From: a virus
Lineage: Duplodnaviria; Caudoviricetes
Reading direction: 5' to 3' (one strand)
Length of the DNA stretch: 64,000 bases
Virus record (IMG/VR): IMGVR_UViG_3300010944_000263
Location: 1-64,000 of that record
A program made the translations under genes and the position numbers. This document shows positions 1 through 64,000 of the stretch, piece after piece. The notes under the pieces are model-generated. The model ran no database searches. It was not told the origin of the DNA and saw only the letters and a list, made by a program, of their open reading frames with translations. Positions within the stretch are counted from its first letter, which is position 1. Each line of letters starts with the position of its first letter.

Positions 1-236
1 TGGCTAGTGTTGTACGTGCGATCGATGGCGAGCGAGACTAAATGAACAAAGACAAAGGTGATGATCGGCTCTCGCTGCGACTAGGTGTCCTGCGAGAGCC
101 GCTGCTGCGTCGAGCGGAGTCGGTCGGGAAAACTCCCAGTCAGCGGCGGACAACGCAAGATGGGATGTCATGCAATGCGAGATCGACGCCAAGCTAGAGC
201 ACAAGTAAGCCGAAACGCGGAGCAATCCGCGTCCAC

Positions 237-752
237 ATGGGAGGCTCCCGTGTGCTGATGAGGCAGCCAACACCCTCTGATCTCTCTTTCATTGAAAGAC
301 CAGTTATGAAAACAGTCTTCGAAACCCGATTCGCCAAAATCGGCGAAACAGCCGAGCACTACCGGTCTGTCAGAATCAACTCGACAGAAGAGGCAAAGAA
401 GTGGGCAGCGATTCATCTCACCGCGTACTTTGCAGACAAACTTGACCAAGAAGAATTTCTAGTTATCACGCTCGACACAAAGTATCAGGCGCGACGGATT
501 ATCCGCATCACCCGCGGAACACTCGATTCATCCCTCGTCCATCCGCGAGAAGTCTTTCGTGCAGCAATCGCCGATGCAGCAAGCGCGATTCTGCTTGCAC
601 ACAACCATCCTTCCGGCGATCCAACGCCAAGCCGACCAGACATCGAAGTAACGAACAGGTTGCGAGAGGTTGGCAGGGTAGTGGGAATACCAGTCATAGA
701 CCATCTTGTTGTCGGCGATCGGATTGTCTCGTTCGCGGATATGGGAGTCTAA
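237..752 (+). CDS. radC: RadC-like JAB/MPN domain protein
   Basis: JAB motif HNHPSGDPTPSRPD...DHLVVG and LVHPREVF. Start may be ATG 306. Confidence 0.9.
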   Translation: MGGSRVLMRQPTPSDLSFIERPVMKTVFETRFAKIGETAEHYRSVRINSTEEAKKWAAIHLTAYFADKLDQEEFLVITLDTKYQARRIIRITRGTLDSSLVHPREVFRAAIADAASAILLAHNHPSGDPTPSRPDIEVTNRLREVGRVVGIPVIDHLVVGDRIVSFADMGV

Positions 753-830
753 GACAGTTCGGACACGAGGAGCTGCCCGAGGCTCCAACTGCCCGCGCTG
801 TTGCGGATTCAAACAACCAGGAGATTGACA

Positions 831-1595
831 ATGACAACCATCTACACCCCTTGGGGACAATCACAATCGCAACGCAAGCACGCTGATGGCATCGTTTTCT
901 ATTCGACAGCGAGTCACGGAGGCTTTCACTTGAGCGACGATCGCTACGCAGAGTTCTGCAAGATCGCCGAGTTCACTAACTTTCCGCAATGGCTTGAAGA
1001 GGACTGCCAAGCCGTGCTGGTTTACCTGCGATGGCCCGAACTGGCGACCGACGAACAAATCAATTCGGGAGTGACGATGGCGAGGCACGCGCAGCAGTGG
1101 GGAGTCGCATGGGAAGCTATCAACGCATGGCTAGACAGACCATGCCAGTCGCACATCTTAGATCGATCGCAAAAGCACGTTGATGCGGTCAAGCATCTTT
1201 GGGAGCGACGGAGTTTATGGACGAGCGGAATCCCAGGAGCATGGGGAGTCAATTTCCGTCGCGAAGATGAAACCAAAACTGTCCTGATGGAGTACCCCAA
1301 AAAACGGTACTACACCGACGAAGAGCTGCAGGCAGCTAATCGAGAGACAGTTGCTAACTACATCAAGAGTCTTAGCATTCCCGACATGCCGCCACTTGAA
1401 GTCACAGCAAGCGAATACACCATCAAGAGCGTCAAACGAACGGAAGCGTTTCTAGGCGAACTTGAAGATGCGATTGTCAGGGCGAAAGAAATCAACTCCG
1501 AGTATAGCCCTGCATTCGGAGTGCAGGTCGAGAACAGCTCGGGAGAAACCGTCTGGGACTCCGAAGAAGCTGCATACGACGCGCATCACGAGTAG
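831..1595 (+). CDS. Hypothetical protein with an N-terminal TPWG...STASHGG domain (DUF7007-like, typical of mobile-element leading regions)
   Basis: TPWGQSQ...GIVFYSTASHGGFHLS motif; AGGAG SD at 819-823 before ATG 831. Confidence 0.7.
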   Translation: MTTIYTPWGQSQSQRKHADGIVFYSTASHGGFHLSDDRYAEFCKIAEFTNFPQWLEEDCQAVLVYLRWPELATDEQINSGVTMARHAQQWGVAWEAINAWLDRPCQSHILDRSQKHVDAVKHLWERRSLWTSGIPGAWGVNFRREDETKTVLMEYPKKRYYTDEELQAANRETVANYIKSLSIPDMPPLEVTASEYTIKSVKRTEAFLGELEDAIVRAKEINSEYSPAFGVQVENSSGETVWDSEEAAYDAHHE

Positions 1596-1605
1596 GCAAA
1601 ATCGA

Positions 1606-1628
1606 TTTTGTGACATCGTGTCACAAAA
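1606..1628. repeat. Perfect palindrome TTTTGTGACA-TCG-TGTCACAAAA (dispersed motif family)
   Basis: 10-bp inverted arms with a 3-nt centre; intergenic. Confidence 0.9.
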
Positions 1629-1660
1629 CTGGAATGATCGACTTTTCAAGGATGATAGTC

Positions 1661-1801
1661 ATGTCAAAGCGAATTTGGATTGCGGTTGTTTTGCTTCTCT
1701 GCGGATGCGCAGGGCAGCGAGTACGAGTCACAGTTACGCGGGCTCATGGTGAGCCAGCAGTCAGCATTGAAATCGAAGAGATAAGGAATCATGGCAGGTA
1801 A
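1661..1801 (+). CDS. Small putative lipoprotein
   Basis: MSKRIWIAVVLLLCGC: basic N-terminus, hydrophobic core and lipobox-like LCGC. Confidence 0.6.
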   Translation: MSKRIWIAVVLLLCGCAGQRVRVTVTRAHGEPAVSIEIEEIRNHGR

Positions 1802-2186
1802 ACGCAAGAATCACCGGAGAGTGAAGCTGCAAGACATAAAAGCCACTACACGAATGCTTCACTCTGAACTGTCACCGCAACAGTCCGCGCTTAGCCGGTA
1901 CACATACAAGCACGTCGGGCATTACGTTTGCGAAACTTATGAGCAATGGGAAACCGGTTTTCTTCGAGAACGCAATCCTAATGCCGAGCTAATCATCTGG
2001 ATGCGTATTGCAGCAGTGATAATGCACTTAAAACCACAAACAACCGATAAAACAAAACAGCTAATAGCTGTAATGTGCATTGGTAAACCATCTCCCGAAG
2101 TCACAGCAGCTTGGGAGGAGATCAAAGAAACGGCAGGCAATCATGTCTACCAAGCAGTCGAGGAATTTAATCAAGGAAACTATTAA
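1791..2186 (+). CDS. Hypothetical protein
   Basis: 131-aa ORF translationally coupled to the upstream gene; AAGGA SD. Confidence 0.7.
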   Translation: MAGKRKNHRRVKLQDIKATTRMLHSELSPQQSALSRYTYKHVGHYVCETYEQWETGFLRERNPNAELIIWMRIAAVIMHLKPQTTDKTKQLIAVMCIGKPSPEVTAAWEEIKETAGNHVYQAVEEFNQGNY

Positions 2187-2353
2187 ACATGAGAGTAGGC
2201 CGGCAGAGTTCAAGCCACGCAACCGACCGTACTATTGCTAGGGCTCAGGGGGTTTAGGCTGAGCGCGGCGGGATACTTTCCCGCGTACCCAAGTGAATCG
2301 ATGCAACCAGCACATCGAAACACAATCATCACCCTGCTGGATGGAGAATTGCT

Positions 2354-2533
2354 ATGAAGGTTTCAATCGAGAACAACGAACTGGTTATTCGCATCCCCGT
2401 CGAAAATCCACCACAACCAAGCGCATCAGGGAAAACGTTGGTAGTGGCTAGCAGTCGCGGCAATGTCAAGACGGATGTCACCATCCAAGGCAAGCCAATT
2501 ACCATCGGACTGAACGCTTACATCGCCAAGTAA
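2354..2533 (+). CDS. Small conserved phage protein, 59 aa (MKVSIENNELVIRIP...PSASGKTLVVASSRGN); not in the supplied ORF track
   Basis: Hand-translated ATG 2354 to TAA 2533; GGAG SD; PSASGKTLVVAS motif recalled from other phage small proteins. Confidence 0.75.
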   Translation: MKVSIENNELVIRIPVENPPQPSASGKTLVVASSRGNVKTDVTIQGKPITIGLNAYIAK

Positions 2534-2619
2534 GCTTTCTTGCTGTCATTACGCCGCCCGTCATCGTTTGGCGGGCGGTCGACAGCAACACGGCTTAGAA
2601 TAAAGCAGGGGAGAGAACC

Positions 2620-2916
2620 ATGCCGGTTTTAGTGCTCAAGCGCAAGACGAACGAATCTATTACGATCAACGGAAACATTGTGGTGACGATATTGCGAACT
2701 GGGCGAGGGATTGCTCACGTCGCAATAAACGCACCACGAGAAGTAGAGGTGATGCGAAGTGAAATTCTGACCAAGAAGGAACAGCACAATGCGGAAGCAA
2801 TCGTACATCAGGTGGATGATACTGAAGGATCTTCCAGAAGTGATAGAGCTAGCCAAGCAGACGACGGAGCCAGTTTGGACGGAACGGGAGTTACGCAGCC
2901 AACTCAGTCAACGTGA
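2620..2916 (+). CDS. csrA: CsrA/RsmA-like carbon storage regulator homolog
   Basis: VLVLKRKTNESITINGNIVVTIL...AINAPREVEVMRSEI matches the CsrA pattern LxLxRKxxESIxI...IxAPxxVxVxRxE; the disordered tail overlaps the next gene. Confidence 0.8.
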   Translation: MPVLVLKRKTNESITINGNIVVTILRTGRGIAHVAINAPREVEVMRSEILTKKEQHNAEAIVHQVDDTEGSSRSDRASQADDGASLDGTGVTQPTQST

Positions 2917-3259
2917 CACCATCGGCATGATTGTCGAACGCAACGATAATATCGAAGCCTTTGTTATCTACGAAAGGCATCCTACTCGATTGCACATCCC
3001 CAATTTTGTTGTTGGAGAACGATTTCGAAGGCAAGGAGTAGGCAAGGCTATCATCGACAAGCTAAAAAACAAGCTTGAGCCAGACAGGAGGAATCGAATC
3101 ACCCTCACAGTGTCGGAATCCAACTTGGTCGCGCAGCAATTCCTAAGAGCAATGGGATTTCGAGCGGTTCAGATCATTCGCAAACCATACAGCGACCGGG
3201 ACGAAGATGCGTACTGCATGAGATGCAGCGTGTTTTCGGAAGTCACATCAAAACCATAG
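2789..3259 (+). CDS. GNAT acetyltransferase, RimI-like
   Basis: IRWMILKDLPEV start; acetyl-CoA motif RRQGVG; V-x-E-S-N...AQQFLRAMGF. Confidence 0.85.
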   Translation: MRKQSYIRWMILKDLPEVIELAKQTTEPVWTERELRSQLSQRDTIGMIVERNDNIEAFVIYERHPTRLHIPNFVVGERFRRQGVGKAIIDKLKNKLEPDRRNRITLTVSESNLVAQQFLRAMGFRAVQIIRKPYSDRDEDAYCMRCSVFSEVTSKP

Positions 3260-3268
3260 AGTAACCAA

Positions 3269-3610
3269 ATGAACACAGAACAAAACAAATTCCTTCTTCC
3301 TGCTACCGAGGGAAATCAACCATCTCCATGCTTGTGCTGCGGTCCTCGCCTGTCACATTTATGCGAAGAGTCACGTATCGCTGTCGGACTCGGATTCGCT
3401 GCTCTTACAAAGAACGGCGAGGTCATTTGGCAAGAAGACAATCACGAGTGGAACGACTGCATGACGGTCGCGCAGGCTGACAAGATCGCTGCTGCAGATC
3501 CTCTCAACGATTGGCGCATCGTCCTGCATGGACCATTGCGAGGACAGACATATCAGCGCCACGGCGACATGAAGTGGGTCTTAGTAGAAAAGAACGAGGG
3601 ATTCGCATGA
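3269..3610 (+). CDS. Hypothetical phage protein
   Basis: 113-aa ORF in operon, ATGA overlap with the methylase. Confidence 0.7.
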   Translation: MNTEQNKFLLPATEGNQPSPCLCCGPRLSHLCEESRIAVGLGFAALTKNGEVIWQEDNHEWNDCMTVAQADKIAAADPLNDWRIVLHGPLRGQTYQRHGDMKWVLVEKNEGFA

Positions 3611-4449
3611 GCAAAACACAGCCCCTCAAATGGCACGGAGGTAAATCTTATTTGGCACAGTGGATAATCGAGCACTTTCCAAGCCGAGACGAGTACACGC
3701 ACTACAACGAGCCCTATGCAGGCGGTCTTTCTGTGCTTTTCGCGCACGATCCAGAAGGTAAAGCGGAAGCTGTGAACGACCTGAACAGCGACCTTACGAT
3801 ATTCTGGCAAGTCTTAGCGCACGAAGAGTTGTCCGAACGGTTCATCAAGTCAATGTCTTGTGTTCCGCTTGGCAATCTAGGATTCGAGGCAAGCAAGGCG
3901 ATGACACAAGCTCCGGTTGTCGCTTACGAATCATGGGCAGGCATGGCACTACACCGTGCTGCCGCTTTCTTCGTCCGCTACAGACAATCTAGGCAAGGGC
4001 TAGGAAAGGACTACTGCACGCCAACAACAAGAACCAGGAGGGGTATGAATGAGAATGTCTCGGCTTGGCTATCTGCTGTCGATGGATTGCCAGAGGCTTG
4101 CGAACGACTGCGACGAGTTGAGATTCGAAACATGGACGCCATTGATTTCATCCAAGCTTACGACCACGAAAAAGCATTGTTCTATCTCGACCCACCTTAT
4201 CTGCACGAAACTCGCGTTACGAAGAGCGACTACGAGCACGAGATGAAGATAGAAGATCACTGCCGTTTGCTGGAATGCTTGACGAAGATCAAAGGAAAGT
4301 TTTGCTTGAGTGGATACCCGAGCGACTTGTATCAGAGATACTCGCAAGCAAACAACTGGACTGTTGCGCATCGAGAGATAGACAACAAAGCAAGCGGCAA
4401 GAAATCAAAGGATAAGAAGACCGAGGCTATCTGGAGGAATTACCAATGA
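3607..4449 (+). CDS. dam: DNA adenine methyltransferase (D12/Dam family)
   Basis: LKWHGGKSYLA, EPYAGG (motif I) and LFYLDPPY (motif IV); start reassigned to ATG 3607. Confidence 0.92.
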   Translation: MSKTQPLKWHGGKSYLAQWIIEHFPSRDEYTHYNEPYAGGLSVLFAHDPEGKAEAVNDLNSDLTIFWQVLAHEELSERFIKSMSCVPLGNLGFEASKAMTQAPVVAYESWAGMALHRAAAFFVRYRQSRQGLGKDYCTPTTRTRRGMNENVSAWLSAVDGLPEACERLRRVEIRNMDAIDFIQAYDHEKALFYLDPPYLHETRVTKSDYEHEMKIEDHCRLLECLTKIKGKFCLSGYPSDLYQRYSQANNWTVAHREIDNKASGKKSKDKKTEAIWRNYQ

Positions 4450-4799
4450 AAAACAAAGATGACATTTTGGTAGCTATGGTGATCGCAATGATAATCATGG
4501 CTAGCATAACATGGTACTCCGTATGGAGCATGAGCCGCCTGCACAGTCAGCTTCGAGAATCTGACGTGCATCACAATAAACAGTGGCTAGGTCGCGAACC
4601 TTCTCGGGAAGAAGTAACTAAATACATAGAGAGCCATAACGGCTCGTCGCCACCTGCAAGCTGGTATCCTAACGGAAACCCTTGGCGCAACTTCACAGCA
4701 AAGGAAACAGATGAATGGATGCAGTATTATGAATACACTCCCGAGAACCGAAAGAAGTGGGCCGAGGCAGGCACACCAATGAAGTTCGAGAAACCTTAG
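4446..4799 (+). CDS. Hypothetical membrane-anchored protein
   Basis: N-terminal hydrophobic helix ILVAMVIAMIIMASITWYSVW; ATGA coupling. Confidence 0.7.
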   Translation: MKNKDDILVAMVIAMIIMASITWYSVWSMSRLHSQLRESDVHHNKQWLGREPSREEVTKYIESHNGSSPPASWYPNGNPWRNFTAKETDEWMQYYEYTPENRKKWAEAGTPMKFEKP

Positions 4800-4815
4800 A
4801 AGAACGGATTGAACA

Positions 4816-5070
4816 ATGACAAACACGCAAGCAAGAGCACACGGCTCGGACGAGTGGCACGACTACGGGGATGTTTCGATGTACGAAGCAGCGAGGCGAG
4901 AAGCTGTTAAGACATCACTCAGCGCATTCGGGTCGGCTGAATACCGATGGTGGATCGAATGGTGGATCGAAGTACGCCACGAGGGAGATAGCACTGTTCC
5001 GATGAGGCGCGTTCAAGTGCAGACGAAAGTAGTTGCAGAGATAATTGAGCCACGTCAAGGCGCAGACTGA
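4816..5070 (+). CDS. Hypothetical protein
   Basis: 84-aa ORF, last gene of the + operon. Confidence 0.6.
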   Translation: MTNTQARAHGSDEWHDYGDVSMYEAARREAVKTSLSAFGSAEYRWWIEWWIEVRHEGDSTVPMRRVQVQTKVVAEIIEPRQGAD

Positions 5071-5081
5071 CAAAAGAAAAC

Positions 5082-5112
5082 AGCCGGCGCGAGAAGCAGA
5101 TTCGCGCCGGCT
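5082..5112. terminator. Bidirectional intrinsic terminator between convergent operons
   Basis: Stem AGCCGGCGCGA / TCGCGCCGGCT with A-rich 5' and T-rich 3' flanks. Confidence 0.8.
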
Positions 5113-5126
5113 CTTCTTGTCGGGCT

Positions 5127-5414
5127 CTACCGACACTTACCGCCAGGACATCCAGAACGCACCGGCATCACAATGTTGGTGTACACGCGGCTTCCGATTC
5201 TTGTGGTAGTTGAACTCGACCCGTCGCTGTGATACCCGTAGGTGAATCGACCAACGCGGTGGTACGTTACGGCAACGCTCTCTCCGCCAATGCGATACTG
5301 GCCATACGTGAACCGACTGTCGCGGCGAGGGCTCCACAGCTCGCTCTGGATGACATCCTGCGCGGAAGCCGACGAACAGAGTACCAACGCCAAAACCAAA
5401 CTTGCAAACTTCAT
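5127..5414 (-). CDS. Small secreted protein
   Basis: Signal peptide MKFASLVLALVLCSSASA; C-terminal CPGGKC. Confidence 0.7.
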   Translation of the reverse strand: MKFASLVLALVLCSSASAQDVIQSELWSPRRDSRFTYGQYRIGGESVAVTYHRVGRFTYGYHSDGSSSTTTRIGSRVYTNIVMPVRSGCPGGKCR

Positions 5415-5460
5415 ACTATCACTCCTTGAATGGCTCCAGTCGCGTTAGGAACATCCAAAC

Positions 5461-5485
5461 ACAAAACACCCCACGCGACGGGGTG
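5461..5485 (-). terminator. Intrinsic terminator of the replication operon
   Basis: Minus strand CACCCCG-TCGCG-TGGGGTG followed by TTTTGTGTTT. Confidence 0.65.
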
Positions 5486-5513
5486 AACATCCTACGAGAG
5501 CATTGTACTCCCG

Positions 5514-6074
5514 CTACTCTTCTGCCGAAACCGACTTTCGATCTTGAGCGAACTTGAGCAAATCGTCAGGCTTGATTCGCCACATAGCACGCTGCGCGCC
5601 ATCTGGACGAACATCGATTGCCGGCAATTGCTTTGCGTCAATCCAAGATTGCACCGTCCTGCGATTGACTCGCATACGAACAGCAACGTCTTCCACTTTT
5701 AGTAACTGGTCACTCATATACGCTTGCACCTCCTGCAATGTAATCCTATTAGGTGCCCCTGGGTTGGTCAGGTTCAAATACGCTTTAAGATCGAAATCGA
5801 ACAATCTCCGTTCAGCCAAGACAGCAAGCTGTCTCGCTTCCGGCCACTGTGCTGCAGATCCTAACTCCTCGTGGCAGAGACGACAAACCAGAAGCAAACC
5901 GCAGCGTTCACCAAGTAAAATTGCGCGACATGGACCACGTTTGATTTCATGCACGTCCAGAACGCCACGAGCACAATCGCATATTTCGCACTTCCAGATT
6001 TCTGCGCGTAGTCTGTCACGAACAGGCTTAACTTGCCGCATCAACTCTTGCCGCTTCTTGCTCACTGGACGCAT
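5514..6074 (-). CDS. Zn-binding HNH-like domain fused to an excisionase-like (HTH_17/AlpA) winged HTH
   Basis: CEICDC...DVHEI...VCRLCH, then LLKVEDVAVRMRVNRRTVQSWIDAKQLPA; GGAG SD before ATG 6074. Confidence 0.7.
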   Translation of the reverse strand: MRPVSKKRQELMRQVKPVRDRLRAEIWKCEICDCARGVLDVHEIKRGPCRAILLGERCGLLLVCRLCHEELGSAAQWPEARQLAVLAERRLFDFDLKAYLNLTNPGAPNRITLQEVQAYMSDQLLKVEDVAVRMRVNRRTVQSWIDAKQLPAIDVRPDGAQRAMWRIKPDDLLKFAQDRKSVSAEE

Positions 6075-6673
6075 AACAACTCCACTCCAGATATTCCACG
6101 GTTTAGACGGGCTGTAATAGTTGACTTGTGAATCCCTGTCTCGCGAGCCCACTGTGATACGGTCATAGTTCGATCGCCGATTGTTACATGACGATTGCGA
6201 GACGTATTGTTGTTTTGCACTACCCGCGTAGCCCAGTAACAATTTGATGGTTCGTAATCCCCGCTAGACTCTCGACGCTCGATAGTGTGTTTATCAGGAC
6301 GTTCACCCATGTCTTCTATAAACGCTTCGAATGATCGCCAACGCTCGCACACCCGTACGCCTTTACCGCCGTAAAGATGATAGTTTGCATTGTTAGGATT
6401 GTCACACCTACGCCACATCTGACACCAGACCTTGTAGACGCCTTCCTTGCTTCTTCCGTGAGTTCTGTTGACAGGAGGTGGATTATCTTTTGATAAACAA
6501 CCACAGCTTTTCTTACGTCCGGCTGTTAGCTGCCCATTCACCGCAGTCACTTCATTACCGCAATCGCACAAGCATCGGCTAAGGCTATGCCCATAATCAT
6601 CTGTTCCACAAAACTCTATAACTACGAGACGCCCAAATCTTGTTCCCTCTTTGTGTGTTTTCATTTTTGCCAT
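6062..6673 (-). CDS. Free-standing HNH-type homing endonuclease (RFGRLVV / CxCDCG family)
   Basis: GTRFGRLVV, RCLCDCGN, KSCGC, HTIERRESSGDYEPSNCYWAT; GGAGA SD before ATG 6673; in-frame upstream ATG at 6811. Confidence 0.85.
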   Translation of the reverse strand: MAKMKTHKEGTRFGRLVVIEFCGTDDYGHSLSRCLCDCGNEVTAVNGQLTAGRKKSCGCLSKDNPPPVNRTHGRSKEGVYKVWCQMWRRCDNPNNANYHLYGGKGVRVCERWRSFEAFIEDMGERPDKHTIERRESSGDYEPSNCYWATRVVQNNNTSRNRHVTIGDRTMTVSQWARETGIHKSTITARLNRGISGVELLCVQ

Positions 6674-6815
6674 GATGTCTCCAGAAAATAGCCCCCGAAG
6701 ATGGCTAACCCAACTTTGCGGCAAGCAGCCGCAGAAACTTGGCATCTTCGGGGGCGTTTGTGTTAGTAGGTTAGCGACGGATATTGTATCACCTCGCTTT
6801 CTTTTTGCCATGAGT

Positions 6816-7043
6816 TTAATTGTCCTCCTCCTTTGGACGATACCCTAGCCATTTGCCGCACTGATTGCATGTTGTGCGAATCCAATTAGTTCGCTTTGGA
6901 TCGGGAACATCAACCCACAGCGAACGATCCATCCAGCACTTGCAATCGATCGCGGGAATGTCATCAGAATGGCAGTCCATCATCTGGCTCGGCTCTTCTG
7001 GATTGGCTTTTGTTGCCTCCGCCTTGGCTGTTCTGTTCCTCAA
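6816..7043 (-). CDS. Small Cys-containing hypothetical protein
   Basis: CKC...CNQCGKWLG zinc-ribbon-like motif; start uncertain. Confidence 0.55.
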   Translation of the reverse strand: MRNRTAKAEATKANPEEPSQMMDCHSDDIPAIDCKCWMDRSLWVDVPDPKRTNWIRTTCNQCGKWLGYRPKEEDN

Positions 7044-7206
7044 ACGACAAACTCAGGAACGTACCGTTCGCACCTTTGCGGATCCATCCTGAAATCCAAT
7101 AGTCAGTTCCGTTAATGTTTGCCTTGCCTTTGTAGTCGGGATGCTTCTCCGTATTCTTCTTTTCATTCTTGGACAATGTGCCCTTATTGGTGTTGTCATA
7201 CGCCAT
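6964..7206 (-). CDS. Small ssDNA-binding-like protein (OB-fold, DUF736-like)
   Basis: NKGTLSKN...HPDYKGKANINGTDYWISGW...FLSLS and an acidic SSB-type tail ending DDGLPF. Confidence 0.7.
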   Translation of the reverse strand: MAYDNTNKGTLSKNEKKNTEKHPDYKGKANINGTDYWISGWIRKGANGTFLSLSFEEQNSQGGGNKSQSRRAEPDDGLPF

Positions 7207-7615
7207 TGTTTATATCCTCGTTTGCCACTCGACTTGATTGCGTCCTGCGATTGTGGCAATCCTCGCACCGGACACGTAAACCATCGGGCTCGCAAAACAA
7301 ACGCTCAACGAATCCCCGAACATCTTCAAAGCTACGCAGCGAACCGCATGGCTCTATATGATCGACTTGCACCTTCTTGCGAGGAAACCATCCTTCGCAA
7401 TCGACGCATTGATACTCCCACTTAATCCGCTTGTTGTCGCTTTGGCTCGCTCGCTTGCACGCATCCAACGCCAGCCTTGCTAACGGCGGGAATCGCTGCG
7501 ACATCTTGCGCAGACCACTTCTGAGGAATCCCCAGAATTGCGCCTCCGTCCACTCGCCACCTGCCCTGGTGCGAGGGATCTTCATTCGCTTGTTGCCTGC
7601 CATCCTTTTCGGCAT
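7196..7615 (-). CDS. HNH endonuclease (possible resolvase)
   Basis: YQCVDC...VQVDHIEPCG...RCEDCHNRRT; start reassigned to ATG 7615. Confidence 0.8.
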   Translation of the reverse strand: MPKRMAGNKRMKIPRTRAGGEWTEAQFWGFLRSGLRKMSQRFPPLARLALDACKRASQSDNKRIKWEYQCVDCEGWFPRKKVQVDHIEPCGSLRSFEDVRGFVERLFCEPDGLRVRCEDCHNRRTQSSRVANEDINNGV

Positions 7616-7625
7616 CGGACAATTC

Positions 7626-8153
7626 CTATTCTCGGTTAAACGATTCCGCAAGCTCATCGACAAGCAATCCAACCGCTTCCTTGTCAAGACAGAGTGTAAC
7701 GTACTTGATCCCATCGCTAACGGTGAGACGAGTCTGTCCGTCGACGGTGCTAATGTCAACATTGCCACTCTCGGAAGGCTTGTTGCTGTCCTCGACCGCT
7801 TGCAACACCATGTCTACAACTTCCTCCGCATGCAACTCCGACCAAACGTACACCATCTGGTAGCAAGCGTTTTCTAGCCCGAGGAAATGCCGGTGGTACT
7901 GCCCTGGCTCGCAATCGATTACGGGATCATCGATCGTCTCGCACTTTTCTCCGTGTCGCGGTCCTCCAATGAACATAACCATCCACTTCTCACTATCGGA
8001 GTCATCGACAGGCGACGATTCGCTGTTTCGCTTCTCAAGCATCTTGTCCGCGATCTCGTACGCATCGACAGCCACATCATCGGTCTTGTTAGTGGCAACC
8101 AACGCCTGCATTGCTCTCGCTGCAAAATAGTCCCTCAAAGATAAATTGCTCAT
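7626..8153 (-). CDS. Hypothetical phage protein (LRDYFAARAMQ motif)
   Basis: N-terminal motif common in phage early proteins. Confidence 0.7.
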   Translation of the reverse strand: MSNLSLRDYFAARAMQALVATNKTDDVAVDAYEIADKMLEKRNSESSPVDDSDSEKWMVMFIGGPRHGEKCETIDDPVIDCEPGQYHRHFLGLENACYQMVYVWSELHAEEVVDMVLQAVEDSNKPSESGNVDISTVDGQTRLTVSDGIKYVTLCLDKEAVGLLVDELAESFNRE

Positions 8154-8163
8154 TCACTCTCTC

Positions 8164-9030
8164 CTAAAAAAGTTGCATTAAGTCCAACCACAAACCACCC
8201 TTGGACAAAAGCTCTCGCATGTCCTTGTACGGTTCAGGAACCAACACCCAAGAGGCGTTAAGTTCCGAAGCCACCTTCTTCGCACCAAACAGACCTGGCC
8301 AACAAAAGGCACAGCCGCGACACGTCTTCAAGCAACTCGGAACAGATCCCCGACGCTCCGGAGCCTCATCGCGCTCGCCCACCACAATCACCTTTTTGGT
8401 AATGTTGCTCTTTTCGATCATCTTCTTGATGTACTCAGCTCCATGCGTATTGCTCGCTCGACCGATGGCGCAAAGACCAGCCGACTCGCACGCAGCCACA
8501 TCGGAACCACCTTCGACAATCCAAAGAGGACCAGGACGACTCCACCACTCAGGAGAGTAGAACACACCGGTCGAACCACCTTGATTTGTTCTTTTCGATC
8601 CATCCTTGTATCGACGCACGAAACCGATGCACTTGCCGTTGCTGTCTCGGCTCGGCCAGCTAGAAAACTCTGCCTTGTTCCACTCGTCCCATCCGATTCC
8701 AACCCGAAGCGACTCTAACGAATCGACACTAACCGAAAGAGAATCGGCTACCGCGCATCGCTTTGCATGAGCCATAGGATGCTCAAACATTGCTTTGCAT
8801 TCTTTTGTCCAGTCAGGTTTCTTTTTAACAGGCTCCTTTTCTGGCAACGGTGGCAATGGATTCTCAAGCCGATGAATCCACCCCATACCTCCGTCTCGAC
8901 CTGTCGCGGGCTTGTCCGATTCAACACGCATACATCGAACTGCAGTGCCATCGGAAGTCCTGCCGCAGTAGTCAGGCTTGCCGCACACTGGACACGGCTC
9001 ATGTCGCGACACTCTCTCCCAGGTGCTCAT
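8164..9030 (-). CDS. DNA primase-like protein (Zn-binding domain + TOPRIM)
   Basis: PCPVCGKPDYC...RC Zn motif; IVEGGSDV and VVGERD TOPRIM-like motifs; adjacent to the helicase. Confidence 0.75.
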   Translation of the reverse strand: MSTWERVSRHEPCPVCGKPDYCGRTSDGTAVRCMRVESDKPATGRDGGMGWIHRLENPLPPLPEKEPVKKKPDWTKECKAMFEHPMAHAKRCAVADSLSVSVDSLESLRVGIGWDEWNKAEFSSWPSRDSNGKCIGFVRRYKDGSKRTNQGGSTGVFYSPEWWSRPGPLWIVEGGSDVAACESAGLCAIGRASNTHGAEYIKKMIEKSNITKKVIVVGERDEAPERRGSVPSCLKTCRGCAFCWPGLFGAKKVASELNASWVLVPEPYKDMRELLSKGGLWLDLMQLF

Positions 9031-9365
9031 GCGTGCTCTCGCTCGTCGTACCAGCTACTAGCGGCATCCTGCAAGCATTGCTCCTCGTACCTGTCGTGCC
9101 AATCATTTTCGATGATTGCCTCGGCTATCTTGTCCAGCGCATCCCAAGCCCAATGGTCGGTCCTGTGTCGCGTTTCCTCGCCAACTCTCCATACGGTGAC
9201 GTTGATAAAAGTCCACTCGGCAGAAGAGGACCATCCAGGGTATCCGCTTCCATCTGGATAATACCGCACCATCGGCTCGCATGGATGAAAGTCGTACTTT
9301 ACCTCCACTTCGAGACTGCTATCGAAACCAAGCTCTTCAAGGATTATCGAGATTGTCCCGCTCAT
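9027..9365 (-). CDS. Hypothetical protein
   Basis: 112-aa ORF coupled on both sides. Confidence 0.7.
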   Translation of the reverse strand: MSGTISIILEELGFDSSLEVEVKYDFHPCEPMVRYYPDGSGYPGWSSSAEWTFINVTVWRVGEETRHRTDHWAWDALDKIAEAIIENDWHDRYEEQCLQDAASSWYDEREHA

Positions 9366-12133
9366 TTCCTCACCCTGTATGGATTGCCTTCGTCGCTGTA
9401 ATCGTTCACGGTAAAGCCGTAGGTATCTCGCACCTTTCGTTTGCTGTCGGGATGACCATACGGAATCATCTTGTACTTTCTTCCAGCCACTTCGACTGAA
9501 TCAGGAACTCGGAAATCGGTACCTTGCTGTTCCGCTATCTTCTTGGCGATGTACCACGCCTGCCCCCAAGTTCCTCCAATATGCCCAGCCTTGAAAAGTG
9601 CAATCAGCATTATCTCCTCGGAAGTCCGAAGTTTCTTCTCCGTCTTTACGTTCGACTTCTTAATCTCCCGAAGCTCACCACCAGTGAACTCTAACCCTTG
9701 CGACTTGCGCTCTCTAGCTGTCGGCTCATACCCGCATTGCCGGCACTTTCCGCCGCGATAGATAGCATTGCAATTCGGGCAATTGATTGTCGCTCTTGGC
9801 TCATGCGTCTTTGCTGGTCGCTCTCCCCATTCGAGAGTCCACGCAATGTCATCGTCAAAGAATCCATGCTTGCTGATATTGGCGGCATGATCCAGCACAA
9901 TGCAATCAGGAACATCGGGATGCACGCGGCTTCCTCGTCCGACCATCTGGCGATAACGAACAACGCTCCCGATTGCTGTACACAACTGCACGCATCCCAC
10001 ACGAGGAATGTCGGTGCCTCGCTCGATAACGCCAACGTTGCAAATGTACTGAATCTCTCCGCTGTTCAATCGCTGAAACAATGACTTTCGCTCTTCATCA
10101 TCTGTCTCGCCATCGACATAGTGAGCATCAATTCCATTCTTGCGAAGAATCTCCATCGCCTCGTACGCATGGGATCGACGCGGGAAGAACCCAACTGTAG
10201 CTCTTCCTTCCGCCAATCGCTTCCAATCCTTCACCAAATCGCCAGCGAGCCCGTCCATCGCTGCTGCCACACTGTCCTCGGTGTAGTCATCACCACGCTT
10301 TACAAGCAGGTTCAGCTTCCCCTGGGTCGCTTGGAAGTAACGGAACGGAGACAGATACCCATTCTCAATCAACCACGACGGAGATGGACCCATCACAATC
10401 TTACTGAAGACCTTGTTCAACTCTCGGTGCTGCGGAGTAGCAGACAGCCCAAGAATAAAAGGCGGCTTCAATCCTAACTCGGCTCGCTTCTTGTTGTGCG
10501 CCACAAGGAATGTTCTGAACTTCGCAACGTGGCTATGGCAATTATGAACCAGAAGATTGTTTGCAAAAAAACAGTGGCTCTTTTCTACTTCTATGTCGAA
10601 CACTTCCGTCTGGCTTGCGGGAACGATTTTCATCACACGACACCAACTTGTATCGCATACATTCTGGGACGTACTTCGAAATCCGACGACCAATCTCAAG
10701 TTGCGTCCAGCTTGCGATTCCGATGAAATATGCGTCCTTTGACCTGTTTTTGTAGACAGAAGCCTTTCCGATGTTGTCACAAAACCAGTCTGCAATAACT
10801 TCGTTTTCCTTTTTAGAAAAACCTTCCGTGTGAAGAAGCAGCGATTTTTTTGTTGCTGATCCATCATCACATATCCACCACGCGAGCCCAATATCCCCAA
10901 TCGCATCGAGCCATTTTCTGGACACCACTTTTTTCCCTCGACGCTTAACCAGTTTTTCGATTTCAATAAGCGATTGATTGCATGAAGTGACAGTGACAAC
11001 AGACTGCTCACCCCAGCCTTCGTTATCAACAACTTTGGTTTTTGCAGCCAATCTATGCAAGAATTTCGCTTTGTGAATTGCCCACTCTTTTTGAACAAGC
11101 CCATGAGTGCTGCTAAGTCTCGGAGATTTTGACCTGCTGTTTGGATATGTGATCGAAGAGTCCCCAAGCAATGTCCCAAGAATCGCCTGCCTTTCAAGAA
11201 CAGTAAGCTGAAGCATTTGATTAGTGCTACAGTTTTCGTGTCCGTCGCAATACTGTTTGTATAAGGGCATCGCACCGTATGCGATCCATGAGTCAGCTGT
11301 CTCAAATCCAAGTCTAGTCCTAACACCACAGCCGCATTTGCAAAAAGGAGCGGCTGCATTGAGTTCTCCCCAGAGCTTAACAAAGTGCTCTTTTTTTCCG
11401 AGTGATTTATGCCCCCAACAAAACAGCTTTCCTGTTCTAGGCTTTCTTCCACACCCGCATAAGCAAGTATCTCGTCTGTAGGCAATACGTACTGCGCTTG
11501 TAGCCATCCTCGCCTCGTATAAAGCTCGTGATCTGGAGTGCATCGCACTTTTCCTGCGTGCGTATGTATCTCTAGTGTAGTTTTTGTCCCGCTATGCTTC
11601 CAGTTCAAAACACTAGCAAAATGAACTCCTTTTTCTTCGCTGTATGATCTCACTGTCTTAGGTTTTCGATACGGAACTTGATCTATTCTCATCGCTCCAA
11701 GTTCTGTCTCTATAATCGAATCCCCAGAAACGCATTCATCAAACACAAGAAAGTCGTAGGTGAAATCGTTTCGATACGTTCCTTTCTCAACGTACCAACT
11801 GTTCTTGGTATCGATTGAAGCCACTTGCAAATCGCATCCTGGCAACGTGTCAACTCCAGACATGATGACACCATGCGGCAATCGAGGGTGTTCATCGAAC
11901 GACGCGCTGGCATTCTCGACGAGCCCGCGACGATGAACCATGAAAGCTGCCTTTCCGCTTTCACCATCTTTCTTTTCGCGATTCAAATACAAGCCAAGCA
12001 TGTGCTTCGCACACCGAGTCTTGCCCGCACCTGGAGGCACACAAAAAATCACGCTTCGATACTTTGCTATCTCTCGCCTGATGTTTGCGACACATTCCTG
12101 CTGGTATGGACGAAGCGTAGGAATCTCAATCAT
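9362..12133 (-). CDS. SF2 DExH helicase (RadD/UvsW-like) with C-terminal Zn ribbon, interrupted by an intein
   Basis: LRPYQ; PPGAGKT; motif II DE|CH split by the intein; GLSATP; YRQMVGRGSR; CPNC...CRQCG. Confidence 0.92.
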   Translation of the reverse strand: MIEIPTLRPYQQECVANIRREIAKYRSVIFCVPPGAGKTRCAKHMLGLYLNREKKDGESGKAAFMVHRRGLVENASASFDEHPRLPHGVIMSGVDTLPGCDLQVASIDTKNSWYVEKGTYRNDFTYDFLVFDECVSGDSIIETELGAMRIDQVPYRKPKTVRSYSEEKGVHFASVLNWKHSGTKTTLEIHTHAGKVRCTPDHELYTRRGWLQAQYVLPTDEILAYAGVEESLEQESCFVGGINHSEKKSTLLSSGENSMQPLLFANAAVVLGLDLDLRQLTHGSHTVRCPYTNSIATDTKTVALIKCFSLLFLKGRRFLGHCLGTLRSHIQTAGQNLRDLAALMGLFKKSGQFTKRNSCIDWLQKPKLLITKAGVSSLLSLSLHAINRLLKSKNWLSVEGKKWCPENGSMRLGILGSRGGYVMMDQQQKNRCFFTRKVFLKRKTKLLQTGFVTTSERLLSTKTGQRTHISSESQAGRNLRLVVGFRSTSQNVCDTSWCRVMKIVPASQTEVFDIEVEKSHCFFANNLLVHNCHSHVAKFRTFLVAHNKKRAELGLKPPFILGLSATPQHRELNKVFSKIVMGPSPSWLIENGYLSPFRYFQATQGKLNLLVKRGDDYTEDSVAAAMDGLAGDLVKDWKRLAEGRATVGFFPRRSHAYEAMEILRKNGIDAHYVDGETDDEERKSLFQRLNSGEIQYICNVGVIERGTDIPRVGCVQLCTAIGSVVRYRQMVGRGSRVHPDVPDCIVLDHAANISKHGFFDDDIAWTLEWGERPAKTHEPRATINCPNCNAIYRGGKCRQCGYEPTARERKSQGLEFTGGELREIKKSNVKTEKKLRTSEEIMLIALFKAGHIGGTWGQAWYIAKKIAEQQGTDFRVPDSVEVAGRKYKMIPYGHPDSKRKVRDTYGFTVNDYSDEGNPYRVRK
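10541..11734 (-). mobile_element. Intein (398 aa) inserted in the helicase DECH motif
   Basis: Starts with Cys (CVSGDS); block B TPDHELYTRRGW; block F VFDIEVEKSHCFFAN; ends LVHN followed by extein Cys; removal restores FDE-CHSH. Confidence 0.93.
10542..11507 (-). CDS. LAGLIDADG homing endonuclease (321 aa) in an alternative frame inside the intein
   Basis: QAILGTLLGDSSI and LAWWICDDGS LAGLIDADG helices; two N-terminal CxCGCG modules; GAGGCGAGG before ATG 11507 (upstream in-frame ATG at 11543). Confidence 0.88.
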   Translation of the reverse strand: MATSAVRIAYRRDTCLCGCGRKPRTGKLFCWGHKSLGKKEHFVKLWGELNAAAPFCKCGCGVRTRLGFETADSWIAYGAMPLYKQYCDGHENCSTNQMLQLTVLERQAILGTLLGDSSITYPNSRSKSPRLSSTHGLVQKEWAIHKAKFLHRLAAKTKVVDNEGWGEQSVVTVTSCNQSLIEIEKLVKRRGKKVVSRKWLDAIGDIGLAWWICDDGSATKKSLLLHTEGFSKKENEVIADWFCDNIGKASVYKNRSKDAYFIGIASWTQLEIGRRISKYVPECMRYKLVSCDENRSRKPDGSVRHRSRKEPLFFCKQSSGS

Positions 12134-12894
12134 TTCTTACTCCACAACTCGACACCCTGCACCAGCTTGACCAGCTTCTCTCGCTCACGACTGTTTGGTA
12201 CCAACTCGTGGTAATCATCGATTGCTCGAACTAACTTATCGCGGTGCTGATTCGCAATGCTCGCTGCTTTCTTCGCCATATCTTCAACGCTAAGCGGCTT
12301 GTTAATTGCCTTCTCCAGATTCTTGCTGTCTCCCTTTGCCTTTCTGCCTACCTTCTTCTGCTCTGGCTTCGGCATCTCGACCAGCTTTTCCAACGCTGGC
12401 TGCGTCAAGTCGACCGCCGCTGCTTGAACGGAGTTATCGACCTGCTCGATCATCTCGGCGCGAACAACGTCTCGATACACCTGCCTTTCAGACACCTCGG
12501 ACTCTTCCGCTACCTTCTGAACAGCCGAACGTTTGTTCTCTCCTTGACTCATGCGGTACTTCACTCTCTCCGCTCGCAGTTTCGACTGAGCCCCCGGAGT
12601 TAGGTTTCGCTGGCTGATTGCATCTCGCTTAATACGGTCCTCAACTTCCTCCAGCGTCTCGGCGTCCTGATAGACCTGAATCGTCTCAAACGGCAGCTTG
12701 TTCTTCTTGCACAACTTGAATCGATGATGCCCATCGACAAGTAAATCTCCCCACAACCAAAGCGGGCTGTACGCTCTCCCTTCCTCCAATAGCGATTCTT
12801 CCAGTCCCTTGAGCTGCTCGCTATCGAGAGGAGGAATCAACGCTTCGATCCGCTCATCTACTCGCACTTTGCCGTTAAACGCTTTTTTGACCAT
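12130..12894 (-). CDS. ParB/Srx-like N-terminal domain protein with HTH
   Basis: LIPPL...LEESLLEEG...PLWLWGDLLVDGHHRF; HTH-like VQKVAEESEVSERQVYRDV; GAGGAG SD before ATG 12894. Confidence 0.75.
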   Translation of the reverse strand: MVKKAFNGKVRVDERIEALIPPLDSEQLKGLEESLLEEGRAYSPLWLWGDLLVDGHHRFKLCKKNKLPFETIQVYQDAETLEEVEDRIKRDAISQRNLTPGAQSKLRAERVKYRMSQGENKRSAVQKVAEESEVSERQVYRDVVRAEMIEQVDNSVQAAAVDLTQPALEKLVEMPKPEQKKVGRKAKGDSKNLEKAINKPLSVEDMAKKAASIANQHRDKLVRAIDDYHELVPNSREREKLVKLVQGVELWSKK

Positions 12895-13120
12895 CGATAG
12901 ACTCCTCTGGAACTCTTGCGAAATCGCACCGAGGCGACTTCTTGACCAAATCTTTCTCACGCGTGTCAACGTTCGTGCCGCTGACAAAGTGCCATTGTTC
13001 AAAGCCTCGTTGGGTAACGCAAACCAGCCTGTCGAATCCGTGAATGACGTCTTTACGTTCGACATAAACGACGCGACCGTTACGCATCACCCACCACTCT
13101 CCAGGTTTAGGCTTGCTCAT
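12875..13120 (-). CDS. Hypothetical phage protein
   Basis: PKPGEWWVMRNGRVV motif; start ATG 13120. Confidence 0.6.
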   Translation of the reverse strand: MSKPKPGEWWVMRNGRVVYVERKDVIHGFDRLVCVTQRGFEQWHFVSGTNVDTREKDLVKKSPRCDFARVPEESIDGQKSV

Positions 13121-13526
13121 CCAAAACCTCAACGTCCTCCGGTTTGTACGCGCGGGTGCCCAAACCAACTTTGACATACATCCAAGTTGCGCTGAAGCAC
13201 CTTTGAAAACCGACTAACTCGCCCTCTTCCTTCAAGGCCCTGCACTGGGCTCCATTGGCTGCATCAAGAAACGTCGCCTGACGCCATCTTTTTTGCCTCC
13301 AGTTTGGACCGTCACAGCCTGGAATGTGCTCAATCAAATTAAAACCATGCGTTTCGTCGTCAGGCAAATACCTTCCGTTGGGTGTACACACCGAGACGTC
13401 ATAGTATTCGCCTCCCTGGTACATAACAATCGCGAACGCATACTCGCCCTGCAAAACAGTGCCGACTACCTGTGCAATCAGGCTCTTGTTTCGACACTGA
13501 TACCATTGACCAACTTGGATTTTCAT
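13107..13526 (-). CDS. Hypothetical phage protein
   Basis: MKIQVGQWYQCRN motif resembling the N-terminus of the neighbouring gene. Confidence 0.65.
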   Translation of the reverse strand: MKIQVGQWYQCRNKSLIAQVVGTVLQGEYAFAIVMYQGGEYYDVSVCTPNGRYLPDDETHGFNLIEHIPGCDGPNWRQKRWRQATFLDAANGAQCRALKEEGELVGFQRCFSATWMYVKVGLGTRAYKPEDVEVLDEQA

Positions 13527-13573
13527 ACAACTCTGCTCCTTTGCTTCTCCTGCTTGAAATCAAAACCGCACAA

Positions 13574-13837
13574 CTACGCTTCGCCGCCAGACTTGTCAGC
13601 CTCAACAGCACTCTCAAGCAAATCGAGATAGCGAGAGTCACGATCTCGCTTCGAGCACTTCTCCATCGGCCATATTCGATCAACCATCGCCAACTTAGCC
13701 TGATGATCGCTGACCGCGACAATCCAGACGGTAGCCTGCTCACTCGCCGCCGTGAACAGCAGCATGTCGCGCGTGCGAGCATCTTTGATTGCAGCCAACT
13801 CATCATCGTGAACGATTGCTTTCTTTTCTTCCGACAT
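13574..13837 (-). CDS. Hypothetical protein
   Basis: GGTGGAG SD before ATG 13837. Confidence 0.6.
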   Translation of the reverse strand: MSEEKKAIVHDDELAAIKDARTRDMLLFTAASEQATVWIVAVSDHQAKLAMVDRIWPMEKCSKRDRDSRYLDLLESAVEADKSGGEA

Positions 13838-13868
13838 GACAACTCCACCATCCACAAAAGGACAAAAC

Positions 13869-14153
13869 CTAGTAAAGACGCTCAATAGGCGTCACTTCAA
13901 AATTCCCGTCTTCATCACTCTGCAACAAGTAATCTTGATAGCTCACTGCGATGACATACGTTTTCTTCCCGAACAACATCTGCCGAATGTCGCAGCAACA
14001 CTTATTAAACTCGCTGGAAGCCTCCTCGAATTTCTTTTCGGCTGCGATGTATTTCGCGACAGCCCACGATAAATCAGCTTTTTTCTTACGCTCTAATTCT
14101 TCGATGTCCTTTGCCGACAACTCAGAAACATCAACAGGTGAATCTGCACTCAT
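13869..14153 (-). CDS. Hypothetical protein
   Basis: 94-aa ORF in operon. Confidence 0.65.
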   Translation of the reverse strand: MSADSPVDVSELSAKDIEELERKKKADLSWAVAKYIAAEKKFEEASSEFNKCCCDIRQMLFGKKTYVIAVSYQDYLLQSDEDGNFEVTPIERLY

Positions 14154-14156
14154 CTC

Positions 14157-14507
14157 TCAAATCTCCTTGTTTTTCATTGGTGGATTTTGTGACAGGCTGT
14201 CACAAACCAAATTTCCGTCACTGTTTAACACGAGGTCAAACGCTTTATGGACCTTCCGTATTGCTCGCAAAACAGGGGACTGTTGAATGATCTCGTTCGG
14301 ATCTTCTAAGTTCCTGTAAAGCGTCTTGCTACCAGCCTTGTTAAGCTGGTCTGCTTTGTTTGGGCGGATCTCCACGAAGAAGTTTTTGCCCTTGTCGCTT
14401 ATTCGAATGAATCCATCCCAAGATGGAACGTAGAAAAAACGAAGACGCGCCGCTCTGAGCAGAACACCAAAGGCAACTCGATCATCCTTCTTCTTCGCTG
14501 CTTTCAT
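14157..14507 (-). CDS. Hypothetical protein
   Basis: 116-aa ORF in operon; contains a palindrome copy near its 3' end. Confidence 0.6.
   Translation of the reverse strand: MKAAKKKDDRVAFGVLLRAARLRFFYVPSWDGFIRISDKGKNFFVEIRPNKADQLNKAGSKTLYRNLEDPNEIIQQSPVLRAIRKVHKAFDLVLNSDGNLVCDSLSQNPPMKNKEI
14185..14206. repeat. Palindrome TTTTGTGACA-GGC-TGTCACAAA
   Basis: Member of the dispersed motif family. Confidence 0.88.
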
Positions 14508-14510
14508 GGA

Positions 14511-15263
14511 TTAGAAACCTTTGCTCTTGATAGCCGCCGCTTGCTTCTTGTAAGCATCGCGAACAGCATCACCGACGTGCTTCGGCTCCTTCGCAAGAAC
14601 GTTTCCTAGCTCCTCCAGCCTTTCCTTGGTTTCAGCTTGCTTGAGAATCTTGCCCCACATCTGGCAATAGAACGGCCACACCGCCTTCTGCACTGGTGGC
14701 GGCTCCTTTAGCAAGCTCTGCCCGAGTGGCGGAAGCATCCACGCATCATCGACCTGATTGATAGCGTCTACCCAGCTTTGCGAAGCTCCGTCTAGTTCGA
14801 TATCTTCCGCCGCGGGAGCTGCACTCGTGGGCTTCGCGTTGATATTGTCCGCCTCGTTGTCTGGCTGACCGCGAAGGTGGAACGCCGAGAGATACGCCGA
14901 CTTGAGAGCGTAACTGAATGCCTTCCCTGTTGCTTTATCCGAGGTGTCGAGTCCTTGCCCCCACCCCTTGATAGATGTTCGCTCTGTTGGATTATCAGCG
15001 TTTACCAACTCAATGGTAATAGCACACTCTGCTTGCCAAGCACCCTTCCCGCCAGTGAAGAATTCCAGCTTCCTGTCGTGAATCTCAGTCACCATGCAGA
15101 CGACACCATGCTCGACTAGACACGCACGCAACTTGTCGTCAATGTCATCTATCTTGTGATACTGGTACTTATCACCGTAGTTGACCTGCCCGCCTTTACC
15201 GACTGCACCCATACGCTCCATCACTTTGACAATGCGCTGATACAGATTCAAATTTGAACTCAT
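14511..15263 (-). CDS. erf: ERF-family ssDNA annealing protein
   Basis: NLYQRIVKV...YQYHKIDDI...GQGLDTSDKATGKAFSYALKSA, characteristic of the ERF superfamily. Confidence 0.85.
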   Translation of the reverse strand: MSSNLNLYQRIVKVMERMGAVGKGGQVNYGDKYQYHKIDDIDDKLRACLVEHGVVCMVTEIHDRKLEFFTGGKGAWQAECAITIELVNADNPTERTSIKGWGQGLDTSDKATGKAFSYALKSAYLSAFHLRGQPDNEADNINAKPTSAAPAAEDIELDGASQSWVDAINQVDDAWMLPPLGQSLLKEPPPVQKAVWPFYCQMWGKILKQAETKERLEELGNVLAKEPKHVGDAVRDAYKKQAAAIKSKGF

Positions 15264-15289
15264 AACACTCTCTCCTAGACAAACAGAAA

Positions 15290-16117
15290 CTAGAACTCAA
15301 GGCTAAGCGACATCGACTCGTACACCACGCGAGCCTGCTCGACACGCAAGCGAAGCGTATCAACGTATTCAGGATTAAATCCGAACTCGAACACCTTGAT
15401 ACGCTGATGCTCGGGGATCTTGTGAGACACCAGGTGCATCGAATCAACCTTGGCGGACAACTCCTTGTAGTGAGGGTTGTCGTCATCGCAGTTGAAACGA
15501 AACCACAATCGCTTCTTCTCTTCTTCAACCAGCTCGAACGGAGTATCTACCAAGACGTGAGCCAAGCGGAACTTCCTTCGACCTGTCAAAGCCATGTACA
15601 CTTGCCCCTGCGCGTAATAGAGCGGATCAGGGCGGCGCACCTCAACAAACGTGCGAAGCGTCCAAGAGCACTTAGCATCCTCAATCACGTCATCCAAAAC
15701 AACGTCAGGCGTCCCGGTGAAATGCTCGTCCTCGAACCATTCGTCATTCTTCACTCGGAATCCACCATGAAGATGCCGAGTCATAATGCCAATGATTTCA
15801 TCTTCGCACATGAGCCCCTTTAGAATCTCGTTACTTACGAGCGGCTCATCGTAACCAAACGTGTTTCGCATCCAGCAATCGCGAATGTAAGACATTGCTG
15901 TAGCGCCGAACTCAAAATCGGCATCACGCTTGGCAATCAGCTCCTCCAGCTCTTGCTGCATATTGGCAGTCAAAGGCTTGGCATCTGAATTGTCCTTGCG
16001 AGCCTGTAACTCGTCGAGCCTCGCAAGCTGCTTATCCGTGATCGCATTTCCGCCAACAAGCAAGTTGCCGACAGATGACGCACGGAACCTCACCGGCTGA
16101 ACGCCAGATTCTTCCAT
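15290..16117 (-). CDS. Phage exonuclease (YqaJ/lambda-exo, PD-(D/E)XK)
   Basis: FRASSVG; G...E; FTGTPDVV..EDAKCSW; YYAQGQVYMALTG; adjacent to ERF. Confidence 0.85.
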   Translation of the reverse strand: MEESGVQPVRFRASSVGNLLVGGNAITDKQLARLDELQARKDNSDAKPLTANMQQELEELIAKRDADFEFGATAMSYIRDCWMRNTFGYDEPLVSNEILKGLMCEDEIIGIMTRHLHGGFRVKNDEWFEDEHFTGTPDVVLDDVIEDAKCSWTLRTFVEVRRPDPLYYAQGQVYMALTGRRKFRLAHVLVDTPFELVEEEKKRLWFRFNCDDDNPHYKELSAKVDSMHLVSHKIPEHQRIKVFEFGFNPEYVDTLRLRVEQARVVYESMSLSLEF

Positions 16118-16167
16118 TACACACCTCCTAGATAAATCTCCTGTCTGGCTGATTACCAGACGAGACT

Positions 16168-16195
16168 ATCTTAGCGGCATCACCCCAGCGTGCAA
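16168..16195 (-). promoter_or_regulatory. Putative sigma70-like promoter for the recombination/replication operon
   Basis: TTGCAC-16 bp-TAAGAT about 50 nt upstream of the exonuclease ATG. Confidence 0.45.
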
Positions 16196-16213
16196 TAGCA
16201 CCCTGGGAATTTT

Positions 16214-16612
16214 CTAGTGGTTTTTGTCTTTTTCAGTCGGGTGCCTGTCTCGATATTCTTCTCGGTTCTGCTGACCGAAAAAAAGACTAGACTTTTGCCG
16301 CACTTCCTCAACATTTCGATCAATTCGATTCAGTTGCTCAGCGTGATCCAGGTGCGACTTGGCAGCCGCTTGAATCCATGCGATTGCCTCTCCCTGAGAA
16401 GAGACAGCCGATTGGATCTTTTCGACCGTCCTCTCCATTCGTTCCGTCGCAACATCAAGAGTGTCGATATGCGTAATGATCCTTTCTTTCATCGGCTTCA
16501 AGATGTCCGTCCCGAGCCACAGAAACGCCTTCCACAATCCCCATGCCACGACAAGCAACAAGCCGCCAAGGATGGTAGTTTCGAAAATCTTGATGATGAT
16601 AGATGGATCCAT
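16214..16612 (-). CDS. Holin-like membrane protein
   Basis: N-terminal TM helix ILGGLLLVVAWGLWKAFLWL, then a coiled-coil and charged tail; last gene of the late operon. Confidence 0.55.
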   Translation of the reverse strand: MDPSIIIKIFETTILGGLLLVVAWGLWKAFLWLGTDILKPMKERIITHIDTLDVATERMERTVEKIQSAVSSQGEAIAWIQAAAKSHLDHAEQLNRIDRNVEEVRQKSSLFFGQQNREEYRDRHPTEKDKNH

Positions 16613-16620
16613 TGCGTTTC

Positions 16621-17769
16621 CTAAATCTTGTACGCGACTCGAACTTGCATGTCAGCAATCTCACGCAAAATCGCATCAGCTTCCCAGTAGCCGATCTTTT
16701 CCAAGGATGACGCCCCAACTTCCAATCTGAATCTTGGAACGCCACTTCCTGGCACATCGCCCGCCACGATGTTTACGCCAGCACTCTGCAAAACGGGGCG
16801 ATCTCGCTCGTTCCACCGCTTGCACCATGAACAGAACTCATTGGAGGCGACAACAATCCTCGCCTTCGACAAGGGCTCTGGCTGGTCGTCTCGCTCGTCT
16901 TGACCGCCGCCGTGAGGAGAAAGCCCAAAAGGATCTTGGATCGCGTTAGGAACGGCGTAGAAAACATGCGACGAGTGAACCGTGGATAAATGCCGCTCCC
17001 ACGTCACCCAAAAGAATCCGCCGTCTCCTTGGCTCTTACCGTGGCTTGAGTGCTCACGGAACTCAAACCGCCCCTTTTGGCGGTTGTAACGAACGTGATC
17101 AAGATGCTCGGAATGGTTCCCAGGGCCGATATCACCGACCAAAACACCATCCTTATCGAAATTCTTCCAGTTGCGGCCGACATGGATTGCAATCACCACT
17201 GGCTTTCCAGTGACTAGCGCCGCAACAACTTCCTGTTCGCTTGGAGTCGCAAAACCCTCGTGAGCTCGAAACCGAAGGGCTTCTTTATCCGCCTGAGCTG
17301 TGTTGTACGCATTTCGCGTAATCTGCCCTTCTTTAACCATCTTGCGGGTCGCAATGCCCTTTTGAGTAATCGCTCGAAGATTGTCGCCAAGCGTACTTCC
17401 TTGGTCTCGGCCGCCGTTCACCAGCGAGTAAAGATAGTCGTCGGACAACTCAATCCGAGGCTGACCGCTCACGTACCGAGCCTTTTCCTCAGCGTACGTG
17501 GCTGCACTCGACGCGCACTTGCCCCAACCGTTCTGATTCTTCGTCCACGACGAATCGTAATGAGCCATCCCGCCAACGTTGCGCTGATACTCATCGGATT
17601 CAACAAGATTGATCAACTCAGAGCGACTTGGAAGGCTACCGAGAGACTGACAGAGAGTCATTAGCCGCGGTGGATCGGGATCAGGAAGCAATCCAAGGCA
17701 GTGCACAATACCATCAGGGGAGACAACAGCATCTTTTCCATCACGGAAAATAATTTCGCAACTACTCAC
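16621..17769 (-). CDS. Papain-like (C1) cysteine peptidase fused to a thioredoxin-like CxxC domain
   Basis: KNQNGWGKCASSA (oxyanion Gln, catalytic Cys); LSDDYLY; GNHSEH; HSSHG..GDGGFFWV (Asn position is Ser); C-terminal FCSWCKRW...GVP. Confidence 0.8.
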   Translation of the reverse strand: MSSCEIIFRDGKDAVVSPDGIVHCLGLLPDPDPPRLMTLCQSLGSLPSRSELINLVESDEYQRNVGGMAHYDSSWTKNQNGWGKCASSAATYAEEKARYVSGQPRIELSDDYLYSLVNGGRDQGSTLGDNLRAITQKGIATRKMVKEGQITRNAYNTAQADKEALRFRAHEGFATPSEQEVVAALVTGKPVVIAIHVGRNWKNFDKDGVLVGDIGPGNHSEHLDHVRYNRQKGRFEFREHSSHGKSQGDGGFFWVTWERHLSTVHSSHVFYAVPNAIQDPFGLSPHGGGQDERDDQPEPLSKARIVVASNEFCSWCKRWNERDRPVLQSAGVNIVAGDVPGSGVPRFRLEVGASSLEKIGYWEADAILREIADMQVRVAYKI

Positions 17770-18448
17770 CTGTCACCTCCTTTAAGATCGCTTTCAAGTC
17801 ATCAACCGACTTTGGCGCTGAAAACACACGGTAGCTGTTCGCGTCCTGACTTAAGATCAGCGACGGCAATTCCTTGGTAACAGACAAAAACGGCTTGGCT
17901 GCCTCAAGCTCATCGTCATAGGCAGCGATTTTAATACCGCGAGACTCCAGCATTTTGCGAGTTTCGATAGACAATCGAGTATTCGTTTGCGGAATCTGAT
18001 TGATCGCATCGCCCTGCTCGTAAATCCAGACAGCCCACGCCGGCTTGAACTTCGGGTCAGGCTTTGGAGTAGGGGACGGCTTTGGTTCAGGCTTGGGAGG
18101 CTGAGGATCTGGACGAGGATTGACCTCGCCCTCAGAAACAACCTTTAGCAACGTCGATTCACCAGCCGTGATGAGATAATCACCAGGAGGAGCCGCGAAA
18201 ATGGTGTACGAATCAAATCGCTCGAAGTGATCTTCAGATAGATACGTCCACGATACCGAGCCAGCCACCACGTTAGCGTAGATCGCTTGAACCTTCGCGC
18301 CAGCCGGATGATTGATTTTCACTGGACGATCGCGCTTGGCAATCGCCGGAGCCTCCACTTTGTAATGCACCGGCTTGTCTTGCGAGATTCCGTTGATACC
18401 GGAACACAAAGCAAGGCACATCACCAAAACGTAAGAAAGGTTGTTCAT
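17762..18448 (-). CDS. Secreted protein with a Pro-rich linker and a thioredoxin-like C-terminal fold lacking CxxC
   Basis: Signal peptide; PDPQPPKPEPKPSPTPKPDP linker; ELPSLIL. Confidence 0.65.
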   Translation of the reverse strand: MNNLSYVLVMCLALCSGINGISQDKPVHYKVEAPAIAKRDRPVKINHPAGAKVQAIYANVVAGSVSWTYLSEDHFERFDSYTIFAAPPGDYLITAGESTLLKVVSEGEVNPRPDPQPPKPEPKPSPTPKPDPKFKPAWAVWIYEQGDAINQIPQTNTRLSIETRKMLESRGIKIAAYDDELEAAKPFLSVTKELPSLILSQDANSYRVFSAPKSVDDLKAILKEVTGE

Positions 18449-18486
18449 GTTTGATCCTCTGCCTCAAACGCCAATCGAACCGGAAA

Positions 18487-18894
18487 CTACGAAACTTGAC
18501 CGAGCGTAATCTCGGTGCCGTCGTCATCAACACACACTTGGCTATCACGGATGATGTCCAAGACTTCCTTGGCGATGCTGACAGCTTCCTCAAGGTTGAT
18601 GCAACTCAGGATGTCAAAGATCGAGCAATCGCCATCTGGGCATCGCTTACACTCTTGAAAAAGAGCCATGATCCTTTTTCCGACCGCAAGCACTCTCGCC
18701 ATCGGAAAGCACCTAAGAAAGCTGAGCATATCCAAAATACCCATGCTAACCTTGGGGCTACTCAGTTTGACCGTCAACGCGGACGCATCGGCAAGCGGAG
18801 CGTCACAAATACCATCTGGGCAATCGTCGTGCTTACGAACAGTCTTTAGAAACACAGAAACAAGCTGAACAATCAGCAACAGAAAATTCGACAT
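18487..18894 (-). CDS. Cys-rich hypothetical protein with N-terminal hydrophobic segment
   Basis: CPDGIC and CKRCPDGDC motifs; GAGGT SD before ATG 18894. Confidence 0.6.
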   Translation of the reverse strand: MSNFLLLIVQLVSVFLKTVRKHDDCPDGICDAPLADASALTVKLSSPKVSMGILDMLSFLRCFPMARVLAVGKRIMALFQECKRCPDGDCSIFDILSCINLEEAVSIAKEVLDIIRDSQVCVDDDGTEITLGQVS

Positions 18895-18980
18895 GCTACA
18901 CCTCTGAAAAAGGGAAACCTGAGCGCGACACAGCGTCACGCTCAGAATAATACCAAAACACGCAACTGAACGAAACAATA

Positions 18981-21900
18981 CTACCTTGAAAACACCTTGC
19001 GAAGTTGCTGCAGCCGATCGCTCAAAGCGGCCTTGTACACCGGAACACCGCCACGCATCTCTTTAGCCGATCCGTAGGTAGACTCCCAGTGCTTAATCAA
19101 CAATCGCCTTGCTTCCGTCAACGTTATCCCTGACCGCTTGAGTGATTCAATCGCTGCTTTTTGCTCACTGACCGACTGATTGAAAGACTCAACAGACTTA
19201 GCGGCCTTGCGATTCGGAACGGTTGAAGCTGCATAAACCAAGCTCTGCTGCTTTTCTTCTCGACGCCGACTGATCTGAGTGAGCTGCTCCCGAGTCAGAT
19301 ACTCTTTGTACTGAGGATCTGGAGAATCGAACTTCATCCGCTTAAGATCCTTTTCAAACAACTCCTTTCGCTTTTCTGGAGTCGCTGTGCGATACTTCGA
19401 CTCAGGTCCATAGGTGCTAGCGCCCATACCATGCAGAGATAGTAGAGTAATTAGCGCGCCCTGCGGTATCCCTCTCGATTCTGCCGTCTCTCTGATTTCC
19501 CTGATGGACAGCGGGAAGAACAAATTCACTATCGAAGAGTAAGGCGTCATTGTCTGACCAACTACATTTTCCTCTGCTGCAATGTCGAACACAGCACCAG
19601 GTATAGGCGCCAACTTAGATCGCAAGAAATTACCAACAACCCCAGGAACTCCAGAACTGGCATACTGCTCATCTTCTCCTCGCAACGAAACCACCGTGCC
19701 ATCATCTCTAACTCGCTTCCCTGTTGCGATGCGGCTCGCTAGAACGATGACTTGCGACAATCCAGACATCGGGTCGATTCGCGTCTCACCAAACTTGAGC
19801 TTCAAGAGGTCGCTCGACCGAAGGTCCAGGCTAACTGTAGGCTTTTCTTCTTCGTCGTCGCCGCCTAGCAATCTGCCAAGAGCAACAGTTAGCCCCAAGA
19901 ACGACATGACGCCAGCAGCGTGCCGAGCATATTCAAGTGCAATCGCCTTCTTGACGCGACCAGACACCTTTCGACTTCCGAGCAACCACAAAGGCAACCC
20001 GAGGTACTGAAAGCGAGACGCTACGAATCGAGGGGCGAAGAACACCATATTCATCTGCTCTGCCCATCTCATCATCGGGCCAAGGTCCGATCGCCCTGTC
20101 GCCGCATTGATGTACATAGCGATTACTTTTGCCTCGTCGGCCGTAACTTGACCACCACGACCAAGGTTAGCAATCAAGTGCTTGAACAACTGGAAGCGGA
20201 TTCCATTCAGAAACGTCATGTAGCCACGAGCCGAAGCCGCAACAGGCCACAATGCGATTTTACTTTTGTCGTTAAGCCATGTTCCCTGCGCGCCGATTCC
20301 ATCTCTAGCCCATCGTCCCATGTACGCTTCTTCCTGCTTGGTAATCTTCCCTTCCTCTTCCGTGATTTGCAGGCCGGCGGTAATTGCAAACTGATACAAA
20401 TCGTCTTTTCGAATCTCTTCCGCCGTCTTGAACTCCGAAGATTTGCTCAGCATGGCTCGGTACATATCCTTCGCGACCGCTTTAGCCATCATCGGATGCC
20501 CAAACGCAACCGTACCGCCTTGACGGAACACAGCAGACGCGTCGATAGACGTCATCAGCGCCCGAGACAGGTGAGCCGTTTCTTTGATGTAGTCCCAAGC
20601 TCTTTCCCGAGGGCTCATGTTAGCCAATCGATAGTCAGAAGCCATTCGATAGAACTGATCTTTCACGTCAGCTAGCTCTCGCTTGAGATCTAATTCCTCT
20701 TGGCTTAATATTCGAACTTCTTTCCGTGGCTTTGGATCGAACTCGCTCTTAGCTATTCTCTCTTTGTAGTCTGCAATCTGCTTGAGTAAGTTCGCTTTGT
20801 ACGCTTTTTCAATCTGTTCAGGTGTACGTTTTCGAACACCAACCAACGAATCACGCTGAGCACGCAGAGCCTCAATGCGAGCTCTCTTAGCATCCAGTTC
20901 AGGAGTGGAAATTGGCTGAGCCTGCTTCTTGGCGTTGAACTCGCCTGTTCGCAACTGCTTTTCGAGGTCGGCAATTACCCTATCGAGAACACGATTAGTC
21001 GCCGCGATACGCTGATCCATCGTCGCTTCTGGCTTGGGGAACATTGCCTTGTAATCAGCCATCAGCTCATTTCTCTTTTTACGGAGATTGTCTAGCTCAG
21101 TGTCTTTGCCTGCCAAATCACGCTTTTGGCTTCCAGCAATAGGCTGCTTAGTAACGTTGACAGCCCTATCCAAGTCGTAGATTCTGTTTCGAAGAGCTGT
21201 CTTTGCTGCTCCAATAGCGGTCTTTAACTGCGTGTTTTCATCAGTAACTCGATACTTTCCGTTTCGCTTTTCTTGATTGACTTCTCGAATCAAATCTCGC
21301 AATTCATTACTTGGCTCCTGCCTTCCGAAGCCTGTCTTGGCTGGAGCAATACCCGCTTCCATGTCTTGCAACTTGGATAGCTGGAGCAACTGCGCATTGA
21401 TGTCCGCAATAATCTTGTCGTACTCGTTGTCTGATGGAGGAGAGTATTGCCCATAACCGCTCAAAGCGTCCATCGTCTCACGCTTCGAAATCTCGGGATC
21501 AATCTCCTGTAGAGACTCCCAAACACCTTGCAGCACATCATCACGCTCGGTAATGCCCGCCTCGACAAGGGAACGCTCAATCTGCTTGGCAAGCCGCGAC
21601 AAGCCTCTTGTATCGCCTTTATCCATCGCAGGAACAGGAATATCACCGTTCTCGCTCAACTCCTTCCAAGCCGTTGCAAACGCGGCACGAACCGAGACAG
21701 GAAGTTCTGCACCGAGATCCTTGCGGATGTTTGCCAAGAACTCACCTAGCGAGAATACACCGAGGTCGACGTACGCCTGAACGACTGACTTGGCTTCGCT
21801 AGCCATCATCTCATCTTCCGTCGCGTATAGAGAGCCAGTGTCGTCGGCTGAACTCAACGCAAAGACAGATGCAAACTTGTTCTTGAACGACGTGAGCTTA

Positions 21901-24900
21901 TCGACCGCCTTCTTGCGGATCGCTTCTGGAATCCGTCCGCCTTTCTTTTTGCTGTCCTCAATCTGAGCGTCAACGTTCCTTTGTCGCTCAAGGTCCAACT
22001 TCTCTTGGTTTGCTTTGGCAAGATCGCCTTCAAGCTCAGCCACCCTCGCAGCCAGTTCGCGAATCTTTGCCAACTGCTCTTCGTTCAACGCATTGCCAGC
22101 GTTTGCTACACGAGCCTTGCGAATCAAAGCAACCGAAGAGAAATCTTTAGCTAGCTCAATCTGACGAGCTACCCCAGCACGGCCCCATTCTCGACCAGCA
22201 GCCTTTGCAGCCTCCTCGATCTCAGCAAGAGCGTTCTGAATAATGTCCGTGTCTGTTAGCGCCTGAGCAGAAGCCAACGAGTCACCATTGTCCTTTGCTT
22301 TGATGAGCCTATCCGAAGCCTTGATAAGCTGGTTAGTTACTTGGCGGTAATGCAGCTGCATGACAGCAACTTCGATATTGCTCAAGTTGCGAGCCTTCTG
22401 ATTGATCTCTTTTACAAGGCGATCGCCAAGCATCGGATCATTACGGAGCATCGTTTCCGCAGCTTCCAGCCACTCTTCTTGCGTCTCCGAAGCGACGTCC
22501 ACTAAGCCTGGGACACCTCGCCGGAACCGAAGCTCATTGACAACTTCGTTCTTGATACTGGTAACGAAGTCATCATTTTTTGACAGGCTGTCAGCACTTT
22601 CGATATCGCCACTTCGCTGCACCAATTTGTCAAAAAGGGCACGCACTTCGCTTGGCAATGGACCGCCAGTGATTTGCTGAATGTTTCGGTAAACACCCTG
22701 CATCCAGCGAGCAATCTTCTGGAACAATCCTTTCAGTCCGCTGCTAGGAGGATCGATTCCTTCGAACCAGTACTGCTCCCACATCTTGGCGAACTTCTCT
22801 TCGTTCTCAACCTTCCAGACGCCGTTCTCGACGCCAATCTCCTTCTCCAGTGCGATGATTTCGGAATCCGTAATTCCAGCCCGTTCGCTTTGAGGAACCC
22901 TGCGATTGAGCAGGAATCGACGCAACGGGTGGGCAATCTCATGGATGAACGTGGACACGTCCGCTTTGTCCGTTGCACCGATGATGGCTCTGGTCGCACT
23001 GATAAACGATGTCCAACCCTTGATGTAGTCGCCTCCCCCTTGGAGAGCCATTTCCTCCAGCTTCTTCGGAACAGGCGAACCGAACGGAGCAAAACCAACC
23101 TTGTCGAACGAAAGACCAACACGCTCCATGATGTCGAGCGCCGCGTTAATCTGCTCATCGGACAGGCTAGAACTCGGGAACGCTGCCCTAGCCATCGAAA
23201 AGACTTGTTCTCGAGTTACGCCGGGAGTACCCAGGACATCGCTTGTGCTGCGAACGCCTGCGAATCCGGCAATCTGAGCCACCAGCCGCAAATAGGGTCC
23301 AATTTCGCGTGTACGACGTTCTCCGAGCGACTTGACCGAATACGCGACCAGTTTGTCGAACGAGTTTATGTTGGCGTCCATCGCAGCCATGGCGATATCG
23401 ATAGCCTGCTTCTCGATAGTCGAGTCAACGTCACCCGATTCCATCTGAGCAAGGTCGGCCGGAAGATCGCTCAACTTGTTTCCAAGGTCAGGGTTTTTAT
23501 GGAAGCTACGAAGTTCTTCTAGGTTTTTGAATATTGGCTCGCCTTGTTCATCGAGCACCTTATCAGCTCGAACGGCTACCGTATCAACACCGTCTTCATA
23601 CAAAACGTGCGTGTCAGACCTATACCCGGAAACAGCGTGCTCTTCCAATTCGAACTTGGCACCATCTGAAGACTCTTCGCCGGTTACTCTTTCTCGATAG
23701 AGCTCTGCTTGCATATCCGCCATAGCTTGCGGAACTGCAGGTCGCTTTCTCTTTTTGACGAAAATAGACGTTCCAATTGGAGCAATATTTCGGAACCAAA
23801 AAGAAGAACCTTCAGGATTAGACTCCAGTTCCGCAACCAACGCTTTTAGCTTAGCTACTTTCGCGTCTAGTTGTTGCTGCCTTACGAACGGAAGTTTCGC
23901 TGACTCATCCGCAGATTTAACAAAAGACTCCTTTTTAGCTTTTTCAGCTTTGCGAGCATCAATTCTCTTTCCAACGTTTCGCAACACACCATCCATACTA
24001 GCAAACGACGGATTGATTTCGAGAAGCATCTTTTCAGCGTGCAACTGACCACCGCTTATGAAAATGCTTACGCCTCTATACTCAGCAACCTTTCGCTTGT
24101 CAGACGCTTTTACGCGATCCTCGGTCGATTGCGTACGTCCATATCTCTCGACAATCATCTCCAGAGCGTCCGTAATAGCCTCAGCCCCAGAGATGTTCTT
24201 ATCAGCAACCTTTATCAAGTCGCTCAACACCATCGTAGGCTCAACGGACTTGCCTGACTCTGATTTTTGAGGACGTGAATCCTGGTATGCCTTCTGAATT
24301 GCAGACAGATCATCAATCTCTCTTGTAAGACGAGGAATGTCTCCTGTCTTTTGCTTATGCGCCTCCCAAAGAGAATCTTGAATTGTTCGGTAGTGCCTGT
24401 CCTTGGCTTCCTTTAACTTGACGATTTCTCTTTCGAGACGGAATCGCTGCTGAATACGAGGATCTCCTACCGCAGCCGAAAACGTCGCTTCAAAATCTCC
24501 TTCGCCTTCTTCATCCATATCGACATCACTCATGTCGATAATTCGCTCGTCTCCTTTATGGTGCATGAATCGATTGATAAACCGATCCTTTGTCAAAAGA
24601 ACCTGCCATCGTCGACCGTCCTGCGGTCCTTCTGTCAGATACCGATGCTCGTGAACAGTGTTCCATCTGTTTCCTTGCCGGAATCCTCGACCGTTTCTTT
24701 GCTCAAGAGCTCCTGGCATCCAAGGAGCATCTAAATGGTGCATGGCAACAAGATTCTCCTGCGCATTGACACCAGTACCTAACGTCTCCGTTCCGCCAAT
24801 CGCGAAACGGATTTCACCCCTGTTCATTGCACGAGCTGCTTCCGCTCTCTGCTCTTTATTCATGTTTGAGAACAAGGCAATTTCACTTTCAGGAACACCT

Positions 24901-27900
24901 TCTTCCATCAGACGACGCTTAATCTCCTTACCCAAGTTGAAAATCTTGACGTTTTCAGTGATAGGCTTTCCATCGTTGTCTCTTCCAACAACCCGCTTTG
25001 CAGAATCTTTATGCCCCATCTCCATGAATATCATCTGCGTGGCTTTAGGATGCGAATAGTAGTAATCCATCGCATTCACAAGCATCTTGTTGATCTTCAA
25101 CCTTGGATCGCGAGGATCCACAAGACTAGCATCTACCCCATCCATCAAGCGAGGATCAAGAGCCAGCTTCACGCCTTCGCTATTGAGAACCAAAGGCATG
25201 TACTCTCTTGTTCGAAGAAGCTCAAACTTCGCTTTGCCTGTTGCTTGCTTAAGCGTCCTGTACCGCTCCTTTAAGTTTTCGCTCATCAGCTTTTGAATCG
25301 GCATCATCTGCAGCGTTTCGTTATGCACTTCCTTGTATGGACGACCGACAACAGGCTCTCCCTCTTCAATTCTTCCATCTTTTGTTGGTCGCGGAACAAA
25401 CTCCGGCATGTCGCTCCCGAAAACCGTATCCATGTACTGTCCGATAGATGCTCGCAATTCCGGAAGGTTTACAAAGCTAGTTAGGCGCACAAACTCTTCG
25501 TACGTTCCGCCAACAGACAGTTCGTCGCTCGTTTCCGCAGTAGCAAACGTGTTGAACCATCCATCCCAATCCTTTACTCCAACTGCTTGCATTTCATCAG
25601 GCATGATGAATCGCTGCATGTTATAGATTTCATTCAAAGTGTTTGTGACTGGAGTTCCGGTAAACAAAAACACTCCCCGTCCATTTTGCGTCCCGCGAAT
25701 GTAGTCAGACAGAAGCATTAGTGAATTGCCAATGTTACTCGACTGCTTATTCAGCCCCTTTACTTGCTGACGAGTAGCAATAGGAATTTTTTTGAAAATA
25801 TGCGCCTCGTCGACCATGAGCATATCAACACCCATGTCTTCAATGAAAATAGTAGATTCGCTAGCGGAATCCGCCTGAGCTTCTCGAATGCGCTCTCGCA
25901 AACGGAGGCGTTCCTTAACAAGCTCTTTCGCGGTTCTTTGCTTGAGCTTCTTCAAATCGTCGTCGTCTATGTTGTCTAAGTTCTCTGGCATACTGCCTTT
26001 GAACGGACTGTCGTCTTCATTGAAAGCCTCAAGCGCTGCAGCTTCCAATTGATCCATTTGCTCTTGAAGAAGCTTTTCAAGCGTCTCAGGGCGCATCTTC
26101 AGCTTATCAACAAGCGAGTGTGGAATCACAATCAAATCCCAATCCTCGGTAGCGATAGAAGCCATTGCCTGACCTTTATTCTTCGAGTCGAGATTGTCAA
26201 CATAAAGAATCTTGGCTCCAGGATAGGCTTCCTGTGCTTCTCTATACACCGCTTGCGAGTTTGCATTATGCGCAAACAACACAGGCTTGTTGGCTAAGCG
26301 AAGCCGGCGAGACTCTATTGCCAAGGCTGCCATAGTAAGCGTCTTGCCTGTACCGACCTCGTGCGCGTACAGCCCTTTCCCTGAAACAATTCCACGCCAA
26401 ACAGCCGCTTCTTGGTGCTTTCGAAGCGAAAAAGGATCTTCTCCCCTCTGTAACGCAAGACCTTCAAACAGCAAAGGAACCTTTACTTTGTTCCAATCTG
26501 GAGTTGCCACAGATCGGTGATCTTCGTTGTACGCTTGAGACAGCCTTGCAATTCGGTCGGGAGTTTGCCAAATCCAATCCTTGAACTTGTCTTTCAATTC
26601 GTCAATCTTGGCGTTAGCTTCAAACGTCGCCTCTTCGTCCTTGACGTTGTTTCCTTCTGCATCTTTATAGAAAACGGAAACACGACCGTTATTCATTGCC
26701 GCAGAAACCATCTTCGAAAACGGAACTTCCATGTGTCCGTGAGTCACAACTGCTGGAGAATTGTTTACCGATCCAGCGAAGTCTACCTTCCACCCTCGAA
26801 TAGCCTTTAGCACTCTGGTGTTTTTCGGATCCTCTCCCAATAGGTCAGCAACAAACTGCGTGTAATCCTCCGCTGGAATCCAGGGAGCGCCCATGCTTAC
26901 TTGAATTTGGTTGTAAACAAGAGGCTCTGGCATGACAGATTTTGCCGCTTCGATAGATCGCTCGAGCCCATTCACGCCTTCGTTCTTCGCAGCTTCGAGC
27001 TGACGAATCTTTCTTGCCATATTCCCTGAGAGGAATACATCCGCAGCGTCATATAGGTCTTCGCCAGTCTTGTAGATCAACCCTTCTTTCTCAAGAACAG
27101 CAATCACGTCAGCTTTCGGCATCTGCGCAGACTTCGCAACAGCATCCCAGTCAATATCCACGGAGTTGTTACGAGCCAATGCGAAAGCATCGATAGGGTT
27201 CAGTTTTTCGTTTACGCGAGGTGGCTGACGAACAGTCGTCTTGGTAAAAACAGGACGCTTCTCGTACTCTCCGTTCGCTGTTTTCATCTCCAAAGACGCT
27301 ACCGCGTTAGCTATCGCATCGCCAGAAGCCTTGAGATAACCGATAGCCTTACTTTCGGTAATTGGACCGTATTTGCCTATGAACGCATCGTAAAACTGAT
27401 TGAGCTGCTTTCGCTGCTCAGCCGCATCCTCACCCCTGCCCTGCAATTCAAGCACTTGCTCAAGAGAGTCGCGAACTTTAAGAAGCGAAACCATCTCGTC
27501 ACGAATCTTTTTGACAGTCTCTGGCTTGCTCCCAGCGCGGTACCAATTGACGTACTCTTTGAGAGGCATCAACTGCTCGCCCTTGGCAATGTACAGTTCA
27601 TCACCCTGATGAATAACTGTGTTCTGCCGAAGTTTCTTTTCGTTTGCTCTCTCTCTTCCTTCGTTCGCTGTCCTTTCAGTATTCAAAATGTTTTCAGGGA
27701 CTGACTCGATCGCTTTCTGCCATCTTTCAGCCAAGTCAGAAGGCTTGTCGACAATCATGCCAGGACGACCACTCGTTGTGCCGTTACCATAGTTGATCGT
27801 CCCCAATACGTTTTCTGGGTGCAGCTTCCAGTAGTTATTCACATCTACCTTTTGCCCAGACGGTGTATCCATCTCGATAACATCAATCCACTCCTGATTA

Positions 27901-30900
27901 ACAGAAGATGGACTCTCTCCATCTTTTCGCTTACGAATGATAATCAAGTCCGCAACAACCTTCGTCTTGGCATATCGTTCAAACGCACCAGTTGGGAATC
28001 GGAACGCTGCAATCAAGTCGCCTCTATCAGACAACTGTTTTCGAAGCAGCTTAGCCTCGTCCTTGCCGTCCATCGTCATATTCGAAGTCACGAACGCCAT
28101 GATCCCACCCGGCTTTGTCTGATCGATAGCCTTGCGGAAAAAGTAGTTGTGAATCGAGTACGGCATTCGATACATTCGATCGTGAATCTTGTAGTTACCG
28201 AACGGGACGTTAGTAGCCGTTACGTCATAGAAATCATTTGGCGTCCTGCTATCCTGATACCCCTTCTGTTGAACGTTGATTTGTGGATAGAGCATCTTTG
28301 CCATGCGAGCGGTAGCTTTATCCAACTCGATAGCAGTAAAGTTAGTTCGATCCATGATGTCGCGAGGCATCATGGCTGCGAAATTACCGATACCAAACGA
28401 TGGCTCAAGGAACCTACCACCCCTGAACCCCATCCTTCTAAGCATCTCCCACATGCCTACAACAACTTCTGGATCAGTATAGTGCGCGTTGGGAATCGAC
28501 TCCTGGGCTGATCGCCACTCTTCTTCACCTAAATGTTCTCGAAGCCATTCATTCTCGGACTCCCAATCCTTCTTCACCTTCGGATTGTTCCAGTTTCCTT
28601 GGAAGAGCTCTTGTCCAAATGCACCCCACCCAATGTATGAAGCAATCGTTTCCAATTCTTCCTGAGTAGGCGCACGTCCAGACTCTTCAAGTTCTTGCGA
28701 TAGCTCCAATGCACGAACGTTCCGAGCAAACTTGTCTTTGAGACCGCGACCAAGAATGATGTCAGGGTTAGTCAGATGAAAGTTTGGACGAGATGATTTT
28801 GGAGCTAGGTCTATTCCTGCTCCATCTCCTGGCTTGGTGAATCCATCTCCTCCGGTTTCTCCGGATCCAACATCAACACCTCCCGGCACATCAGTTCCGC
28901 TTCCGACATTGCCAACTTCTCTTCCGTCACCAGTCGCATCACGTCCTGATTGAACCGACTCCGCGTTACTATCGCGTAATCCTCCAGAATCCCTTGCTCC
29001 TCCAGCCTTTTCACCATTTGCGGGCTGTTCTCCCTCCAGTGTTCCAGAAGTTGCTGCACTTCCGGATTTTTCTCGGTCAGCGTTGCTTCTGCCAGTTCTT
29101 TCTTGATCTGGCTCACCCATCTCTGTTCTAGTACCATCTGCTTTCTCTCCTAAGTAATCAATCACGCTTATTGCAGGGTCAGAAACAATTTTCTGTCTTT
29201 CAAGAGCTCTCCATCCAGCTTCCATGTACGGCGCAAACTCTCTTGCGAAGTCGCTTCCAAAGTTTTCAACAATCGCATCTACATACGCACCAAACGTGTC
29301 TTTGCCTGCACGAACGTAAAGCAAGGAAACCTGAACAATCTTTTTAAGGCTATCCCTGTCTATCGTTTCAGCAGGAATGCTTTGAAGCAAAACATCAGGA
29401 TCCGGTTTTTGAGCCTTCAAAGAACGAATATCAGAAGCAAACTGCTTCATCGCATCGTTAGCCGCCTTCAACGCAGCAGCCTTTGCTGCCGCTTCAGTAT
29501 CGATCGGCTCTTTTTTAGGTCGTTTCTTCCCTGTCAGCTTCTCTCCTAATGGTTTCTTAGCTGCTGGAGCCTTGCCGTCCTTACGTCCAGTCCTTTTCTT
29601 TGGCTTCTCTTCCGCCAGTATCTCAGCAAGGACATCATCTGCCGCATCATCCAGCGTAAGTACCCTAGTCGACTGCGATACAGGGATATCATTTAGTGGA
29701 GGATCAATTACGCTCTTGATTGCTTCTGGCAATGACTCAAAAGTCTGATTCATGTCACTGAACAAAGACGCAGTCTTTTCACCGATTCCAAGAGCTCCAA
29801 TAAGATCCTTCATCGCGTTTCGGAACTTCGTTGGCGACATCTCGTATAGAGCATGAACCAACCCCGCAGCCGAGTAATTGCGATACCCAGGACCAGCGAT
29901 CAATTGTTGCTGGTCCATGAAATAGCTCTGAAGCGAACCGCCTGCTTTTCTATCTGCAACGTATCCGTCGTATGCTTGAACGGCTTCAAGCAAGTCACTA
30001 AGCAACTGCTTGCCATGCTTCTTGTCTGCCATGCCTTTCGCTAAAGGACCAATTGCAGACAGAACCTTTTGTTTCACTGACGGCGCAGCATCTCCTAAGA
30101 CAGTCGCATCTGGAATCGCCTTCGCTGTCAATAACTGTTCTATTGCTGACTTTCCATCTGAATTCAAATCGCTCGTAACTGGATCGACATAACGGTCGGT
30201 CTGCTTAGTGGTCCACGCACCATCCTTCACCAAAGCTCGAACAATGCGATCGGCGTGCTTTGGGTTAGCCATTGCGTCACGAAGACTCAACGTGTCATCA
30301 GACGCAAGAATGCCAGCAATCAAATCAACAGTACCTTCGCTAACTCGCTTAGCTTGCGACACAGCATCCGTCGCCTGTGACTTAGAAGCTGAAAGAGCCT
30401 CGTTGAGCAACGACGAAATGGTAGTCTTGTCAAACACCTCATCTAGCACTCGAACAATAACAGGCTCTTTTAGCTTCCCAATATCCTTTTGGTCGATACC
30501 AAACTTCTCTGCCTCGGATTGTATATGCGACTTGAGTCGTGCAGCTTGCTTTCCAGAGTATGCCAACTGCATTCCCATTGAACGTGCGTTACCACCAAGA
30601 ACGGCACCGAACTCATCTAAGATAGGTGGACCATCGATAGGAGACTGCGTATCAGACGTTAACAGACTTACCTTGTCCGGAAGAACTTTCGATATTTTCT
30701 CGACAGTCTCTCGAGAGTCCGCACCTTGCTTTGGATCGTGATATGGACGTTCGTTTTCTAAAGCCCCTTCGTTCCTGGCAAAGTTGCGACGCGCGTCATG
30801 AGACGGAATTAGCTTTTCGGCTTCGATTGCGTAGTATGTTGCTTTTCGAGTCTTTCCATCCGCTGTAATAACTGCCGTGGACTTTCCTTTGACACCAAAC

Positions 30901-33900
30901 TCCGATATCGGGACTCTATCTTGTCCCACTGTTCCTGCACTTGACTGCTTTGGTTCTTGTCTTGTTTCTGACTCATCGCCTACCTCTTTCTGCTTCGCCT
31001 TAGATTCTTCTTTTTCAGCGTCAGCAAGCAGTCTTGCCAACTCTTTTTCTCGGCTAATCAAACGATCATCAACAACTCGCCCTTGAGCTGCAATTTTCTG
31101 CCTAACAGAATCGAGCATCCCTCGAATTTTTGAAACAGACATTCCATCGTCGTTCTTTTTTGCTGGTGCGTCAGAGATTTTCTCTGCTGGTTTCACTAAT
31201 TCAGCAACGGCAAAATACTTTCCTGGATCTTGCATCGCCTCTTCGAACGTGACGTTCTCTTTCTTTCCAGCGCCGCCAGCCGCATTACGCAAGTAAAACG
31301 AAACGTTGTCTCTACCAAACTCTGCACCGAGAGCGCCAAGAGCAGCAGGATTCGTAAAGTGCCCAGAAACTTGACGAGGCTTGTATTGCTTCGACTTCTC
31401 GACGACCGAACGCAACAGGCTCCTGCCTGATCCCTTTTTGGCTCCCTTCTGCGCAGCAAACATGTCGATGTATATTTGCGACGTATCGCCATCGAAACGC
31501 AACGTCGCTTCAGCCTTACCTACTCCTGTGCTCTCAACCTTCAATCCATACGTGTCGCTGTCGTACTGAACCCAATCAGACTTGTTTTTGGCGACAGGCT
31601 CTACTTCTTGACCTCCGCGATCTGGAACTGAACTAGCAACAGGCTTTGCCTCTTTCTTGGGTTTCATCTTGACCATCTGGTCGGCAGTTTGCGTAACCAT
31701 TCGAGCTCCAATGACAAGCTCGTACGTTCCGTCTGAACGCTTTTTGGTGATTTTCGCCTTCTTCTCATCTGACCATGGAACGCCAACTTCTTCGCCAACT
31801 TCAAACGTAGCGTCTGGAGCTTGCAATGTGCTTTTAGGAACAGTGCGATACTTGGTGTCACCATCCAGGGAAACAACCACATTGTCGCCATCAAGGACCT
31901 TGAAGATTGAACCTACGCTGTCTTCTAACTTTTCTCCTGATGCTGTCGTTTGAGCGGGAACGAACACTCGTTCGTCTCGCTTCCATTGCTTCGCAGAAGC
32001 AGGAACGATTTCTGGCTTCTGTTCCGACGAGTACTTGCTCGCTAGCTTGTTCAAATTCTCAAGACCGACCTTCTTGTCCGTCTCGAAATCTCCGGTCATA
32101 CCTGCGCTGATTGACCGCAAGTCCTCAACTGATCGAACAACACCACGCTCTTGCCCCTTGAGAGCCAATTGCTCGAACAACGGAGGCTTAGCCATCTTCT
32201 TGAGGCTTCCGCTTTGCAGATCATTCCAAATCTTGTCGTACATTCCATCGACAACTCCAGCCCCAGCAGACTGCATCGATTTGGAAATCTCTTCGGAAGG
32301 CATAGCTTGAGACGCAGCAGGTGGAGTTGTACCACCTTGCTGCTCTGTTGCTTGCCTTGCTTTGAGGCGTGCCTTTACTTCTTCTTCGAACCGCAGCCTT
32401 TTCGCTTCATCGATTTGTCCATCGCCTTGCCCGACTTGGGTTTCGACTGGCTGCTCTTGCTGCCCTTGTGACTCGCTTTGTTGTCGTACGCCATTATCAA
32501 CTCCTTCAGTAGTGATGGGCTGTTGCCCAGGAATTGGCGGCACAGTACCGCCTTGTGTTGTCTGACCTGCAACCGCCGCTCGGCTTTGCTCCCAGGCTTG
32601 TACACGCTCAGCTTCTTCTGGCGCTCGCTTAAACAACGCACGGTCGCCAAGAACGATTTCAGCCCACTTGTGAGCACTTGGTCGAGTCTCGAGCGATGCA
32701 ATGCGAGACATCTGCTCTGGCGTCAACGGAGGCTGACCAGGAATCGCAGGAGGTTGCACCGGGGGAGCCGTGGGTGGTTGTGACGGAGCAGGAGGTTGTA
32801 TCGGCGTAGGAGGAGCCGCGGCAGGCATCGGAGGAGGAGATGGCTGAACGGGAGCAACGGGAGGCATTCGAGATGCTTCCTCGGGAGTTTTTGACAGCGT
32901 GTCAGCACTTTGTTCACTGGGAATTTGTTGGTTTCCAGTGAAATCACTATACGCCGATTGCGCAGCTTCGCCTGTCCCAAACAGACCGCCAACGACCGCT
33001 CCTTGGGCGCCAGCCTCAGCCCACTTCATAAAGTTCTCTTTGGTGAGAATCTTCGCTTTGGGATCGTTTATTCTCGCATTCACATCGCCAAGGAACTCTT
33101 GGAATCCTTCCTGAACTCCTTCTTCGCCGGCATTTCTCACCGCGTCCCACAAATAGCCAGCAGCCATTCGAGGACCAGACTTACGAGCCACTTCCGCAGC
33201 AGCCGTTTTGCCAATGAACATTCGCAAACCGGACGGAACAGCACCCAACGCAGCTTCGGAAACACCGGAAATCTGACCGAGCGCCAACGCACTCACTGGA
33301 TTGTCGATTCCCTTTTCCTTCTGTTCACCCCACATGCCACCGCCTTCATGCAGCGCCGTGGTTTGCGAGACAGCAACACCAGCACCAACCTTTTTAGCGA
33401 CAGTGTTCCTGACAGACTGCTCAGCCATTTGCTCAGCAGCTTCTTTCGCAATCCCTTTCTTGATGTACTGCTCAGCGACTTCACCGATGGCTTTTTTGAT
33501 AGCCGCCTTGCTGAACATACCAGCGATCGCACCAATTGGAGCCGTAACAACGTCTCCAGGATCCGGACCAGGAACCAGCATTGCACCCGCAGCAGCACCA
33601 GCAGCACCGCTGATTGCAGATTCAGCCAATGACGGAGCCGCAGCACCAAGAGCACCAGCAGCCCACTTGCCCATGTTGCCAGCGCTGCCAAATGCACCAG
33701 ATTTAGGGTCTGCAGAAAAAAACTTGTCCACCGTAGCAGGATTCTCAGACGCTTGACGCATCTCCTGCTCGTATTTCTTAAATCGATAACTAGCCTCTAC
33801 GGGATCTCCGATGGCAGACTGCCCAAGACCAATTGCGCCTTGCAAAGTCCCCTGCATCGAATCAATCCCTCGCGACAACCCTCGCATGAACTCATTGCGA

Positions 33901-34016
33901 CCCGAGGTATTATCTGCAGCCTTTGCCTTAGCCTCTCTTTCTCGCCTTGCCTTGGCAAGCATGACAGACAATTCGTAAGCATCAAGCTGTTCGGATTCGC
34001 TCTGACCATCTGCCAT
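18981..34016 (-). CDS. Giant (5011 aa) DarB-like polyvalent virion/ejection protein: GNAT-like, ddrB-ParB-like, N6-adenine MTase, SF2 helicase and HExxH metallopeptidase domains
   Basis: FLEPSFGIG (~28.4 kb) and TNVPFG (~28.2 kb); AHEVGTGKT (~26.35 kb), DEAH (~25.8 kb), TGTP, EQRNGRGFRQGN; FIHEIAH (~22.93 kb); LIPSHD (~30.8 kb). Confidence 0.9.
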   Translation of the reverse strand: MADGQSESEQLDAYELSVMLAKARREREAKAKAADNTSGRNEFMRGLSRGIDSMQGTLQGAIGLGQSAIGDPVEASYRFKKYEQEMRQASENPATVDKFFSADPKSGAFGSAGNMGKWAAGALGAAAPSLAESAISGAAGAAAGAMLVPGPDPGDVVTAPIGAIAGMFSKAAIKKAIGEVAEQYIKKGIAKEAAEQMAEQSVRNTVAKKVGAGVAVSQTTALHEGGGMWGEQKEKGIDNPVSALALGQISGVSEAALGAVPSGLRMFIGKTAAAEVARKSGPRMAAGYLWDAVRNAGEEGVQEGFQEFLGDVNARINDPKAKILTKENFMKWAEAGAQGAVVGGLFGTGEAAQSAYSDFTGNQQIPSEQSADTLSKTPEEASRMPPVAPVQPSPPPMPAAAPPTPIQPPAPSQPPTAPPVQPPAIPGQPPLTPEQMSRIASLETRPSAHKWAEIVLGDRALFKRAPEEAERVQAWEQSRAAVAGQTTQGGTVPPIPGQQPITTEGVDNGVRQQSESQGQQEQPVETQVGQGDGQIDEAKRLRFEEEVKARLKARQATEQQGGTTPPAASQAMPSEEISKSMQSAGAGVVDGMYDKIWNDLQSGSLKKMAKPPLFEQLALKGQERGVVRSVEDLRSISAGMTGDFETDKKVGLENLNKLASKYSSEQKPEIVPASAKQWKRDERVFVPAQTTASGEKLEDSVGSIFKVLDGDNVVVSLDGDTKYRTVPKSTLQAPDATFEVGEEVGVPWSDEKKAKITKKRSDGTYELVIGARMVTQTADQMVKMKPKKEAKPVASSVPDRGGQEVEPVAKNKSDWVQYDSDTYGLKVESTGVGKAEATLRFDGDTSQIYIDMFAAQKGAKKGSGRSLLRSVVEKSKQYKPRQVSGHFTNPAALGALGAEFGRDNVSFYLRNAAGGAGKKENVTFEEAMQDPGKYFAVAELVKPAEKISDAPAKKNDDGMSVSKIRGMLDSVRQKIAAQGRVVDDRLISREKELARLLADAEKEESKAKQKEVGDESETRQEPKQSSAGTVGQDRVPISEFGVKGKSTAVITADGKTRKATYYAIEAEKLIPSHDARRNFARNEGALENERPYHDPKQGADSRETVEKISKVLPDKVSLLTSDTQSPIDGPPILDEFGAVLGGNARSMGMQLAYSGKQAARLKSHIQSEAEKFGIDQKDIGKLKEPVIVRVLDEVFDKTTISSLLNEALSASKSQATDAVSQAKRVSEGTVDLIAGILASDDTLSLRDAMANPKHADRIVRALVKDGAWTTKQTDRYVDPVTSDLNSDGKSAIEQLLTAKAIPDATVLGDAAPSVKQKVLSAIGPLAKGMADKKHGKQLLSDLLEAVQAYDGYVADRKAGGSLQSYFMDQQQLIAGPGYRNYSAAGLVHALYEMSPTKFRNAMKDLIGALGIGEKTASLFSDMNQTFESLPEAIKSVIDPPLNDIPVSQSTRVLTLDDAADDVLAEILAEEKPKKRTGRKDGKAPAAKKPLGEKLTGKKRPKKEPIDTEAAAKAAALKAANDAMKQFASDIRSLKAQKPDPDVLLQSIPAETIDRDSLKKIVQVSLLYVRAGKDTFGAYVDAIVENFGSDFAREFAPYMEAGWRALERQKIVSDPAISVIDYLGEKADGTRTEMGEPDQERTGRSNADREKSGSAATSGTLEGEQPANGEKAGGARDSGGLRDSNAESVQSGRDATGDGREVGNVGSGTDVPGGVDVGSGETGGDGFTKPGDGAGIDLAPKSSRPNFHLTNPDIILGRGLKDKFARNVRALELSQELEESGRAPTQEELETIASYIGWGAFGQELFQGNWNNPKVKKDWESENEWLREHLGEEEWRSAQESIPNAHYTDPEVVVGMWEMLRRMGFRGGRFLEPSFGIGNFAAMMPRDIMDRTNFTAIELDKATARMAKMLYPQINVQQKGYQDSRTPNDFYDVTATNVPFGNYKIHDRMYRMPYSIHNYFFRKAIDQTKPGGIMAFVTSNMTMDGKDEAKLLRKQLSDRGDLIAAFRFPTGAFERYAKTKVVADLIIIRKRKDGESPSSVNQEWIDVIEMDTPSGQKVDVNNYWKLHPENVLGTINYGNGTTSGRPGMIVDKPSDLAERWQKAIESVPENILNTERTANEGRERANEKKLRQNTVIHQGDELYIAKGEQLMPLKEYVNWYRAGSKPETVKKIRDEMVSLLKVRDSLEQVLELQGRGEDAAEQRKQLNQFYDAFIGKYGPITESKAIGYLKASGDAIANAVASLEMKTANGEYEKRPVFTKTTVRQPPRVNEKLNPIDAFALARNNSVDIDWDAVAKSAQMPKADVIAVLEKEGLIYKTGEDLYDAADVFLSGNMARKIRQLEAAKNEGVNGLERSIEAAKSVMPEPLVYNQIQVSMGAPWIPAEDYTQFVADLLGEDPKNTRVLKAIRGWKVDFAGSVNNSPAVVTHGHMEVPFSKMVSAAMNNGRVSVFYKDAEGNNVKDEEATFEANAKIDELKDKFKDWIWQTPDRIARLSQAYNEDHRSVATPDWNKVKVPLLFEGLALQRGEDPFSLRKHQEAAVWRGIVSGKGLYAHEVGTGKTLTMAALAIESRRLRLANKPVLFAHNANSQAVYREAQEAYPGAKILYVDNLDSKNKGQAMASIATEDWDLIVIPHSLVDKLKMRPETLEKLLQEQMDQLEAAALEAFNEDDSPFKGSMPENLDNIDDDDLKKLKQRTAKELVKERLRLRERIREAQADSASESTIFIEDMGVDMLMVDEAHIFKKIPIATRQQVKGLNKQSSNIGNSLMLLSDYIRGTQNGRGVFLFTGTPVTNTLNEIYNMQRFIMPDEMQAVGVKDWDGWFNTFATAETSDELSVGGTYEEFVRLTSFVNLPELRASIGQYMDTVFGSDMPEFVPRPTKDGRIEEGEPVVGRPYKEVHNETLQMMPIQKLMSENLKERYRTLKQATGKAKFELLRTREYMPLVLNSEGVKLALDPRLMDGVDASLVDPRDPRLKINKMLVNAMDYYYSHPKATQMIFMEMGHKDSAKRVVGRDNDGKPITENVKIFNLGKEIKRRLMEEGVPESEIALFSNMNKEQRAEAARAMNRGEIRFAIGGTETLGTGVNAQENLVAMHHLDAPWMPGALEQRNGRGFRQGNRWNTVHEHRYLTEGPQDGRRWQVLLTKDRFINRFMHHKGDERIIDMSDVDMDEEGEGDFEATFSAAVGDPRIQQRFRLEREIVKLKEAKDRHYRTIQDSLWEAHKQKTGDIPRLTREIDDLSAIQKAYQDSRPQKSESGKSVEPTMVLSDLIKVADKNISGAEAITDALEMIVERYGRTQSTEDRVKASDKRKVAEYRGVSIFISGGQLHAEKMLLEINPSFASMDGVLRNVGKRIDARKAEKAKKESFVKSADESAKLPFVRQQQLDAKVAKLKALVAELESNPEGSSFWFRNIAPIGTSIFVKKRKRPAVPQAMADMQAELYRERVTGEESSDGAKFELEEHAVSGYRSDTHVLYEDGVDTVAVRADKVLDEQGEPIFKNLEELRSFHKNPDLGNKLSDLPADLAQMESGDVDSTIEKQAIDIAMAAMDANINSFDKLVAYSVKSLGERRTREIGPYLRLVAQIAGFAGVRSTSDVLGTPGVTREQVFSMARAAFPSSSLSDEQINAALDIMERVGLSFDKVGFAPFGSPVPKKLEEMALQGGGDYIKGWTSFISATRAIIGATDKADVSTFIHEIAHPLRRFLLNRRVPQSERAGITDSEIIALEKEIGVENGVWKVENEEKFAKMWEQYWFEGIDPPSSGLKGLFQKIARWMQGVYRNIQQITGGPLPSEVRALFDKLVQRSGDIESADSLSKNDDFVTSIKNEVVNELRFRRGVPGLVDVASETQEEWLEAAETMLRNDPMLGDRLVKEINQKARNLSNIEVAVMQLHYRQVTNQLIKASDRLIKAKDNGDSLASAQALTDTDIIQNALAEIEEAAKAAGREWGRAGVARQIELAKDFSSVALIRKARVANAGNALNEEQLAKIRELAARVAELEGDLAKANQEKLDLERQRNVDAQIEDSKKKGGRIPEAIRKKAVDKLTSFKNKFASVFALSSADDTGSLYATEDEMMASEAKSVVQAYVDLGVFSLGEFLANIRKDLGAELPVSVRAAFATAWKELSENGDIPVPAMDKGDTRGLSRLAKQIERSLVEAGITERDDVLQGVWESLQEIDPEISKRETMDALSGYGQYSPPSDNEYDKIIADINAQLLQLSKLQDMEAGIAPAKTGFGRQEPSNELRDLIREVNQEKRNGKYRVTDENTQLKTAIGAAKTALRNRIYDLDRAVNVTKQPIAGSQKRDLAGKDTELDNLRKKRNELMADYKAMFPKPEATMDQRIAATNRVLDRVIADLEKQLRTGEFNAKKQAQPISTPELDAKRARIEALRAQRDSLVGVRKRTPEQIEKAYKANLLKQIADYKERIAKSEFDPKPRKEVRILSQEELDLKRELADVKDQFYRMASDYRLANMSPRERAWDYIKETAHLSRALMTSIDASAVFRQGGTVAFGHPMMAKAVAKDMYRAMLSKSSEFKTAEEIRKDDLYQFAITAGLQITEEEGKITKQEEAYMGRWARDGIGAQGTWLNDKSKIALWPVAASARGYMTFLNGIRFQLFKHLIANLGRGGQVTADEAKVIAMYINAATGRSDLGPMMRWAEQMNMVFFAPRFVASRFQYLGLPLWLLGSRKVSGRVKKAIALEYARHAAGVMSFLGLTVALGRLLGGDDEEEKPTVSLDLRSSDLLKLKFGETRIDPMSGLSQVIVLASRIATGKRVRDDGTVVSLRGEDEQYASSGVPGVVGNFLRSKLAPIPGAVFDIAAEENVVGQTMTPYSSIVNLFFPLSIREIRETAESRGIPQGALITLLSLHGMGASTYGPESKYRTATPEKRKELFEKDLKRMKFDSPDPQYKEYLTREQLTQISRRREEKQQSLVYAASTVPNRKAAKSVESFNQSVSEQKAAIESLKRSGITLTEARRLLIKHWESTYGSAKEMRGGVPVYKAALSDRLQQLRKVFSR
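22581..22593. repeat. Core palindrome TGACA-GGC-TGTCA inside the giant gene
   Basis: Identical 13-bp core to the copies at ~14.19, 38.38 and 47.06 kb. Confidence 0.7.
28811..29137 (-). CDS. Overprinted 108-aa helical protein (+1 frame) inside the giant gene
   Basis: TTAGGAGAGAAAGCAG-ATG strong SD; folded-looking sequence lying over a low-complexity linker of the host frame. Confidence 0.65.
   Translation of the reverse strand: MVLEQRWVSQIKKELAEATLTEKNPEVQQLLEHWRENSPQMVKRLEEQGILEDYAIVTRSRFNQDVMRLVTEEKLAMSEAELMCREVLMLDPEKPEEMDSPSQEMEQE
30809..30976 (-). CDS. Possible overprinted 55-aa ORF (+1 frame)
   Basis: GAGGTAGGCG-ATG; MSQKQDKNQSSQVQEQWDKIESRYRSL... Confidence 0.3.
   Translation of the reverse strand: MSQKQDKNQSSQVQEQWDKIESRYRSLVSKESPRQLLQRMERLEKQHTTQSKPKS
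32375..32494 (-). CDS. Overprinted 39-aa basic peptide (+1 frame)
   Basis: GAAGGAGTTGATA-ATG; MAYDNKASHKGSKSSQSKPKSGKAMDKSMKRKGCGSKKK. Confidence 0.5.
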   Translation of the reverse strand: MAYDNKASHKGSKSSQSKPKSGKAMDKSMKRKGCGSKKK

Positions 34017-34037
34017 TATCTATGTTTCCTTGCGAGT

Positions 34038-35996
34038 TTATTGTTTAACAGGCTTCCAAGCGTCTCTTTTTTCGTCAGCCATTCTGTCCTGGAATCCGCC
34101 AGTAATGCTACTTTCGAAATTCTTCTGCAGCTTGTCAGTGTACTTCCTGGCTAAGATTTGATTATAGACATATTCCTCGGCATCGCTGCGGGACATTTTC
34201 CCTTTCATCGCAACGTGCGAAATCACCTCATCCATGGTCGGCATTTTCTGGAAGGCTCGAACGCTCGCTCTGGAGTCAAACATACCCATTTCGTCCCAGA
34301 GAGTATTCAGCACGCCTTGCTCTATTTGTGGACCACCAGTTGATTTCCTAGAAGGCTTCTTACCTACAGCCGCCTCTCGAATTTCTTCGTACATTTTCTT
34401 GGAGGTCTTTCCACTGCCAGAGACTATCGCCGAAACGTAATCTTGGTCGTCAATTTCTCCGAGCTCTCGCTTGACTCGAAGCTCAGCCAATATATCGGCA
34501 GCTTCAGTAACCATTCCCGACTTGGCTTTCTTTCTGGCAACGCCTACAAGCTCTGTAGGCGGTATAGACATTTCTAATAAATCAAGAACTTTGATGGCAT
34601 CAGGATTGTTCGCAGAAGCCTCTGCCAGTAAAGCAGAAACATTCTCTCTTGCCCCCATCTTCTTTCTTATTTCGGTCTTCTGCTCTTGAGTGCCTGATTC
34701 GAACGTTTTCAACGCTTCTCCAATAATTCCAGCAATTAGAGGCCGCGTCTGCTGTGGCTGAGCCACAACTGCTGACGAATTGCCAGCAGCAAGCGGCTGC
34801 GCAGCTGGCACCGCAGAAGCGGCGACGCCCTGAGGAACTCCGGCCGAAACCATGCCAGCTCTGTCTGTCGGCATCGTCGCAGGAGGAGTCACCGGAGCCT
34901 GAGCCTGACCTTGCGGGAAGCCGTTTTCTACCAATGCTTCGCGTCCAAGCTGCGACATCGCCATCATCTCGGTATCTGGGAACGTATCCAAGACATTGCC
35001 AACGGTCTGCATAACCGCTGGAGATACTGTTCTTGCAGGAGGAGCCACCGGAGCCCCCTGAGGCGCCCCAGGAGCGGCAAGCTGAGCTCCTTGAGCCATA
35101 GGCGAACCAGCCTTAGGAAACATGCTATCTTGGAGATTATAGTCTTGCATAACCATCTCCATAGCAGCTTTCTTCATAGCCTCCCTGGATTCAAAAAACG
35201 GCATCTCACCAGAATCTACAAGATCTTGCAGTTCTGATTCTTTTGCCGCGACAGCGCTCGCAAACTCCTTTCGGTTAGCATCGTAATACGCCTGCGCTGG
35301 TGTCAACTGAGGCTGGTTAGCGGCTTCTGTCATCCACTCCTTTCCAGTCCTGACGTCCTTAACAACGAACTGAGTGCCATCAGGGTACTTCGATGGATCT
35401 ACATACCCTCCGCCACTTGGAAGACGATGCACCAAGTTTTCGTTTTCACGCTCGTACAAAGGCTTCACAGGAGGTATTTGCTCAAGAGCACTGGACACTC
35501 TTTCGTAGTACGGATTCGCAAATTCCACAGCCTGCGGTTCATCAAAAGCTTTTCCCCGAATTGCAGCAGCTCCTCCAACCAACCGAAGCAACTCCTGCCT
35601 TACGGGAGCAGGAAGATCTTCACGTGACAATGCGTTTTGCGCCATCTTGGTCGTCATGTCGATCCGAGAATCAAAACCAGCCTGCTGCCTCTCTCGCTCC
35701 ATATTCTGGAGACCAAACTCGCGAGCCTCTTTAGCTTGCTTTGCTCGAAAGTCTTGGTCTTGCTCTTGCCTCATCCTTGACAAAAGATCGTTCTTGAAGT
35801 CTCGATCTTCTTGCCAAGCATTTTGCATCTGCTGCTTTTGCATGTCGAACGCGCGGTCCTGCATGGCATTCATCTGATCCATGTCGTACTTGCGCTGCTG
35901 CTGGACGAGCTGTTGCCCATACTTTCGCCGCTCAGAGCCGCCCGAAGCCAAATTAGCGCCGAGTGCGGCAACGTCGTGTCTTAGTCGTATTGCCAT
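34038..35996 (-). CDS. Putative internal virion/ejection protein
   Basis: 652 aa, Q/A/P-rich with coiled-coils; directly upstream of the giant gene. Confidence 0.65.
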   Translation of the reverse strand: MAIRLRHDVAALGANLASGGSERRKYGQQLVQQQRKYDMDQMNAMQDRAFDMQKQQMQNAWQEDRDFKNDLLSRMRQEQDQDFRAKQAKEAREFGLQNMERERQQAGFDSRIDMTTKMAQNALSREDLPAPVRQELLRLVGGAAAIRGKAFDEPQAVEFANPYYERVSSALEQIPPVKPLYERENENLVHRLPSGGGYVDPSKYPDGTQFVVKDVRTGKEWMTEAANQPQLTPAQAYYDANRKEFASAVAAKESELQDLVDSGEMPFFESREAMKKAAMEMVMQDYNLQDSMFPKAGSPMAQGAQLAAPGAPQGAPVAPPARTVSPAVMQTVGNVLDTFPDTEMMAMSQLGREALVENGFPQGQAQAPVTPPATMPTDRAGMVSAGVPQGVAASAVPAAQPLAAGNSSAVVAQPQQTRPLIAGIIGEALKTFESGTQEQKTEIRKKMGARENVSALLAEASANNPDAIKVLDLLEMSIPPTELVGVARKKAKSGMVTEAADILAELRVKRELGEIDDQDYVSAIVSGSGKTSKKMYEEIREAAVGKKPSRKSTGGPQIEQGVLNTLWDEMGMFDSRASVRAFQKMPTMDEVISHVAMKGKMSRSDAEEYVYNQILARKYTDKLQKNFESSITGGFQDRMADEKRDAWKPVKQ

Positions 35997-36064
35997 TGAT
36001 CTTTTCCTTGCTTTTCAAATTTCGCGAAAACAAACACGCAACGAGAATTGACACAGCAACGCAG

Positions 36065-36430
36065 CTACATCGCGTACTCAAAAACAAACCTTTCCGCTGA
36101 CCAAACTTCTTTTTCGAGCCTATGCGAAACTTCATTGTGCGCCTTAAACGTCCACCAAAAAAATTTCTCTCGGCTTGAAAAATCTGGAGGGTTGTCTCGC
36201 TTAAACCTAAGCCAATGATTCCAGCAGGCGCTACATGGAACACTAACAGACTCCCACTCAACAAACCACGATTCAATTCTACTCCAATCTTCGACAACCC
36301 AGGCAGAACGATGTAAAGTTTCCCACCCAGGAATCATGCCTCCAGGAGTGCGTATCAACCCACTGCCTCTCCACCCAGGAGGAGGAGGGTACTCTAAGAA
36401 AGGGTTATTGACCAATCTTCTGTCCACCAA
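36065..36430 (-). CDS. Erv1/Alr-family FAD-dependent sulfhydryl oxidase
   Basis: WETLH...PCSACWNHW...PPDFSSREKFFWWTFKAHNEVSHRLEK matches the Erv signature WxxxH / PCxxCxxH / HNxVNxRLxK; start uncertain. Confidence 0.8.
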   Translation of the reverse strand: MVDRRLVNNPFLEYPPPPGWRGSGLIRTPGGMIPGWETLHRSAWVVEDWSRIESWFVEWESVSVPCSACWNHWLRFKRDNPPDFSSREKFFWWTFKAHNEVSHRLEKEVWSAERFVFEYAM

Positions 36431-37635
36431 TTCATAACGACATTGCTGCCATACTCATAGCTAGTGGGAACATCCTGTGTTACTGTCGTGACCGTAGTGA
36501 TACTCTCAAAATCCGGATCAGACGGAGTAAGGACATTTACGGTTCCGCTTGTTGGAAATGCTGTTCCAGAAGGAACTCCATCTGGACACCGAGGGTAAGG
36601 GTAAGGCCAAAACCCACCGAGGATCGATCCCGTCAAGCATCCCGAAGGCGTCTGAAACTTGACGGCCGGAGAAAGGCCGGATGGGAAGACATGCGTCCCA
36701 ACCAAACTGCACTGATTACCGTCTAAATAAATAGTTCTTTCTGCAAACTCAATATTACAATTCGCCATCTGAAAAAGAGTTTGCCAAAAGTTGATCGTTG
36801 TGCCGGCGCTGCAGTCAAAGCAATTGTCCGCCCCGACTGCTGTCAAATAAGCTGGCTCCGCTGGAGGCGTAGCCGACCCGAATTGCCAAAAATCTATATC
36901 CGCCCCAGTTGATTTGAGTCCGCAAGTTCCAAGATCAGATCGAAATCCGGTGAACGTACTGTTGCCAACAATCGTATTTCTCCTGCGATAATACGGACGA
37001 TCTTGATCCCCAAGATCAAAGACATAAGAAGAAAACCTAGCAATGTCCTTGTACCAAACCTTTGCAGTCAAAGCAATTTTAGGCACGCCTTCAATTTCTA
37101 CCCAGCACGCTTTAAGGTAAACGCCAATCAAAAAACGCTGAGCTACATACGATCTTTTATCTACCATTCCCTCGTAAATAGTCGTAGTCGGCCCAACTAT
37201 GTCAGACTGAGAACCTTTGCAAAGAGCGCTTGCTCTCCAATGAAAAGTAGGCTGCGAAACTGTTGTCACTCCGTCAGTGTAACGATAGTGATAATAAACA
37301 GGCGTAGACGAAACCAAAGAAGGAGCCATGGCAGCAGCAGCCCAACAGCACGTAGGCTCATTGATCGTCGAAAGAATAGTTCGCGCCGCCGGAGACAAAT
37401 AGTCTGGGCTAGGTATTGGAGGCCAACGGCACGAAGCATTGTTTGAGTTTATAGGAGGCGTAATATCGTACCCAGCCGTAGTAAAGCCAGAAGTGACGTA
37501 ATTAACTACCGGACGAATCTGACCACCAATAAAAGACACAGGATGCAAACCGTCTGGTGAAGAAAAATCAAGAGTAGAGATTGCCGGATCAGGCAACCTG
37601 CAACAACCGCCGCAGCAACAATTCCACCATGTCAT
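36394..37635 (-). CDS. Cys-rich beta-structured tail/receptor-binding candidate
   Basis: 413 aa with 17 Cys, N-terminus MTWWNCCCGGCC; lies in the tail module. Confidence 0.6.
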   Translation of the reverse strand: MTWWNCCCGGCCRLPDPAISTLDFSSPDGLHPVSFIGGQIRPVVNYVTSGFTTAGYDITPPINSNNASCRWPPIPSPDYLSPAARTILSTINEPTCCWAAAAMAPSLVSSTPVYYHYRYTDGVTTVSQPTFHWRASALCKGSQSDIVGPTTTIYEGMVDKRSYVAQRFLIGVYLKACWVEIEGVPKIALTAKVWYKDIARFSSYVFDLGDQDRPYYRRRNTIVGNSTFTGFRSDLGTCGLKSTGADIDFWQFGSATPPAEPAYLTAVGADNCFDCSAGTTINFWQTLFQMANCNIEFAERTIYLDGNQCSLVGTHVFPSGLSPAVKFQTPSGCLTGSILGGFWPYPYPRCPDGVPSGTAFPTSGTVNVLTPSDPDFESITTVTTVTQDVPTSYEYGSNVVMNWWTEDWSITLS

Positions 37636-37643
37636 AACTGCCT

Positions 37644-38360
37644 CTACATTGCTGGTATTTCGTCAGGGTCGCATTTTGCTTGAATTATGTAGTACTTACC
37701 ACCTTGGTAATAAACCAAACCTTTTGTGCCAGCAAGCATACCTTCGAAAATCCGATCAGGATCGTATATGGTTTCATTCGCAACAAAACTTCCGTCCATT
37801 TCTTTGACGATAGCTTCCGCAGTGCCTTCATCCCAATCTTCGAACGAGTGAAAACGAAAAAGCCCTTCAGAACCAGCGTGAATGAATATCCAATTTACAG
37901 CCACGCCGTTATGGTCAAACAACAATTCAATAGAGGAAGAAAGGTCAATTGGATGACCAGCATTCGAGTCTCCATCCACAACGCCTGGGTTCTGACCAAC
38001 CCTCCAATTCACTGACGAAGGCGAAGGAGGAGTGTAAACAGCAGTGCCCTGGATTGGCAAGAAAGCAGGATACACCTCACCTATGCTATATTTGCCTGCA
38101 GTTCTGCACCCAAATGGCTTAGCAACCGATATTCCAGGTTTATTCCTGTCTCCAGATTCGTAATCGACAAAACGAAGAATCCTTGTGTCAAATCCCCTGC
38201 AAATAACATAGTCATCGTATTCGTCATCTGCCGCTATCTGCATCATCGCGCAGTACGGCAAGATACCTTCGATGCCAAGCGATGCAAACCCACCATCAAC
38301 CGGATTAAACGGAGGCGGAATCTTGAAATTTGGTGTTGGTCGCCGCCGCTTTCGGAACAT
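37644..38360 (-). CDS. Hypothetical tail-region protein
   Basis: 238-aa ORF in the structural operon. Confidence 0.6.
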   Translation of the reverse strand: MFRKRRRPTPNFKIPPPFNPVDGGFASLGIEGILPYCAMMQIAADDEYDDYVICRGFDTRILRFVDYESGDRNKPGISVAKPFGCRTAGKYSIGEVYPAFLPIQGTAVYTPPSPSSVNWRVGQNPGVVDGDSNAGHPIDLSSSIELLFDHNGVAVNWIFIHAGSEGLFRFHSFEDWDEGTAEAIVKEMDGSFVANETIYDPDRIFEGMLAGTKGLVYYQGGKYYIIQAKCDPDEIPAM

Positions 38361-38381
38361 TTAATCAAATCCTAAAAGTGC

Positions 38382-38397
38382 TGACAGGCTGTCACAA
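38382..38397. repeat. Palindrome copy TGACA-GGC-TGTCACAA
   Basis: Intergenic, at the edge of the antisense HNH insertion. Confidence 0.8.
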
Positions 38398-38434
38398 GTT
38401 GCACCCACCCTAACTACATGCTCAAATAAAGCGA

Positions 38435-38464
38435 GCCGTTTGGAACATGGTACTTCCAAACGGC
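38435..38464. promoter_or_regulatory. Perfect 11-bp hairpin upstream of the HNH gene
   Basis: GCCGTTTGGAA-CATGGTAC-TTCCAAACGGC. Confidence 0.6.
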
Positions 38465-38497
38465 CCTAACCACCATGGACCTAAGAAGGAGGCTCAA

Positions 38498-39343
38498 ATG
38501 GCTAAAAACGATTCTACAGCAGCTCGTCCCCGCGTCAAAGACATCTCTGGACAGCAATTTCACGACCTGACCGCAATTAGCTATGCCGGCACAAACCTCG
38601 GAAGCCAAGCAGGAGCATACTGGACATTTCGATGCGTATGCGGAACTGAAAAAATACTGAACGGTCGTGCTGTACGATCTGGGTCTACCAAATCGTGCGG
38701 CTGCAGCAAGCATCGCACAAATGAAGTCGGAAACACTTACTTCAAGCTGACGGTCATCGAGTTCGCTGGCAAATCTAAAGGCGGAGACTCTCGTTGGCTT
38801 TGCAGGTGCGAGTGCGGAAACACAACCGTCGTTGACAGGGCAGCATTTCGAAAAGGAAGCATAAAGTCTTGCGGATGCCACAGAGCCCGAGCAGGAGGTA
38901 GATGCGAAACTTCCGAGTACACTTCCTGGAAGGAAATGAAAAGACGATGCGACCCAGACTACAAAGACAAGCACCTGTACGCCGAAAGAGGAATCACGAT
39001 TTGCGAAAAATGGGCTAACAGCTTCAACGCTTTTTTTGAAGACATAGGACCAAAACCATTTCCAGAAGCCACAGTAGATCGAATCAATAACGACCTCGGA
39101 TACTTTCCCGAAAACTGCCGATGGGCGACAAAGCTCGAGCAAAGCCAAAACACTCGCAAAGCACGCATGTTGACGTTCAATGGCGAAACTCTTTGTTTGC
39201 GAGAATGGGCAAGACGACTTGGAATTACGCACGCAACTCTGGCAAGTCGCATCAATAAAGGATGGGAACCGGAGAAGATATTTTCTAGCGAACACTATTT
39301 CTCTCCTCCTCCTAGAAAAACCAAGAAGAATAAGCAGGACTAA
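38498..39343 (+). CDS. Free-standing HNH homing endonuclease with duplicated N-terminal domain, antisense to the late operon
   Basis: Two (F)xxLT...WxxRCxCG...KSCGC modules; TVDRINNDLGYFPENCRWAT; AAGGAGG SD. Confidence 0.88.
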   Translation: MAKNDSTAARPRVKDISGQQFHDLTAISYAGTNLGSQAGAYWTFRCVCGTEKILNGRAVRSGSTKSCGCSKHRTNEVGNTYFKLTVIEFAGKSKGGDSRWLCRCECGNTTVVDRAAFRKGSIKSCGCHRARAGGRCETSEYTSWKEMKRRCDPDYKDKHLYAERGITICEKWANSFNAFFEDIGPKPFPEATVDRINNDLGYFPENCRWATKLEQSQNTRKARMLTFNGETLCLREWARRLGITHATLASRINKGWEPEKIFSSEHYFSPPPRKTKKNKQD

Positions 39344-41334
39344 TTGGGGGCGAGCCATCCTCCAGAACTATCCCCAAGCGCGCTGACCATCTTCGACATC
39401 TCTGCCCACTCAGGTGAAATATCATCCCGTCTCTCAACGAACGAGTACAGCCCAACAAGCAGCTTGTTTCTCTCGTCCAACTGGTACGCCATCAACGCTC
39501 GGTTCTGATCGGCTACCGTCTTCCATCCATCGAGACGCTGAACAGCAACGTTCATCTTCTGAACAATCGCCTTCTGACGATGATCCGCAAGAATGTTCGC
39601 GTTTTGCATCAGCAAAGCTGCATACCGTTCCTTGCCACCGATCAAGCCATTCAACGCCGCCTGCAACTGCTGCAACAGAGTATCTCGCTGCGACATCTGC
39701 CCGCGAGTAATCTCTTGCTTGGATCCATGCTGCTGATTGATTGCGGCAATGTGCTGAGCCTCAATCTGCTGGAGTTGCTCGTAATACCTGTTCGTCTCAG
39801 TATTATCCCACTTCGCAAACAAGTCTCTCAATTGGTAGATTCGATCCAGCGAATCCGCGGTACGTTGCCGAACGTCCTGCAAGCGAGCGTACAACTGCGA
39901 TTCGACATCTAGCCCCAATCGAGCATTCGCATCTTTCGCAGCAAAGATAGCCTGCTTTCCAGCCAAGATCCTATTTCGAGCCTCTTGCAACAACGAGAAT
40001 GTGCCCGTCACCAACGAGGCTTGGTATCGCAACACTTCCTGCCGAACCGCGTGCAATTGGCTTGTGCCATCAAGCGTCCTAGCTCTCATTGCAGCACGCT
40101 GATCGTAAATCCTGTGCTCGTTATCCAACTTCTCTCGGTTCAAACGGTCATTGAGCAACTGAATCTGCTCATCTCGATCCCGATGATTCCTTGCCGTGAT
40201 ATCCAACGCAATCGCAGACGAATAAAGACCTCTGCTAGTCAACTGTTGCAACTGAGCCGACAGATTCGCAGCAAACTGCTCGTTAATTCGAGCCAGTTCT
40301 GTTGCACCGAGGCCATTTAGATACCCAAGCGTCGCGCTTGCGTGAATGTTGTAATCACTGACAAGCAAATCGAGGATGTCTTGATAATCAACCGCGAATT
40401 GACTGACCAGACTTCCTGCCTGCGTCCTGAACGCATCCATATCGTTCTCAATCGAGAAGTAATCTGCCTCCAGCGCAGACAGAATCGCATTCACGTCGGC
40501 AACGTACGCTGAAACGTTGTTCGATGCCGTATCCAGCAAGTTATCAATCGTCGCCGCATGTGCCGAGTAATTGTTCGCCAGGATCAAGAACTGCTGGTTA
40601 TAGTCCGCAACGTGACCGGAAAGGACACCTCCAAGAGACGAAATATCAGCCAAGACTCTCCCTAGATGAGCCGCGTAATTCGCATCCAATTCAGCTAGCT
40701 TGGCAGTGTAGTCGGTTATGAACGTCTGCAAGTCAGTGTCTTGCTGATCAAACATGCCAACAATCACGTTTGCACTGTTCTGAGCATTCGTCTCGAGATC
40801 GGACAATCGACTATCGAAATCGTCGATGGCTGCCTTGGCTTCTTCCGCATCAATGACGATCTGAGCCTGATTATCGCTAATCAAGTCGTCAATCTCGCTC
40901 ATGTACTCATCAAGATCCGCCAAGTACACGCCAGCCTGTGCGTTTTGCTGCGACGTTTGCGCATCAAACTGAACGTGCGAACTGTCGATCATCTGCGTCC
41001 AGTTGGCGAGAATCTGGTTGTATCGAACCTGATTCGCTGTTCTGGCTTCGTTCGCCGCGATCGTGTAGTTGTTGCAAAGACTCAGCAAAACCTGAACAGG
41101 CTGCATCCCGTTGCGACGAAGCGAGAAGTAGTTCGTCGGCGGCCTCGTCGTCGAGTCTTGCCGAATACCAGTAACTTCGTACCCCTGAGCAACCAGCCAC
41201 CCCATGATGCTCTCTGGAACATCCGTGACAGTCTGCGAGGTGAACCACAGATCCAAAAACGGATTCGTGACTCGCGGAAGCCACAATTCGCTCTGCGACG
41301 GGTTTTGCTCTGGTACTGATGGTATCGACGACAT
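39340..41334 (-). CDS. Coiled-coil internal virion/ejection protein candidate
   Basis: 664 aa, long Q/A/L helical sequence downstream of the tail genes. Confidence 0.65.
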   Translation of the reverse strand: MSSIPSVPEQNPSQSELWLPRVTNPFLDLWFTSQTVTDVPESIMGWLVAQGYEVTGIRQDSTTRPPTNYFSLRRNGMQPVQVLLSLCNNYTIAANEARTANQVRYNQILANWTQMIDSSHVQFDAQTSQQNAQAGVYLADLDEYMSEIDDLISDNQAQIVIDAEEAKAAIDDFDSRLSDLETNAQNSANVIVGMFDQQDTDLQTFITDYTAKLAELDANYAAHLGRVLADISSLGGVLSGHVADYNQQFLILANNYSAHAATIDNLLDTASNNVSAYVADVNAILSALEADYFSIENDMDAFRTQAGSLVSQFAVDYQDILDLLVSDYNIHASATLGYLNGLGATELARINEQFAANLSAQLQQLTSRGLYSSAIALDITARNHRDRDEQIQLLNDRLNREKLDNEHRIYDQRAAMRARTLDGTSQLHAVRQEVLRYQASLVTGTFSLLQEARNRILAGKQAIFAAKDANARLGLDVESQLYARLQDVRQRTADSLDRIYQLRDLFAKWDNTETNRYYEQLQQIEAQHIAAINQQHGSKQEITRGQMSQRDTLLQQLQAALNGLIGGKERYAALLMQNANILADHRQKAIVQKMNVAVQRLDGWKTVADQNRALMAYQLDERNKLLVGLYSFVERRDDISPEWAEMSKMVSALGDSSGGWLAPN

Positions 41335-41350
41335 GGCTTACCTACTTTCC

Positions 41351-43489
41351 TTACGCGGCCGCAGCTCTCGCATTCATATCAAACACCGTCAGAGTGTTTG
41401 CAGCCGAACAGAAACACCGGACACCCTTGCTAGCAGGAATCACAACAGCAGCGTTTACTCCAAGACCGTTCAGAGTACCACCTGTCGGCGGGTACAACTT
41501 CGCTGCAATCGCACTGTTGTTGATGATCTCGAAAATGTCTCCGGCTGCACACGTAGGCAACATGACACCCTTCGCCGCATTGTCCGAAGTGATGAACTGC
41601 GTATTCGATGCTCCAAGCAATGCGGCATCCGTGTACAACGATCCAGCAGCAGCAACAGCAGCAGACGTAAGGCTCGCATACGGAGCCCAAGCACCTACGC
41701 CATTGATAAACTGCCTTGCGTTGTTGCTCAGCTTTGGAAGCAATCCGTGCCGAGACGTGGTAGCGTCAAGGTCCGTGTTGTCATCTGGCGCCGTAAAGTC
41801 ATCCAGCTTGATCGCCTTAGCGTCAGCAAGGAACCTAGTGTCCCACAATTCTCCAATAGTCAGGCGAAGCGGAGAGCCAGAATTGAGAATGTAAATCGTG
41901 TCTGCATCCACTGCCGACGTTGCAGCAGTCAAAGCGGAAACGTAAGTCGCAAACGCCGACCAAAGATGCGTACGAAAATCCGAAAGAGTGACCTTTTTGT
42001 TAGTCCCTCCATCGTCAACCATAAGCAGGTCAGCATCGGAAAGCGTAGCGGTAGACAACGCACCAATGCTAATCGCTCCAGCAACAACCGTGCTAACGTA
42101 TGTCGCAAGAGCTCCCACATCCAGCTTGTAGCTAGTCGAACTTCGACGCATCCAAAGATCATCACCAGCCTGAACCGCGGGAGACGCATCCAGCTTGTCC
42201 CACATCTCTGTTTCGACATAGGACGCGATGTTCGCACCGGTGATTTTCTTCGGGGTACTTCCCTCAATCACGTAGAACACATCCGCGTCTTCAAGCGTCG
42301 TCAGTGCAGTCAATCCCGAGACGTACGTTTGGAAGTCTGCCCAAAGTTTCGTCTCGAGCTCGGTCAGCGTAGCCTTACGAGGAGTTGACCCATCGCCAAC
42401 AAGAAACAACGATCCAGACGCAAGAGTAGCCGAGCTTAGCCCCGTCAGATTCAAAACAGTGCTCTGAACTCCGTTCAAAACAAACGTCGAAAGCTGATCG
42501 ACCGTAACAGAATAGGTGGTCCCACCCCTTCCAATCAGAATCTTGTCGGCGGTAACAACTGGACTTCCGCTGCTCGCAGACCAACCAGACGCAAGCACAT
42601 GGGTAGACAACAATCCAACATCGAGCTTGTATTGAACGCCAGAACGAAAAATCAAGAAATCGTCACCAGCAGCAACAGCAACAGCATCGGAAGCACTGTC
42701 TTGCGTACCAATGATGTACGAAGCCAAATTCGCTCCGGTAGCCGTTCTTCCTGTTCCGCTTCTCTCCAGCAAGAACACGTCCGTCGCATTGGCTGCAGCT
42801 CCAAGAGCCGAGTATGTATCCCAAGCCGTTGAGACGATATCGACACCCACCTTGCCCTGAACATACGTGGCAATCGTCGATGCAGCGACCTTGCTAGCGA
42901 CTCCATTGTCACTCACATAGAACACGTCAGCATCAGCCAAAGTACCAACAGCAGGCAGAGCACTTGTGTACGCCAAGAACTGCGAATGAACCCTAGCAGC
43001 AATCGCCGCAAACGTCGTCTTGAGTGCTGTAGAGCCCTGCGCAACAACGTACGCATCGCTATCGGTCAGCGTTGCCACTGCAAGCGAAGAAATCTGAGAG
43101 CCAAGCGAAACAGCCGACGAATCAAGAAACGTTTTCACGTTGTCGATGTCGATTTGCTTGAGTGTTCCACTGTCGTTGAAAACCAGCTTGTCGCCGCTCG
43201 CAATCGAACTCGCCGTAGTGATCGCTTCCAGCTTATCAACGATCCAATTGAAAAAATTGTCCGCAGTAAGGATCTTCTCCACGTCAGACTGAAAGACGTT
43301 GATTTCATCGGAATCGCTAACCGTCGTGATGACAGACGCCTGATGCAACTGGTCCACCACAAACGCAGCAAGTGCCGTGGCAGTAATATGCTTCGAGTCA
43401 GAACCATCAACCAACGGGATCTTTTCCGGACCAGACAGGGTATCCAGCGAAAGACCTGAAACGAAATCGGAAAAACTCACGTCGCTCAT
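41351..43489 (-). CDS. Tail fibre-like protein with ~13 tandem ~44-aa repeats
   Basis: Repeat core like LxDxDxFxVxxSGxxKKxTxxxLxxYV; start ATG 43489 overlaps the upstream TAA. Confidence 0.7.
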   Translation of the reverse strand: MSDVSFSDFVSGLSLDTLSGPEKIPLVDGSDSKHITATALAAFVVDQLHQASVITTVSDSDEINVFQSDVEKILTADNFFNWIVDKLEAITTASSIASGDKLVFNDSGTLKQIDIDNVKTFLDSSAVSLGSQISSLAVATLTDSDAYVVAQGSTALKTTFAAIAARVHSQFLAYTSALPAVGTLADADVFYVSDNGVASKVAASTIATYVQGKVGVDIVSTAWDTYSALGAAANATDVFLLERSGTGRTATGANLASYIIGTQDSASDAVAVAAGDDFLIFRSGVQYKLDVGLLSTHVLASGWSASSGSPVVTADKILIGRGGTTYSVTVDQLSTFVLNGVQSTVLNLTGLSSATLASGSLFLVGDGSTPRKATLTELETKLWADFQTYVSGLTALTTLEDADVFYVIEGSTPKKITGANIASYVETEMWDKLDASPAVQAGDDLWMRRSSTSYKLDVGALATYVSTVVAGAISIGALSTATLSDADLLMVDDGGTNKKVTLSDFRTHLWSAFATYVSALTAATSAVDADTIYILNSGSPLRLTIGELWDTRFLADAKAIKLDDFTAPDDNTDLDATTSRHGLLPKLSNNARQFINGVGAWAPYASLTSAAVAAAGSLYTDAALLGASNTQFITSDNAAKGVMLPTCAAGDIFEIINNSAIAAKLYPPTGGTLNGLGVNAAVVIPASKGVRCFCSAANTLTVFDMNARAAAA

Positions 43490-44730
43490 TATCGCCAAGC
43501 TCCACTGGGTTGAATTACTGCACTCGCACCCTCCCAAGCCCAATCACCGCTCAATGCAGACAGCAAAAGAATCATGTACTTTCCGCGAGCCCTAGGATAA
43601 CACCGATGGTTCACACCAGAAATCCATACGCCCATGCTGTGAATGTTCAAAGGCTCCTCTTCTTCCATCAGAGCCTCTATCGCCGCCTTAGCATTGACGC
43701 ACACCTGTTCAGCCGTGTCAGCAACCAAAACTCGCCAAATCACGTTTACACCGCCATTGGCTAGGATTCCATGCAACTGAATCAGCCTTCCGAACGTGTT
43801 CCCGTCTCCCATCAGAAACGGACCAATCGCTATATGCGAACCAGAGTACCCGACCTTAAACGGCCAAAACCCTTGCCGCTCAGTATCGAATAGCCAAGAA
43901 ACTTCGTCAGGGATATGCACATACACCCCACGAGTCTCATGGTCGTACTCTAGCACCGTTTCGTCATCGGTGACTCCCGTCAACTCTTCCGGAATCACAT
44001 CTTCTGATATCGCTTGCAAACCGTCTCCGCTCGCTCCGATCGTGTACAGACCATGCGACGACAGGAAGTAATATCGATCAAGATGATCCCGACACCACGC
44101 CTTCGGACCAACAATGCCAACATCTCGAGATATGTTTCGCATCGCGCCGCCATCAGCAGGATCGCCTTGGATAACCCAAACCGAGTCACTGGTGAAGGCT
44201 AGCATGTACGCATCCTTGTGAGGAATCAACGCAACAACGTCCGACCCCAACTCGCCAGCCTCAGCAAGCTGCATCGCAAATGGACGCATCACATCGCTGA
44301 CATCAGCACTGAGCGACCAATCCGCGTAATTGCCTACCCTGCTAGCATAGATAGCTCTGCCAGCAGGACAGACCATTCTGTCTCGATAGATGCACTGAGC
44401 TTCGTTGTACGGAGGAGCTCCAGAACCAACGTTCGCATACTGAACACCTCCGCTGTGAACAACAGAGACGTTCTCGATCAGTACTATTTGATTTCCATCT
44501 TCGTCTACAACATTATCGCCAGTGTCGTCAACGAAGTATTGGCTTTGCGTACTCGGGACCACTGCAGCCGCGGCAGGAGCCCAAGAACCGCCACGAAGCC
44601 GACCAGTGAAGTCTTCCATCCTCACATTCATGGAGTACGGAGCAAAATACCGATCTCTCCTGCCAGCTTGCTGCCGAAAGGAGAATCTTCTGCTGATTCC
44701 TGACGGAAAAACAATCTCTTTTGTCGGCAT
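43489..44730 (-). CDS. Tail nozzle/stabilisation protein (P22 gp10/T7 gp12-like beta-propeller)
   Basis: IYASRVGNYADW, ISRDVGIVGP, YYFLSSHGLY; located after the adaptor. Confidence 0.7.
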   Translation of the reverse strand: MPTKEIVFPSGISRRFSFRQQAGRRDRYFAPYSMNVRMEDFTGRLRGGSWAPAAAAVVPSTQSQYFVDDTGDNVVDEDGNQIVLIENVSVVHSGGVQYANVGSGAPPYNEAQCIYRDRMVCPAGRAIYASRVGNYADWSLSADVSDVMRPFAMQLAEAGELGSDVVALIPHKDAYMLAFTSDSVWVIQGDPADGGAMRNISRDVGIVGPKAWCRDHLDRYYFLSSHGLYTIGASGDGLQAISEDVIPEELTGVTDDETVLEYDHETRGVYVHIPDEVSWLFDTERQGFWPFKVGYSGSHIAIGPFLMGDGNTFGRLIQLHGILANGGVNVIWRVLVADTAEQVCVNAKAAIEALMEEEEPLNIHSMGVWISGVNHRCYPRARGKYMILLLSALSGDWAWEGASAVIQPSGAWR

Positions 44731-44738
44731 TCAATTTC

Positions 44739-45131
44739 TTACGCAGCAGCTTCGAGACCAGCGACAGTTCCGTTGCCAGCAATCGTGAACGCTTTCCAAC
44801 TGGTAGCTGACTCCGCAATCGCCACCACCATCTGATTGGCGGCAACAGCAGACTCAGCACTTGCGCCAGTTCCACCATTGATTGCAATAGTCGCAGGAGC
44901 ACTTGAGCGCAACTCACCACCAGTCGCAGCGCCGGCAATGATGACGATCTTGCCAGGAACAGGAGTTGGAAGAATCAAAATGTTGTCCGCGGCTCCCCAA
45001 GTCGGAGTGACAACCTGAATGAATCTTTCGTCAGGAATACGAACGCCAGAAGAGCTTGCAGTCAGCCGTACGGACCCTGGTCCCTCTTCCGAAAAAGCCT
45101 CAAGCAAATCATGCAAAATACGGTGACTCAT
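44739..45131 (-). CDS. Small structural protein
   Basis: Ala/Gly-rich beta protein; GAAGGG SD. Confidence 0.6.
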   Translation of the reverse strand: MSHRILHDLLEAFSEEGPGSVRLTASSSGVRIPDERFIQVVTPTWGAADNILILPTPVPGKIVIIAGAATGGELRSSAPATIAINGGTGASAESAVAANQMVVAIAESATSWKAFTIAGNGTVAGLEAAA

Positions 45132-45153
45132 AGTCAATCCCTTCAAAAATAGA

Positions 45154-45474
45154 TCAGTCTTTCAAAGTAACGCCAACAGAACCAGAAGCATTTCCGGTCA
45201 TCTTCAACCAAGCAGCTCCCTGAAGATCGGAAGGAATCGGATAAGATCGACCAGCAGCAACCGTCTGAGTAACTGCACCAGCCGAATTGTAAGCAGGAAG
45301 GTACGTCCCTCTCTCTTTAGTGGACACATGCCATGTCAGAGTCGTAATGCTGGAACCAGAAGGAACGTGAACCATTCCACGCTCAAAATCAGCATAAGGA
45401 ACAGCCTTGCTGCTAACTTCGCTAGTAGAAACGACAACAGATTCGATTGATGTAATGTAATGAGCGTTTGTCAT
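45154..45474 (-). CDS. Small structural protein
   Basis: 106 aa, beta-rich, coupled to the adaptor. Confidence 0.6.
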   Translation of the reverse strand: MTNAHYITSIESVVVSTSEVSSKAVPYADFERGMVHVPSGSSITTLTWHVSTKERGTYLPAYNSAGAVTQTVAAGRSYPIPSDLQGAAWLKMTGNASGSVGVTLKD

Positions 45475-46724
45475 AATCCGTTCCCGTTCAAAGTTAATCT
45501 TCCGATACGCTGCTCTCGCAACCGATAATCATAATCGAAAACGCTGAATTTACCACGTTCGCCCTTTGGAGCGTCTGGACCCAATGAAGTTGGCGAGCTT
45601 CTCTCCAAATCGTTGCGAATAGCCAATGCAATCATCTCCAGGAAACGTTTTTCGTGAACATGCTCCCTTTCCTCGAAATTGTGCTCGGCGCTAGCCAAAC
45701 ACGCTTCCAGGATGACCTGAGACAAGACCTCAGCTCCAATTGGGTACTGATTCACGCTATCTAGCATGACAGGACGCAGGAGCATCGGCACCCGCATGGT
45801 GTACTCTTCGTCTGGAGTTGGGTAAAACGCCAAGACCTTTCGACTGCCTACCGTTGGATCGAACATATCAGTGCGAACCGAGTAAAAGACAGGACGACCG
45901 AACTCGGGATTGTTCTGCTCGAACTTCCGAATAGCCTGATCGCCTCGCTGCTTCACCGGGGGATAGAACGCACTATCGCTTGGGTAATACGTCAAATCAC
46001 TGTCATTCGCAATCGCCTCGAACTCAACAGGCATTGGGATCTCAGGACGGGCTAGCTGGTAGTTCGAAGCCGAAGCGACGTTCACCGACCCGTTATCAAG
46101 CGTAATCTGGGTATTTCCGTCCCGGCTCGCCACCGAGTAGTAGTTCCCGTTCACCTTAAAAATGCCATCTTCTGCCCAGCTTGGGAAGGATCCGCCAGTC
46201 AGAGTAACGACACCAGCAGAGACAGTAACCGTTCCAGTGACGTACGGCGCCGTTGTAGACACATCAACCACCGGACGGAAGAATGACCAGTCATGCGAAG
46301 CGTACACACGCTGCAGTCCATCCTGAATGCAATCTTCGATGTCAGAAACCTGATCCGCCGAAAAGTCGCTTCGGATCCCAAATAAGTAATGCCCAACACG
46401 TTCCTTGAGATTCAAGTAGCTGATAGCCATGCGGCTACCAATGAACACATCAGCGCGAGCATCAAAGTCCGACTCGAAGAAATACGTCGAACTTCCGTAA
46501 AGAAACTCCACGAACGCCGTGTACGGGACGCCTACCACGTCATCGAACTGGTACTCATACGTTCCAACATCAACGCGGAGCATTGCCGTTCCATCTGCAA
46601 CAACAACCTCGTTAGTGTCCGTTCTCTTAACGCCATACGTGCCTGTAGGATCAGACAGAACCGCCGAAACAACATCAGTAGGCACGCCGTTGACTTTGAA
46701 AACCTGACGAATCGTACGCGACAT
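45471..46724 (-). CDS. Head-tail adaptor-like protein with an extra N-terminal domain
   Basis: IQDGLQRVYASHDWSF; GRPVFYSV; FYPTPDEEY adaptor-type motifs. Confidence 0.7.
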   Translation of the reverse strand: MSRTIRQVFKVNGVPTDVVSAVLSDPTGTYGVKRTDTNEVVVADGTAMLRVDVGTYEYQFDDVVGVPYTAFVEFLYGSSTYFFESDFDARADVFIGSRMAISYLNLKERVGHYLFGIRSDFSADQVSDIEDCIQDGLQRVYASHDWSFFRPVVDVSTTAPYVTGTVTVSAGVVTLTGGSFPSWAEDGIFKVNGNYYSVASRDGNTQITLDNGSVNVASASNYQLARPEIPMPVEFEAIANDSDLTYYPSDSAFYPPVKQRGDQAIRKFEQNNPEFGRPVFYSVRTDMFDPTVGSRKVLAFYPTPDEEYTMRVPMLLRPVMLDSVNQYPIGAEVLSQVILEACLASAEHNFEEREHVHEKRFLEMIALAIRNDLERSSPTSLGPDAPKGERGKFSVFDYDYRLREQRIGRLTLNGNGL

Positions 46725-46725
46725 A

Positions 46726-47037
46726 CTATTGCACCGTTATGTTGTTGCCTTCAACGCTCACATTGACTTGGCTACCGCCAGCCTTGCTAAGAGGGTAATT
46801 GTCGACAGCCGCAAACAACTCGACAGAGCGCATGCCGCTGTTACCCTGAGCATCTCCGCAGCGAAAGGACCATTCGCCAACCAAACTCTCATTGACCGTG
46901 ATTCTGTACTCCCAGGATCCGCTTCCACCGATAGGCGTCATTGCGTAGCTAGCCGCTGGAGTCCCAGTACCGCCTCGGCTAACAGCATAGGCTAACGACG
47001 TGTTTGGGTACGCACTTAGCTCAATCGTTTTAGCCAT
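46726..47037 (-). CDS. Small structural/hypothetical protein
   Basis: 103-aa beta-rich ORF. Confidence 0.6.
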   Translation of the reverse strand: MAKTIELSAYPNTSLAYAVSRGGTGTPAASYAMTPIGGSGSWEYRITVNESLVGEWSFRCGDAQGNSGMRSVELFAAVDNYPLSKAGGSQVNVSVEGNNITVQ

Positions 47038-47052
47038 TTTTCGACTCCGGAA

Positions 47053-47074
47053 TTTTGTGACAGGCTGTCAAAAA
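47053..47074. repeat. Palindrome copy TTTTGTGACA-GGC-TGTCAAAAA
   Basis: Intergenic member of the motif family. Confidence 0.85.
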
Positions 47075-47078
47075 TCGC

Positions 47079-47765
47079 CTAATCGACGACCTTCGACACC
47101 ACCGAACCGATTCCATTGTACCACTCCTGCCACGTTCTATCACGAATGCACGCGCCAGGAAATTCCAACAAAACAGGCTCATAACTCTGCAATTCCATGG
47201 TTGTCGTAAACTTCTGACGAAAATAAAGCGGCTCATTCCATGGTCGACGAGCACCCCGCCAATCGTACGCCGTCATGTACTGAGCATCTCGCTGGGTAAT
47301 CTGCTCCCCAGGCTCCAACGCAGGAGACATGATGTCACTTTGCACCGAAGAATGATGATTTCCGCCAGCTAAGTGCATGAATTCGTGAACCATCGCAGTA
47401 ACGCATGTCAGCATACTGCCTCCAAAATTGAACACCGGAGAAATGCGAATCTCCAATCTCGAGCGATTCGCCCACGCAGCCCATCCAGGACCTCCAACGG
47501 AAGCCGAGCAAATGAACTTTACTCTCGCATTGGGGACTGTGAGCTGCTTTCCGCGGATTGCCCAATACTCACCAAGGTAGTCAAACATCGCCTGAAGTGC
47601 TCCCCACTTGAACGTCGGATTCACCCTGGCTCCTCTGTCAATCAATCGAACCCATGTAATTTCTCGCATCACTTGCTCCTTTGTCTGCATTCCTAAATAG
47701 AAACCGCATTGTACCGCACTCACAACCCAAACGCTAAAAAGGATTTTCGGAACAACTCGTTGCAC
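47079..47765 (-). CDS. Metzincin (matrixin/M10-like) zinc metallopeptidase
   Basis: HEFMHLAGGNH (HExxHxxGxxH) and Met-turn DIMSP; alternative start ATG 47669 with AAGGAG. Confidence 0.8.
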   Translation of the reverse strand: MQRVVPKILFSVWVVSAVQCGFYLGMQTKEQVMREITWVRLIDRGARVNPTFKWGALQAMFDYLGEYWAIRGKQLTVPNARVKFICSASVGGPGWAAWANRSRLEIRISPVFNFGGSMLTCVTAMVHEFMHLAGGNHHSSVQSDIMSPALEPGEQITQRDAQYMTAYDWRGARRPWNEPLYFRQKFTTTMELQSYEPVLLEFPGACIRDRTWQEWYNGIGSVVSKVVD

Positions 47766-47826
47766 TTAAAGAATCCGCAATTAGCATTGATTAGAGAGTG
47801 TAACGCCAATCATCTAGGAGAATCAC

Positions 47827-48837
47827 ATGCCAAAGCAAAAGCAAACCTTACGAGAAGTCTGGACACAATACGGACTTGAAGAATCGAAGAGCGTCAATTC
47901 GAGAAAGCACAACGCGGAAATGGGGCTCCATCTGCGCCGATGGGAATCGCACTTCACCGAAAAGAAGGGATGCCGAATTAACAAAGTCGACCGCCAGAAG
48001 ATGGAGGCGTGGCGAAGAGCGTTACTTGATTCAGGATTATCACCACGCACTGCAAACAAGCACTTGGCAACCATCAGACGCATACTGATTCTTGCCGAAG
48101 ACAATAACATCATCCAGCATCGCCCAAAGCTCAAGTCACTTGTCGACAACCTTGGAACGCACAAACTCTATCTTCGAAATGAACAGATTGATGCGTTATT
48201 CGATGTAGCCGACTCGCTTAGATGGCCGAACGGTCCAGTACCAGCTTCCGACTGGTGGCGATGCGCGATCATCATGTATCGGACCTACGGGTTTCGAACG
48301 CAAGAGTTGCTAGCCTACGAGTCATCGAAATCACCGCTGACATGGCAATCCGTCACCAAGGAAAAGGAATCGCCGGATCTCGATTCAAACGAAACCAGCG
48401 AGTTTGGGTGGCTTTCCTACGTCCCCCCTAAGACGCGAAAGAAGAAGCCTCGCCCGATCACCGTACCGTTGACCAAGTACACTCGCGCCGCTCTGGATGT
48501 TATGGAGCTTGCGAAGGAATCGGAATCGAGCCAGCTATTCCCGTCACCGAGAAACCAAGAGCGATTTTTTGAGACGTGGTACGGTTGGATGGAGGCCGCT
48601 GGAGTGAAGCCTAAGAACCCCGAGCTTGTCTTTCAACCGAGGCACCTGCGAAAGACTGCGGCGACCTACCTGAACCAGCATCGGGAAGGGCTCGCATCTG
48701 CCGTCTGCCGCTGGGGGAAGAGCGCCGAGGCGGATGTAGCCCAAGAACATTACATTGCGAACGACTTGCTGTTACGCGAGCTGCATAACGTAGAGGTTCC
48801 GAAGTCGTTTGAGGCGTTTCTGGGAGCGACCAAGTAG
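47827..48837 (+). CDS. int: Tyrosine recombinase/integrase
   Basis: LSPRTANKHL SAM-like domain; catalytic R (YGFRTQEL), K (PKT), HLR, W, Y (QEHY); AGGAG SD. Confidence 0.9.
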   Translation: MPKQKQTLREVWTQYGLEESKSVNSRKHNAEMGLHLRRWESHFTEKKGCRINKVDRQKMEAWRRALLDSGLSPRTANKHLATIRRILILAEDNNIIQHRPKLKSLVDNLGTHKLYLRNEQIDALFDVADSLRWPNGPVPASDWWRCAIIMYRTYGFRTQELLAYESSKSPLTWQSVTKEKESPDLDSNETSEFGWLSYVPPKTRKKKPRPITVPLTKYTRAALDVMELAKESESSQLFPSPRNQERFFETWYGWMEAAGVKPKNPELVFQPRHLRKTAATYLNQHREGLASAVCRWGKSAEADVAQEHYIANDLLLRELHNVEVPKSFEAFLGATK

Positions 48838-48874
48838 ACATGCCGTCATCATGACCGCAATTGTTCGTCGCCGT

Positions 48875-48894
48875 TTTGTGACAAGTTGTCAAAG
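48875..48894 (+). repeat. Left copy of a 20-bp direct repeat, TTTGTGACAAGTTGTCAAAG
   Basis: 19/20 identical to 55422-55441; 38 nt after the integrase stop; variant of the palindrome family. Confidence 0.8.
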
Positions 48895-49380
48895 TTCCAA
48901 GCACTCCCTGACCCGTCGCTCGTATTCGGCTTCGCAAGCTGCTTTGGCTTCGCCTTCCGATTCAGCCTTCTTGATCAAAATACCGTTACACTGTGCCACC
49001 CAATGCTGCGCGAACCTTGGCTTCCAAACCGAAAAAACACCAATCGAAGCGTGAGCGTCCATCGATCCTTCAAGACCGCACAGTTCCCACACTAGCGGCT
49101 TGATCTGCGGCATCGATTCCTTCTGGACTCTTGCGTACTCGCTCAAAGGCATTGTCCAGTCTGGTTGAAAATCTGTGCAAACAGTATCTGGGATCGGCAT
49201 CCCAACATCCTGCATGACCTGCTCATGCAAACGCTTGTTTCGCCGATCGAGTTCGTCTGCAATCTCGCGAAGGTGCGACGCGGTTAGGTACGTGTTGTTT
49301 TCTGTCCAATACACTTCGTACCCGTCTGCACATTTGTTCAACGCTTGCTGCTCATTCAGGCTTTCAATCAATCTGCTCAT
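48889..49380 (-). CDS. Hypothetical protein
   Basis: AGAGGGG SD before ATG 49380; IKPLVW...AKAACEAEY motif. Confidence 0.6.
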   Translation of the reverse strand: MSRLIESLNEQQALNKCADGYEVYWTENNTYLTASHLREIADELDRRNKRLHEQVMQDVGMPIPDTVCTDFQPDWTMPLSEYARVQKESMPQIKPLVWELCGLEGSMDAHASIGVFSVWKPRFAQHWVAQCNGILIKKAESEGEAKAACEAEYERRVRECLEL

Positions 49381-49405
49381 TTTCCCCTCTGCACTTGCGG
49401 ACGAA

Positions 49406-49657
49406 CTACCGGCACTTGTTACCTGTTCCTTTACATCGACCGCACGGTATACCTGGACCTGTAGACCCAACGAATGCAATCCCACCATACCCATCGCACG
49501 CAGGGCAGTCACGGTCCTTAATCTCCAGCCATGTTGACCATGCGTCATCTTGCGACATCTCCCCGCTTGCTACCTTTCGTAACAAATCAGCAAATCGCTC
49601 ATCAATTGGCTGCTTTTTCTTACCGATTCGCTTGAGGGTTTCTTTCGTCCATGCCAT
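49406..49657 (-). CDS. Small protein with DnaJ-like Zn finger
   Basis: CPACDGYG...CGRCKGTG. Confidence 0.6.
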   Translation of the reverse strand: MAWTKETLKRIGKKKQPIDERFADLLRKVASGEMSQDDAWSTWLEIKDRDCPACDGYGGIAFVGSTGPGIPCGRCKGTGNKCR

Positions 49658-49722
49658 CTTTGAGTCCTTACTGATGCGGCTAACTAACCGGCACTTGCTG
49701 CCTCGATAACAATACGTCGGAC

Positions 49723-50091
49723 TTAATGCCATGCTCCACAAGCGCACGGTCCATCGTCTGAGTCACAACGAATACCGGCGTTGCTGCCGTAATCGACCGA
49801 TCCATTTCGGTCTTTTGCCTCGCCCGATTCCCACTCTCGTAATTGATCGCCGAGCCTGTTTAAGGCTTCGCGAAGATTATGCGATGACTCTTCGTGCATC
49901 AGCAAGCATGGGACGGGAAAGTTACTTTCTAGCCGCGACGCCCTGACCGTATCGGTCGCCAGCTTATCCAGCGTCTCAATCCGATCCGCAGCTTCACGAA
50001 TCACCGACGTTGCAACACCGTCCTCGCAATGAATGTCGTTGGCAAGGATGCGGAGGGCTTTGATTAGCGTGTTTGTGTCTGTTTGTTTCAT
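49723..50091 (-). CDS. Hypothetical phage protein
   Basis: 122 aa; REAADRIETL motif. Confidence 0.6.
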   Translation of the reverse strand: MKQTDTNTLIKALRILANDIHCEDGVATSVIREAADRIETLDKLATDTVRASRLESNFPVPCLLMHEESSHNLREALNRLGDQLREWESGEAKDRNGSVDYGSNAGIRCDSDDGPCACGAWH

Positions 50092-50447
50092 ACTATTTCG
50101 TGTTTCGCTAACTTTGTTTCGTCAAACGGCTCGCAAGCCCCGTACACGGCGAAGTACTCGCAATCATCGTGAGGCAGTCCATCATCCAGCTCGAAGCTGC
50201 CTTGGCCACCCTTATCTCGTTCGTCGAAGTAACGAGGCATGACCCGAGCAAGCCTCTTGTCATCACGTAGCAACTTACGAACGTCTTCCCGAGTCCAACC
50301 TGCTGATCGGTAGAAACGCAGGCAAAGGTTTGCTTGTACTATTCTGCGACGCACGATGTCCGGCGGATAGTGTTCGCATCCAGTCACATAGCCACGCTCG
50401 GAGTCGCAGCATAAGGCACCGCAGCGTTCGCAATTAAAGTTACTCAT
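50088..50447 (-). CDS. Hypothetical Cys-rich phage protein
   Basis: CERCGALCCD...GCEHYPPD. Confidence 0.6.
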   Translation of the reverse strand: MSNFNCERCGALCCDSERGYVTGCEHYPPDIVRRRIVQANLCLRFYRSAGWTREDVRKLLRDDKRLARVMPRYFDERDKGGQGSFELDDGLPHDDCEYFAVYGACEPFDETKLAKHEIV

Positions 50448-50451
50448 CGCT

Positions 50452-50685
50452 TTACTTGATCCCCAAGGCGTCTTTGATTGATCTTTGACACGCACCGAAA
50501 CCATCTCGATACGCTTTGCGATACACCGCCTCGATCAAGTTGCGTATCTGCGGCGCAATCCTCTCGCCGTTCTCTTTCGAGAGAGCTTCGATGGGTGTGT
50601 ACGTGTACCAGCCGTCCACAGTGAACTCGACCCACCATCTTTCGTTTTCTTCCGTAACTCGCGTTTTTATTGCTGGCGTGCTCAT
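50452..50685 (-). CDS. Hypothetical protein
   Basis: AAAGGTAG SD before ATG 50685. Confidence 0.55.
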   Translation of the reverse strand: MSTPAIKTRVTEENERWWVEFTVDGWYTYTPIEALSKENGERIAPQIRNLIEAVYRKAYRDGFGACQRSIKDALGIK

Positions 50686-50758
50686 CGCTCTACCTTTTTC
50701 CTGACGCCGGGAACATGCCGGTTCAACAGCCGCACTACTAAATTGCCATAACTCCACG

Positions 50759-51142
50759 TTATCGTGACGTTCCAATCAGCAATCCGATGGCATGGTTGAC
50801 CATCCCGCCTATTGCGTCAATCTCTTCCTCATCGTTTTGCTCGCGGATTGACTTGCGATCCCGCAACTTTCCAAGCCGTTCTCGCACATCAAACAGCAGG
50901 TTGTATGTCCTTAGCTCCCGCTCTGTCTTTGCTTCCGGCTTCGTGTTGCAGAATGGGTCCAACGCGTTCACTAGACCGCGAACGTCTTTTACATCCAGTA
51001 ACGCCGAGACTGTTATTCCATCGTGCTCAATCCCGATCCGAACGCCTTCGCGATACGGTTCTCTCATGTTGTCATACTCTATACACAACAACGATCCATC
51101 CAATCCGTCGATTCGCTTAGTCTTTGCTCTGATGATTCGCAC
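50759..51142 (-). CDS. Hypothetical protein
   Basis: 127-aa ORF with GTG start. Confidence 0.55.
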   Translation of the reverse strand: MRIIRAKTKRIDGLDGSLLCIEYDNMREPYREGVRIGIEHDGITVSALLDVKDVRGLVNALDPFCNTKPEAKTERELRTYNLLFDVRERLGKLRDRKSIREQNDEEEIDAIGGMVNHAIGLLIGTSR

Positions 51143-51213
51143 GATAACTCTTCCAATTGCGGCACACTTCGGTGCACCTGGTTAATCCTTGCGTATACCT
51201 GAGCCGCTATGGT

Positions 51214-51831
51214 TCACCTGACCATAGACAGAAGAACGTCCCGAAACTCTGGAGGAGTTACGTTCCTGATCTTCGTTTTGTTCTTTCCGCCTATCATCGC
51301 CATCATGCCGATGCGGCGGGCTTTTTCGTATCCGTAACGCTCTAACGCTACCGGATGCAATCTTTGCTCACACTCGCCCCATCGAAGCGGTTTTAGCTCC
51401 ACACCGACTGCATACAGCCACGTCGCTTTCCGGCTCATGTGCCCGTAATGCCCTTGCTCGATATGGCAAGTCATGCCACCGAACGAATCAGCCGGAACCC
51501 AGCCGCCACGGACTGGAGGAATCGACAACCCAAAGAATTGCCAAGCCTTTGAATGTGCCGGATGCTCCAAAACTCCTCCATAATTGCGAACGGAAGTCAA
51601 TGCCGAGGCAAAGCATCCTCCATCTTCTCCCAATCGAAACTGATGCGGCTTGGCTGTCGATCCATGCCAGAACTTACCCCATCTCTGGCAGGGCGGATGA
51701 GCAATAACCTTATACGGACCACGGTATAGCCTGGCGTCTCGCGCCTCATCCCAAAGATCGACACCTTCAACGTCAGAATAAACCCCGTCTGGCTCTACGA
51801 ACAGAGCTGCGATCATTGGCGTGTCGCTCAT
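51214..51831 (-). CDS. Phage cytosine-methyltransferase-like protein (AHPPC family)
   Basis: IAALFV...DLWDEARDAR...IAHPPCQ (PC catalytic dipeptide)...GVLEHP. Confidence 0.55.
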   Translation of the reverse strand: MSDTPMIAALFVEPDGVYSDVEGVDLWDEARDARLYRGPYKVIAHPPCQRWGKFWHGSTAKPHQFRLGEDGGCFASALTSVRNYGGVLEHPAHSKAWQFFGLSIPPVRGGWVPADSFGGMTCHIEQGHYGHMSRKATWLYAVGVELKPLRWGECEQRLHPVALERYGYEKARRIGMMAMIGGKNKTKIRNVTPPEFRDVLLSMVR

Positions 51832-52148
51832 GCTCTACCTCCAATTGCGGACGTTTGGTCCGCATCAGTTACAGTTACCTTCTGGATCACTTCGTCAATT
51901 CTGCGTGCTGTGGATATGCAATGGTCGTGCATATTGCCCTTCGATGCCGCGATCATCGCATCAAACATTACGCGAGCCAGCTTGAGAACGTCTAGCATCT
52001 CTGGAGCCGCTGCAATCAATCGTGCGTTCGCTTCCTGTTGTTTTGTGTGTTCCGGAAACCACGCCTTCACGAAAGCAACATGGTAACAATCGCCAGCAAT
52101 GACTTCACTCTTGCCATCAACAAGTCTCCACGGTCCCGGCGTGTGCAT
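51828..52148 (-). CDS. Conserved phage protein (HTPGPW...NARLIAAAP)
   Basis: Widespread phage small-protein motif. Confidence 0.7.
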   Translation of the reverse strand: MHTPGPWRLVDGKSEVIAGDCYHVAFVKAWFPEHTKQQEANARLIAAAPEMLDVLKLARVMFDAMIAASKGNMHDHCISTARRIDEVIQKVTVTDADQTSAIGGRA

Positions 52149-52505
52149 TTACTTGCCCTCCGATGCTTTCGTTGGGAGCACAATCTGACCGGATTCGGTA
52201 ACAATTACGCTGTCTTCTTCGCTAATCACCATGCCGCGAATTTCTTGAAGCACGCGAGTAGGAATCCTCATGCAGCATTCGCCGTCGTTCTCAATATCGA
52301 CTGGACTCATTGCAACTTCGCTAAGCAACAGAACCATCTTGGGATTGTCCGAGATAGCTTTTTGGTTCTTCGCTAACCACTCCGTCCATATCGCAATGCG
52401 TCTTCGGTAATCGCAAATTTTCGACCACATTCTTTTGATGCGTTCGTCGTCCGATTGCTCGGCAAACTCTTGCATCTCGATGATTCCAAACTTTGCTTTG
52501 CTCAT
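52149..52505 (-). CDS. Hypothetical protein
   Basis: 118-aa ORF with ATGA coupling. Confidence 0.6.
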   Translation of the reverse strand: MSKAKFGIIEMQEFAEQSDDERIKRMWSKICDYRRRIAIWTEWLAKNQKAISDNPKMVLLLSEVAMSPVDIENDGECCMRIPTRVLQEIRGMVISEEDSVIVTESGQIVLPTKASEGK

Positions 52506-52849
52506 TCTTCATCCGATGCGGCGGTTGGGGCCGCACTTGCTTCTACCATAGAAAACGAAACCGTCTGGTAAAACCATTTTGGAATCTTGTTTGTCTCGTT
52601 CCATTCGCCGACTTCCGACTTCTTGGACAGATACTCTCGAAGAATTGGCGGTATCTGTTCGTCTCTCAACGTAATGATTGCAGTGCGACGTTCTGCATCT
52701 CCCCCAACTTGAATAATCGACTCTACGTCGCAAACTGTGACTGCAATTTGAACCACGATCACTCCCCATTGCGGACTTTGCCGCGATTCTAAATCCAATG
52801 GTACTTTCGAAACGCATCGACCAATTCGATGACGTTCATATGCTGCCAT
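52502..52849 (-). CDS. Hypothetical protein (start uncertain)
   Basis: Fills the gap in the operon; stop coupled to the next gene. Confidence 0.5.
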   Translation of the reverse strand: MAAYERHRIGRCVSKVPLDLESRQSPQWGVIVVQIAVTVCDVESIIQVGGDAERRTAIITLRDEQIPPILREYLSKKSEVGEWNETNKIPKWFYQTVSFSMVEASAAPTAASDEE

Positions 52850-53040
52850 CGGCGATCTTCCATGATTGCAACAGCTTCATCCGGTCCTAAGCCTCCGCGA
52901 CTCGCTAATGTCTTGAAGTCTTGCCCTCCGTGGTTCTTCAACGCTCGCGGCTCCGACTCGATAGGAAGCAGGACAAACTTAGGAAACCCGTCTGGCATGT
53001 GCCTAGACAGCAAAGGCATTTTGAACTCAGTCAATTTCAT
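52789..53040 (-). CDS. Hypothetical phage protein
   Basis: ALKNHGGQDFKTLASRGGL motif. Confidence 0.6.
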   Translation of the reverse strand: MKLTEFKMPLLSRHMPDGFPKFVLLPIESEPRALKNHGGQDFKTLASRGGLGPDEAVAIMEDRRWQHMNVIELVDAFRKYHWI

Positions 53041-53467
53041 CTTGTCCTTTTTTCAAGAACAGCCTGTCCATCAATCGTGCCCGTGCGTTTTTCGCTTCCG
53101 GAGACTGATCTGGCATCCATTGCAGTCTTGGTGGGTTAGCATCGTACATCGGACCACGGGCGGTTACCTGCGTACCATCTAGGTCCTCTGCGTGTTCCTC
53201 ACTGACTCGACGCAAATCATCTAGCCATGCGGGACGTTCTCCGCCCATCAAGAATTCCCGTAATTGCTTGCAACACTGCATTCGGTCGCGAACATACAAC
53301 GCTTCGTCTTGATTTGCTGGACCGTATACATACAGCCAAGGTGCGCTGCAGTTATTCACGTCGGTAACAACCATCGTTCCGCTTTGGTAGCACTGATGCT
53401 CCCACTTCTCTTCGCTAGGACACTTCGGATGAATGCTGCCGCAGTGCTTGCAGTTTAGGCTTGGCAT
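53027..53467 (-). CDS. Hypothetical protein
   Basis: 146 aa with N-terminal CKHCGSIH..C. Confidence 0.6.
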   Translation of the reverse strand: MPSLNCKHCGSIHPKCPSEEKWEHQCYQSGTMVVTDVNNCSAPWLYVYGPANQDEALYVRDRMQCCKQLREFLMGGERPAWLDDLRRVSEEHAEDLDGTQVTARGPMYDANPPRLQWMPDQSPEAKNARARLMDRLFLKKGQDEID

Positions 53468-53507
53468 TTTTGCATCACTCCCACTTGCCGCTATCTAGGC
53501 CGCACTT

Positions 53508-53885
53508 CTAGCGTCTCTTCACAGTAAGACCGTAACTTCCAAGCATTCCTTGCTTTCGGTAAACTTCCAAAGATCCGCCTTTTTCCGCAGTCCCCCACGT
53601 TGCCGCGTCTACTTTCTCGGAAAATGTCTCTCCCCCTACCTTTACTATCAGAACCCACTCTTCTTCTGAGTAGGTTGTCATAACCACTGGACTTGTGGAC
53701 TTTCCGCCAACCGGAAATCCAACCCCTGTTCCGCTAGAAGCAGGTGAATATACCTTGTCAATCACTACTCCAGATCCGACTGTGATTTTTGATGCCGACG
53801 CCATGTCGACAATAGAAAAAACACCGAACAAGCAAAGCAGGCATACTCCTACTGCTGCAATCGAAGCCAAGATATTGCTTCCCAT
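53508..53885 (-). CDS. Membrane-anchored hypothetical protein
   Basis: N-terminal TM helix followed by an OB-like beta domain; GGGAG SD. Confidence 0.65.
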   Translation of the reverse strand: MGSNILASIAAVGVCLLCLFGVFSIVDMASASKITVGSGVVIDKVYSPASSGTGVGFPVGGKSTSPVVMTTYSEEEWVLIVKVGGETFSEKVDAATWGTAEKGGSLEVYRKQGMLGSYGLTVKRR

Positions 53886-53941
53886 CAACTCTCCCCTTGC
53901 GGCTGCTAAACCGGCACTTGTGGTGCATCGAATTGTTAAGG

Positions 53942-54046
53942 CGTCCGGCGAGGGAACGACCCTCATTCGCCCGTGCTTGACTCGGCCTAGGCCTTATCGG
54001 GAGGTCAGCCCGAACACGAACAACGCTTCTGCGTCACCACCGGACG
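53942..54046 (-). ncRNA. Possible tRNA-like structured RNA
   Basis: Terminal stem CGTCCGG/CCGGACG closed next to a GAGGG-TCGTT-CCCTC hairpin. Confidence 0.3.
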
Positions 54047-54196
54047 TAAATCGCAGTCAAAGCCATCCTGCGTTGGGGACTTCGCTTACCTACTAGCAGC
54101 CACCACAGCCACTTTCGGTTTCCCTTTCGATGGAGCACTTACGCCCTTTTCCCGCATCGCTCGGTAAGGCTGGTTAAGCCGATCTTGCTTGTTAAG

Positions 54197-54287
54197 TGGA
54201 TAGGACAGGGATCGAACCTGCTTAACGATGGAAATTTAAGGAGCGACGCATCGTGATTCCTCCACCGACTGACCTTCCAGCCTATCC
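54197..54287 (-). ncRNA. tRNA-like element (acceptor stem and T-arm; non-canonical D and anticodon arms)
   Basis: GGATAGG...CCTATCC-A; T-arm GCAGG-TTCGATC-CCTGT; internal ACGATG/CATCGT stem; no encoded CCA. Confidence 0.5.
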
Positions 54288-54464
54288 ATGTTGGCCGTCT
54301 CTCCGACCTGTCACGCAATGTCGCTACTATTTTCCCACAAACCATGCGTTATCGTTGGGTCAATCCTTATGCCGTAGCTGGCTGGTCCGCGTCTCTCATG
54401 GCCACGACGCGGCAAGGTGTAGCGGATTTCTCCGCTGGCCCGCCTGACTCTGTATAGCGGATGG

Positions 54465-54698
54465 CTACTCCGCACTTGCTTTCAAATGCTCGCCGAGCCC
54501 CATCGCAAAAATGCGCTGTCGCAACACGGTTCGGTAAGACATCATGATGTCAAACTGGACTTCAAGGCGATAACGCTCATCACGATCTAGATTGCGAAAA
54601 GCCTCCGTCTCGAAAAACAGACCAAGATTTTCTGTGCGATCGCGTAGCTCATTTGCTTCTTCGATGACACGTTGTTGATATGGCAACACTTCCGACAT
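54465..54698 (-). CDS. crAss001_48-like small helical protein
   Basis: LPYQQRVIEEANELRDRTENL..F..L...ER.RL..Q...M..Y..VL.QRI pattern. Confidence 0.65.
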   Translation of the reverse strand: MSEVLPYQQRVIEEANELRDRTENLGLFFETEAFRNLDRDERYRLEVQFDIMMSYRTVLRQRIFAMGLGEHLKASAE

Positions 54699-54739
54699 AT
54701 CCAATCCCTCCCGCACGCGCCGATAAACCAGCCGCACTT

Positions 54740-55066
54740 CTAAGTTGTCAAATTTCGGATCGCATCAATCGCAGCGTTCGCAGAGTCACGCAGCGCGTCG
54801 TATTCAACCAAGTTTTCGCACTCAACCTTTCCAGGCTCTTCACCAACAAGCGTTTCTGTGAACGTGCAATCAGCGACCGCAACGACAGTAGCAATACAGG
54901 TAGAAACTGTCTTTGCCTCGTCCTCCCCTGGGCACCCGCAAACGCTCGTCATTCCTCCTGGATGGTGGATTCTCACAACCCATTCGTCACCGTGCTCGTC
55001 AAAGTGGTACGCCACACGAACACCTTCTAAAATCGAAACTGGACCACTAGATTCGTTGTCGCTCAT
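54740..55066 (-). CDS. Hypothetical protein
   Basis: 108-aa acidic ORF. Confidence 0.55.
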   Translation of the reverse strand: MSDNESSGPVSILEGVRVAYHFDEHGDEWVVRIHHPGGMTSVCGCPGEDEAKTVSTCIATVVAVADCTFTETLVGEEPGKVECENLVEYDALRDSANAAIDAIRNLTT

Positions 55067-55085
55067 AACTTACCTGCCTTTGCCT

Positions 55086-55295
55086 CTATTGTTTCCGTTT
55101 CTTGGTCCTGCTCTTCCACGCAGCGAACTCCGCTGTACTGAGAACCAATTCATCTACAAACCTCGAAGCGTTCGAGATGGATCGAAGAAACTCGTAGGCT
55201 TCCGGCGAGAACTGAACGTTCTTCGCTTTCCGCTTCGAAGCAGCCTTCATCGGCTTTCGACCTGCACCCTTACGCTTGCCACCCTTTTTGCTCAT
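55086..55295 (-). CDS. Small DNA-binding protein (GGKRKGAGRKP + ribbon-helix-helix-like)
   Basis: AT-hook-like GGKRKGAGRK, then strand-helix-helix NVQFSPEAYEFL...SRFVDELV; first gene after the promoter. Confidence 0.65.
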   Translation of the reverse strand: MSKKGGKRKGAGRKPMKAASKRKAKNVQFSPEAYEFLRSISNASRFVDELVLSTAEFAAWKSRTKKRKQ

Positions 55296-55331
55296 GGAGT
55301 TCCTTTCGACGAGCGTCGTTCACTCCTGGGT

Positions 55332-55360
55332 ATTCTATCGGCATCTATGATTTAAGGCAA
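55332..55360 (-). promoter_or_regulatory. Sigma70-type promoter of the accessory cassette
   Basis: TTGCCT-17 bp-TAGAAT with an A/T-rich UP region. Confidence 0.75.
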
Positions 55361-55421
55361 CAGGTTTTTCAAAAGATTTTCAACCGAGGACAATTGCGGT
55401 CGTCTCCGGTGCAGCGTGTTG

Positions 55422-55441
55422 TTTGTGCCAAGTTGTCAAAG
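55422..55441 (+). repeat. Right copy of the 20-bp direct repeat, TTTGTGCCAAGTTGTCAAAG
   Basis: 19/20 identical to 48875-48894. Confidence 0.8.
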
Positions 55442-55465
55442 ACAAGTGCCGGTGAACAATCCGCA

Positions 55466-56761
55466 CTAGCTGAGTGTCAATGTCGTGCTACGAGTCGTAC
55501 CGTCTGAACCGCGATATTTGACAGTAAGCGTCGTGTTGCTAGTCGCTTCAATCGCTAGCTCTCCATTCGCGCCAAGTGTGATTGAACTAGCCGGAGTAGA
55601 GACAACGTTCCCGTAAAACTTAGCGTGTTTTGTTGATGGATTAAGATCAAGTATTTGGCCCCCCGAACCAAGCCAGTAACCACTTACATTGTCGGCGAAC
55701 CTATAGAGTCCTGCTGACCTATCGAACCCCTGTACAACTCCTACGTTACCTGTAGTTGTAGTCCTAATGCATGCGTCACCCCCAGCCAAACCCACGGAAA
55801 GCACAAGTTCGGAGTTGGAGTATTGTCCTGAACCGTTGTTAAATACCTCAATTGTCGCAGGTCCGTTGCGTGAAGCAATTCCATAGTACATTCTCATAGT
55901 GCCGGTGTCTGAACCACCTGCGTTAACTTGCCATACTATCGGATCTGCTCCCGATGTTGTTGCAATTGTGCGACTAGCTGGTTTTGCGTAGGTTGCTTCC
56001 GTAACCTGGTAAGTTGGTGCGGTTACATAAAGCCTATCCAAGTTGTCGATGTACGGAAGATTTACATAGCTGTTTCCCGCAGCATTAAGCTGTGCGTGAA
56101 AATTGTGGTTGTTTAGCCCCCATCTATGTAGCTGGGCCGTTGTGAATGTAACGACATTATCAACCCAATCATACTTAATTTTTTGGGTTCCATCGAAAGC
56201 ATAATTGGCGAAGGTCTGCGTATAGAAGCCTGCACTTGAGCCCGCGTTCTTGTCGTTTTTGTCGACGGGCACGATCATTGAAAATGATCTATGCGGTGTT
56301 CCGTCTACGTGCTGGCCCTCTATGTGCCATTCCATCACGTATGGCCCGGAGTTATTCAGTAAGTACTTGCTTTCAGTAGAAACGAAAATACTTGGCTCAG
56401 CCGTGTTTTGCCTTTCGACGTTATAACCGTATCGATGTACGATGTTTTGATAACCGCCATCCTCGGGAAGGTTGAATTGGTCTTGAACGAAAGAAAACTC
56501 GCGGTTTGCTTCTGGTGCTGGCGTGTTGATCGTGAGCCCTACTACTTCGCCTGACAAGGCATAGTCGAGAAGCAAATCGTTGACTTCGCTCGGCTTGTAG
56601 TGTGCAAACGCAAGCGAGTTCCACGCAGTCGCACCGTCGCCGATCTTGATCTTGCCGTTCGTTTCGTCGTAGCCAAACTCACCCGACGACAGCACTGGAT
56701 TCGCAGTGCTCCACGCCGATGCTGTCCCGCGTCGAACTTGTACTTTGCGAATCACGCTCAT
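55466..56761 (-). CDS. Fibre/spike protein with hyaluronidase/Mtd-type N-terminal domain
   Basis: QVRRGTASAWSTANPVLSSGEFGYDETNGKIKIGDGATAWNSL. Confidence 0.75.
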   Translation of the reverse strand: MSVIRKVQVRRGTASAWSTANPVLSSGEFGYDETNGKIKIGDGATAWNSLAFAHYKPSEVNDLLLDYALSGEVVGLTINTPAPEANREFSFVQDQFNLPEDGGYQNIVHRYGYNVERQNTAEPSIFVSTESKYLLNNSGPYVMEWHIEGQHVDGTPHRSFSMIVPVDKNDKNAGSSAGFYTQTFANYAFDGTQKIKYDWVDNVVTFTTAQLHRWGLNNHNFHAQLNAAGNSYVNLPYIDNLDRLYVTAPTYQVTEATYAKPASRTIATTSGADPIVWQVNAGGSDTGTMRMYYGIASRNGPATIEVFNNGSGQYSNSELVLSVGLAGGDACIRTTTTGNVGVVQGFDRSAGLYRFADNVSGYWLGSGGQILDLNPSTKHAKFYGNVVSTPASSITLGANGELAIEATSNTTLTVKYRGSDGTTRSTTLTLS

Positions 56762-57000
56762 GGAGTTCCTCCGTCAATTTCTTCTTCGAATGTGGTCGAT
56801 GGTGTTCCTCCATCAATGTCAGCTAGCTCGGCTGCAATTGCGGATTGCAGATCCTCCATTGCCACGCCATCGATCCACTCGAACTGCGCCAAGTTCCCGC
56901 TAACCGACACAACACGAAGAGACTTACCAGACGCTCCAGCATCGTTGGGCATACGAATACGCTGAAACTCGTCTCCCGGCTGGACTACTGGAGGAATCAT
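56758..57000 (-). CDS. Small structural protein (DIDGGTP repeats)
   Basis: IDGGTP twice; GAGGT SD. Confidence 0.6.
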   Translation of the reverse strand: MIPPVVQPGDEFQRIRMPNDAGASGKSLRVVSVSGNLAQFEWIDGVAMEDLQSAIAAELADIDGGTPSTTFEEEIDGGTP

Positions 57001-57078
57001 CTGAACCTCAATGCACAATGGAATGAATCAAAAACGCTGAGGGCTGTTAGCGTCAGCCCTCAGCCAAACAAATGCTGA

Positions 57079-57930
57079 CTAGAGCATTTGAGCGCCAGCA
57101 ATCCAATCCACCTTCAAGTTCAAAGCGGCGTTGCCAGCGATGTCCTTGATACCGATGATCGGAGCCAAGAGAACGTCATCAGGGAACGTCGCTGCATCGA
57201 TCTCCGAAGAGGTCAAGCGAGCCGGGGCTGCACCAGTACCAGCCAAGACGCCGTTGACGTACCACTCAACCATCTTCGGAACGGCTCGGTATCGGAAGCC
57301 GAGCTTGACGTAGGTATCGGCAACCATCGTCGCCAATGCGTTCAGCTTCGTCTTTGTCGCACCGTCTTGGTACGTTTGACCATCAGCCTTGTAAGCACCG
57401 TCTACCGCGGCTCCTTCGGCTTGCAAGTGAACGAACCCAAGAAAGTTCTTGTCAGCCAACGCGCCAGTGGTGTCAACGAACAATCCGTCCGTCGCTCCCA
57501 TGCTGACTTCGCCAAGACCAACGCCCCAAGACCACTTGGCGGCAGTGATTGCACTAACGCTGATGCGAGTCTCGAACACGAGGTCACGGTTGGCAAGCAA
57601 GAACGGAGCTCCAAGCCCTCTCCCCCACTGCAAAACAGCTTCGTCGTTGGCGGCGTTTCCGTCGACAGCCAACTGAACCAAACCTTTTTCGGTCGTGGTG
57701 TCAGCAATCTGCTCGATGGTGCAACCAGTGCCTTCGAGAATCCGATATGGACCTTCGAGAGAAGACGCCTGAAACGAGTGAAAGTTGTCGTAAAACCCGA
57801 AACAAGGATTCCCAGACTGCGAAATCGTCGTCGTCCCAAGAGGACCAAACGAAGTTGGAGGAGCGAACCCTTTCCACAACTTCCCGCCAGAAGGAAGGTA
57901 GCCGATGCTCAATTCATCAAAAGTAATCAT
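57079..57930 (-). CDS. Capsid decoration/minor capsid protein candidate
   Basis: 283 aa, beta-rich, directly after the major capsid gene. Confidence 0.55.
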   Translation of the reverse strand: MITFDELSIGYLPSGGKLWKGFAPPTSFGPLGTTTISQSGNPCFGFYDNFHSFQASSLEGPYRILEGTGCTIEQIADTTTEKGLVQLAVDGNAANDEAVLQWGRGLGAPFLLANRDLVFETRISVSAITAAKWSWGVGLGEVSMGATDGLFVDTTGALADKNFLGFVHLQAEGAAVDGAYKADGQTYQDGATKTKLNALATMVADTYVKLGFRYRAVPKMVEWYVNGVLAGTGAAPARLTSSEIDAATFPDDVLLAPIIGIKDIAGNAALNLKVDWIAGAQML

Positions 57931-57998
57931 TGTGTTTTCCCTTTCAAGGAAGATGTGGGATTGTCTCAGCTTTGGGTGAGCGTTGTCCCATTATAAAG

Positions 57999-58031
57999 TT
58001 GGCGGGCGTACTTTTTCGTCTCGCCCGCCAA
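57999..58031. terminator. Hairpin after the major capsid gene
   Basis: TTGGCGGGCG-13 nt-CGCCCGCCAA; weak U-tract. Confidence 0.5.
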
Positions 58032-58041
58032 AGACGTTAGA

Positions 58042-58064
58042 TTTTGTGACACGCTGTCACAAAA
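58042..58064. repeat. Perfect palindrome TTTTGTGACA-CGC-TGTCACAAAA
   Basis: Intergenic, just downstream of the capsid gene stop. Confidence 0.9.
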
Positions 58065-58083
58065 CCATCACGCAAGCACTAGC

Positions 58084-59202
58084 TTACGCGGATTCTTCAA
58101 CGGTTTGCGTGCAGTAACCACGGAAGTTACCGCGACGATTGAAGCAAACCATCTGCACCGAGTCATCCATGCAGCGAACGCGAACGTTGCTCATTTCTGG
58201 GTGCTGGAACGCCTTTCGCTTACGCATCTGACGACCAGCAGCGTAGTAAGCCTTAAACGTCGCCCAGTTCACACCGAGGATAATCCCGTCCGTTCGAGCA
58301 TTGACGCTCGAGGAGTTCGTCCAAGCTGGCACCCACGTCATTGGAACACCGCGGACGAAGACCGTTCCGCTGTGCGCCGCCATATCGTCACCAATGTTGT
58401 CATTGCCGAGCTGCAGCAATCGACGACTGGACGAAAGAACGCTGTGAGTGGTCAGCAATTCCCAGTCATGCCGCTTTTGGTCAACGATGTCTGGTCGCTG
58501 AACAGGCGGAATGAAGTGGCAAAGGTCCATCGACTTGATGACCTTCTCGACAAAATCGTTTCGGTCAACGCTGGTGTACGGGAACGTACGGTTTCGCCAT
58601 TGCGGGTAATCCGTACAAGAGATTCCACCAACACCATTGTTCGCCCAACCAACTGGCTCCATGCCGTTGAATCCCTCCAAAGCGTTATTTTCAGAAACGC
58701 TATCGCTGGTCGATGTGATCCACCAGAGAAGAGACGCAACAGTGAAAGGAGACTGAGTAGGACCAGTAGGACCAGGACCAAACACCAAATCTTCCATCCC
58801 GGTATAGAACGAGGTAATCAAATCCCGCTCCATGTCTTCGATGTAGTCGTAAATCTGACGACCACCCGTTCGGAAGATTTCTTCGTCAATGTCGTAGTGG
58901 TAGTTGTTGGTGGTCAAAGCCCACTTCAACTCGCCTTCATCCAGCGTGTTCACGCGGGTAGAAGAATCTCGGTGGTAGAGACCAACCGTTTGGAAGTTGT
59001 CGTTGGTATTGACTTTGACTTTCCACTTGCACTGCGACGTGCTCATGGTGTCCTTCTTGAGATTCCCCGAGAAGAGACGCGATGCGTACTTGTACTCTTG
59101 CAACGGCAAGGACAAGTCCTGCGCTGCAAGCTGTTCTTCGCCAGCAAACTTCTGATGAATGCTGTTTACAAAATCGTCAATTTGCTCAATCGATAGAGCC
59201 AT
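58084..59202 (-). CDS. Major capsid protein
   Basis: 372 aa; follows portal and scaffold; AAGGGA SD; call is based mainly on synteny and size. Confidence 0.75.
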   Translation of the reverse strand: MALSIEQIDDFVNSIHQKFAGEEQLAAQDLSLPLQEYKYASRLFSGNLKKDTMSTSQCKWKVKVNTNDNFQTVGLYHRDSSTRVNTLDEGELKWALTTNNYHYDIDEEIFRTGGRQIYDYIEDMERDLITSFYTGMEDLVFGPGPTGPTQSPFTVASLLWWITSTSDSVSENNALEGFNGMEPVGWANNGVGGISCTDYPQWRNRTFPYTSVDRNDFVEKVIKSMDLCHFIPPVQRPDIVDQKRHDWELLTTHSVLSSSRRLLQLGNDNIGDDMAAHSGTVFVRGVPMTWVPAWTNSSSVNARTDGIILGVNWATFKAYYAAGRQMRKRKAFQHPEMSNVRVRCMDDSVQMVCFNRRGNFRGYCTQTVEESA

Positions 59203-59220
59203 TTGGAAATTCCCTTATTG

Positions 59221-60201
59221 TTAAGCTCGTTCAAGCTCACGATAGAGCCTGTCCGCTTCGTCACGAGGATCTTCCCGCAACGGAGTAGGCTTCGTTGGGC
59301 TTCCACCCTGTCGAAGCTGGCTTTGCCGTGAAATCTTCTGAGTCTGTTGTTTCAATCGTTTCTTACTCAATTCGTCCGAGAACACCATGTCGGCAACTCG
59401 GGCAACCAACTTATCGTCGAGCTTGGTTGGACGACCCAACCGCTCAAGACCAAGCAACTGGGCTTTGACAGCAACGTGCAGATCCCTGCGGCGCTCCAGT
59501 TCCTTTGCCGACTCGCTGCCTGTCTTTCCGAACAAATCAGAATGACCAAGAGAATCGATAAAGTTGTCAAATTGCCTTTCTTCTTCCTTGGCACTCACTT
59601 CCATGAAATGAGACTCCAAAGCCTCGAGACGCGATTCGTAATGGTCGCGCATACGCTCGAACTCATTCACAATCTCGTCATCATAGATGTCTTTGCTCAA
59701 CGAAATTTGATACCGACCGTCTTTTGGCTTTTCCGCCTCAGAATCGTCTGTATCCGACTCTCCATTTTTGACAAACTGCCCTTTTTCATTGCGAGTCTTA
59801 TTCGACTCACCCTCAACCGTCGCTTTGCGTCCGGCTTCAAGAGCTGTCTTGTCAATCAGGCGCAGAGCCCTGCTCAACTCCTCACGACTGGCAAAATCAG
59901 ACAGGTCCGATTCATCAATGCCATACGCGGCAACCTCGGCTTTCACGTCATCGTCTACCCAATCAGGAAACGACGATTCATCACCGGATAACTCGCCTTG
60001 GTCTAATTCCTCGGCGGATTCACTGCTGGCATTTTTCTCAGCAGATGGCTTTGTTGCTGACGACACTTCACTAACAATCTGTGCGTCAGACTTTGTTTCA
60101 CCTTGTCGCTCGGCCGCAACTTCTTGAACGACGCTTTCAGCGTAGGAACGGATCTCTTCCGAGCTCATGTTTTCGTTAAGGTCGATTTCTTTACTCATCA
60201 C
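59221..60201 (-). CDS. Scaffolding protein
   Basis: Highly acidic, helical, directly upstream of the capsid gene. Confidence 0.7.
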   Translation of the reverse strand: MMSKEIDLNENMSSEEIRSYAESVVQEVAAERQGETKSDAQIVSEVSSATKPSAEKNASSESAEELDQGELSGDESSFPDWVDDDVKAEVAAYGIDESDLSDFASREELSRALRLIDKTALEAGRKATVEGESNKTRNEKGQFVKNGESDTDDSEAEKPKDGRYQISLSKDIYDDEIVNEFERMRDHYESRLEALESHFMEVSAKEEERQFDNFIDSLGHSDLFGKTGSESAKELERRRDLHVAVKAQLLGLERLGRPTKLDDKLVARVADMVFSDELSKKRLKQQTQKISRQSQLRQGGSPTKPTPLREDPRDEADRLYRELERA

Positions 60202-61039
60202 CGTATTCCCCGTTCTTAATTAGTTGTTTTTTGCGATGCAGGATGTGCATTGGGTTTTTAGCTCGCATACGCTCGCCAACTTCACCTAACATACGCTTTG
60301 AATCATCAACTCGCTTGCATGCCATACAGCAAAATCGTTTTTCTGGATCTCGTGTTGCAACGCTTTCACCGCATGTCTCACAAAAAAAGAAACGAACAGG
60401 ACGCATAGCTGTCGCTTCTATTGCACACAATTGTGAGCAATATTTGCGTGTTGCTTTTTTAGCCACAAACTGTTTATTGCAATGTCCGCATAGTACAACC
60501 TTGCGTTTTGAACACCTTTTGAACAATGCCACCGGCAATTCTGGATGACGAGAATGATGACACCGCCAGCAAAGAGTTTCTCCATTCGAAAGCTCGTATC
60601 TCAAATCTGGAGCTTCGTTCCATCCTTTAATGTGATGAGCCTGCAGCCCTTCCGTTGCGCCACAATCAACGCATTTCAAATCTCTCTTGACGATCTCTCT
60701 GGACCACACACGAAACTCTAGTGATCTTCTACCAGCATTTTTTCCTGACCGCCTTGCAATCCCTCTCGCCGTTGCACTGCATTTGTTTGAGCAATACTGC
60801 ACATTGCCTCTTGGGCGATCTTCTACGAATTCATTCCCGCATTGCTTGCACTTGTACGACTTGCGTGGTTTTTTGTCGCTACGGATCTTACGACCGTACC
60901 GTTGACACTCTCTGCTGCAAAACACACCTTTTCCAACATCAATATTAGACTGTTTTGCTAGAAAATCTTTTCCGCAATGCCTGCATTTTTTTTGAACTAA
61001 TGGCCTACGTGGTGATCTGATTTTTGGATATTCAGCCAT
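60191..61039 (-). CDS. HNH endonuclease with multiple CxxC/CSxxC zinc modules
   Basis: RDLKCVDCG...AHHIKGW...RYELSNGETLCWRCH; four FCS/YCS-type repeats. Confidence 0.85.
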   Translation of the reverse strand: MAEYPKIRSPRRPLVQKKCRHCGKDFLAKQSNIDVGKGVFCSRECQRYGRKIRSDKKPRKSYKCKQCGNEFVEDRPRGNVQYCSNKCSATARGIARRSGKNAGRRSLEFRVWSREIVKRDLKCVDCGATEGLQAHHIKGWNEAPDLRYELSNGETLCWRCHHSRHPELPVALFKRCSKRKVVLCGHCNKQFVAKKATRKYCSQLCAIEATAMRPVRFFFCETCGESVATRDPEKRFCCMACKRVDDSKRMLGEVGERMRAKNPMHILHRKKQLIKNGEYGDE

Positions 61040-61355
61040 CAGAGTACCCTCCCTCATTATCAACCAATCCCCTCATCGAAAGGAATTCCTTACGTGCTCG
61101 GCGGCTTGTAAAACGAATCTGACCGCTATCCAACACAGCGGCGCCTTGAATTCTGTGTTTTTCAATCAACTGCCGTGTTTCGCCAACCTGAGCTCGCATC
61201 ACGCCGCATCCTTCCGAAATAAGCGGATTGTGCTCGGTGTACGTGTTCGCAGCCATAGAAGGCGACTCGAGCCAATCAGCCTTTCGAGGCATCAGCTTGT
61301 CGAGCTCTTCGGAAGTAACGACCTTACCTTTGTACTTGTGAACAACTCCTGCCAT
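61032..61355 (-). CDS. Hypothetical protein
   Basis: 107 aa between portal and HNH. Confidence 0.65.
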   Translation of the reverse strand: MAGVVHKYKGKVVTSEELDKLMPRKADWLESPSMAANTYTEHNPLISEGCGVMRAQVGETRQLIEKHRIQGAAVLDSGQIRFTSRRARKEFLSMRGLVDNEGGYSDG

Positions 61356-61358
61356 TTT

Positions 61359-63140
61359 CTACCCCTGAGCCATTGCGTTGCGTTGCTGAGCATTAAGTTG
61401 AGGGTTTCCACCCATCAAGGTTTGAATCAAAGCGTTATTGCGAGCCTGTTCGGTTCCTCCGCCGCTCACATTGCGACGAATCGTCTCTCGAACAGTGTGC
61501 GGAGACTGACGAATCGTGTTCTGATCGCCACCAAGCATGTCCGATGGATTTGCAAACGTAATGAACCGCTTGAACTCTGGTCGATTCTTCAATCGTGCAA
61601 TTTCGTCGACGATTGCGGCTGCATCGAAGGTTGCTCCAGACGCCTGGAACATCGGCCAGAGAGGCGCGATCTCGCGAAGAACCTGGAATAGCTCCTGGAG
61701 GTGCTGCTCCGGCGTCTTGAACACCATGGAGTACGGTTCAACTTTGAACTCGTAATCCTCGAAGTCTCCTTTTCGATAGTTCGGTGTCCAATCGGACGAC
61801 ACTTGAATGCCGCTATTTTCAACCGGAACAGATGTATGCAGCTCAAGAGTCTGATCCTCCCACATTAAACGACCAAGATCCAGAATGCACTCCGAAGCAA
61901 ACGACACAACTGCCATCCGCATATCAGCCACATTCCTCGTCACGCTTCCATGGATAAGTTCTTCCTGACCAACCGTCGACGCTTGGCTCCCGAGTCCGCC
62001 CATCGCTTGCAAGTTTCCAGCGAAGCGGTCGTACTCTCCTTGCAAGAAAGTTGCGAGTGCCATATCTCGCTGATCAACTCCGCCCATCTCAAATTGCTTG
62101 ATCTGCTCTGGGCTTGTCCCTCGCTGCCAACTGTTTCTTTCGGCTGTTCGCAATCTTTCTGCATCATCTGCCATGTTTGGAGGGTAAACGTTCACAACGC
62201 GGTGCGCGTCTGAATCATCTTCCATGCGACGATGCAATCGATTCTGCAAATCGTGCATCCCTTTCAAATTGATCGCTGGAGATGTCGGTATCACATTGTC
62301 TGGAGTGTCTCCAAGCGAAAGGAACTTGTACGGTCCAGCTTGGGAACCAATCCACTCTCTTTCGATAAGAGGCGGCAAATCCTGGTCGCAAGCCATGGTC
62401 ACGATGGAATTGTTCTCGGCAATCCAAACGTCCATCAGCCAAACCATATCCTTCAAGTCATCATCCTCGGCACTTCCATACTCCGATGCGATATCTCTGA
62501 CTGCACCCGTCGAATCGTGATGACTTCGGCTTGTTGGCTTGAGCTTGTCTCGAACCTTCTTGTTGTACCCAGGCTCGTCCATCACCTTTTCATAATCAGC
62601 TCGGTAGCGATGTCCGCAATACCGCATCTTACTCAGCTCTTTCGCAGGCATGTCCAAAATCAAGTCGTCGAGAGACACTCGGTTGAACCATGGCTCGCCG
62701 GGATCCAGCCAAACATCTTCTTCGGACTCGAGAACGCCATGAAACCTTGTGTCGGTGTCTCGCATCATCACGACACCACAACCAAGGCAAAAGAATGCAT
62801 CCATGACAATCGCTCGGAACGTTTTGTCGAGCGACATATCGCCAATGAGCTTATTCAAGTTCACTTCAAAGCGGCGAGCGAACGCAAGATTCTCCATTCG
62901 AGGAGTATTTACCAAGACCTGCGGATTGTTTGCAGCAAGCGCGACAGTGTAGATACGCGCAGTCTGGTTTATCAGATTCACCAGCGTCTTGTTCTCGGCG
63001 CCAGACTCAGCATACCAAGAACCAACGTAATCTTTGATCAGTTCCTTTCGAACTCGACGAAATGGCTCCAAGGAATCTCGAGACGCCTTGATCGCTTTCA
63101 GTAACCGAGCACGTTTTTCGTTGTTTGATAAGTCTAGCAT
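61359..63140 (-). CDS. Portal protein
   Basis: ~593 aa, first large head gene; podovirus-portal-like size and helical content; call is based mainly on synteny. Confidence 0.75.
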   Translation of the reverse strand: MLDLSNNEKRARLLKAIKASRDSLEPFRRVRKELIKDYVGSWYAESGAENKTLVNLINQTARIYTVALAANNPQVLVNTPRMENLAFARRFEVNLNKLIGDMSLDKTFRAIVMDAFFCLGCGVVMMRDTDTRFHGVLESEEDVWLDPGEPWFNRVSLDDLILDMPAKELSKMRYCGHRYRADYEKVMDEPGYNKKVRDKLKPTSRSHHDSTGAVRDIASEYGSAEDDDLKDMVWLMDVWIAENNSIVTMACDQDLPPLIEREWIGSQAGPYKFLSLGDTPDNVIPTSPAINLKGMHDLQNRLHRRMEDDSDAHRVVNVYPPNMADDAERLRTAERNSWQRGTSPEQIKQFEMGGVDQRDMALATFLQGEYDRFAGNLQAMGGLGSQASTVGQEELIHGSVTRNVADMRMAVVSFASECILDLGRLMWEDQTLELHTSVPVENSGIQVSSDWTPNYRKGDFEDYEFKVEPYSMVFKTPEQHLQELFQVLREIAPLWPMFQASGATFDAAAIVDEIARLKNRPEFKRFITFANPSDMLGGDQNTIRQSPHTVRETIRRNVSGGGTEQARNNALIQTLMGGNPQLNAQQRNAMAQG

Positions 63141-63230
63141 CAACGGTCGGAACAATTGCGGCGTTTCGCCAAGTTACATTCCGACCGGGTTTTAACTCCG
63201 ATCAATCAAAACCAGCCGACAACGCGTCGG

Positions 63231-63446
63231 CTAGCTCTTTTTCGACGAGGCAGGCGAAGACGATTCGCTTGCTTGTGTCGATACCGAGGACTGCCCCGGA
63301 ATGTTTCTAAAAATCGATTTCGCATGAGCAAGGTTCAAAGCCGCTTGCGAAAAATGCAAAGCCTTTTGCCCATCCTGGCTCGCTTTGACTTGATCGCACA
63401 TCTTTGCAACAGCAGCATCAATTTTTTCGTCTAAGTCGTTGTTCAT
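63231..63446 (-). CDS. Hypothetical protein
   Basis: 71 aa; ALHFSQAALNLAHA. Confidence 0.6.
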   Translation of the reverse strand: MNNDLDEKIDAAVAKMCDQVKASQDGQKALHFSQAALNLAHAKSIFRNIPGQSSVSTQASESSSPASSKKS

Positions 63447-63457
63447 TTTTACAGGTT

Positions 63458-63964
63458 CTAGCTCTGTGGAAAGTTTAGTTTCGCAAATTCGCCGAAATGC
63501 TCCCTCGCCATCTTATCATAGCACAATGCCGCCTCCAACTCGGTATGGAAATACTGCGTGTATTTTTTATCGCCAACGTAAAGCGATGCTGTCCAAATTC
63601 TCGGGCGTTCAACTGATCGTTTCGACACTCCCTTGAACCTGCTGAATCCACCCGCTTGCTTCTGCCGATTCCTTCCGTTTTCGGCAGGAGTGCATAGTCT
63701 TAGGTTCGCCTTCGTGTTATCTAATCCATTTGAATTGATGTGGTCAACGTACATTCCGTCGGCAGCATTTAGTAGAAATCGATGCAACAATACCGCCTGC
63801 TGCCTTCCTCGTATCCGCTGTTTCCTTACAGCGTAATAGGTGTTTCCTCCTTGCTGCGCACACCACTTGTGCTGCATAACCAAATCAAGGTCTTCCGCGT
63901 CAATTGACGTTACTAAACCTCTAGTTAGCTGTACCTCAACGCCGCAATTATGTAAAATATCCAT
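63458..63964 (-). CDS. HNH-AP2 homing endonuclease
   Basis: LHRFLL...VDHINSNGLDNTKANLR; AP2 domain SRFKGVS...AALCYDKMAREHFGEFAKLNF. Confidence 0.9.
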   Translation of the reverse strand: MDILHNCGVEVQLTRGLVTSIDAEDLDLVMQHKWCAQQGGNTYYAVRKQRIRGRQQAVLLHRFLLNAADGMYVDHINSNGLDNTKANLRLCTPAENGRNRQKQAGGFSRFKGVSKRSVERPRIWTASLYVGDKKYTQYFHTELEAALCYDKMAREHFGEFAKLNFPQS

Positions 63965-64000
63965 CGCCGAACCTCTACGTTAGGTTTGTCCACCGCCCAG

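Follow-up and report, generated by a model that had tools for sequence, protein, structure and literature searches.

A probable mobile DnaX-type intein with a nested +2-frame LAGLIDADG endonuclease gene in a phage replication helicase

Inteins with out-of-frame endonucleases

Cyanobacterial DnaX, the gamma/tau subunit of DNA polymerase III, has been described as containing an intein with a +2 open reading frame that encodes a LAGLIDADG homing endonuclease (Phillips, DeSimone and Gogarten, bioRxiv 10.64898/2026.09.14.751524); that preprint found no source for the dnaX endonuclease and does not mention helicases. The DnaX layout belongs to the 'non-canonical inteins' and is credited to Gorbalenya 1998, as cited in preprints from the Gogarten laboratory. 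The initial annotation of the locus studied here, which had described out-of-frame intein endonucleases as reported only in a few phages, was thus too narrow on this point, since the cyanobacterial DnaX intein is a homologue of the element described below.

The window analysed here, a stretch of 64,000 nt of the IMG/VR record IMGVR_UViG_3300010944_000263, comes from a 73-kb phage found in wastewater and carries, within the replication module, a helicase gene that very probably harbors a mobile, dual-coding intein of the DnaX type (Table 1). This layout is akin to that of the non-canonical inteins of actinobacteriophages, in which, likewise, the middle of the intein is unstructured in the host frame, a separate overlapping frame encodes the endonuclease, and mobility is retained (Gosselin, Arsenault and Gogarten, bioRxiv 10.1101/2025.01.02.630785). 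In the actinobacteriophages, however, the same-strand out-of-frame case is endonuclease VII-like, the LAGLIDADG cases are antisense, and the host genes encode a polymerase, a minor capsid protein, a terminase and a thymidylate synthase rather than the present helicase. In 'fractured genes' (Dassa et al. 2009, PMC2677866), a free-standing endonuclease gene is bordered by split inteins, and the split inteins of that study carried VSR-like endonucleases, as cited in bioRxiv 10.1101/2025.01.02.630785. An endonuclease gene between splicing halves, probably translated separately here as well, is common to both systems, and relatives of our intein in phages Ymer and AN_ECEAS are so arranged; here, in contrast, the host gene is not broken, as it forms one ORF of 923 aa with 0 stops that the endonuclease gene fully overlaps, and splicing would therefore occur in cis. 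The ShiLan insertion in phage methylases also hides an out-of-frame endonuclease in an in-frame, stop-free insert, but that endonuclease is an HNH enzyme and no intein is identifiable (PMC11855218).

The helicase intein and its nested gene

Pfam searches matched the helicase frame to ResIII, Helicase_C and Intein_splicing (PF14890; 45.8 bits at aa 160-531, curated cut-off 35.8 bits), and the +2 frame over the same DNA to LAGLIDADG_2. The initial annotation had placed a 398-aa intein at 10541-11734, splitting DE-CH, and these coordinates proved exact: the insertion interrupts helicase motif II at DE|CH, Cys+1 directly follows the terminal His-Asn, and the GC content is 0.43-0.47 in the intein as compared with 0.52 in its flanks. 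A blastn search of GenBank phages gave no DNA-level match to the helicase gene, and the neighboring genes had no Pfam match; the sole PHROG match among them was 'DNA primase/helicase' (8164-9030).

Table 1. Features of the helicase-intein locus (positions in the window)
Feature	Position	Strand	Remarks
Helicase precursor gene, SF2 (ResIII/Helicase_C)	9362..12133	-	923 aa, single unbroken frame; PHROG 'DNA helicase'
N-extein, 133 aa	11735..12133	-	ends with F-D-E of motif II / Walker B
C-extein, 392 aa	9362..10540	-	first residues Cys+1-His = CH of DECH
Class-1 intein, 398 aa (Cys1 ... His-Asn)	10541..11734	-	aa 134-531 of the helicase ORF
N-terminal splicing domain, intein aa 1-94, blocks A and B	11453..11734	-	pLDDT ~90; helicase-frame constraint
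'Passenger' linker, intein aa 95-359	10658..11452	-	no stops, unconserved, predicted unfolded
C-terminal splicing domain, intein aa 360-398, blocks F and G	10541..10657	-	pLDDT ~90
Nested homing-endonuclease ORF, +2 frame	10542..11543	-	333 aa from ATG 11543, 321 aa from ATG 11507
AGGA, candidate Shine-Dalgarno	11552..11555	-	8 nt 5' of first ATG; read directly from the sequence
GAGG	11513..11516	-	5 nt 5' of second ATG
Endonuclease N-terminal extension, two C-x-C-G-C-G ... G-H motif copies	11238..11465	-	Cys/His (nearly) invariant in 24 homologues; pLDDT 83-90
LAGLIDADG_2 core, two motifs with a catalytic Asp each	10713..11192	-	I-WcaI/I-SceI-like fold

The catalytic residues C1, T66 and H69 (the T-x-x-H of block B), H397 and N398 were invariant in 18/18 aligned inteins, all of which were followed by Cys+1. 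In an AF2 model the intein was all-beta with high confidence at both ends, at aa 1-94 and 360-398, and fell below pLDDT 50 at aa 95-359; the two ends are predicted to form a Hint fold together. The intact catalytic residues, and the selection for an open precursor frame described below, suggest that the intein undergoes protein splicing. No LAGLIDADG match was found by Pfam in the helicase frame, setting this intein apart from canonical ones with an in-frame endonuclease.

The endonuclease ORF lies entirely within the intein, on the same strand, and leaves the host frame uninterrupted. The +2 frame is free of stops for 349 codons and the helicase frame has 0 stops, as compared with 32 in the third frame. 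The TAA that ends the nested gene (10544-10542) is formed from CAT AAT, the terminal His-Asn codons of the intein. From the second ATG onward the gene encodes the intact 321-aa LAGLIDADG protein that had been noted from the sequence, and it matched LAGLIDADG_2 (PF03161) at 86.8 bits over profile positions 1-161 of 168 (cut-off 25 bits) as well as PHROG 11023, 'homing endonuclease with LAGLIDADG motif'. We found 37 homologues of the endonuclease, and D116, D214 and D215 (321-aa numbering) were invariant in 24 of them. An AF2 model of the protein (pLDDT 86.5) had its best PDB matches, by Foldseek, in I-WcaI (4e-13) and I-SceI (7e-12), with TM-scores of 0.73-0.75, and the predicted structure is that of a monomeric, pseudo-dimeric alpha-beta-beta-alpha-beta-beta-alpha fold. 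The fold and both Asp-bearing motifs are thus shared with these intron endonucleases (PDB 1R7M for I-SceI, 6X1J for I-WcaI), but the identity to them is only ~22%, the gene is nested in an intein rather than encoded by an intron, and the protein carries an extra, Cys/His-rich N-terminal extension of ~100 aa, whose conserved residues suggest a zinc-binding, DNA-binding module. The product of the +2 frame would be a LAGLIDADG endonuclease that is free-standing, monomeric and double-motif and has a DNA-binding extension of its own.

Selection on both frames and the translation of the nested gene

Constraint switches frame along the intein, acting on the helicase frame at the splicing ends and on the endonuclease frame at the centre. 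Within nt 0-189 the peak of variation fell on the third position of helicase codons (0.62); within nt 290-1080 it fell on the second, equivalent to the third position of endonuclease codons (0.59). For the N-splicing region, pN/pS was 0.25-0.42 when the helicase frame was read and >1 when the +2 frame was read, whereas the central region gave 1.1-1.5 and 0.29-0.34 for the helicase and endonuclease frames, respectively; these values are to be read qualitatively because pS is near saturation. Amino-acid identity across the central DNA was 25-39% in the helicase frame as compared with 61-66% in the endonuclease frame, and purifying selection on the endonuclease frame is supported by these patterns. 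The proposal that both frames are maintained is borne out by this switch in constraint, together with the open frames seen in all relatives checked.

The closest intein-less allele is found in a closely related phage (L068; 525 aa, C-extein 99% identical, flanks of ~96% nt identity), which lacks exactly the 1194 bases 10541-11734 and has ATC (Ile) at the +1 codon, where the window has TGC (Cys+1); the intein thus shows a presence/absence polymorphism between near-identical helicases. Among the best 120 of 650 near-length helicase homologues, most were intein-less and 115 were full length. A split layout at the same DE|C site is seen in the relatives from Pectobacterium phage Ymer and from Escherichia phage AN_ECEAS.

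It is improbable, in light of these data, that the +2 ORF is a decaying, nonfunctional relic within what is effectively a vertically inherited mini-intein. Homing-cycle theory does predict that an endonuclease decays after fixation, and the closest intein copies outside this background share just 61-71% identity, which documents no very recent transfer from one background to another. Nevertheless, the low pN/pS of the endonuclease frame, the invariance of its catalytic Asp and of its Cys and His residues in 24 sequences, its confidently predicted fold, an ORF that is intact in all close relatives, and the polymorphism between near-identical helicases all argue against such decay.

The second ATG lies within GGATGG, the Gly-Trp codons that follow block B, at intein aa 76, and this is likewise so in almost all relatives, DnaX included. 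A conserved ATG arises from Gly-Trp at intein aa 74-77 and another occurs at aa 62-65, with purine-rich motifs upstream of both; in the closest relatives gene callers placed the start at the second ATG, in others at the first. A promoter scan of 10300-12400 gave no sign of a private promoter upstream of the endonuclease gene, its one promoter-like site being inside that gene and below shuffle expectation, and a scan of the same interval found no terminator. The conserved ATG position and the Shine-Dalgarno-like purines fit a separately translated endonuclease, most likely through ribosomes that initiate internally on the helicase mRNA, at one of the two ATGs of the block-B region. Because these ATGs lie in the block-B region and the TAA lies in the His-Asn codons, the whole gene with its signals would travel with the intein.

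The endonuclease might instead be produced by programmed ribosomal frameshifting, as a fusion of N-extein, N-intein and endonuclease that ends at the TAA with no independent translation, and in the window the +2 frame indeed meets no stop over the 16-28 codons that precede the ATGs. We regard this as quite unlikely, because the ATG occupies the same intein position family-wide and has Shine-Dalgarno-like motifs before it, in the dnaX clade a stop closes the +2 frame as little as 1-8 codons before that ATG, and direct reading found no canonical slippery heptamer beside the ATGs.

The helicase-frame centre is very probably a passenger, as the initial annotation had suggested: its amino acids are unconstrained and it is predicted to be unfolded, yet it never contains a stop, and this view is supported by the central pN/pS and the low pLDDT given above. 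That the centre is itself functional, for example as a regulatory, disordered segment, making the region truly dual in function, is very unlikely. It does stay open at a near-constant length (~265 aa) in all relatives, but its sequence is poorly conserved and evolves with pN/pS >1, its conserved columns merely mirror endonuclease motifs, and split relatives do without the linker altogether.

The openness of both frames far exceeds chance. Given the endonuclease protein, the probability of an open helicase frame, calculated by exact dynamic programming with real codon usage, was 1.4e-5 with the usage of neighboring genes and 5e-4 with that of the ORF itself, and an earlier estimate of ~2e-7 for a stop-free frame was thus too optimistic. 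Yet double openness recurred in every nested relative checked (chance 1e-2 to 1e-16 each), with >35 diverged relatives holding both frames open, whereas the split-intein relatives, in which the frame is no longer needed, have 10-13 stops across the same stretch. Two compensating assembly or sequencing indels could make a canonical intein, with its LAGLIDADG domain in frame, look out of frame. Such errors are a priori what most often produces an apparent frame change, and one relative (P0033) does have its N-splicing domain joined in frame to a truncated endonuclease. They are scarcely credible here, as the intein shows 0 gaps and 0-1 substitutions in assembled contigs of four independent studies, the same offset recurs in ~40 diverged loci that different assemblers produced, ~10 stops would be expected in a helicase frame free of selection, in line with the split relatives, and no relative at >=33% identity has an in-frame endonuclease.

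Taken as a working element, the 1194-bp insert would yield a 398-aa intein of which only ~94 N-terminal and ~39 C-terminal aa fold as a Hint domain, the middle 265 aa being a meaningless, probably disordered tether whose sole selected property is the lack of stop codons. Because the tether is stop-free, the precursor could be completed and spliced to a 525-aa DECH helicase. The endonuclease would cut intein-less helicase alleles at GAYGAR|NNYCAY (DE|xH), and repair from an intein-bearing copy would introduce the element, together with the Cys+1 codon, into the target. The L068 junction supplies a candidate target, and this allele, with Ile at +1, may be either a substrate or a resistant variant.

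Kinship with the dnaX intein and its implications

The endonuclease of the helicase intein shares 33-35% identity over 288 aa with the dnaX +2-ORF endonuclease (E 1e-35 to 1e-39). At this level of identity we found at least 13 cyanobacterial dnaX loci, all with the insertion at GAYGAR|TGYCAY, and the DnaX identity of two loci, L041 and L045, was confirmed by Pfam. The helicase and dnaX inteins have in common the +2 offset, the DE|CH Walker B site, an ATG in Gly-Trp codons at intein aa 76, a disordered in-frame linker with frame-dependent selection, and an endonuclease whose best structural match is I-WcaI (6X1J). They differ in the host gene (a phage SF2 helicase here, dnaX there), in length (398 aa as compared with 430 aa), in the endonuclease stop, which here is built into the terminal His-Asn codons and in dnaX lies 67 nt earlier, and in a second, upstream ATG that the helicase intein has, unlike dnaX; the dnaX clade is also tight, whereas the helicase branch is far more diverse. 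On sequence grounds the helicase intein is thus a DnaX-type non-canonical intein, a further case of an already described rare architecture. The backbone of the endonuclease tree is unresolved, and no direction of donation between phage and cyanobacterium can therefore be claimed.

It is possible, and we put it forward tentatively, that the nested layout is no chance rarity and that one old composite element radiated in phage SF2 helicases, crossed once into cyanobacterial dnaX via the shared Walker-B DE|CH, and relaxed repeatedly to split inteins when stops arose in the linker. The composite element meant here is a splicing domain plus a +2-frame LAGLIDADG gene whose start and stop are written into splicing motifs.

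What the helicase locus adds to the known kind is a broad phage-helicase branch with split-intein derivatives. The DnaX-type arrangement proved widespread in phage replication helicases, occurring in IMG/VR contigs, MAGs and cultured phages, and stable to ~35% protein identity, and the nested layout is found alongside split derivatives and intein-less alleles that are nearly identical to it in the helicase. In cultured phages, the nested gene has been missed or the locus annotated as three genes. Inteins with out-of-frame endonucleases bear on how endonucleases are acquired, by a free-standing gene invading a mini-intein, and on the origin of split inteins. The intein-bearing and intein-less alleles, with their defined junction, provide a concrete pair for homing and splicing assays, and the 265-aa 'nonsense' tether is a natural demonstration of the size of unstructured insert that a cis-splicing intein can tolerate. 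If the tentative history holds, the dnaX endonuclease would have its missing reservoir in phage helicases, and the family would form a living series joining mini-intein invasion, nested coding and fractured genes.

Two reading frames over the helicase intein

Translation returned exactly the interval that the initial annotation had assigned to the intein, and reproduced the DE-CH split and Cys...His-Asn|Cys layout described there: the intein begins with Cys, carries a block-B T-x-x-H and ends in His-Asn followed by Cys, interrupting helicase motif II as DE|CH. Profile searches of both frames found Intein_splicing in the helicase frame and LAGLIDADG_2 in the +2 ORF, which encodes 333 aa from its first ATG (11543) or 321 aa from its second (11507); the third frame contains 32 stops across the intein stretch. 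The intein is AT-richer than its surroundings (GC 0.43-0.47 vs ~0.52 in the flanks), and its gene neighbors are a primase-like gene and small ORFs that overlap the helicase gene at their ends. The source virus record (72,979 bp) is rated complete by CheckV, and near-identical DNA was found in wastewater, activated-sludge and freshwater metagenomes.

Features of the intein-bearing helicase locus
Feature	Position	Strand	Basis
Helicase ORF, 923 aa	9362-12133	minus	Pfam: ResIII and Helicase_C flanking an Intein_splicing match
Intein, aa 134-531 of the helicase ORF	10541-11734	minus	Translation
Endonuclease ORF, +2 frame of the same strand	11543-10542	minus	LAGLIDADG_2, 86.8 bits

The endonuclease model, built with 24 aligned homologues (mean pLDDT 86.5), was closest in the PDB to I-WcaI (6X1J, E 4e-13) and I-SceI (1R7M, E 7e-12), with TM scores of 0.73-0.75 on the target. 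Both LAGLIDADG motifs keep their acidic residues without exception in the homologue alignment, and two N-terminal C-x-C-G-C-G ... G-H repeats, with invariant Cys and nearly invariant His, probably bind zinc and DNA. The helicase-frame intein, modeled with 18 aligned relatives, reached a pLDDT of ~90 in two all-beta portions (aa 1-94 and 360-398) and fell below 50 at aa 95-359, where the few conserved columns are shadows of the endonuclease motifs.

The per-frame comparison of selection, made on an alignment of six close inteins (61-71% endonuclease identity), placed constraint in the helicase frame at the N-splicing end and in the endonuclease frame at the center. Variation in the N-terminal 189 nt was highest at helicase codon position 3 (0.62 vs 0.32 and 0.25); between nt 290 and 1080 it was highest at helicase position 2, equivalent to position 3 of the endonuclease codon (0.59 vs 0.24 and 0.29); and all three positions were quiet in two short zones where splicing blocks and endonuclease ends overlap. 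Pairwise pN/pS, qualitative here because pS is near saturation, was 0.25-0.42 in the helicase frame and 1.1-2.0 in the +2 frame of the N-splicing region, and 1.1-1.5 and 0.29-0.34, respectively, in the center. At the amino-acid level, the center was 25-39% identical when read in the helicase frame and 61-66% identical when read in that of the endonuclease.

Chance, assembly error and the nested layout among relatives

Compensating indels, which could have created an artificial double frame, were absent from the assembled contigs of four independent studies: region 10300-12000 showed 0 insertions or deletions, with 0-1 substitutions in the intein. In contigs of two other studies, 4 and 7 listed differences cluster in a 75-nt patch of the C-extein (10343-10418) beside an identical intein; this variation is a local mosaic or recombination patch. 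As for chance, we fixed the endonuclease protein and sampled synonymous codons at random, which left the helicase frame free of stops with a probability of 1.4e-5 under neighbor-gene codon usage and 5e-4 under the ORF's own, already biased usage. The 2e-7 initially proposed was thus too small, but the conclusion that chance does not explain the open frame holds.

We consider the comparison with related sequences decisive in placing the double frame beyond chance or error. The 37 database homologues of the endonuclease are mostly ~320 aa long and called as separate genes. At every fetched locus with at least 33% identity, an endonuclease ORF of ~320-340 aa is wholly covered by a much longer ORF, one base ahead in frame and 846-1137 aa long where complete within the locus. 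These nested loci come from Logan, JGI and ENA assemblies, IMG/VR viral contigs and GTDB genomes, and the probability of an open host frame ranged from 1e-2 to 1e-16 each across 16 of them. Two cultured phages provide a natural control: in Pectobacterium phage Ymer (L066, OP748252.2; 1168-4374) and Escherichia phage AN_ECEAS (L067, PP944860.1; 1279-4413), two ORFs on either side of a related endonuclease gene make up a split helicase, and the former host frame has 13 and 10 stops, respectively, over the same ~200 codons. Both have the split element at DE|C, the site of the window intein: one ORF encodes the N-extein and N-intein, the other the C-intein and C-extein, and the LAGLIDADG gene occupies another frame. 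The Ymer record annotates three genes (hypothetical protein, homing endonuclease, DNA helicase); that of AN_ECEAS annotates only the two flanking ORFs, leaving the endonuclease ORF under no feature. A third cultured phage, Xanthomonas phage FoX3 (L065/L010, MT161383.1; gp40, 26902-29268), shows the nested layout, without a split and with a shorter intein (314 aa), recorded as a single 'putative DNA helicase' CDS with the endonuclease ORF unannotated.

Among relatives at or below 32% identity, some are canonical in-frame inteins, some are free-standing genes, and a second set is nested in the other alternative frame. This second set (IMG/VR contigs L014, L016-L019, L021 and L034) consists of LAGLIDADG_2 genes of ~255-425 aa stop-to-stop, with the host in the endonuclease frame +2 and matches confined to the LAGLIDADG core; the hosts are long ORFs, among them a DEAD helicase (L016), weak GpA_ATPase terminase matches (L021, L034) and, in L014, an ORF with Intein_splicing in two stretches and an in-frame LAGLIDADG_3. 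P0036 (531 aa), which also has PF09414 on record (presumably an RNA-ligase family), and P0037 (560 aa) are canonical in-frame inteins with LAGLIDADG_2, 26-28% identical to the window endonuclease; the endonuclease family thus occurs in fused, nested, split-associated and free-standing forms. In P0033 (ENA, 359 aa), the N-splicing domain continues in frame into the endonuclease, skipping the first Cys motif, and the reading derails upstream of the second LAGLIDADG motif, the mark of a copy in decay or else of misassembly. Decay or sequencing errors may also underlie two host-ORF breaks just after or at block G, one in L026 (3700-3937), where the His-Asn-Cys end is lost, and one in L042 (2375-4369), where a dnaX host ORF stops at 665 aa.

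Intein-less alleles

A C-extein search returned 650 near-length homologues (E <=1e-30), and almost all of the best 120 of these were ~523-525 aa long, i.e., intein-less. The top match among those listed, P0038 (525 aa), shares 99% identity in the C-extein. Its contig (L068) matches the window in both flanks of the intein, with exactly 10541-11734 missing, at ~96% nucleotide identity near the junction and 87-94% over neighboring genes. The +1 codon is ATC (Ile, DEIH) in L068 vs TGC (DE|CH) in the window; the 20 nt on each side are otherwise nearly identical. In the 115 intein-less homologues of full length, the x of DExH was Ile (33), Cys (31), Ala (25), Thr (24), Val (1) or Ser (1); the alleles with Cys may mark sites once occupied or targets that the element prefers. 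Many Logan metagenome contigs with close relatives (L057-L063 and those of P0003 and P0007; 1256-1292 nt) hold the 1194-nt intein with only ~31-66 nt of extein per side. Such breaks are expected of a k=31 assembly graph wherever alleles with and without the intein, or with different flanks, coexist.

Probable expression of the nested gene and kinship with the dnaX intein

The second ATG lies within GGATGG, the codons of a conserved Gly-Trp after block B. Almost all relatives have an ATG at intein aa 74-77, and every dnaX member has one at aa 76; in the window, a 5-nt spacer separates this ATG from an upstream GAGG. The first ATG, at intein aa 64, arises from the block-B Cys-Thr codons, with AGGA 8 nt upstream and, in many helicase-type relatives, GGAG-like motifs 8-11 nt upstream of its position. 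The His-Asn codons that close the intein, CAT AAT, supply the stop TAA. It ends 1 nt short of the intein's own end in the window and in relatives L001, L002 and L012, and 55-97 nt earlier in the others. Because of these start codons, Shine-Dalgarno-like motifs and stop, and since no promoter-like site was found upstream of the endonuclease ORF, internal initiation on the helicase mRNA would be the most economical reading of its expression.

A cyanobacterial dnaX intein with a LAGLIDADG endonuclease in the +2 ORF was described by Phillips, DeSimone and Gogarten (2026; bioRxiv 10.64898/2026.09.14.751524), who reported a disordered in-frame middle, upstream Shine-Dalgarno motifs and a frame-dependent omega. 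According to that preprint, the layout was first proposed by Gorbalenya (1998); the source of the dnaX endonuclease could not be found, and helicases are not mentioned. An earlier survey had placed PolIII-gamma inteins in cyanobacteria only, at Walker B. In our scan of a genome collection, at least 13 Nostocales loci matched the window endonuclease at 33-35% identity over 288 aa, with a covering ORF that is DnaX by Pfam for L041 and L045, showing that the two endonucleases are homologous. The helicase-nested and dnaX elements share frame offset, start-codon position, related splicing domains and an insertion point, GAYGAR|TGYCAY in all members (DE|CH or DE|CQ, Walker B / motif II). Maximum-likelihood analysis of the endonuclease core grouped the dnaX sequences in one tight clade (100/100) and the helicase-nested sequences in several deep lineages, on an unresolved backbone from which no transfer direction can be read.

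The element thus belongs to the known, rare DnaX-type non-canonical inteins, and both the initial observation and its mechanism, an endonuclease made separately while the spliced intein carries a passenger linker, are supported. To this kind it contributes a large branch in phage helicases, a pair of alleles with and without the intein and, in cultured phages, split-intein derivatives.

Follow-up and report, generated by a model that had tools for sequence, protein, structure and literature searches.

Rz1 lies in the +1 frame of Rz and, in lambda and the Bcep22-like phages, is like the gene described here a complete small gene, with its own start, within a larger late-region gene on the same strand. 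An embedded spanin class has been described in Bcep22-like phages (PMC9144972). Rz and Rz1 are, however, two parts of one machine and of similar size, whereas at the present locus the host protein has 5,011 residues, the overlap is confined to a linker, and a partnership of the two products is hypothetical. Two further pairs are analogous to this one without homology: in Bacillus subtilis the small regulatory gene comS lies out of frame within srfAB, a giant multidomain gene, and VirE1, the chaperone of VirE2, is a small acidic helical escort encoded with the transferred DNA-binding protein.

The host of the nested gene belongs with the polyvalent proteins, in which fusion of an N6-adenine methylase with an SNF2 helicase has been termed a 'dyad' (PMC5512222). 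In phage P1 the small proteins Ulx, DdrA, DdrB, Hdf and DarA are encoded beside darB and are needed with DarB for protection from type I restriction and for ordered packaging, and the Dar proteins are virion-associated by mass spectrometry (PMC12810830). The giant DarB-like homologue of the Bcep22-like phage JC1 is also a virion protein by mass spectrometry, the peptide positions not being given (PMC9144972). TnpV (PF14198), first named in the mobilisable transposon Tn4451/Tn4453, resembles the nested protein in being small (about 100–125 aa), all-helical and carried by mobile elements, although the tnpV gene of Tn4451 is free-standing whereas the gene described here is nested. The Tn4451 protein was postulated to act in excision (Xis), an idea never put to test (PMC3158075).

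A small gene in the linker of a DarB-like giant gene

The window, by which we mean the whole stretch of 64,000 nucleotides analysed (positions 1 to 64,000 of IMG/VR virus record IMGVR_UViG_3300010944_000263), contains a gene of 5,011 codons for a DarB-like polyvalent protein on the minus strand (18981..34016). On the same strand within it are the N-terminal part of an N6-adenine methylase domain (28017..28796, with an NVPFG motif at 28197-28211) and an SNF2-type helicase core (24672..26375, with SNF2-rel_dom and Helicase_C matches), which is the dyad by which DarB-like polyvalent proteins are recognised. The methylase region is 38–88% identical to DarB-like genes in viral contigs and cultured phages. 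A ddrB-like ParB domain (30444..30860, minus strand; PF18763, 46.9 bits) is fused into the giant protein, a point of likeness to the P1 system. P1 DarB, however, lacks an upstream linker and ulx lies downstream of darB, and the likeness of that system to the pair in the window is one of analogy only. By likeness to JC1 and to the P1 Dar proteins, the host giant protein may likewise be associated with the virion and injected.

Just downstream of a small helical domain (29127..29408, minus strand) and before the methylase, the giant frame passes through a linker of low hydrophobicity rich in G, D, E, S and A (28806..29141, minus strand; giant residues about 1626-1737). Its 112 residues include 27 G, 12 D and 10 each of A, E and S, and hydrophobic residues make up 11% of it as against 28% of the whole giant protein. 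Both composition and position agree with the initial annotation, which had described a disordered G/E/S/D linker just before the methyltransferase domain and, in the +1 frame, a 108-aa ORF with a Shine-Dalgarno sequence 7 nt before its ATG. That ORF is found at 28811..29137 on the minus strand, with an ATG start, 108 codons and a TAG stop just upstream of the methylase. Since 34016-29137 = 4879 = 3n+1, its first base falls on the second position of a codon in the giant ORF (18981-34016, minus strand), whose +1 frame it therefore occupies, the linker in turn being the -1 frame of the nested gene. The Shine-Dalgarno-like sequence TTAGGAGAG (29145..29153, minus strand) is 7 nt upstream of the ATG, with its AGGAG core at 9 nt, and a TAG inside it closes the nested frame 5 codons before the ATG. 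Over the nested span the giant frame has no stops, the nested frame only its own, and the third frame 10.

Contigs from independent wastewater and activated-sludge runs carry exactly this sequence, and one of them bridges 28477-29559, which excludes an assembly frameshift; the contigs of four runs showed no informative polymorphism within the ORF. Its size is nevertheless within chance for this giant gene, which carries four same-strand alternative-frame ORFs of at least 100 aa, because a stop in the +1 frame needs T at position 2 of a host codon and this is rare in a hydrophilic linker. The ORF alone is no proof, and the reality of the gene therefore rests on homology and selection.

The nested product has five predicted helices and a disordered acidic tail, with a pI of 4.5 and a net charge of -12. 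The compact helical protein that had been read from the +1 frame reappears in an AlphaFold2 model built on 83 sequences, which has five helices (pLDDT 79, pTM 0.64). Foldseek gave no match of this model in the PDB at E≤1e-3, and the best hit of a wide VIA-align search (Z 5.6) is within helical-bundle noise. The best-ranked BFVD hit is to part of a long viral protein (prob 0.99, TM 0.58, E 0.57), perhaps an in-frame form of the module found in phage PBC5; ESM Atlas scores, all at or below 0.87, are leads only.

Relatives of the nested protein and the link to TnpV

Scans of the nested protein against Pfam, PHROGs and NCBIfam gave no meaningful match. A phmmer search of 1.8e9 representatives, however, found 18 proteins of about 100–130 aa at E≤1e-3, which align with conserved W34, M41, L45, G49, A55, A80, L88 and E93 and with the acidic tail. 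Free-standing homologues and conservation of the frame were what the initial annotation had proposed looking for, and both are present: the former exist at E 2e-15, and among 80 viral contigs collected via the adjacent methylase domain a profile search found a homologue in 75, open, in the same place and without exception in the giant gene's +1 frame. The median distance from the nested stop to the methylase match at related loci is 21 nt. Both frames are open in 70 of the 70 loci checked, and giant frame 0 is also open, where read, in five further loci added by the profile. At one locus (L023) the small gene is still nested in a methylase-helicase gene that starts only 85 codons upstream. A megablast of the region against phages found no match, nor did tblastn of the nested protein, or of its relative P0030, against plasmids; a search, itself weak, for fused forms among proteins of 351-2000 aa found none.

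The nested proteins have a median length of 113 aa (interquartile range 109-118). The family is mostly acidic, with a median pI of 5.1 and 70% of members below pI 5.5, and one subclade has a basic tail. That annotators would miss such a gene was anticipated correctly, as it is absent from all seven cultured-phage records examined; homologues are present but unannotated in, for example, Klebsiella phage LASTA, Erwinia phage PEp14, Pseudomonas phage Itty13 and USP_25, each of which has the two frames open. In Listeria plasmids the nested tnpV is annotated only where the giant gene is broken.

The family tie to TnpV is indirect. The nested protein itself has no Pfam TnpV match at E≤10 and does not reach the gathering cut-off of 27 bits, PF14198 matched nothing in any of the six frames of the complete virus record, and the family profile matched neither the Listeria sequences nor those of the P1 region, Ulx and the whole darB region included. 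Its relatives score 14-24 bits against PF14198 (P0030 23.8, PEp14 20.7, LASTA 18, Bcep22 14), and five of the 83 family members match Pfam TnpV, the best at E 1.9e-4. The family profile reaches P0030 at E 5.7e-11, and P0030 reaches PF14198 at E 4.5e-5, below the cut-off.

True Pfam TnpV is itself found nested in the +1 frame of polyvalent genes. This is so in 95 Listeria plasmids (29 bits) and, among Clostridia and Cohnella genomes, in 13 of 16 matches (90-106 bits), many of which look like copies of one element; the polyvalent genes hosting accepted TnpV (29, 90 and 106 bits) carry methylase, SNF2 and LPD11 domains. Free-standing TnpV genes also occur without a polyvalent gene nearby, and for one of them, on a plasmid of 37% GC, the equivalent frame is broken by 7 stops. 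The nested protein is like TnpV in being a small helical protein of a mobile element (108 aa and five predicted helices, in a complete 73-kb virus record) and in its genomic setting, the latter being shared context and not a formal criterion, although TnpV of Firmicutes ends in an AEE-hydrophobic motif where the window's protein has its acidic C-terminal tail. Taken through these intermediates, the nested protein would be a distant relative of TnpV. The likeness to TnpV suggested in the initial annotation would hold as such a distant relationship, but not as a direct Pfam match. A literature search, of incomplete coverage, found no description of TnpV nested in a polyvalent gene.

Selection on the two frames and their relative age

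Among 175 differences in seven close pairs, 48, 33 and 94 fall at nested codon positions 1, 2 and 3 respectively. Of the changes observed, 48% are silent in the nested frame but alter the giant protein, as against 21% of those possible (a 2.3-fold enrichment), whereas giant-silent, nested-replacing changes are depleted, at 16% of those observed and 29% of those possible. When all loci are taken together, diversity is lowest at giant position 3 (nested position 2), and the pattern of diversity by position is inverted relative to the methylase region. The frame-specific conservation that the initial annotation proposed as a check favours the nested frame over the giant frame, in the close pairs and over all loci, and amounts to purifying selection in the embedded frame, seen in both substitution positions and silent-class bias. 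In 73% of pairs the BLOSUM score is higher for the nested frame; pairwise identity is alike in the two frames (0.34 vs 0.35) and does not discriminate, because low-complexity linkers align by composition.

Both frames are also open beyond chance. When the nested protein is kept constant, 26% of synonymous permutations leave the giant frame open, and when the giant protein is kept constant, 20% leave the nested frame open, so that per-locus expectations of 0.26 and 0.20 stand against the 70 of 70 loci observed. Judged by these comparisons, purifying selection is mainly on the amino-acid sequence of the small gene, and the linker frame is kept mostly for openness.

The codon adaptation index relative to the flanking gene is 0.63 for the nested frame and 0.37 for the linker frame, and the nested frame has the higher codon-usage score in 64 of 69 loci (p 3e-12), although in this window alone codon usage does not separate the frames (0.63 vs 0.66). 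Codon usage together with the free-standing homologues suggests that the small gene is the older reading and that the giant linker was overprinted in its -1 frame. Of the overprinted small gene first proposed, then, the nested gene stands but the direction is reversed, the linker being the probable overprint. In phiX174 and other small-virus overprints (PMC8227390) there are likewise two same-strand frames, one of which has atypical low-complexity composition and codon usage; in those classic cases the small internal ORF is the newcomer, whereas here the internal gene appears older and the host linker the newcomer.

Possible role and mode of expression

One possible reading, which we hold tentatively, is that the producing cell makes the nested product as an accessory factor, obligatorily linked to the injected or transferred polyvalent protein. 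It could be a packaging escort or chaperone, or could inhibit the methylase-helicase up to the moment of injection. Against such a role, some TnpV genes stand free with no polyvalent gene nearby, and the model has no match among solved structures. More speculatively, TnpV proteins in general may be obligatory partners of transferred or injected polyvalent proteins, serving as escorts or silencers of the methylase-helicase in the producing cell without being transferred themselves. The overwritten linker would then be a genetic lock, conserved between Firmicute plasmids and conjugative elements on the one side and proteobacterial phages on the other; in that case recombination could not part the pair and the dose of the partner would be tied to ribosome traffic on the giant mRNA.

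It is rather unlikely, but not far behind that general form, that the small protein works in its own right in anti-defence or in DNA transactions, either as an acidic DNA mimic acting against restriction or as an Xis-like factor in excision. The family is mostly acidic (median pI 5.1), the elements that carry it have to survive when they enter new cells, integrases or recombinases are found near free-standing copies, and excision has been postulated for Tn4451 TnpV; yet this Xis idea is only a postulate (PMC3158075), one subclade is basic-tailed, and a late phage product would need packaging in order to act at entry. The model also gave no fold match to a DNA mimic or to Xis, which is weak evidence against such a role.

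Whatever the role, the nested gene would most simply be translated from the mRNA of the giant gene, as a promoter scan found no promoter-like site upstream of the ORF. Ribosomes starting at the internal AGGAG-ATG would read the +1 frame and make an acidic five-helix protein of roughly 12 kDa, and ribosomes already on the giant gene would read the same 330 nt in frame 0 as the disordered G/D/E/S linker, which would connect the methylase-SNF2 helicase module with the first 1,600 residues of the giant protein. Start signals of its own are found both in the window, as the AGGAG-ATG, and across the family, where anti-Shine-Dalgarno pairing is -6.1 kcal/mol at start codons as against -3.4 at internal ATGs (p 4e-12), the start codons having been picked by a rule blind to Shine-Dalgarno signals. 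The number of ATGs near the N-terminus does not discriminate, Met being frequent (6%) in the family. The nested relative P0028 shares a GTG start and N-terminus with the free-standing P0030 and P0034, and the nucleotide homology between them (74%) is confined to the small ORF. From these features we infer that the nested product is made by independent initiation and not by frameshifting.

Frameshifting itself seems improbable. In that case ribosomes past the N-terminal 1,626 codons would shift +1 near 29140 and end at 28811, to give a truncated N-terminal protein capped by a TnpV-like domain alongside the full-length giant protein, and the gene's own start would not be the sole one or would not be used. 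Such a product would resemble P0006, a free protein with the pre-linker helical domain and the TnpV-like module in one frame; its helical domain matches that of the window at E 2e-21, and it is collinear with frame 0 followed by the +1 frame. PBC5 gp22 similarly has the helical domain fused in frame to a TnpV-like module, with which it ends, the best BFVD hit of the model falls within a long viral protein, and an SD-like element upstream of a shift site stimulates +1 frameshifting, as in prfB. However, the PBC5 gene has other frame breaks and its sequence may contain errors. Moreover, an ATG or GTG with Shine-Dalgarno pairing is found at the family N-terminus in nearly all loci, free-standing and nested relatives use the same start, and the upstream stop in the nested frame, at a median of 19.5 codons from the start, lies within 5 codons of it in 13 of 66 loci, including the TAG of the window, which leaves almost no room for a shift site.

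We think it very unlikely that the giant ORF is not translated through the linker at all and that there are three genes, for an N-terminal protein, TnpV and a restarting methylase-helicase, with the openness of frame 0 incidental. The methylase-helicase gene of L023 is separate from its upstream genes, the PBC5 annotation splits the giant gene, and gene callers on contig fragments prefer the small ORF and a downstream restart; but the small gene of L023 is still inside the downstream gene, and frame 0 is open across the small gene in all 70 loci at a per-locus expectation of about 0.26. Frame 0 is open even in Listeria plasmids of 42% GC, whose third frame contains about 20 stops, and the free-standing TnpV has its 7 stops in the equivalent frame. 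DarB-like giants are, in addition, virion proteins in JC1, with the caveat that peptide positions are not given (PMC9144972). Hardly credible, finally, is that there is no gene and that the openness and apparent conservation of the +1 frame are by-products of a hydrophilic, purine-rich linker: the linker is almost without the T at codon position 2 that +1 stops need, the giant gene has its four other-frame ORFs of at least 100 aa and the pairwise identities of the frames are alike, but substitutions follow the nested and not the linker frame, the nested frame survives just 20% of synonymous permutations with the giant protein fixed, free-standing homologues (E 2e-15), a confident predicted helical fold and conserved start signals and length accompany it, and bona fide TnpV occupies the same position elsewhere.

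On this comparative evidence, 28811-29137 on the minus strand is very probably a real, selected and separately encoded protein gene that shares its DNA with the giant DarB-like gene. Because pipelines leave it uncalled, databases do not show a protein that is conserved in many phages, plasmids and conjugative elements. The arrangement is a clear case of dual coding, deeply conserved in bacteria and phages, with an embedded gene that would be old and a disordered host linker as the overprint, the reverse of the usual story. DarB-type polyvalent proteins are front-line counter-defence, and a small protein so tightly tied to them genetically is a strong candidate for a part still missing from the picture of how they are assembled, controlled or act. 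Some carriers are in culture, and the nested start codon can be altered without changing the giant protein, which parts the two products cleanly; in the window the T of the nested ATG is the last base of a GAT codon (Asp) in the giant frame. Should the reading of TnpV proteins as obligatory partners be true, it would provide a role for a Pfam family of unknown function and a new mode of coupling genes.

The small reading frame and its host gene

The DarB-like polyvalent protein, with DdrB-like ParB, methylase and SNF2 helicase domains, is encoded by a minus-strand ORF of 5,011 codons at 34016-18981, which contains a second ORF of 108 codons (29137-28811, minus strand; ATG start, TAG stop). The nested start falls on codon position 2 of the giant ORF and so lies in the +1 frame. 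The strong Shine-Dalgarno sequence claimed by the initial annotation is present, TTAGGAGAG being situated 7 nt upstream of the ATG, and a TAG inside TTAGGAGAG terminates the nested frame 5 codons before that start. Over the overlap the host frame encodes a linker of 112 residues (27 Gly, 11% hydrophobic) without a stop; the nested frame has its own stop alone and the third frame has 10. The overlap sequence is identical among contigs from independent wastewater and sludge runs, and the source virus record (72,979 bp) is rated complete. Taken alone the ORF is unremarkable, because four ORFs of 100 aa or more occur in alternative frames on the same strand of the giant gene, and a linker without hydrophobic residues cannot give +1 stops.

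Besides the nested ORF itself, the other three of these four (108-141 codons) lie at 22733-23158, 32375-32701 and 33293-33697 (minus strand). The C-terminal ~1,600 residues of the giant protein (18984-23816, minus strand) have no Pfam match at E<=1e-3; they carry an HExxH motif, e.g. HEIAH at 22929-22943 (minus strand), and hydrophobic stretches.

Relatives and a probable link to TnpV

The initial annotation proposed a search for free homologues and for conservation in the same frame, and both are seen. An exhaustive phmmer search with the small protein returned 18 proteins of ~100-130 aa, which align with a shared hydrophobic pattern and an acidic tail. When 80 viral contigs were collected via the neighbouring methylase domain, profiles of the small-protein family matched 75 of them, in the +1 frame every time; the giant frame is open across the small ORF in all 70 loci checked, and the nested stop precedes the methylase match by a median of 21 nt. 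At one locus (L023) the methylase-helicase gene begins just 85 codons upstream and the small ORF still lies inside it, so that the link of the small gene is with the methylase-helicase module. The two best phmmer matches were rejected as free-standing genes, since they lie on contig fragments with a second frame open end to end and the small ORF at +1. In another match, P0021 (295 aa), the W-x4-P...L...G motif of the family's N-terminus apparently occurs four times in tandem, suggesting that the module can be repeated.

That annotators would miss such a gene is borne out by deposited records. In Pseudomonas phages vB_PaeM_USP_18 and USP_25 tblastn locates the ORF at +1 inside a 4,900-codon gene, with an ATG preceded by GAGG 6 nt upstream. 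The profile recovers it at the corresponding position in three other cultured phages (Klebsiella phage LASTA, Erwinia phage PEp14, Pseudomonas phage Itty13; E 1e-10 to 3e-12), with a weak match in Bcep22 as well; the ORF is left unannotated throughout. In Itty13 (NC_070969.1 3703-9470) an uninterrupted DarB-like ORF spans the full 5.8-kb stretch and the annotated CDSs, gp01-gp03, are on the opposite strand, so antisense ORFs seem to have been called in the deposited annotation in place of the giant gene. No profile match was obtained at the most remote DarB-like loci (L078-L080, L082 and L083, at about 2200-2500); their +1 frame before the methylase is open for at least 60 codons, ending in an A..RE...H.L-like motif, and they may be very divergent members.

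The resemblance to TnpV (Pfam PF14198) suggested by the initial annotation holds as a distant relationship, although the window's protein itself has no Pfam match, TnpV included. TnpV is the most frequent family among the weak matches of 83 aligned members, with several relatives reaching 14-24 bits where the Pfam cut-off is 27. On a Listeria contig fetched via the methylase domain the ORF at the same +1 position passes that cut-off (29 bits); it is found in 95 Listeria plasmids, where the surrounding gene is labelled ArdC-like, SNF2-related or methyltransferase, and the ORF receives the name 'TnpV protein' only when that large gene is interrupted. Among 16 TnpV loci from a bacterial genome scan, 13 (90-106 bits for those scored) sit at +1 within ORFs exceeding 1,300 codons that encode LPD11, GNAT or methylase domains, and many of these 13 look like copies of one element; the other 3 are free-standing. 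On a plasmid of 37% GC, a free-standing TnpV shows 7 stops in the frame that nested cases keep open. Because family scores fall below the cut-off and bona fide TnpV is nested likewise, we file the window's gene as a probable distant, sub-threshold relative sharing the unusual genomic setting of TnpV. A human gut 'Bacteriophage sp.' (MT837363.1, L102 770-1156) has a TnpV-like ORF at +1 in a polyvalent ORF exceeding 2,331 codons, with the methylase domain lying ~2.4 kb further downstream, so methylase adjacency is not universal.

Selection, age and expression

Nucleotide diversity computed over all loci is 0.52/0.53/0.44 for giant-frame positions 1/2/3 of the overlap, as against 0.30/0.24/0.55 in the methylase region; within the overlap it is lowest at the small gene's second codon position. 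Seven close pairs (85-99% identical) show 175 differences in total, distributed 48/33/94 over nested codon positions 1, 2 and 3. Of the changes seen, 48% are silent in the small gene and replace a residue in the linker, versus 21% of the changes possible; for the converse class the figures are 16% and 29%. Plain pairwise identity does not separate the two frames. Synonymous permutation with the small protein fixed leaves the giant frame open in 26% of trials, and with the giant protein fixed the nested frame stays open in 20%; both are open in 70 of 70 loci. Together these results indicate that both readings are maintained, and support the earlier claim of a real nested gene. The small gene is selected for its sequence and the linker mainly for openness.

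The gene had been described as an overprint. Nested dual coding stands, but the direction is probably reversed. With flanking methylase-helicase codons as reference (self-score 0.73), CAI is 0.63 for the small gene versus 0.37 for the linker frame and is higher for the small gene in 64 of 69 loci, although the window's own locus (0.63 versus 0.66) does not separate the frames. The small gene's synonymous codon usage resembles the flanking methylase-helicase and that of the linker frame does not. Codon usage and free-standing homologues thus suggest that the small gene came first and that the giant protein reads its -1 frame as linker.

When starts are chosen as the ATG closest to the profile N-terminus, without regard to Shine-Dalgarno sequences, anti-SD pairing is -6.1 kcal/mol there versus -3.4 at internal ATGs (p 4e-12), and product lengths are tightly spread (median 113 aa). 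Family member P0028 is nested in a giant gene (L088), and P0030 and P0034 are free-standing near integrases; the three have a common GTG start and N-terminus, and their nucleotide homology (74%) stops at the small-ORF borders, which argues for independent initiation. No promoter-like site was found upstream of the small gene, so its message would be the mRNA of the giant gene.

Production by a +1 frameshift from the upstream giant frame remains as a rival. In P0006 and in gp22 of Sinorhizobium phage PBC5 a single frame runs through both the upstream helical domain and the TnpV-like module, as expected of such a product; the PBC5 sequence, however, has further frame breaks and may be erroneous. 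P0006 (L091 435-1253) is a short free protein; the 5' end of its 2.2-kb contig reads in translation like the region of a tRNA gene, a possible sign of an integrated element. The PBC5 record (NC_003324.1 22372-28142) divides the DarB-like gene into two CDSs and leaves the N-terminal region of the methylase unannotated. The upstream part continues in frame into the TnpV-like module and then stops, either through errors in the sequencing or because such an in-frame form occurs naturally.

Possible role and significance

AlphaFold2 gives a confident model of five helices and a disordered acidic tail, with no convincing match among solved structures; the family is mostly acidic. A role in excision has been postulated for TnpV (PMC3158075), and DarB-type proteins are packaged and injected together with helper proteins (PMC12810830; PMC9144972; PMC5512222). 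No relationship was found between the small gene and P1 DarB and Ulx. Our best guess, a tentative one with the balance somewhat against it, drawn from the fixed linkage and the one domain fusion (P0006), is that the small protein assists the giant one as an accessory factor, either an escort or an inhibitor, in the producing cell.

Within an incomplete coverage of the literature we found no description of a TnpV-like gene nested in a polyvalent gene. The window's gene is a further, rather divergent phage member of this nested arrangement, to which it contributes the substitution test on close pairs, the case for direction from codon usage, and P0006 as an in-frame fusion.

Follow-up and report, generated by a model that had tools for sequence, protein, structure and literature searches.

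An Erv/ALR-family domain encoded by a tailed phage and its linkage to a cysteine-rich protein, a possible substrate

Introduction

In the textbook view, the cytoplasm of bacteria is a reducing environment in which the virion proteins of phages fold with no catalysis of disulfides. Erv pathways encoded by viruses count as a hallmark of the large DNA viruses of eukaryotes. The Erv enzymes of poxviruses and of ASFV work through adaptor proteins (E10R-A2.5L-G4L in poxviruses and pB119L-pA151R-pE248R in ASFV). Cellular Ervs have a shuttle disulfide, which is needed for efficient protein oxidation; this feature is not found in all viral Ervs.

The described systems that are closest to the one we report are those of ASFV pB119L and vaccinia E10R, which introduce disulfides into virion proteins within a cytoplasm that is reducing (PMC10598087, together with general background). 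Erv also occurs in a few bacterial groups, Pirellula among them (PMC10598087). The initial annotation of the locus described below had presented Erv/Alr oxidases as eukaryotic and NCLDV proteins, which is too strict if it is meant as exclusive: besides these bacterial groups, 546 protein clusters match the phage reading frame at E <= 0.001. Our literature search, which covered few subscription journals, turned up no description of a bacteriophage Erv enzyme.

We analysed a 64,000-nucleotide stretch of viral DNA (the window, meaning the whole of that stretch). The window is from the virus record (CheckV 100%) of a wastewater bacteriophage whose host is probably among the Planctomycetes. It contains these features:

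36065 to 36430, minus strand: gene for an Erv/ALR-family sulfhydryl oxidase, 116-121 amino acids, assigned by Pfam, AlphaFold2, Foldseek and profile match
36224 to 36235, minus strand: codons of the active-site motif C66-S-A-C69, read from the sequence; N-terminus of helix 3
36394 to 36430, minus strand: overlap of the 3' end of the partner gene with the 5' end of the Erv gene, 37 nucleotides
36394 to 37635, minus strand: cysteine-rich partner reading frame, 413 amino acids, 17 Cys (4.1%), beta-rich
37644 to 38360, minus strand: 238-amino-acid gene directly upstream of the partner, no family match

We put the probability at about two in three that this pair of overlapping late genes is a cassette for oxidative folding, with a dedicated oxidase that makes the disulfides of its partner in the cytoplasm.

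An Erv/ALR-family domain in a tailed phage

The reading frame at 36065-36430 encodes a compact Erv/ALR-family domain. It matches Pfam PF04777 (Evr1_Alr) with 37.9 bits (E = 2.4e-9, profile positions 4-88 of 93), above the curated cut-off of 27.6 bits, and a six-frame search of the whole record recovers the same domain at 37.7 bits. The initial annotation had recognized an Erv signature here from the motifs WxxLH, PCxxCxxH and HNxVxxRL. All three are present, as W36-x-x-L39-H40, P65-C66-S-A-C69-x-x-H72 and H98-N99-x-V101...R-L-x-K, and both the profile search and the predicted structure bear out the assignment. (The second Asn of the HNxVN motif is Ser in this copy.) The sole cysteines of the protein are C66 and C69, and it lacks the distal shuttle disulfide that cellular Ervs carry on a flexible tail. 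A hydropathy check identified no signal peptide or membrane segment (maximum hydropathy 0.46).

Candidate start codons for the Erv gene are TTG at 36430 (giving 121 amino acids), GTG at 36427 and TTG at 36415. We rejected a 97-amino-acid version from a gene caller (TTG at 36358) because the 36 nucleotides upstream of that start evolve as coding sequence. Specifically, we compared this stretch to an 85%-related copy (our label for this locus is L016; other loci are labelled likewise). Of the nine differences in the 36 nucleotides after the partner's stop codon, seven fall at third positions of Erv codons and are synonymous. Since the differences from L016 are mostly synonymous in this frame, the N-terminal extension is translated and the overlap is real. 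An SD-like sequence, GGAGAGG, precedes the rejected start.

The Erv domain spans residues 30-121, which AlphaFold2 models with pLDDT above 90; residues 1-29 are disordered and include a conserved PPPxGWxGS motif. The model has five helices (36-45, 49-63, 67-79, 87-104 and 112-119) and has the architecture of the family, a four-helix bundle with a short fifth helix. The CxxC motif precedes helix 67-79 and aligns with the PCxxC of pB119L, AtErv1 and ALR. In Foldseek, the top matches (about 25) were all Erv enzymes, with probability 1.00. The best superposition was with ASFV pB119L (3gwl; rmsd 2.3 A over 91 residues, 28% identity), which is also the best match by sequence (E = 3e-8 from the phage Erv alone and 2e-22 from a profile of its clade). 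This profile, built from 116 relatives, aligns over the full length of all the solved Erv domains (E = 2e-22 to 7e-17), with the GxxWxxLH, PCxxC and HNxVNxxLGK columns aligned. Across the 116 relatives, W36, L39, H40, C66, C69, H98, N99 and V101 show no variation or almost none; C69 never varies and C66 hardly does. In this family, the W-x-x-L-H columns of helix 1 and the H-N-x-V-N-x-x-L-x-K columns of helix 4 contact the FAD. The catalytic and flavin-site motifs are thus intact in the phage Erv, and from its sequence the protein would be expected to bind FAD and to act as an oxidase.

Like pB119L and E10R, the phage Erv is a virus-encoded single domain of ~100-120 amino acids with an active-site CxxC only, has no export signal, and is expressed late; the role that we propose for it, the formation of virion-protein disulfides under the reducing conditions of the cytoplasm, is also theirs. 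In contrast to these NCLDV enzymes, its virus is a tailed phage and its host a bacterium, and its gene is physically coupled to one putative cognate substrate gene. The cellular enzymes (yeast Erv1 and Erv2, human ALR, Arabidopsis Erv1 and the QSOX Erv domain) share its fold, its flavin-site motifs and its CxxC (E = 1e-20 to 7e-17 against the clade profile), but the phage Erv is smaller than these, is not targeted to an organelle, and lacks both a tail with a shuttle disulfide and a partner of the Mia40 or thioredoxin-domain type. Baculovirus P33/Ac92 and mimivirus R596 (matched at E = 6e-7) are also virus-encoded oxidases of the Erv family; they are larger, have extra domains, and are more distant from the phage Erv than pB119L is. 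The phage clade has a signature of its own, PPD[F/L] after helix 3, that is absent from pB119L, ALR and Erv1 in our alignments. Just two cysteines, as in the copy from the window, are found in 26 of the 116 relatives, while 33 of them, along with L013 and L015, have a CxC active site instead of CxxC.

This variation in active-site spacing would fit with an Erv-fold protein that is a non-catalytic assembly chaperone for the protein encoded upstream and that does not need redox chemistry. Tail-fibre assembly chaperones such as lambda Tfa and T4 gp38/gp57A are encoded directly downstream of fibre genes, and the phage Erv resembles them in gene position and in coupling to its client, as it lies right after a putative fibre or tip gene. 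Its disordered N-terminal peptide also resembles a docking motif. However, its fold is unrelated to theirs, and the help that we propose is covalent (disulfides), not steric. At least one active-site cysteine is invariant and the other nearly so, near-invariance of the flavin-site W, H, HN and V would be unexpected for a pure scaffold, and the partners are all cysteine-rich. We consider a purely structural role unlikely.

Linkage to cysteine-rich genes

As the initial annotation had noted, the Erv gene overlaps a 413-amino-acid reading frame with 17 cysteines; the overlap is 37 nucleotides, which suggests translational coupling. The corresponding junction overlaps by 22-37 nucleotides in L002, L003, L007, L013 and L015. 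The Erv junction has a 4-nucleotide overlap in L022 and L026, and in L024 a single nucleotide is shared. Homologs of the two genes adjoin, mostly with overlap, in the window, L016/L017, L002/L009/L010/L012, L003, L007/L011, L013/L014 and L015. At least six divergent lineages of phages or prophages carry the pair, and their flanking genes are not similar. Furthermore, three wider relatives of the Erv directly follow different, non-homologous cysteine-rich proteins (16-27 Cys, or 5-6%), whose own neighbours have about 1% Cys. In every longer context that we examined, a cysteine-rich gene was directly upstream of the Erv gene, as expected if Erv homologs in phages are tied to cysteine-rich structural genes.

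The pattern scan for relatives used an alignment of five sequences. Single-protein scans of IMG/VR gave no close relatives of the Erv or the partner, and neither has a family in PHROGs. In the GenBank phage set (tblastn, 50,697 records), no phage matched; the only match was a giant-virus record that is filed there. A prophage that is related to these in its head and tail genes (G266) has neither the Erv nor the partner, and none of its structural proteins exceeds 1.7% Cys. Among 301 Pirellulaceae genomes, just 4 carry an Erv domain, which implies that the phage Erv is not a borrowed housekeeping function of the host. Prophage carriers of the pair include Pirellula sp. SH-Sr6A and Pirellulaceae SH501. 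Because SH-Sr6A is a named isolate whose complete chromosome is on record (CP011272.1), the cassette idea is directly testable.

It is uncertain whether the 238-amino-acid gene upstream of the partner is a member of the cassette. A 240-amino-acid homolog precedes the pair in L016, and the 238-amino-acid gene together with the pair sits between genes that are adjacent to each other in a related Pirellulaceae prophage (synteny, L030). It is not similar to the genes upstream of the pair in L013 or L003.

The linkage bears on another explanation, in which the Erv is an active oxidase whose target is the host or the general thiol pool and the cysteine-rich neighbour is incidental. For example, oxidation of thioredoxin or of low-molecular-weight thiols might disable redox functions or defences, or might prepare lysis. 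The Erv has no recognisable substrate-docking or shuttle module, as might be expected for such a target, and the H2O2 output could itself benefit the phage. Yet the junction with a cysteine-rich gene, usually with overlapping frames, is kept across backbones that share nothing else, and with non-homologous cysteine-rich proteins too, and the Erv gene sits in late structural operons rather than in early host-takeover regions. This explanation seems improbable to us.

The cysteine-rich partner

The partner protein begins MTWWNCCCGGCC; a CCCGGCC cluster lies near its N-terminus, and its C-terminal part contains a conserved motif, NWWTExWxIT. It has no match in Pfam or PHROGs, and a hydropathy check identified no export signal or hydrophobic segment. 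We found homologs in 10 other sequences, with identity down to 13-15%. Cys accounts for six of the 11 invariant columns (hypergeometric p = 8e-7), and for 13 of the 51 invariant columns among the eight closer members (p = 6e-10). The invariant cysteines are those at 69, 96/97, 238, 272 and 309. Between the window and L016, the partner has 194 synonymous versus 60 amino-acid-changing codon differences. The AlphaFold2 model is all-beta, with moderate confidence (mean pLDDT 67), and it has no Foldseek match in the PDB at E <= 0.001. We rejected two other structural leads: the best match of a wide VIA-align search (Z 6.4, within the stated noise) and a single BFVD match (E = 3.8e-4), which is not meaningful at a TM of 0.08-0.14. 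A predicted complex of the partner with Erv residues 25-121 and FAD scored 0.00, which is evidence for neither side.

From the sequences, the partner appears to be the substrate of the Erv, with its cysteines forming disulfides. Alternatively, the conserved cysteines might bind metals (Zn or Fe-S, as in some phage tail-tip proteins), and the role of the Erv would then be something like cluster handling or thiol protection. The CCCGGCC cluster and one CxxC of the partner (C272/C275) look like metal sites, and a CxxC...CxxC-like spacing opens the sequences of the distant members L003, L007 and L011. However, C275 is not retained in the distant members, and most of the conserved cysteines (69, 96/97, 139, 177, 238, 293, 309 and 333) stand alone at wide intervals along the chain and do not show the paired CxxC/His arrangement of Zn or Fe-S sites. 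Also, no Erv enzyme is known to handle the metal sites of a substrate. We view metal binding as very unlikely.

Position in the late operon

The initial annotation had placed the pair in the tail module. This is clearer in relatives, which have the tape-measure gene, then two or three small genes, then the pair; in the window it is borne out only in part, as the pair lies within a long co-directional late operon with more late genes after it, and the description of the partner as a tail gene comes from its position only. In L016, L022 and L026, too, the pair sits within a late operon of genes that all run in one direction, with further late genes after it. In small siphovirus-like loci, the partner is the only gene large enough to encode a tail-tip or receptor-binding protein. 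From gene order alone, the partner is probably a tail-tip or adhesin protein of the virion. The window phage also has a separate fibre gene of the Mtd_N type.

In prophages, where no further transcription unit separates the pair from the integrase or from genes in the opposite orientation, and given that it is missing from a related prophage, it might be read as an accessory "moron" cassette that ends tail operons and makes a non-virion product such as a cell-surface or superinfection-exclusion factor, but this is highly improbable given that neither protein has an export signal, that late genes follow the pair in the window and in the three loci just named, and that the small siphovirus-like loci offer no other candidate for the tail-tip protein.

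Other cysteine-rich and CxxC reading frames

The initial annotation had also pointed to a thioredoxin-like CxxC domain near 16.7 kb. A CSWC motif does exist there, at the C-terminus of a reading frame for a papain-family peptidase, but the evidence for a thioredoxin fold is weak: the segment (16624-16887, minus strand) has no sequence match in Pfam or the PDB, and its 0.91 feature-similarity to thioredoxin clusters is a weak language-model lead. We did not adopt this segment as a relay for these reasons. It is outside the conserved unit. In relatives, no gene for a thioredoxin-like or CxxC adaptor accompanies the pair. Another late cysteine-rich reading frame that had been noticed, which in our analysis spans 18487-18978, does encode 163 amino acids with 11 Cys, but its product is probably membrane-bound or exported, because it has hydrophobic segments.

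Proposed mechanism

In the oxidative-folding cassette that we propose, the Erv would be a minimal FAD-dependent sulfhydryl oxidase that takes electrons from pairs of cysteines and passes them via its CxxC to the flavin and then to O2, yielding H2O2. Its dedicated substrate would be the 413-amino-acid partner, which is encoded just upstream and presumably on the same message. The partner would gain about six structural disulfides ahead of its incorporation into the virion, under the reducing conditions of the bacterial cytoplasm, and its N-terminal cysteine cluster might make links between subunits. The idea that the phage Erv is tied to its cysteine-rich neighbour and works in the cytoplasm, as in NCLDVs, goes back to the initial annotation, and it is supported, at the level of sequence analysis, by the fold, by the linkage, and by the lack of export signals. 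Overall, phages with this pairing probably fold the partner with their own oxidase inside the bacterial cell.

Some observations run against the cassette. The Erv of the window lacks a second, shuttle disulfide and an established adaptor of the A2.5L/G4L or pA151R kind. The others are the CxC active sites, the moderate confidence of the partner model, the separate Mtd_N-type fibre gene, and the faster evolution of the Erv (66% identity to L016, versus 85% for the partner).

A broader version, to which we give slightly less than even odds, is that this is a mobile, self-contained cassette in tailed phages of Planctomycetes and of other bacteria. Its minimal Erv would belong to a large undescribed clade from prokaryotic viruses (with PPD[F/L] and with CxxC or CxC) and would be translationally coupled to whichever cysteine-rich tail or adhesin protein it matures. 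The flexible cysteine cluster of that substrate may stand in for the missing shuttle.

Significance

In biotechnology, the cassette could supply a very small oxidase, together with its natural cognate substrate, for making disulfide proteins in the bacterial cytoplasm. The cassette would also reveal a large uncharacterised clade of Erv proteins, including variants with CxC active sites. A conserved cassette of an Erv plus its substrate would extend an NCLDV-like strategy to bacteriophages. If the broader version is true, this would be the first enzyme-catalysed formation of structural disulfides by a phage in the cytoplasm of a mesophilic bacterium. The finding bears on the origin of the "core" Erv gene of NCLDVs: in the broader version, phages would be a candidate reservoir from which the NCLDV genes arose, or the reverse.

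A phage gene of the Erv/ALR sulfhydryl oxidase family

The window spans bases 1-64000 of a 72,979-bp IMG/VR virus record (CheckV completeness 100%), to which wastewater metagenome contigs are near-identical. Most of its genes lie on the minus strand as one long late operon. The features discussed are:

36065-36430 (-), Erv, a sulfhydryl oxidase domain (Pfam PF04777, Evr1_Alr)
36394-37635 (-), the partner, 413 aa with 17 Cys and the N-terminus CCCGGCC
34038-35996 (-), 652-aa protein, directly downstream of Erv
18981-34016 (-), 5011-aa polyvalent protein
16621-17769 (-), papain-family peptidase (Peptidase_C1)
38447-39343 (+), HNH homing endonuclease (phrog_374, E 2.5e-71), on the opposite strand, splitting the late operon between the 664-aa and 238-aa genes
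9362-12133 (-), 923-aa SF2 helicase broken by an intein (Intein_splicing, E 7e-12, residues 160-531)
60191-61063 (-), 290-aa protein of HNH or zinc-ribbon type, 22 Cys (7.6%), flanked by the portal and scaffold-like genes
Also in the window: genes for a portal-like protein, an Mtd_N-type fibre, a weakly tail-like 417-aa protein, homing HNH proteins and an integrase

The cysteine richness of the protein at 60191-61063 (-) is due to metal-binding motifs rather than to the Erv system.

The ORF at 36065-36430 (-) scores 37.9 bits against Evr1_Alr (the curated cut-off is 27.6) and covers nearly the full model. Its single sequence matches the solved ASFV oxidase pB119L (3gwl, E 3e-8) and then plant, yeast, and mammalian Erv/ALR enzymes. 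An AlphaFold2 model, with 116 relatives aligned, has five helices with pLDDT >90 over residues 30-121, while residues 1-29 are disordered. When this model was compared to the PDB with Foldseek, the top ~25 rows were Erv-family oxidases, and the best superposition was on pB119L (rmsd 2.3 A over 91 residues, 28% identity). A profile of the 116 relatives aligns end to end with every solved Erv domain (E from 2e-22 for pB119L to 7e-17 for Erv2), and the GxxWxxLH, PCxxC, and HNxVNxxLGK columns line up. The protein has only two cysteines, C66-S-A-C69, at the beginning of helix 3. The Erv signature that the initial annotation had read here is thus borne out by Pfam score, fold, profile matches, and the cysteine pair; the Evr1_Alr HMM and the structure prediction both yielded the Erv family. 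Sequence and predicted structure place the phage enzyme in the Erv/ALR family.

Among known enzymes it most resembles two compact NCLDV oxidases, pB119L and vaccinia E10R. It falls in a large clade marked by a PPD[F/L] signature not shared with them, and the active sites sampled in this clade are CxxC (83/116) or CxC (33/116). The same clade occurs in a different context at L008 (541-1452), where a 303-aa protein bearing a pair of Erv domains is first in an operon whose genes are glycosyltransferase-like (GT9, capsule synthesis, GT7C).

A gene caller began Erv at TTG 36358, downstream of an SD-like GGAGAGG, which gives 97 aa. The 36 nt from the partner's stop to this TTG contain 9 differences from an 85%-related copy (L016); 7 of them fall at third codon positions and are synonymous when read in the Erv frame, and the remaining two give R to K. 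Because these changes are mostly synonymous, the stretch must be translated, and the 97-aa start is rejected. This variation places the true start at 36415-36430, overlapping the partner's final codons by 22-37 nt, and other lineages have the same overlap. The disordered N-terminal extension (36358-36430 (-)), coded in part within the overlap, contains a PPPxGWxGS motif that recurs N-terminally in L016, L002, L013, and L015. This extension could be a docking peptide.

The oxidase is paired with a cysteine-rich gene across phages

When 1.84 billion representatives were scanned in full, 546 matched Erv at E <= 0.001, four of them closely (46-51% identity). Wherever the context was long enough to read, the gene directly upstream of Erv encodes a homolog of the partner.

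Gene order at loci with Erv and the partner (lengths in aa; TMP, tape-measure protein)
L002, L009, L010, L012 (Pirellula prophages): TMP 752 - 277 - 106 - 396 - Erv
L003: TMP 693 - 284 - 245 - 398 - Erv
L007, L011: order as in L003
L016, L017: 240 - 413 - Erv 98

Searching with the partner identified L013/L014 and L015, where the overlapping downstream gene encodes a 377- or 342-aa protein. The N-terminal domains of these proteins match the Erv clade profile (hhalign probability 95.8% and 97.9%) with a CxC active site. The shortened sites read NCDCG and KCGCG, and each Erv-like domain (L013 9251-10384, L015 9212-10240) is followed by a C-terminal extension of ~230-260 aa with no family match. 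Partner identity among lineages is as low as 13-15%, and we found no pairwise similarity among the tail genes that flank the pair in the window, L013, and L003. Because the pair is kept while its flanks are dissimilar, partner and Erv travel jointly across otherwise unrelated phage backbones. One bacterial genome (UViG_2687453341 in IMG/VR) has three prophage regions (L009, L010, L011), each with a pair, from two lineages.

We also checked which genes lie upstream of three remoter Erv relatives, all on unrelated phage-like contigs. Each Erv gene adjoins or overlaps (by 1-4 nt) the 3' end of the locus's most cysteine-rich gene, which encodes 336 aa with 21 Cys at L022, 312 aa with 16 Cys at L024/L025, and 523 aa with 27 Cys at L026. 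Other neighbours at these loci have ~1% Cys. No relatedness of the three upstream proteins to the partner family was detectable (hhalign probability ~1% or less). A cysteine-rich gene therefore lies upstream of Erv in every readable context of the survey. The proposed tie between the oxidase and its cysteine-rich neighbour is supported by comparative genomics, as the pair is kept across backbones and the neighbours can be non-homologous. On this evidence, the link is functional and not historical alone.

G266, a related Pirellulaceae prophage, serves as a natural control: it has capsid and tail genes in common with the window phage and has no match to Erv or to the partner. None of its structural proteins is above 1.7% Cys. 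The window's 664-aa gene has a homolog there, after which come an HNH gene and a 526-aa gene without Cys; the interval between the corresponding positions of the window holds the 238-aa gene, the partner, and Erv. The G266 HNH-like gene is at the place corresponding to the window's 38447-39343 (+).

Erv and the partner have their nearest relatives in prophages of two Pirellulaceae, namely Pirellula sp. SH-Sr6A (CP011272.1) and bacterium SH501, and two further Pirellulaceae genomes contain copies of the putative capsid and tail genes (31-39% identity), which makes a host in the Pirellulaceae (Planctomycetota) probable. Few genomes of this presumed host family have the Erv domain (4/301 genomes, just 2 above the cut-off; 0/14 control genomes), which implies that Erv is not a borrowed housekeeping gene.

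The partner's cysteines are conserved

The partner was first noted as a cysteine-rich ORF overlapping Erv, and this holds. Members of its family have 13-21 Cys. Across all 11 members, 11 columns are invariant and 6 of these are Cys (69, 96, 97, 238, 272, 309; hypergeometric p 8e-7); among the eight closer members, Cys accounts for 13 of 51 invariant columns (p 6e-10). In these alignments, the cysteines are the partner's most conserved feature. Compared with its L016 copy, the partner has 194 codon differences that are synonymous and 60 that alter the amino acid, which indicates strong purifying selection. Erv is less constrained than the partner (66% identity to L016). Structure comparisons matched nothing to the partner's fold.

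A proposed route to disulfide formation

Erv and the partner have no hydrophobic segments (maximum 19-residue hydropathy 0.46 and 1.06, respectively), so both should remain in the cytoplasm, the site of phage particle assembly. The best-supported reading is that Erv acts as the oxidase of the partner. A single message would encode both Erv and its substrate, and Erv would oxidise paired cysteines in the partner, either nascent or newly folded, with electrons passing from the CxxC to the flavin to O2. The window's Erv is without a shuttle disulfide, and the partner's N-terminal Cys cluster is disordered (pLDDT 27-41); we speculate that this cluster might contact the Erv active site directly.

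In small siphovirus-like loci, the partner is the last and largest gene past the tape-measure and distal tail genes, and, like receptor-binding modules, it shifts from one backbone to another. These features suggest that it is a tail-tip or adhesin protein, for which disulfide stapling would help outside the cell.

The initial annotation also proposed a thioredoxin-like relay near 16.7 kb, which we do not retain: we found a CSWC motif there and one weak feature-similarity lead. The motif is at the C-terminal end of the peptidase at 16621-17769 (-), in a weakly thioredoxin-like segment of ~85 aa that had no match among Pfam and PDB sequences and was not found adjoining the pair in other loci. 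A Peptidase_C1 gene also lies 2 kb downstream of Erv in the unrelated contig L026 (8490-9368). The peptidase may act in lysis or in virion maturation. Another ORF, at 18487-18978, is cysteine-rich as noted initially; its product has hydrophobic segments and looks exported, and could therefore be handled by periplasmic systems of the host.

The 5011-aa and 652-aa proteins have 0 Cys in 5663 residues, for which the chance is ~7e-38 at the phage mean of 1.5% Cys and ~5e-13 at 0.5%. Cys is also absent from the matching L016 genes (527 aa, and 409 aa or more) and from every tape-measure protein of the related loci. This may reflect selection against thiols in proteins that have to remain unfolded or undergo ejection, in a cell holding a phage oxidase.

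Probable disulfide formation by Erv in tailed phages

Pfam lists the Erv family for a few groups of bacteria, including Pirellula, and its origin has been treated as eukaryotic and NCLDV (PMC10598087). A literature search turned up no description of a phage Erv, Erv has no PHROG family, and 50,697 GenBank phage records contained no Erv match. Our comparisons support the reading that the phage-borne Erv would form disulfides in the partner. Virus-encoded disulfide formation by Erv is already known; what is new here, as known from sequence comparison, is that tailed phages appear to have it too, in the form of a two-gene cassette.
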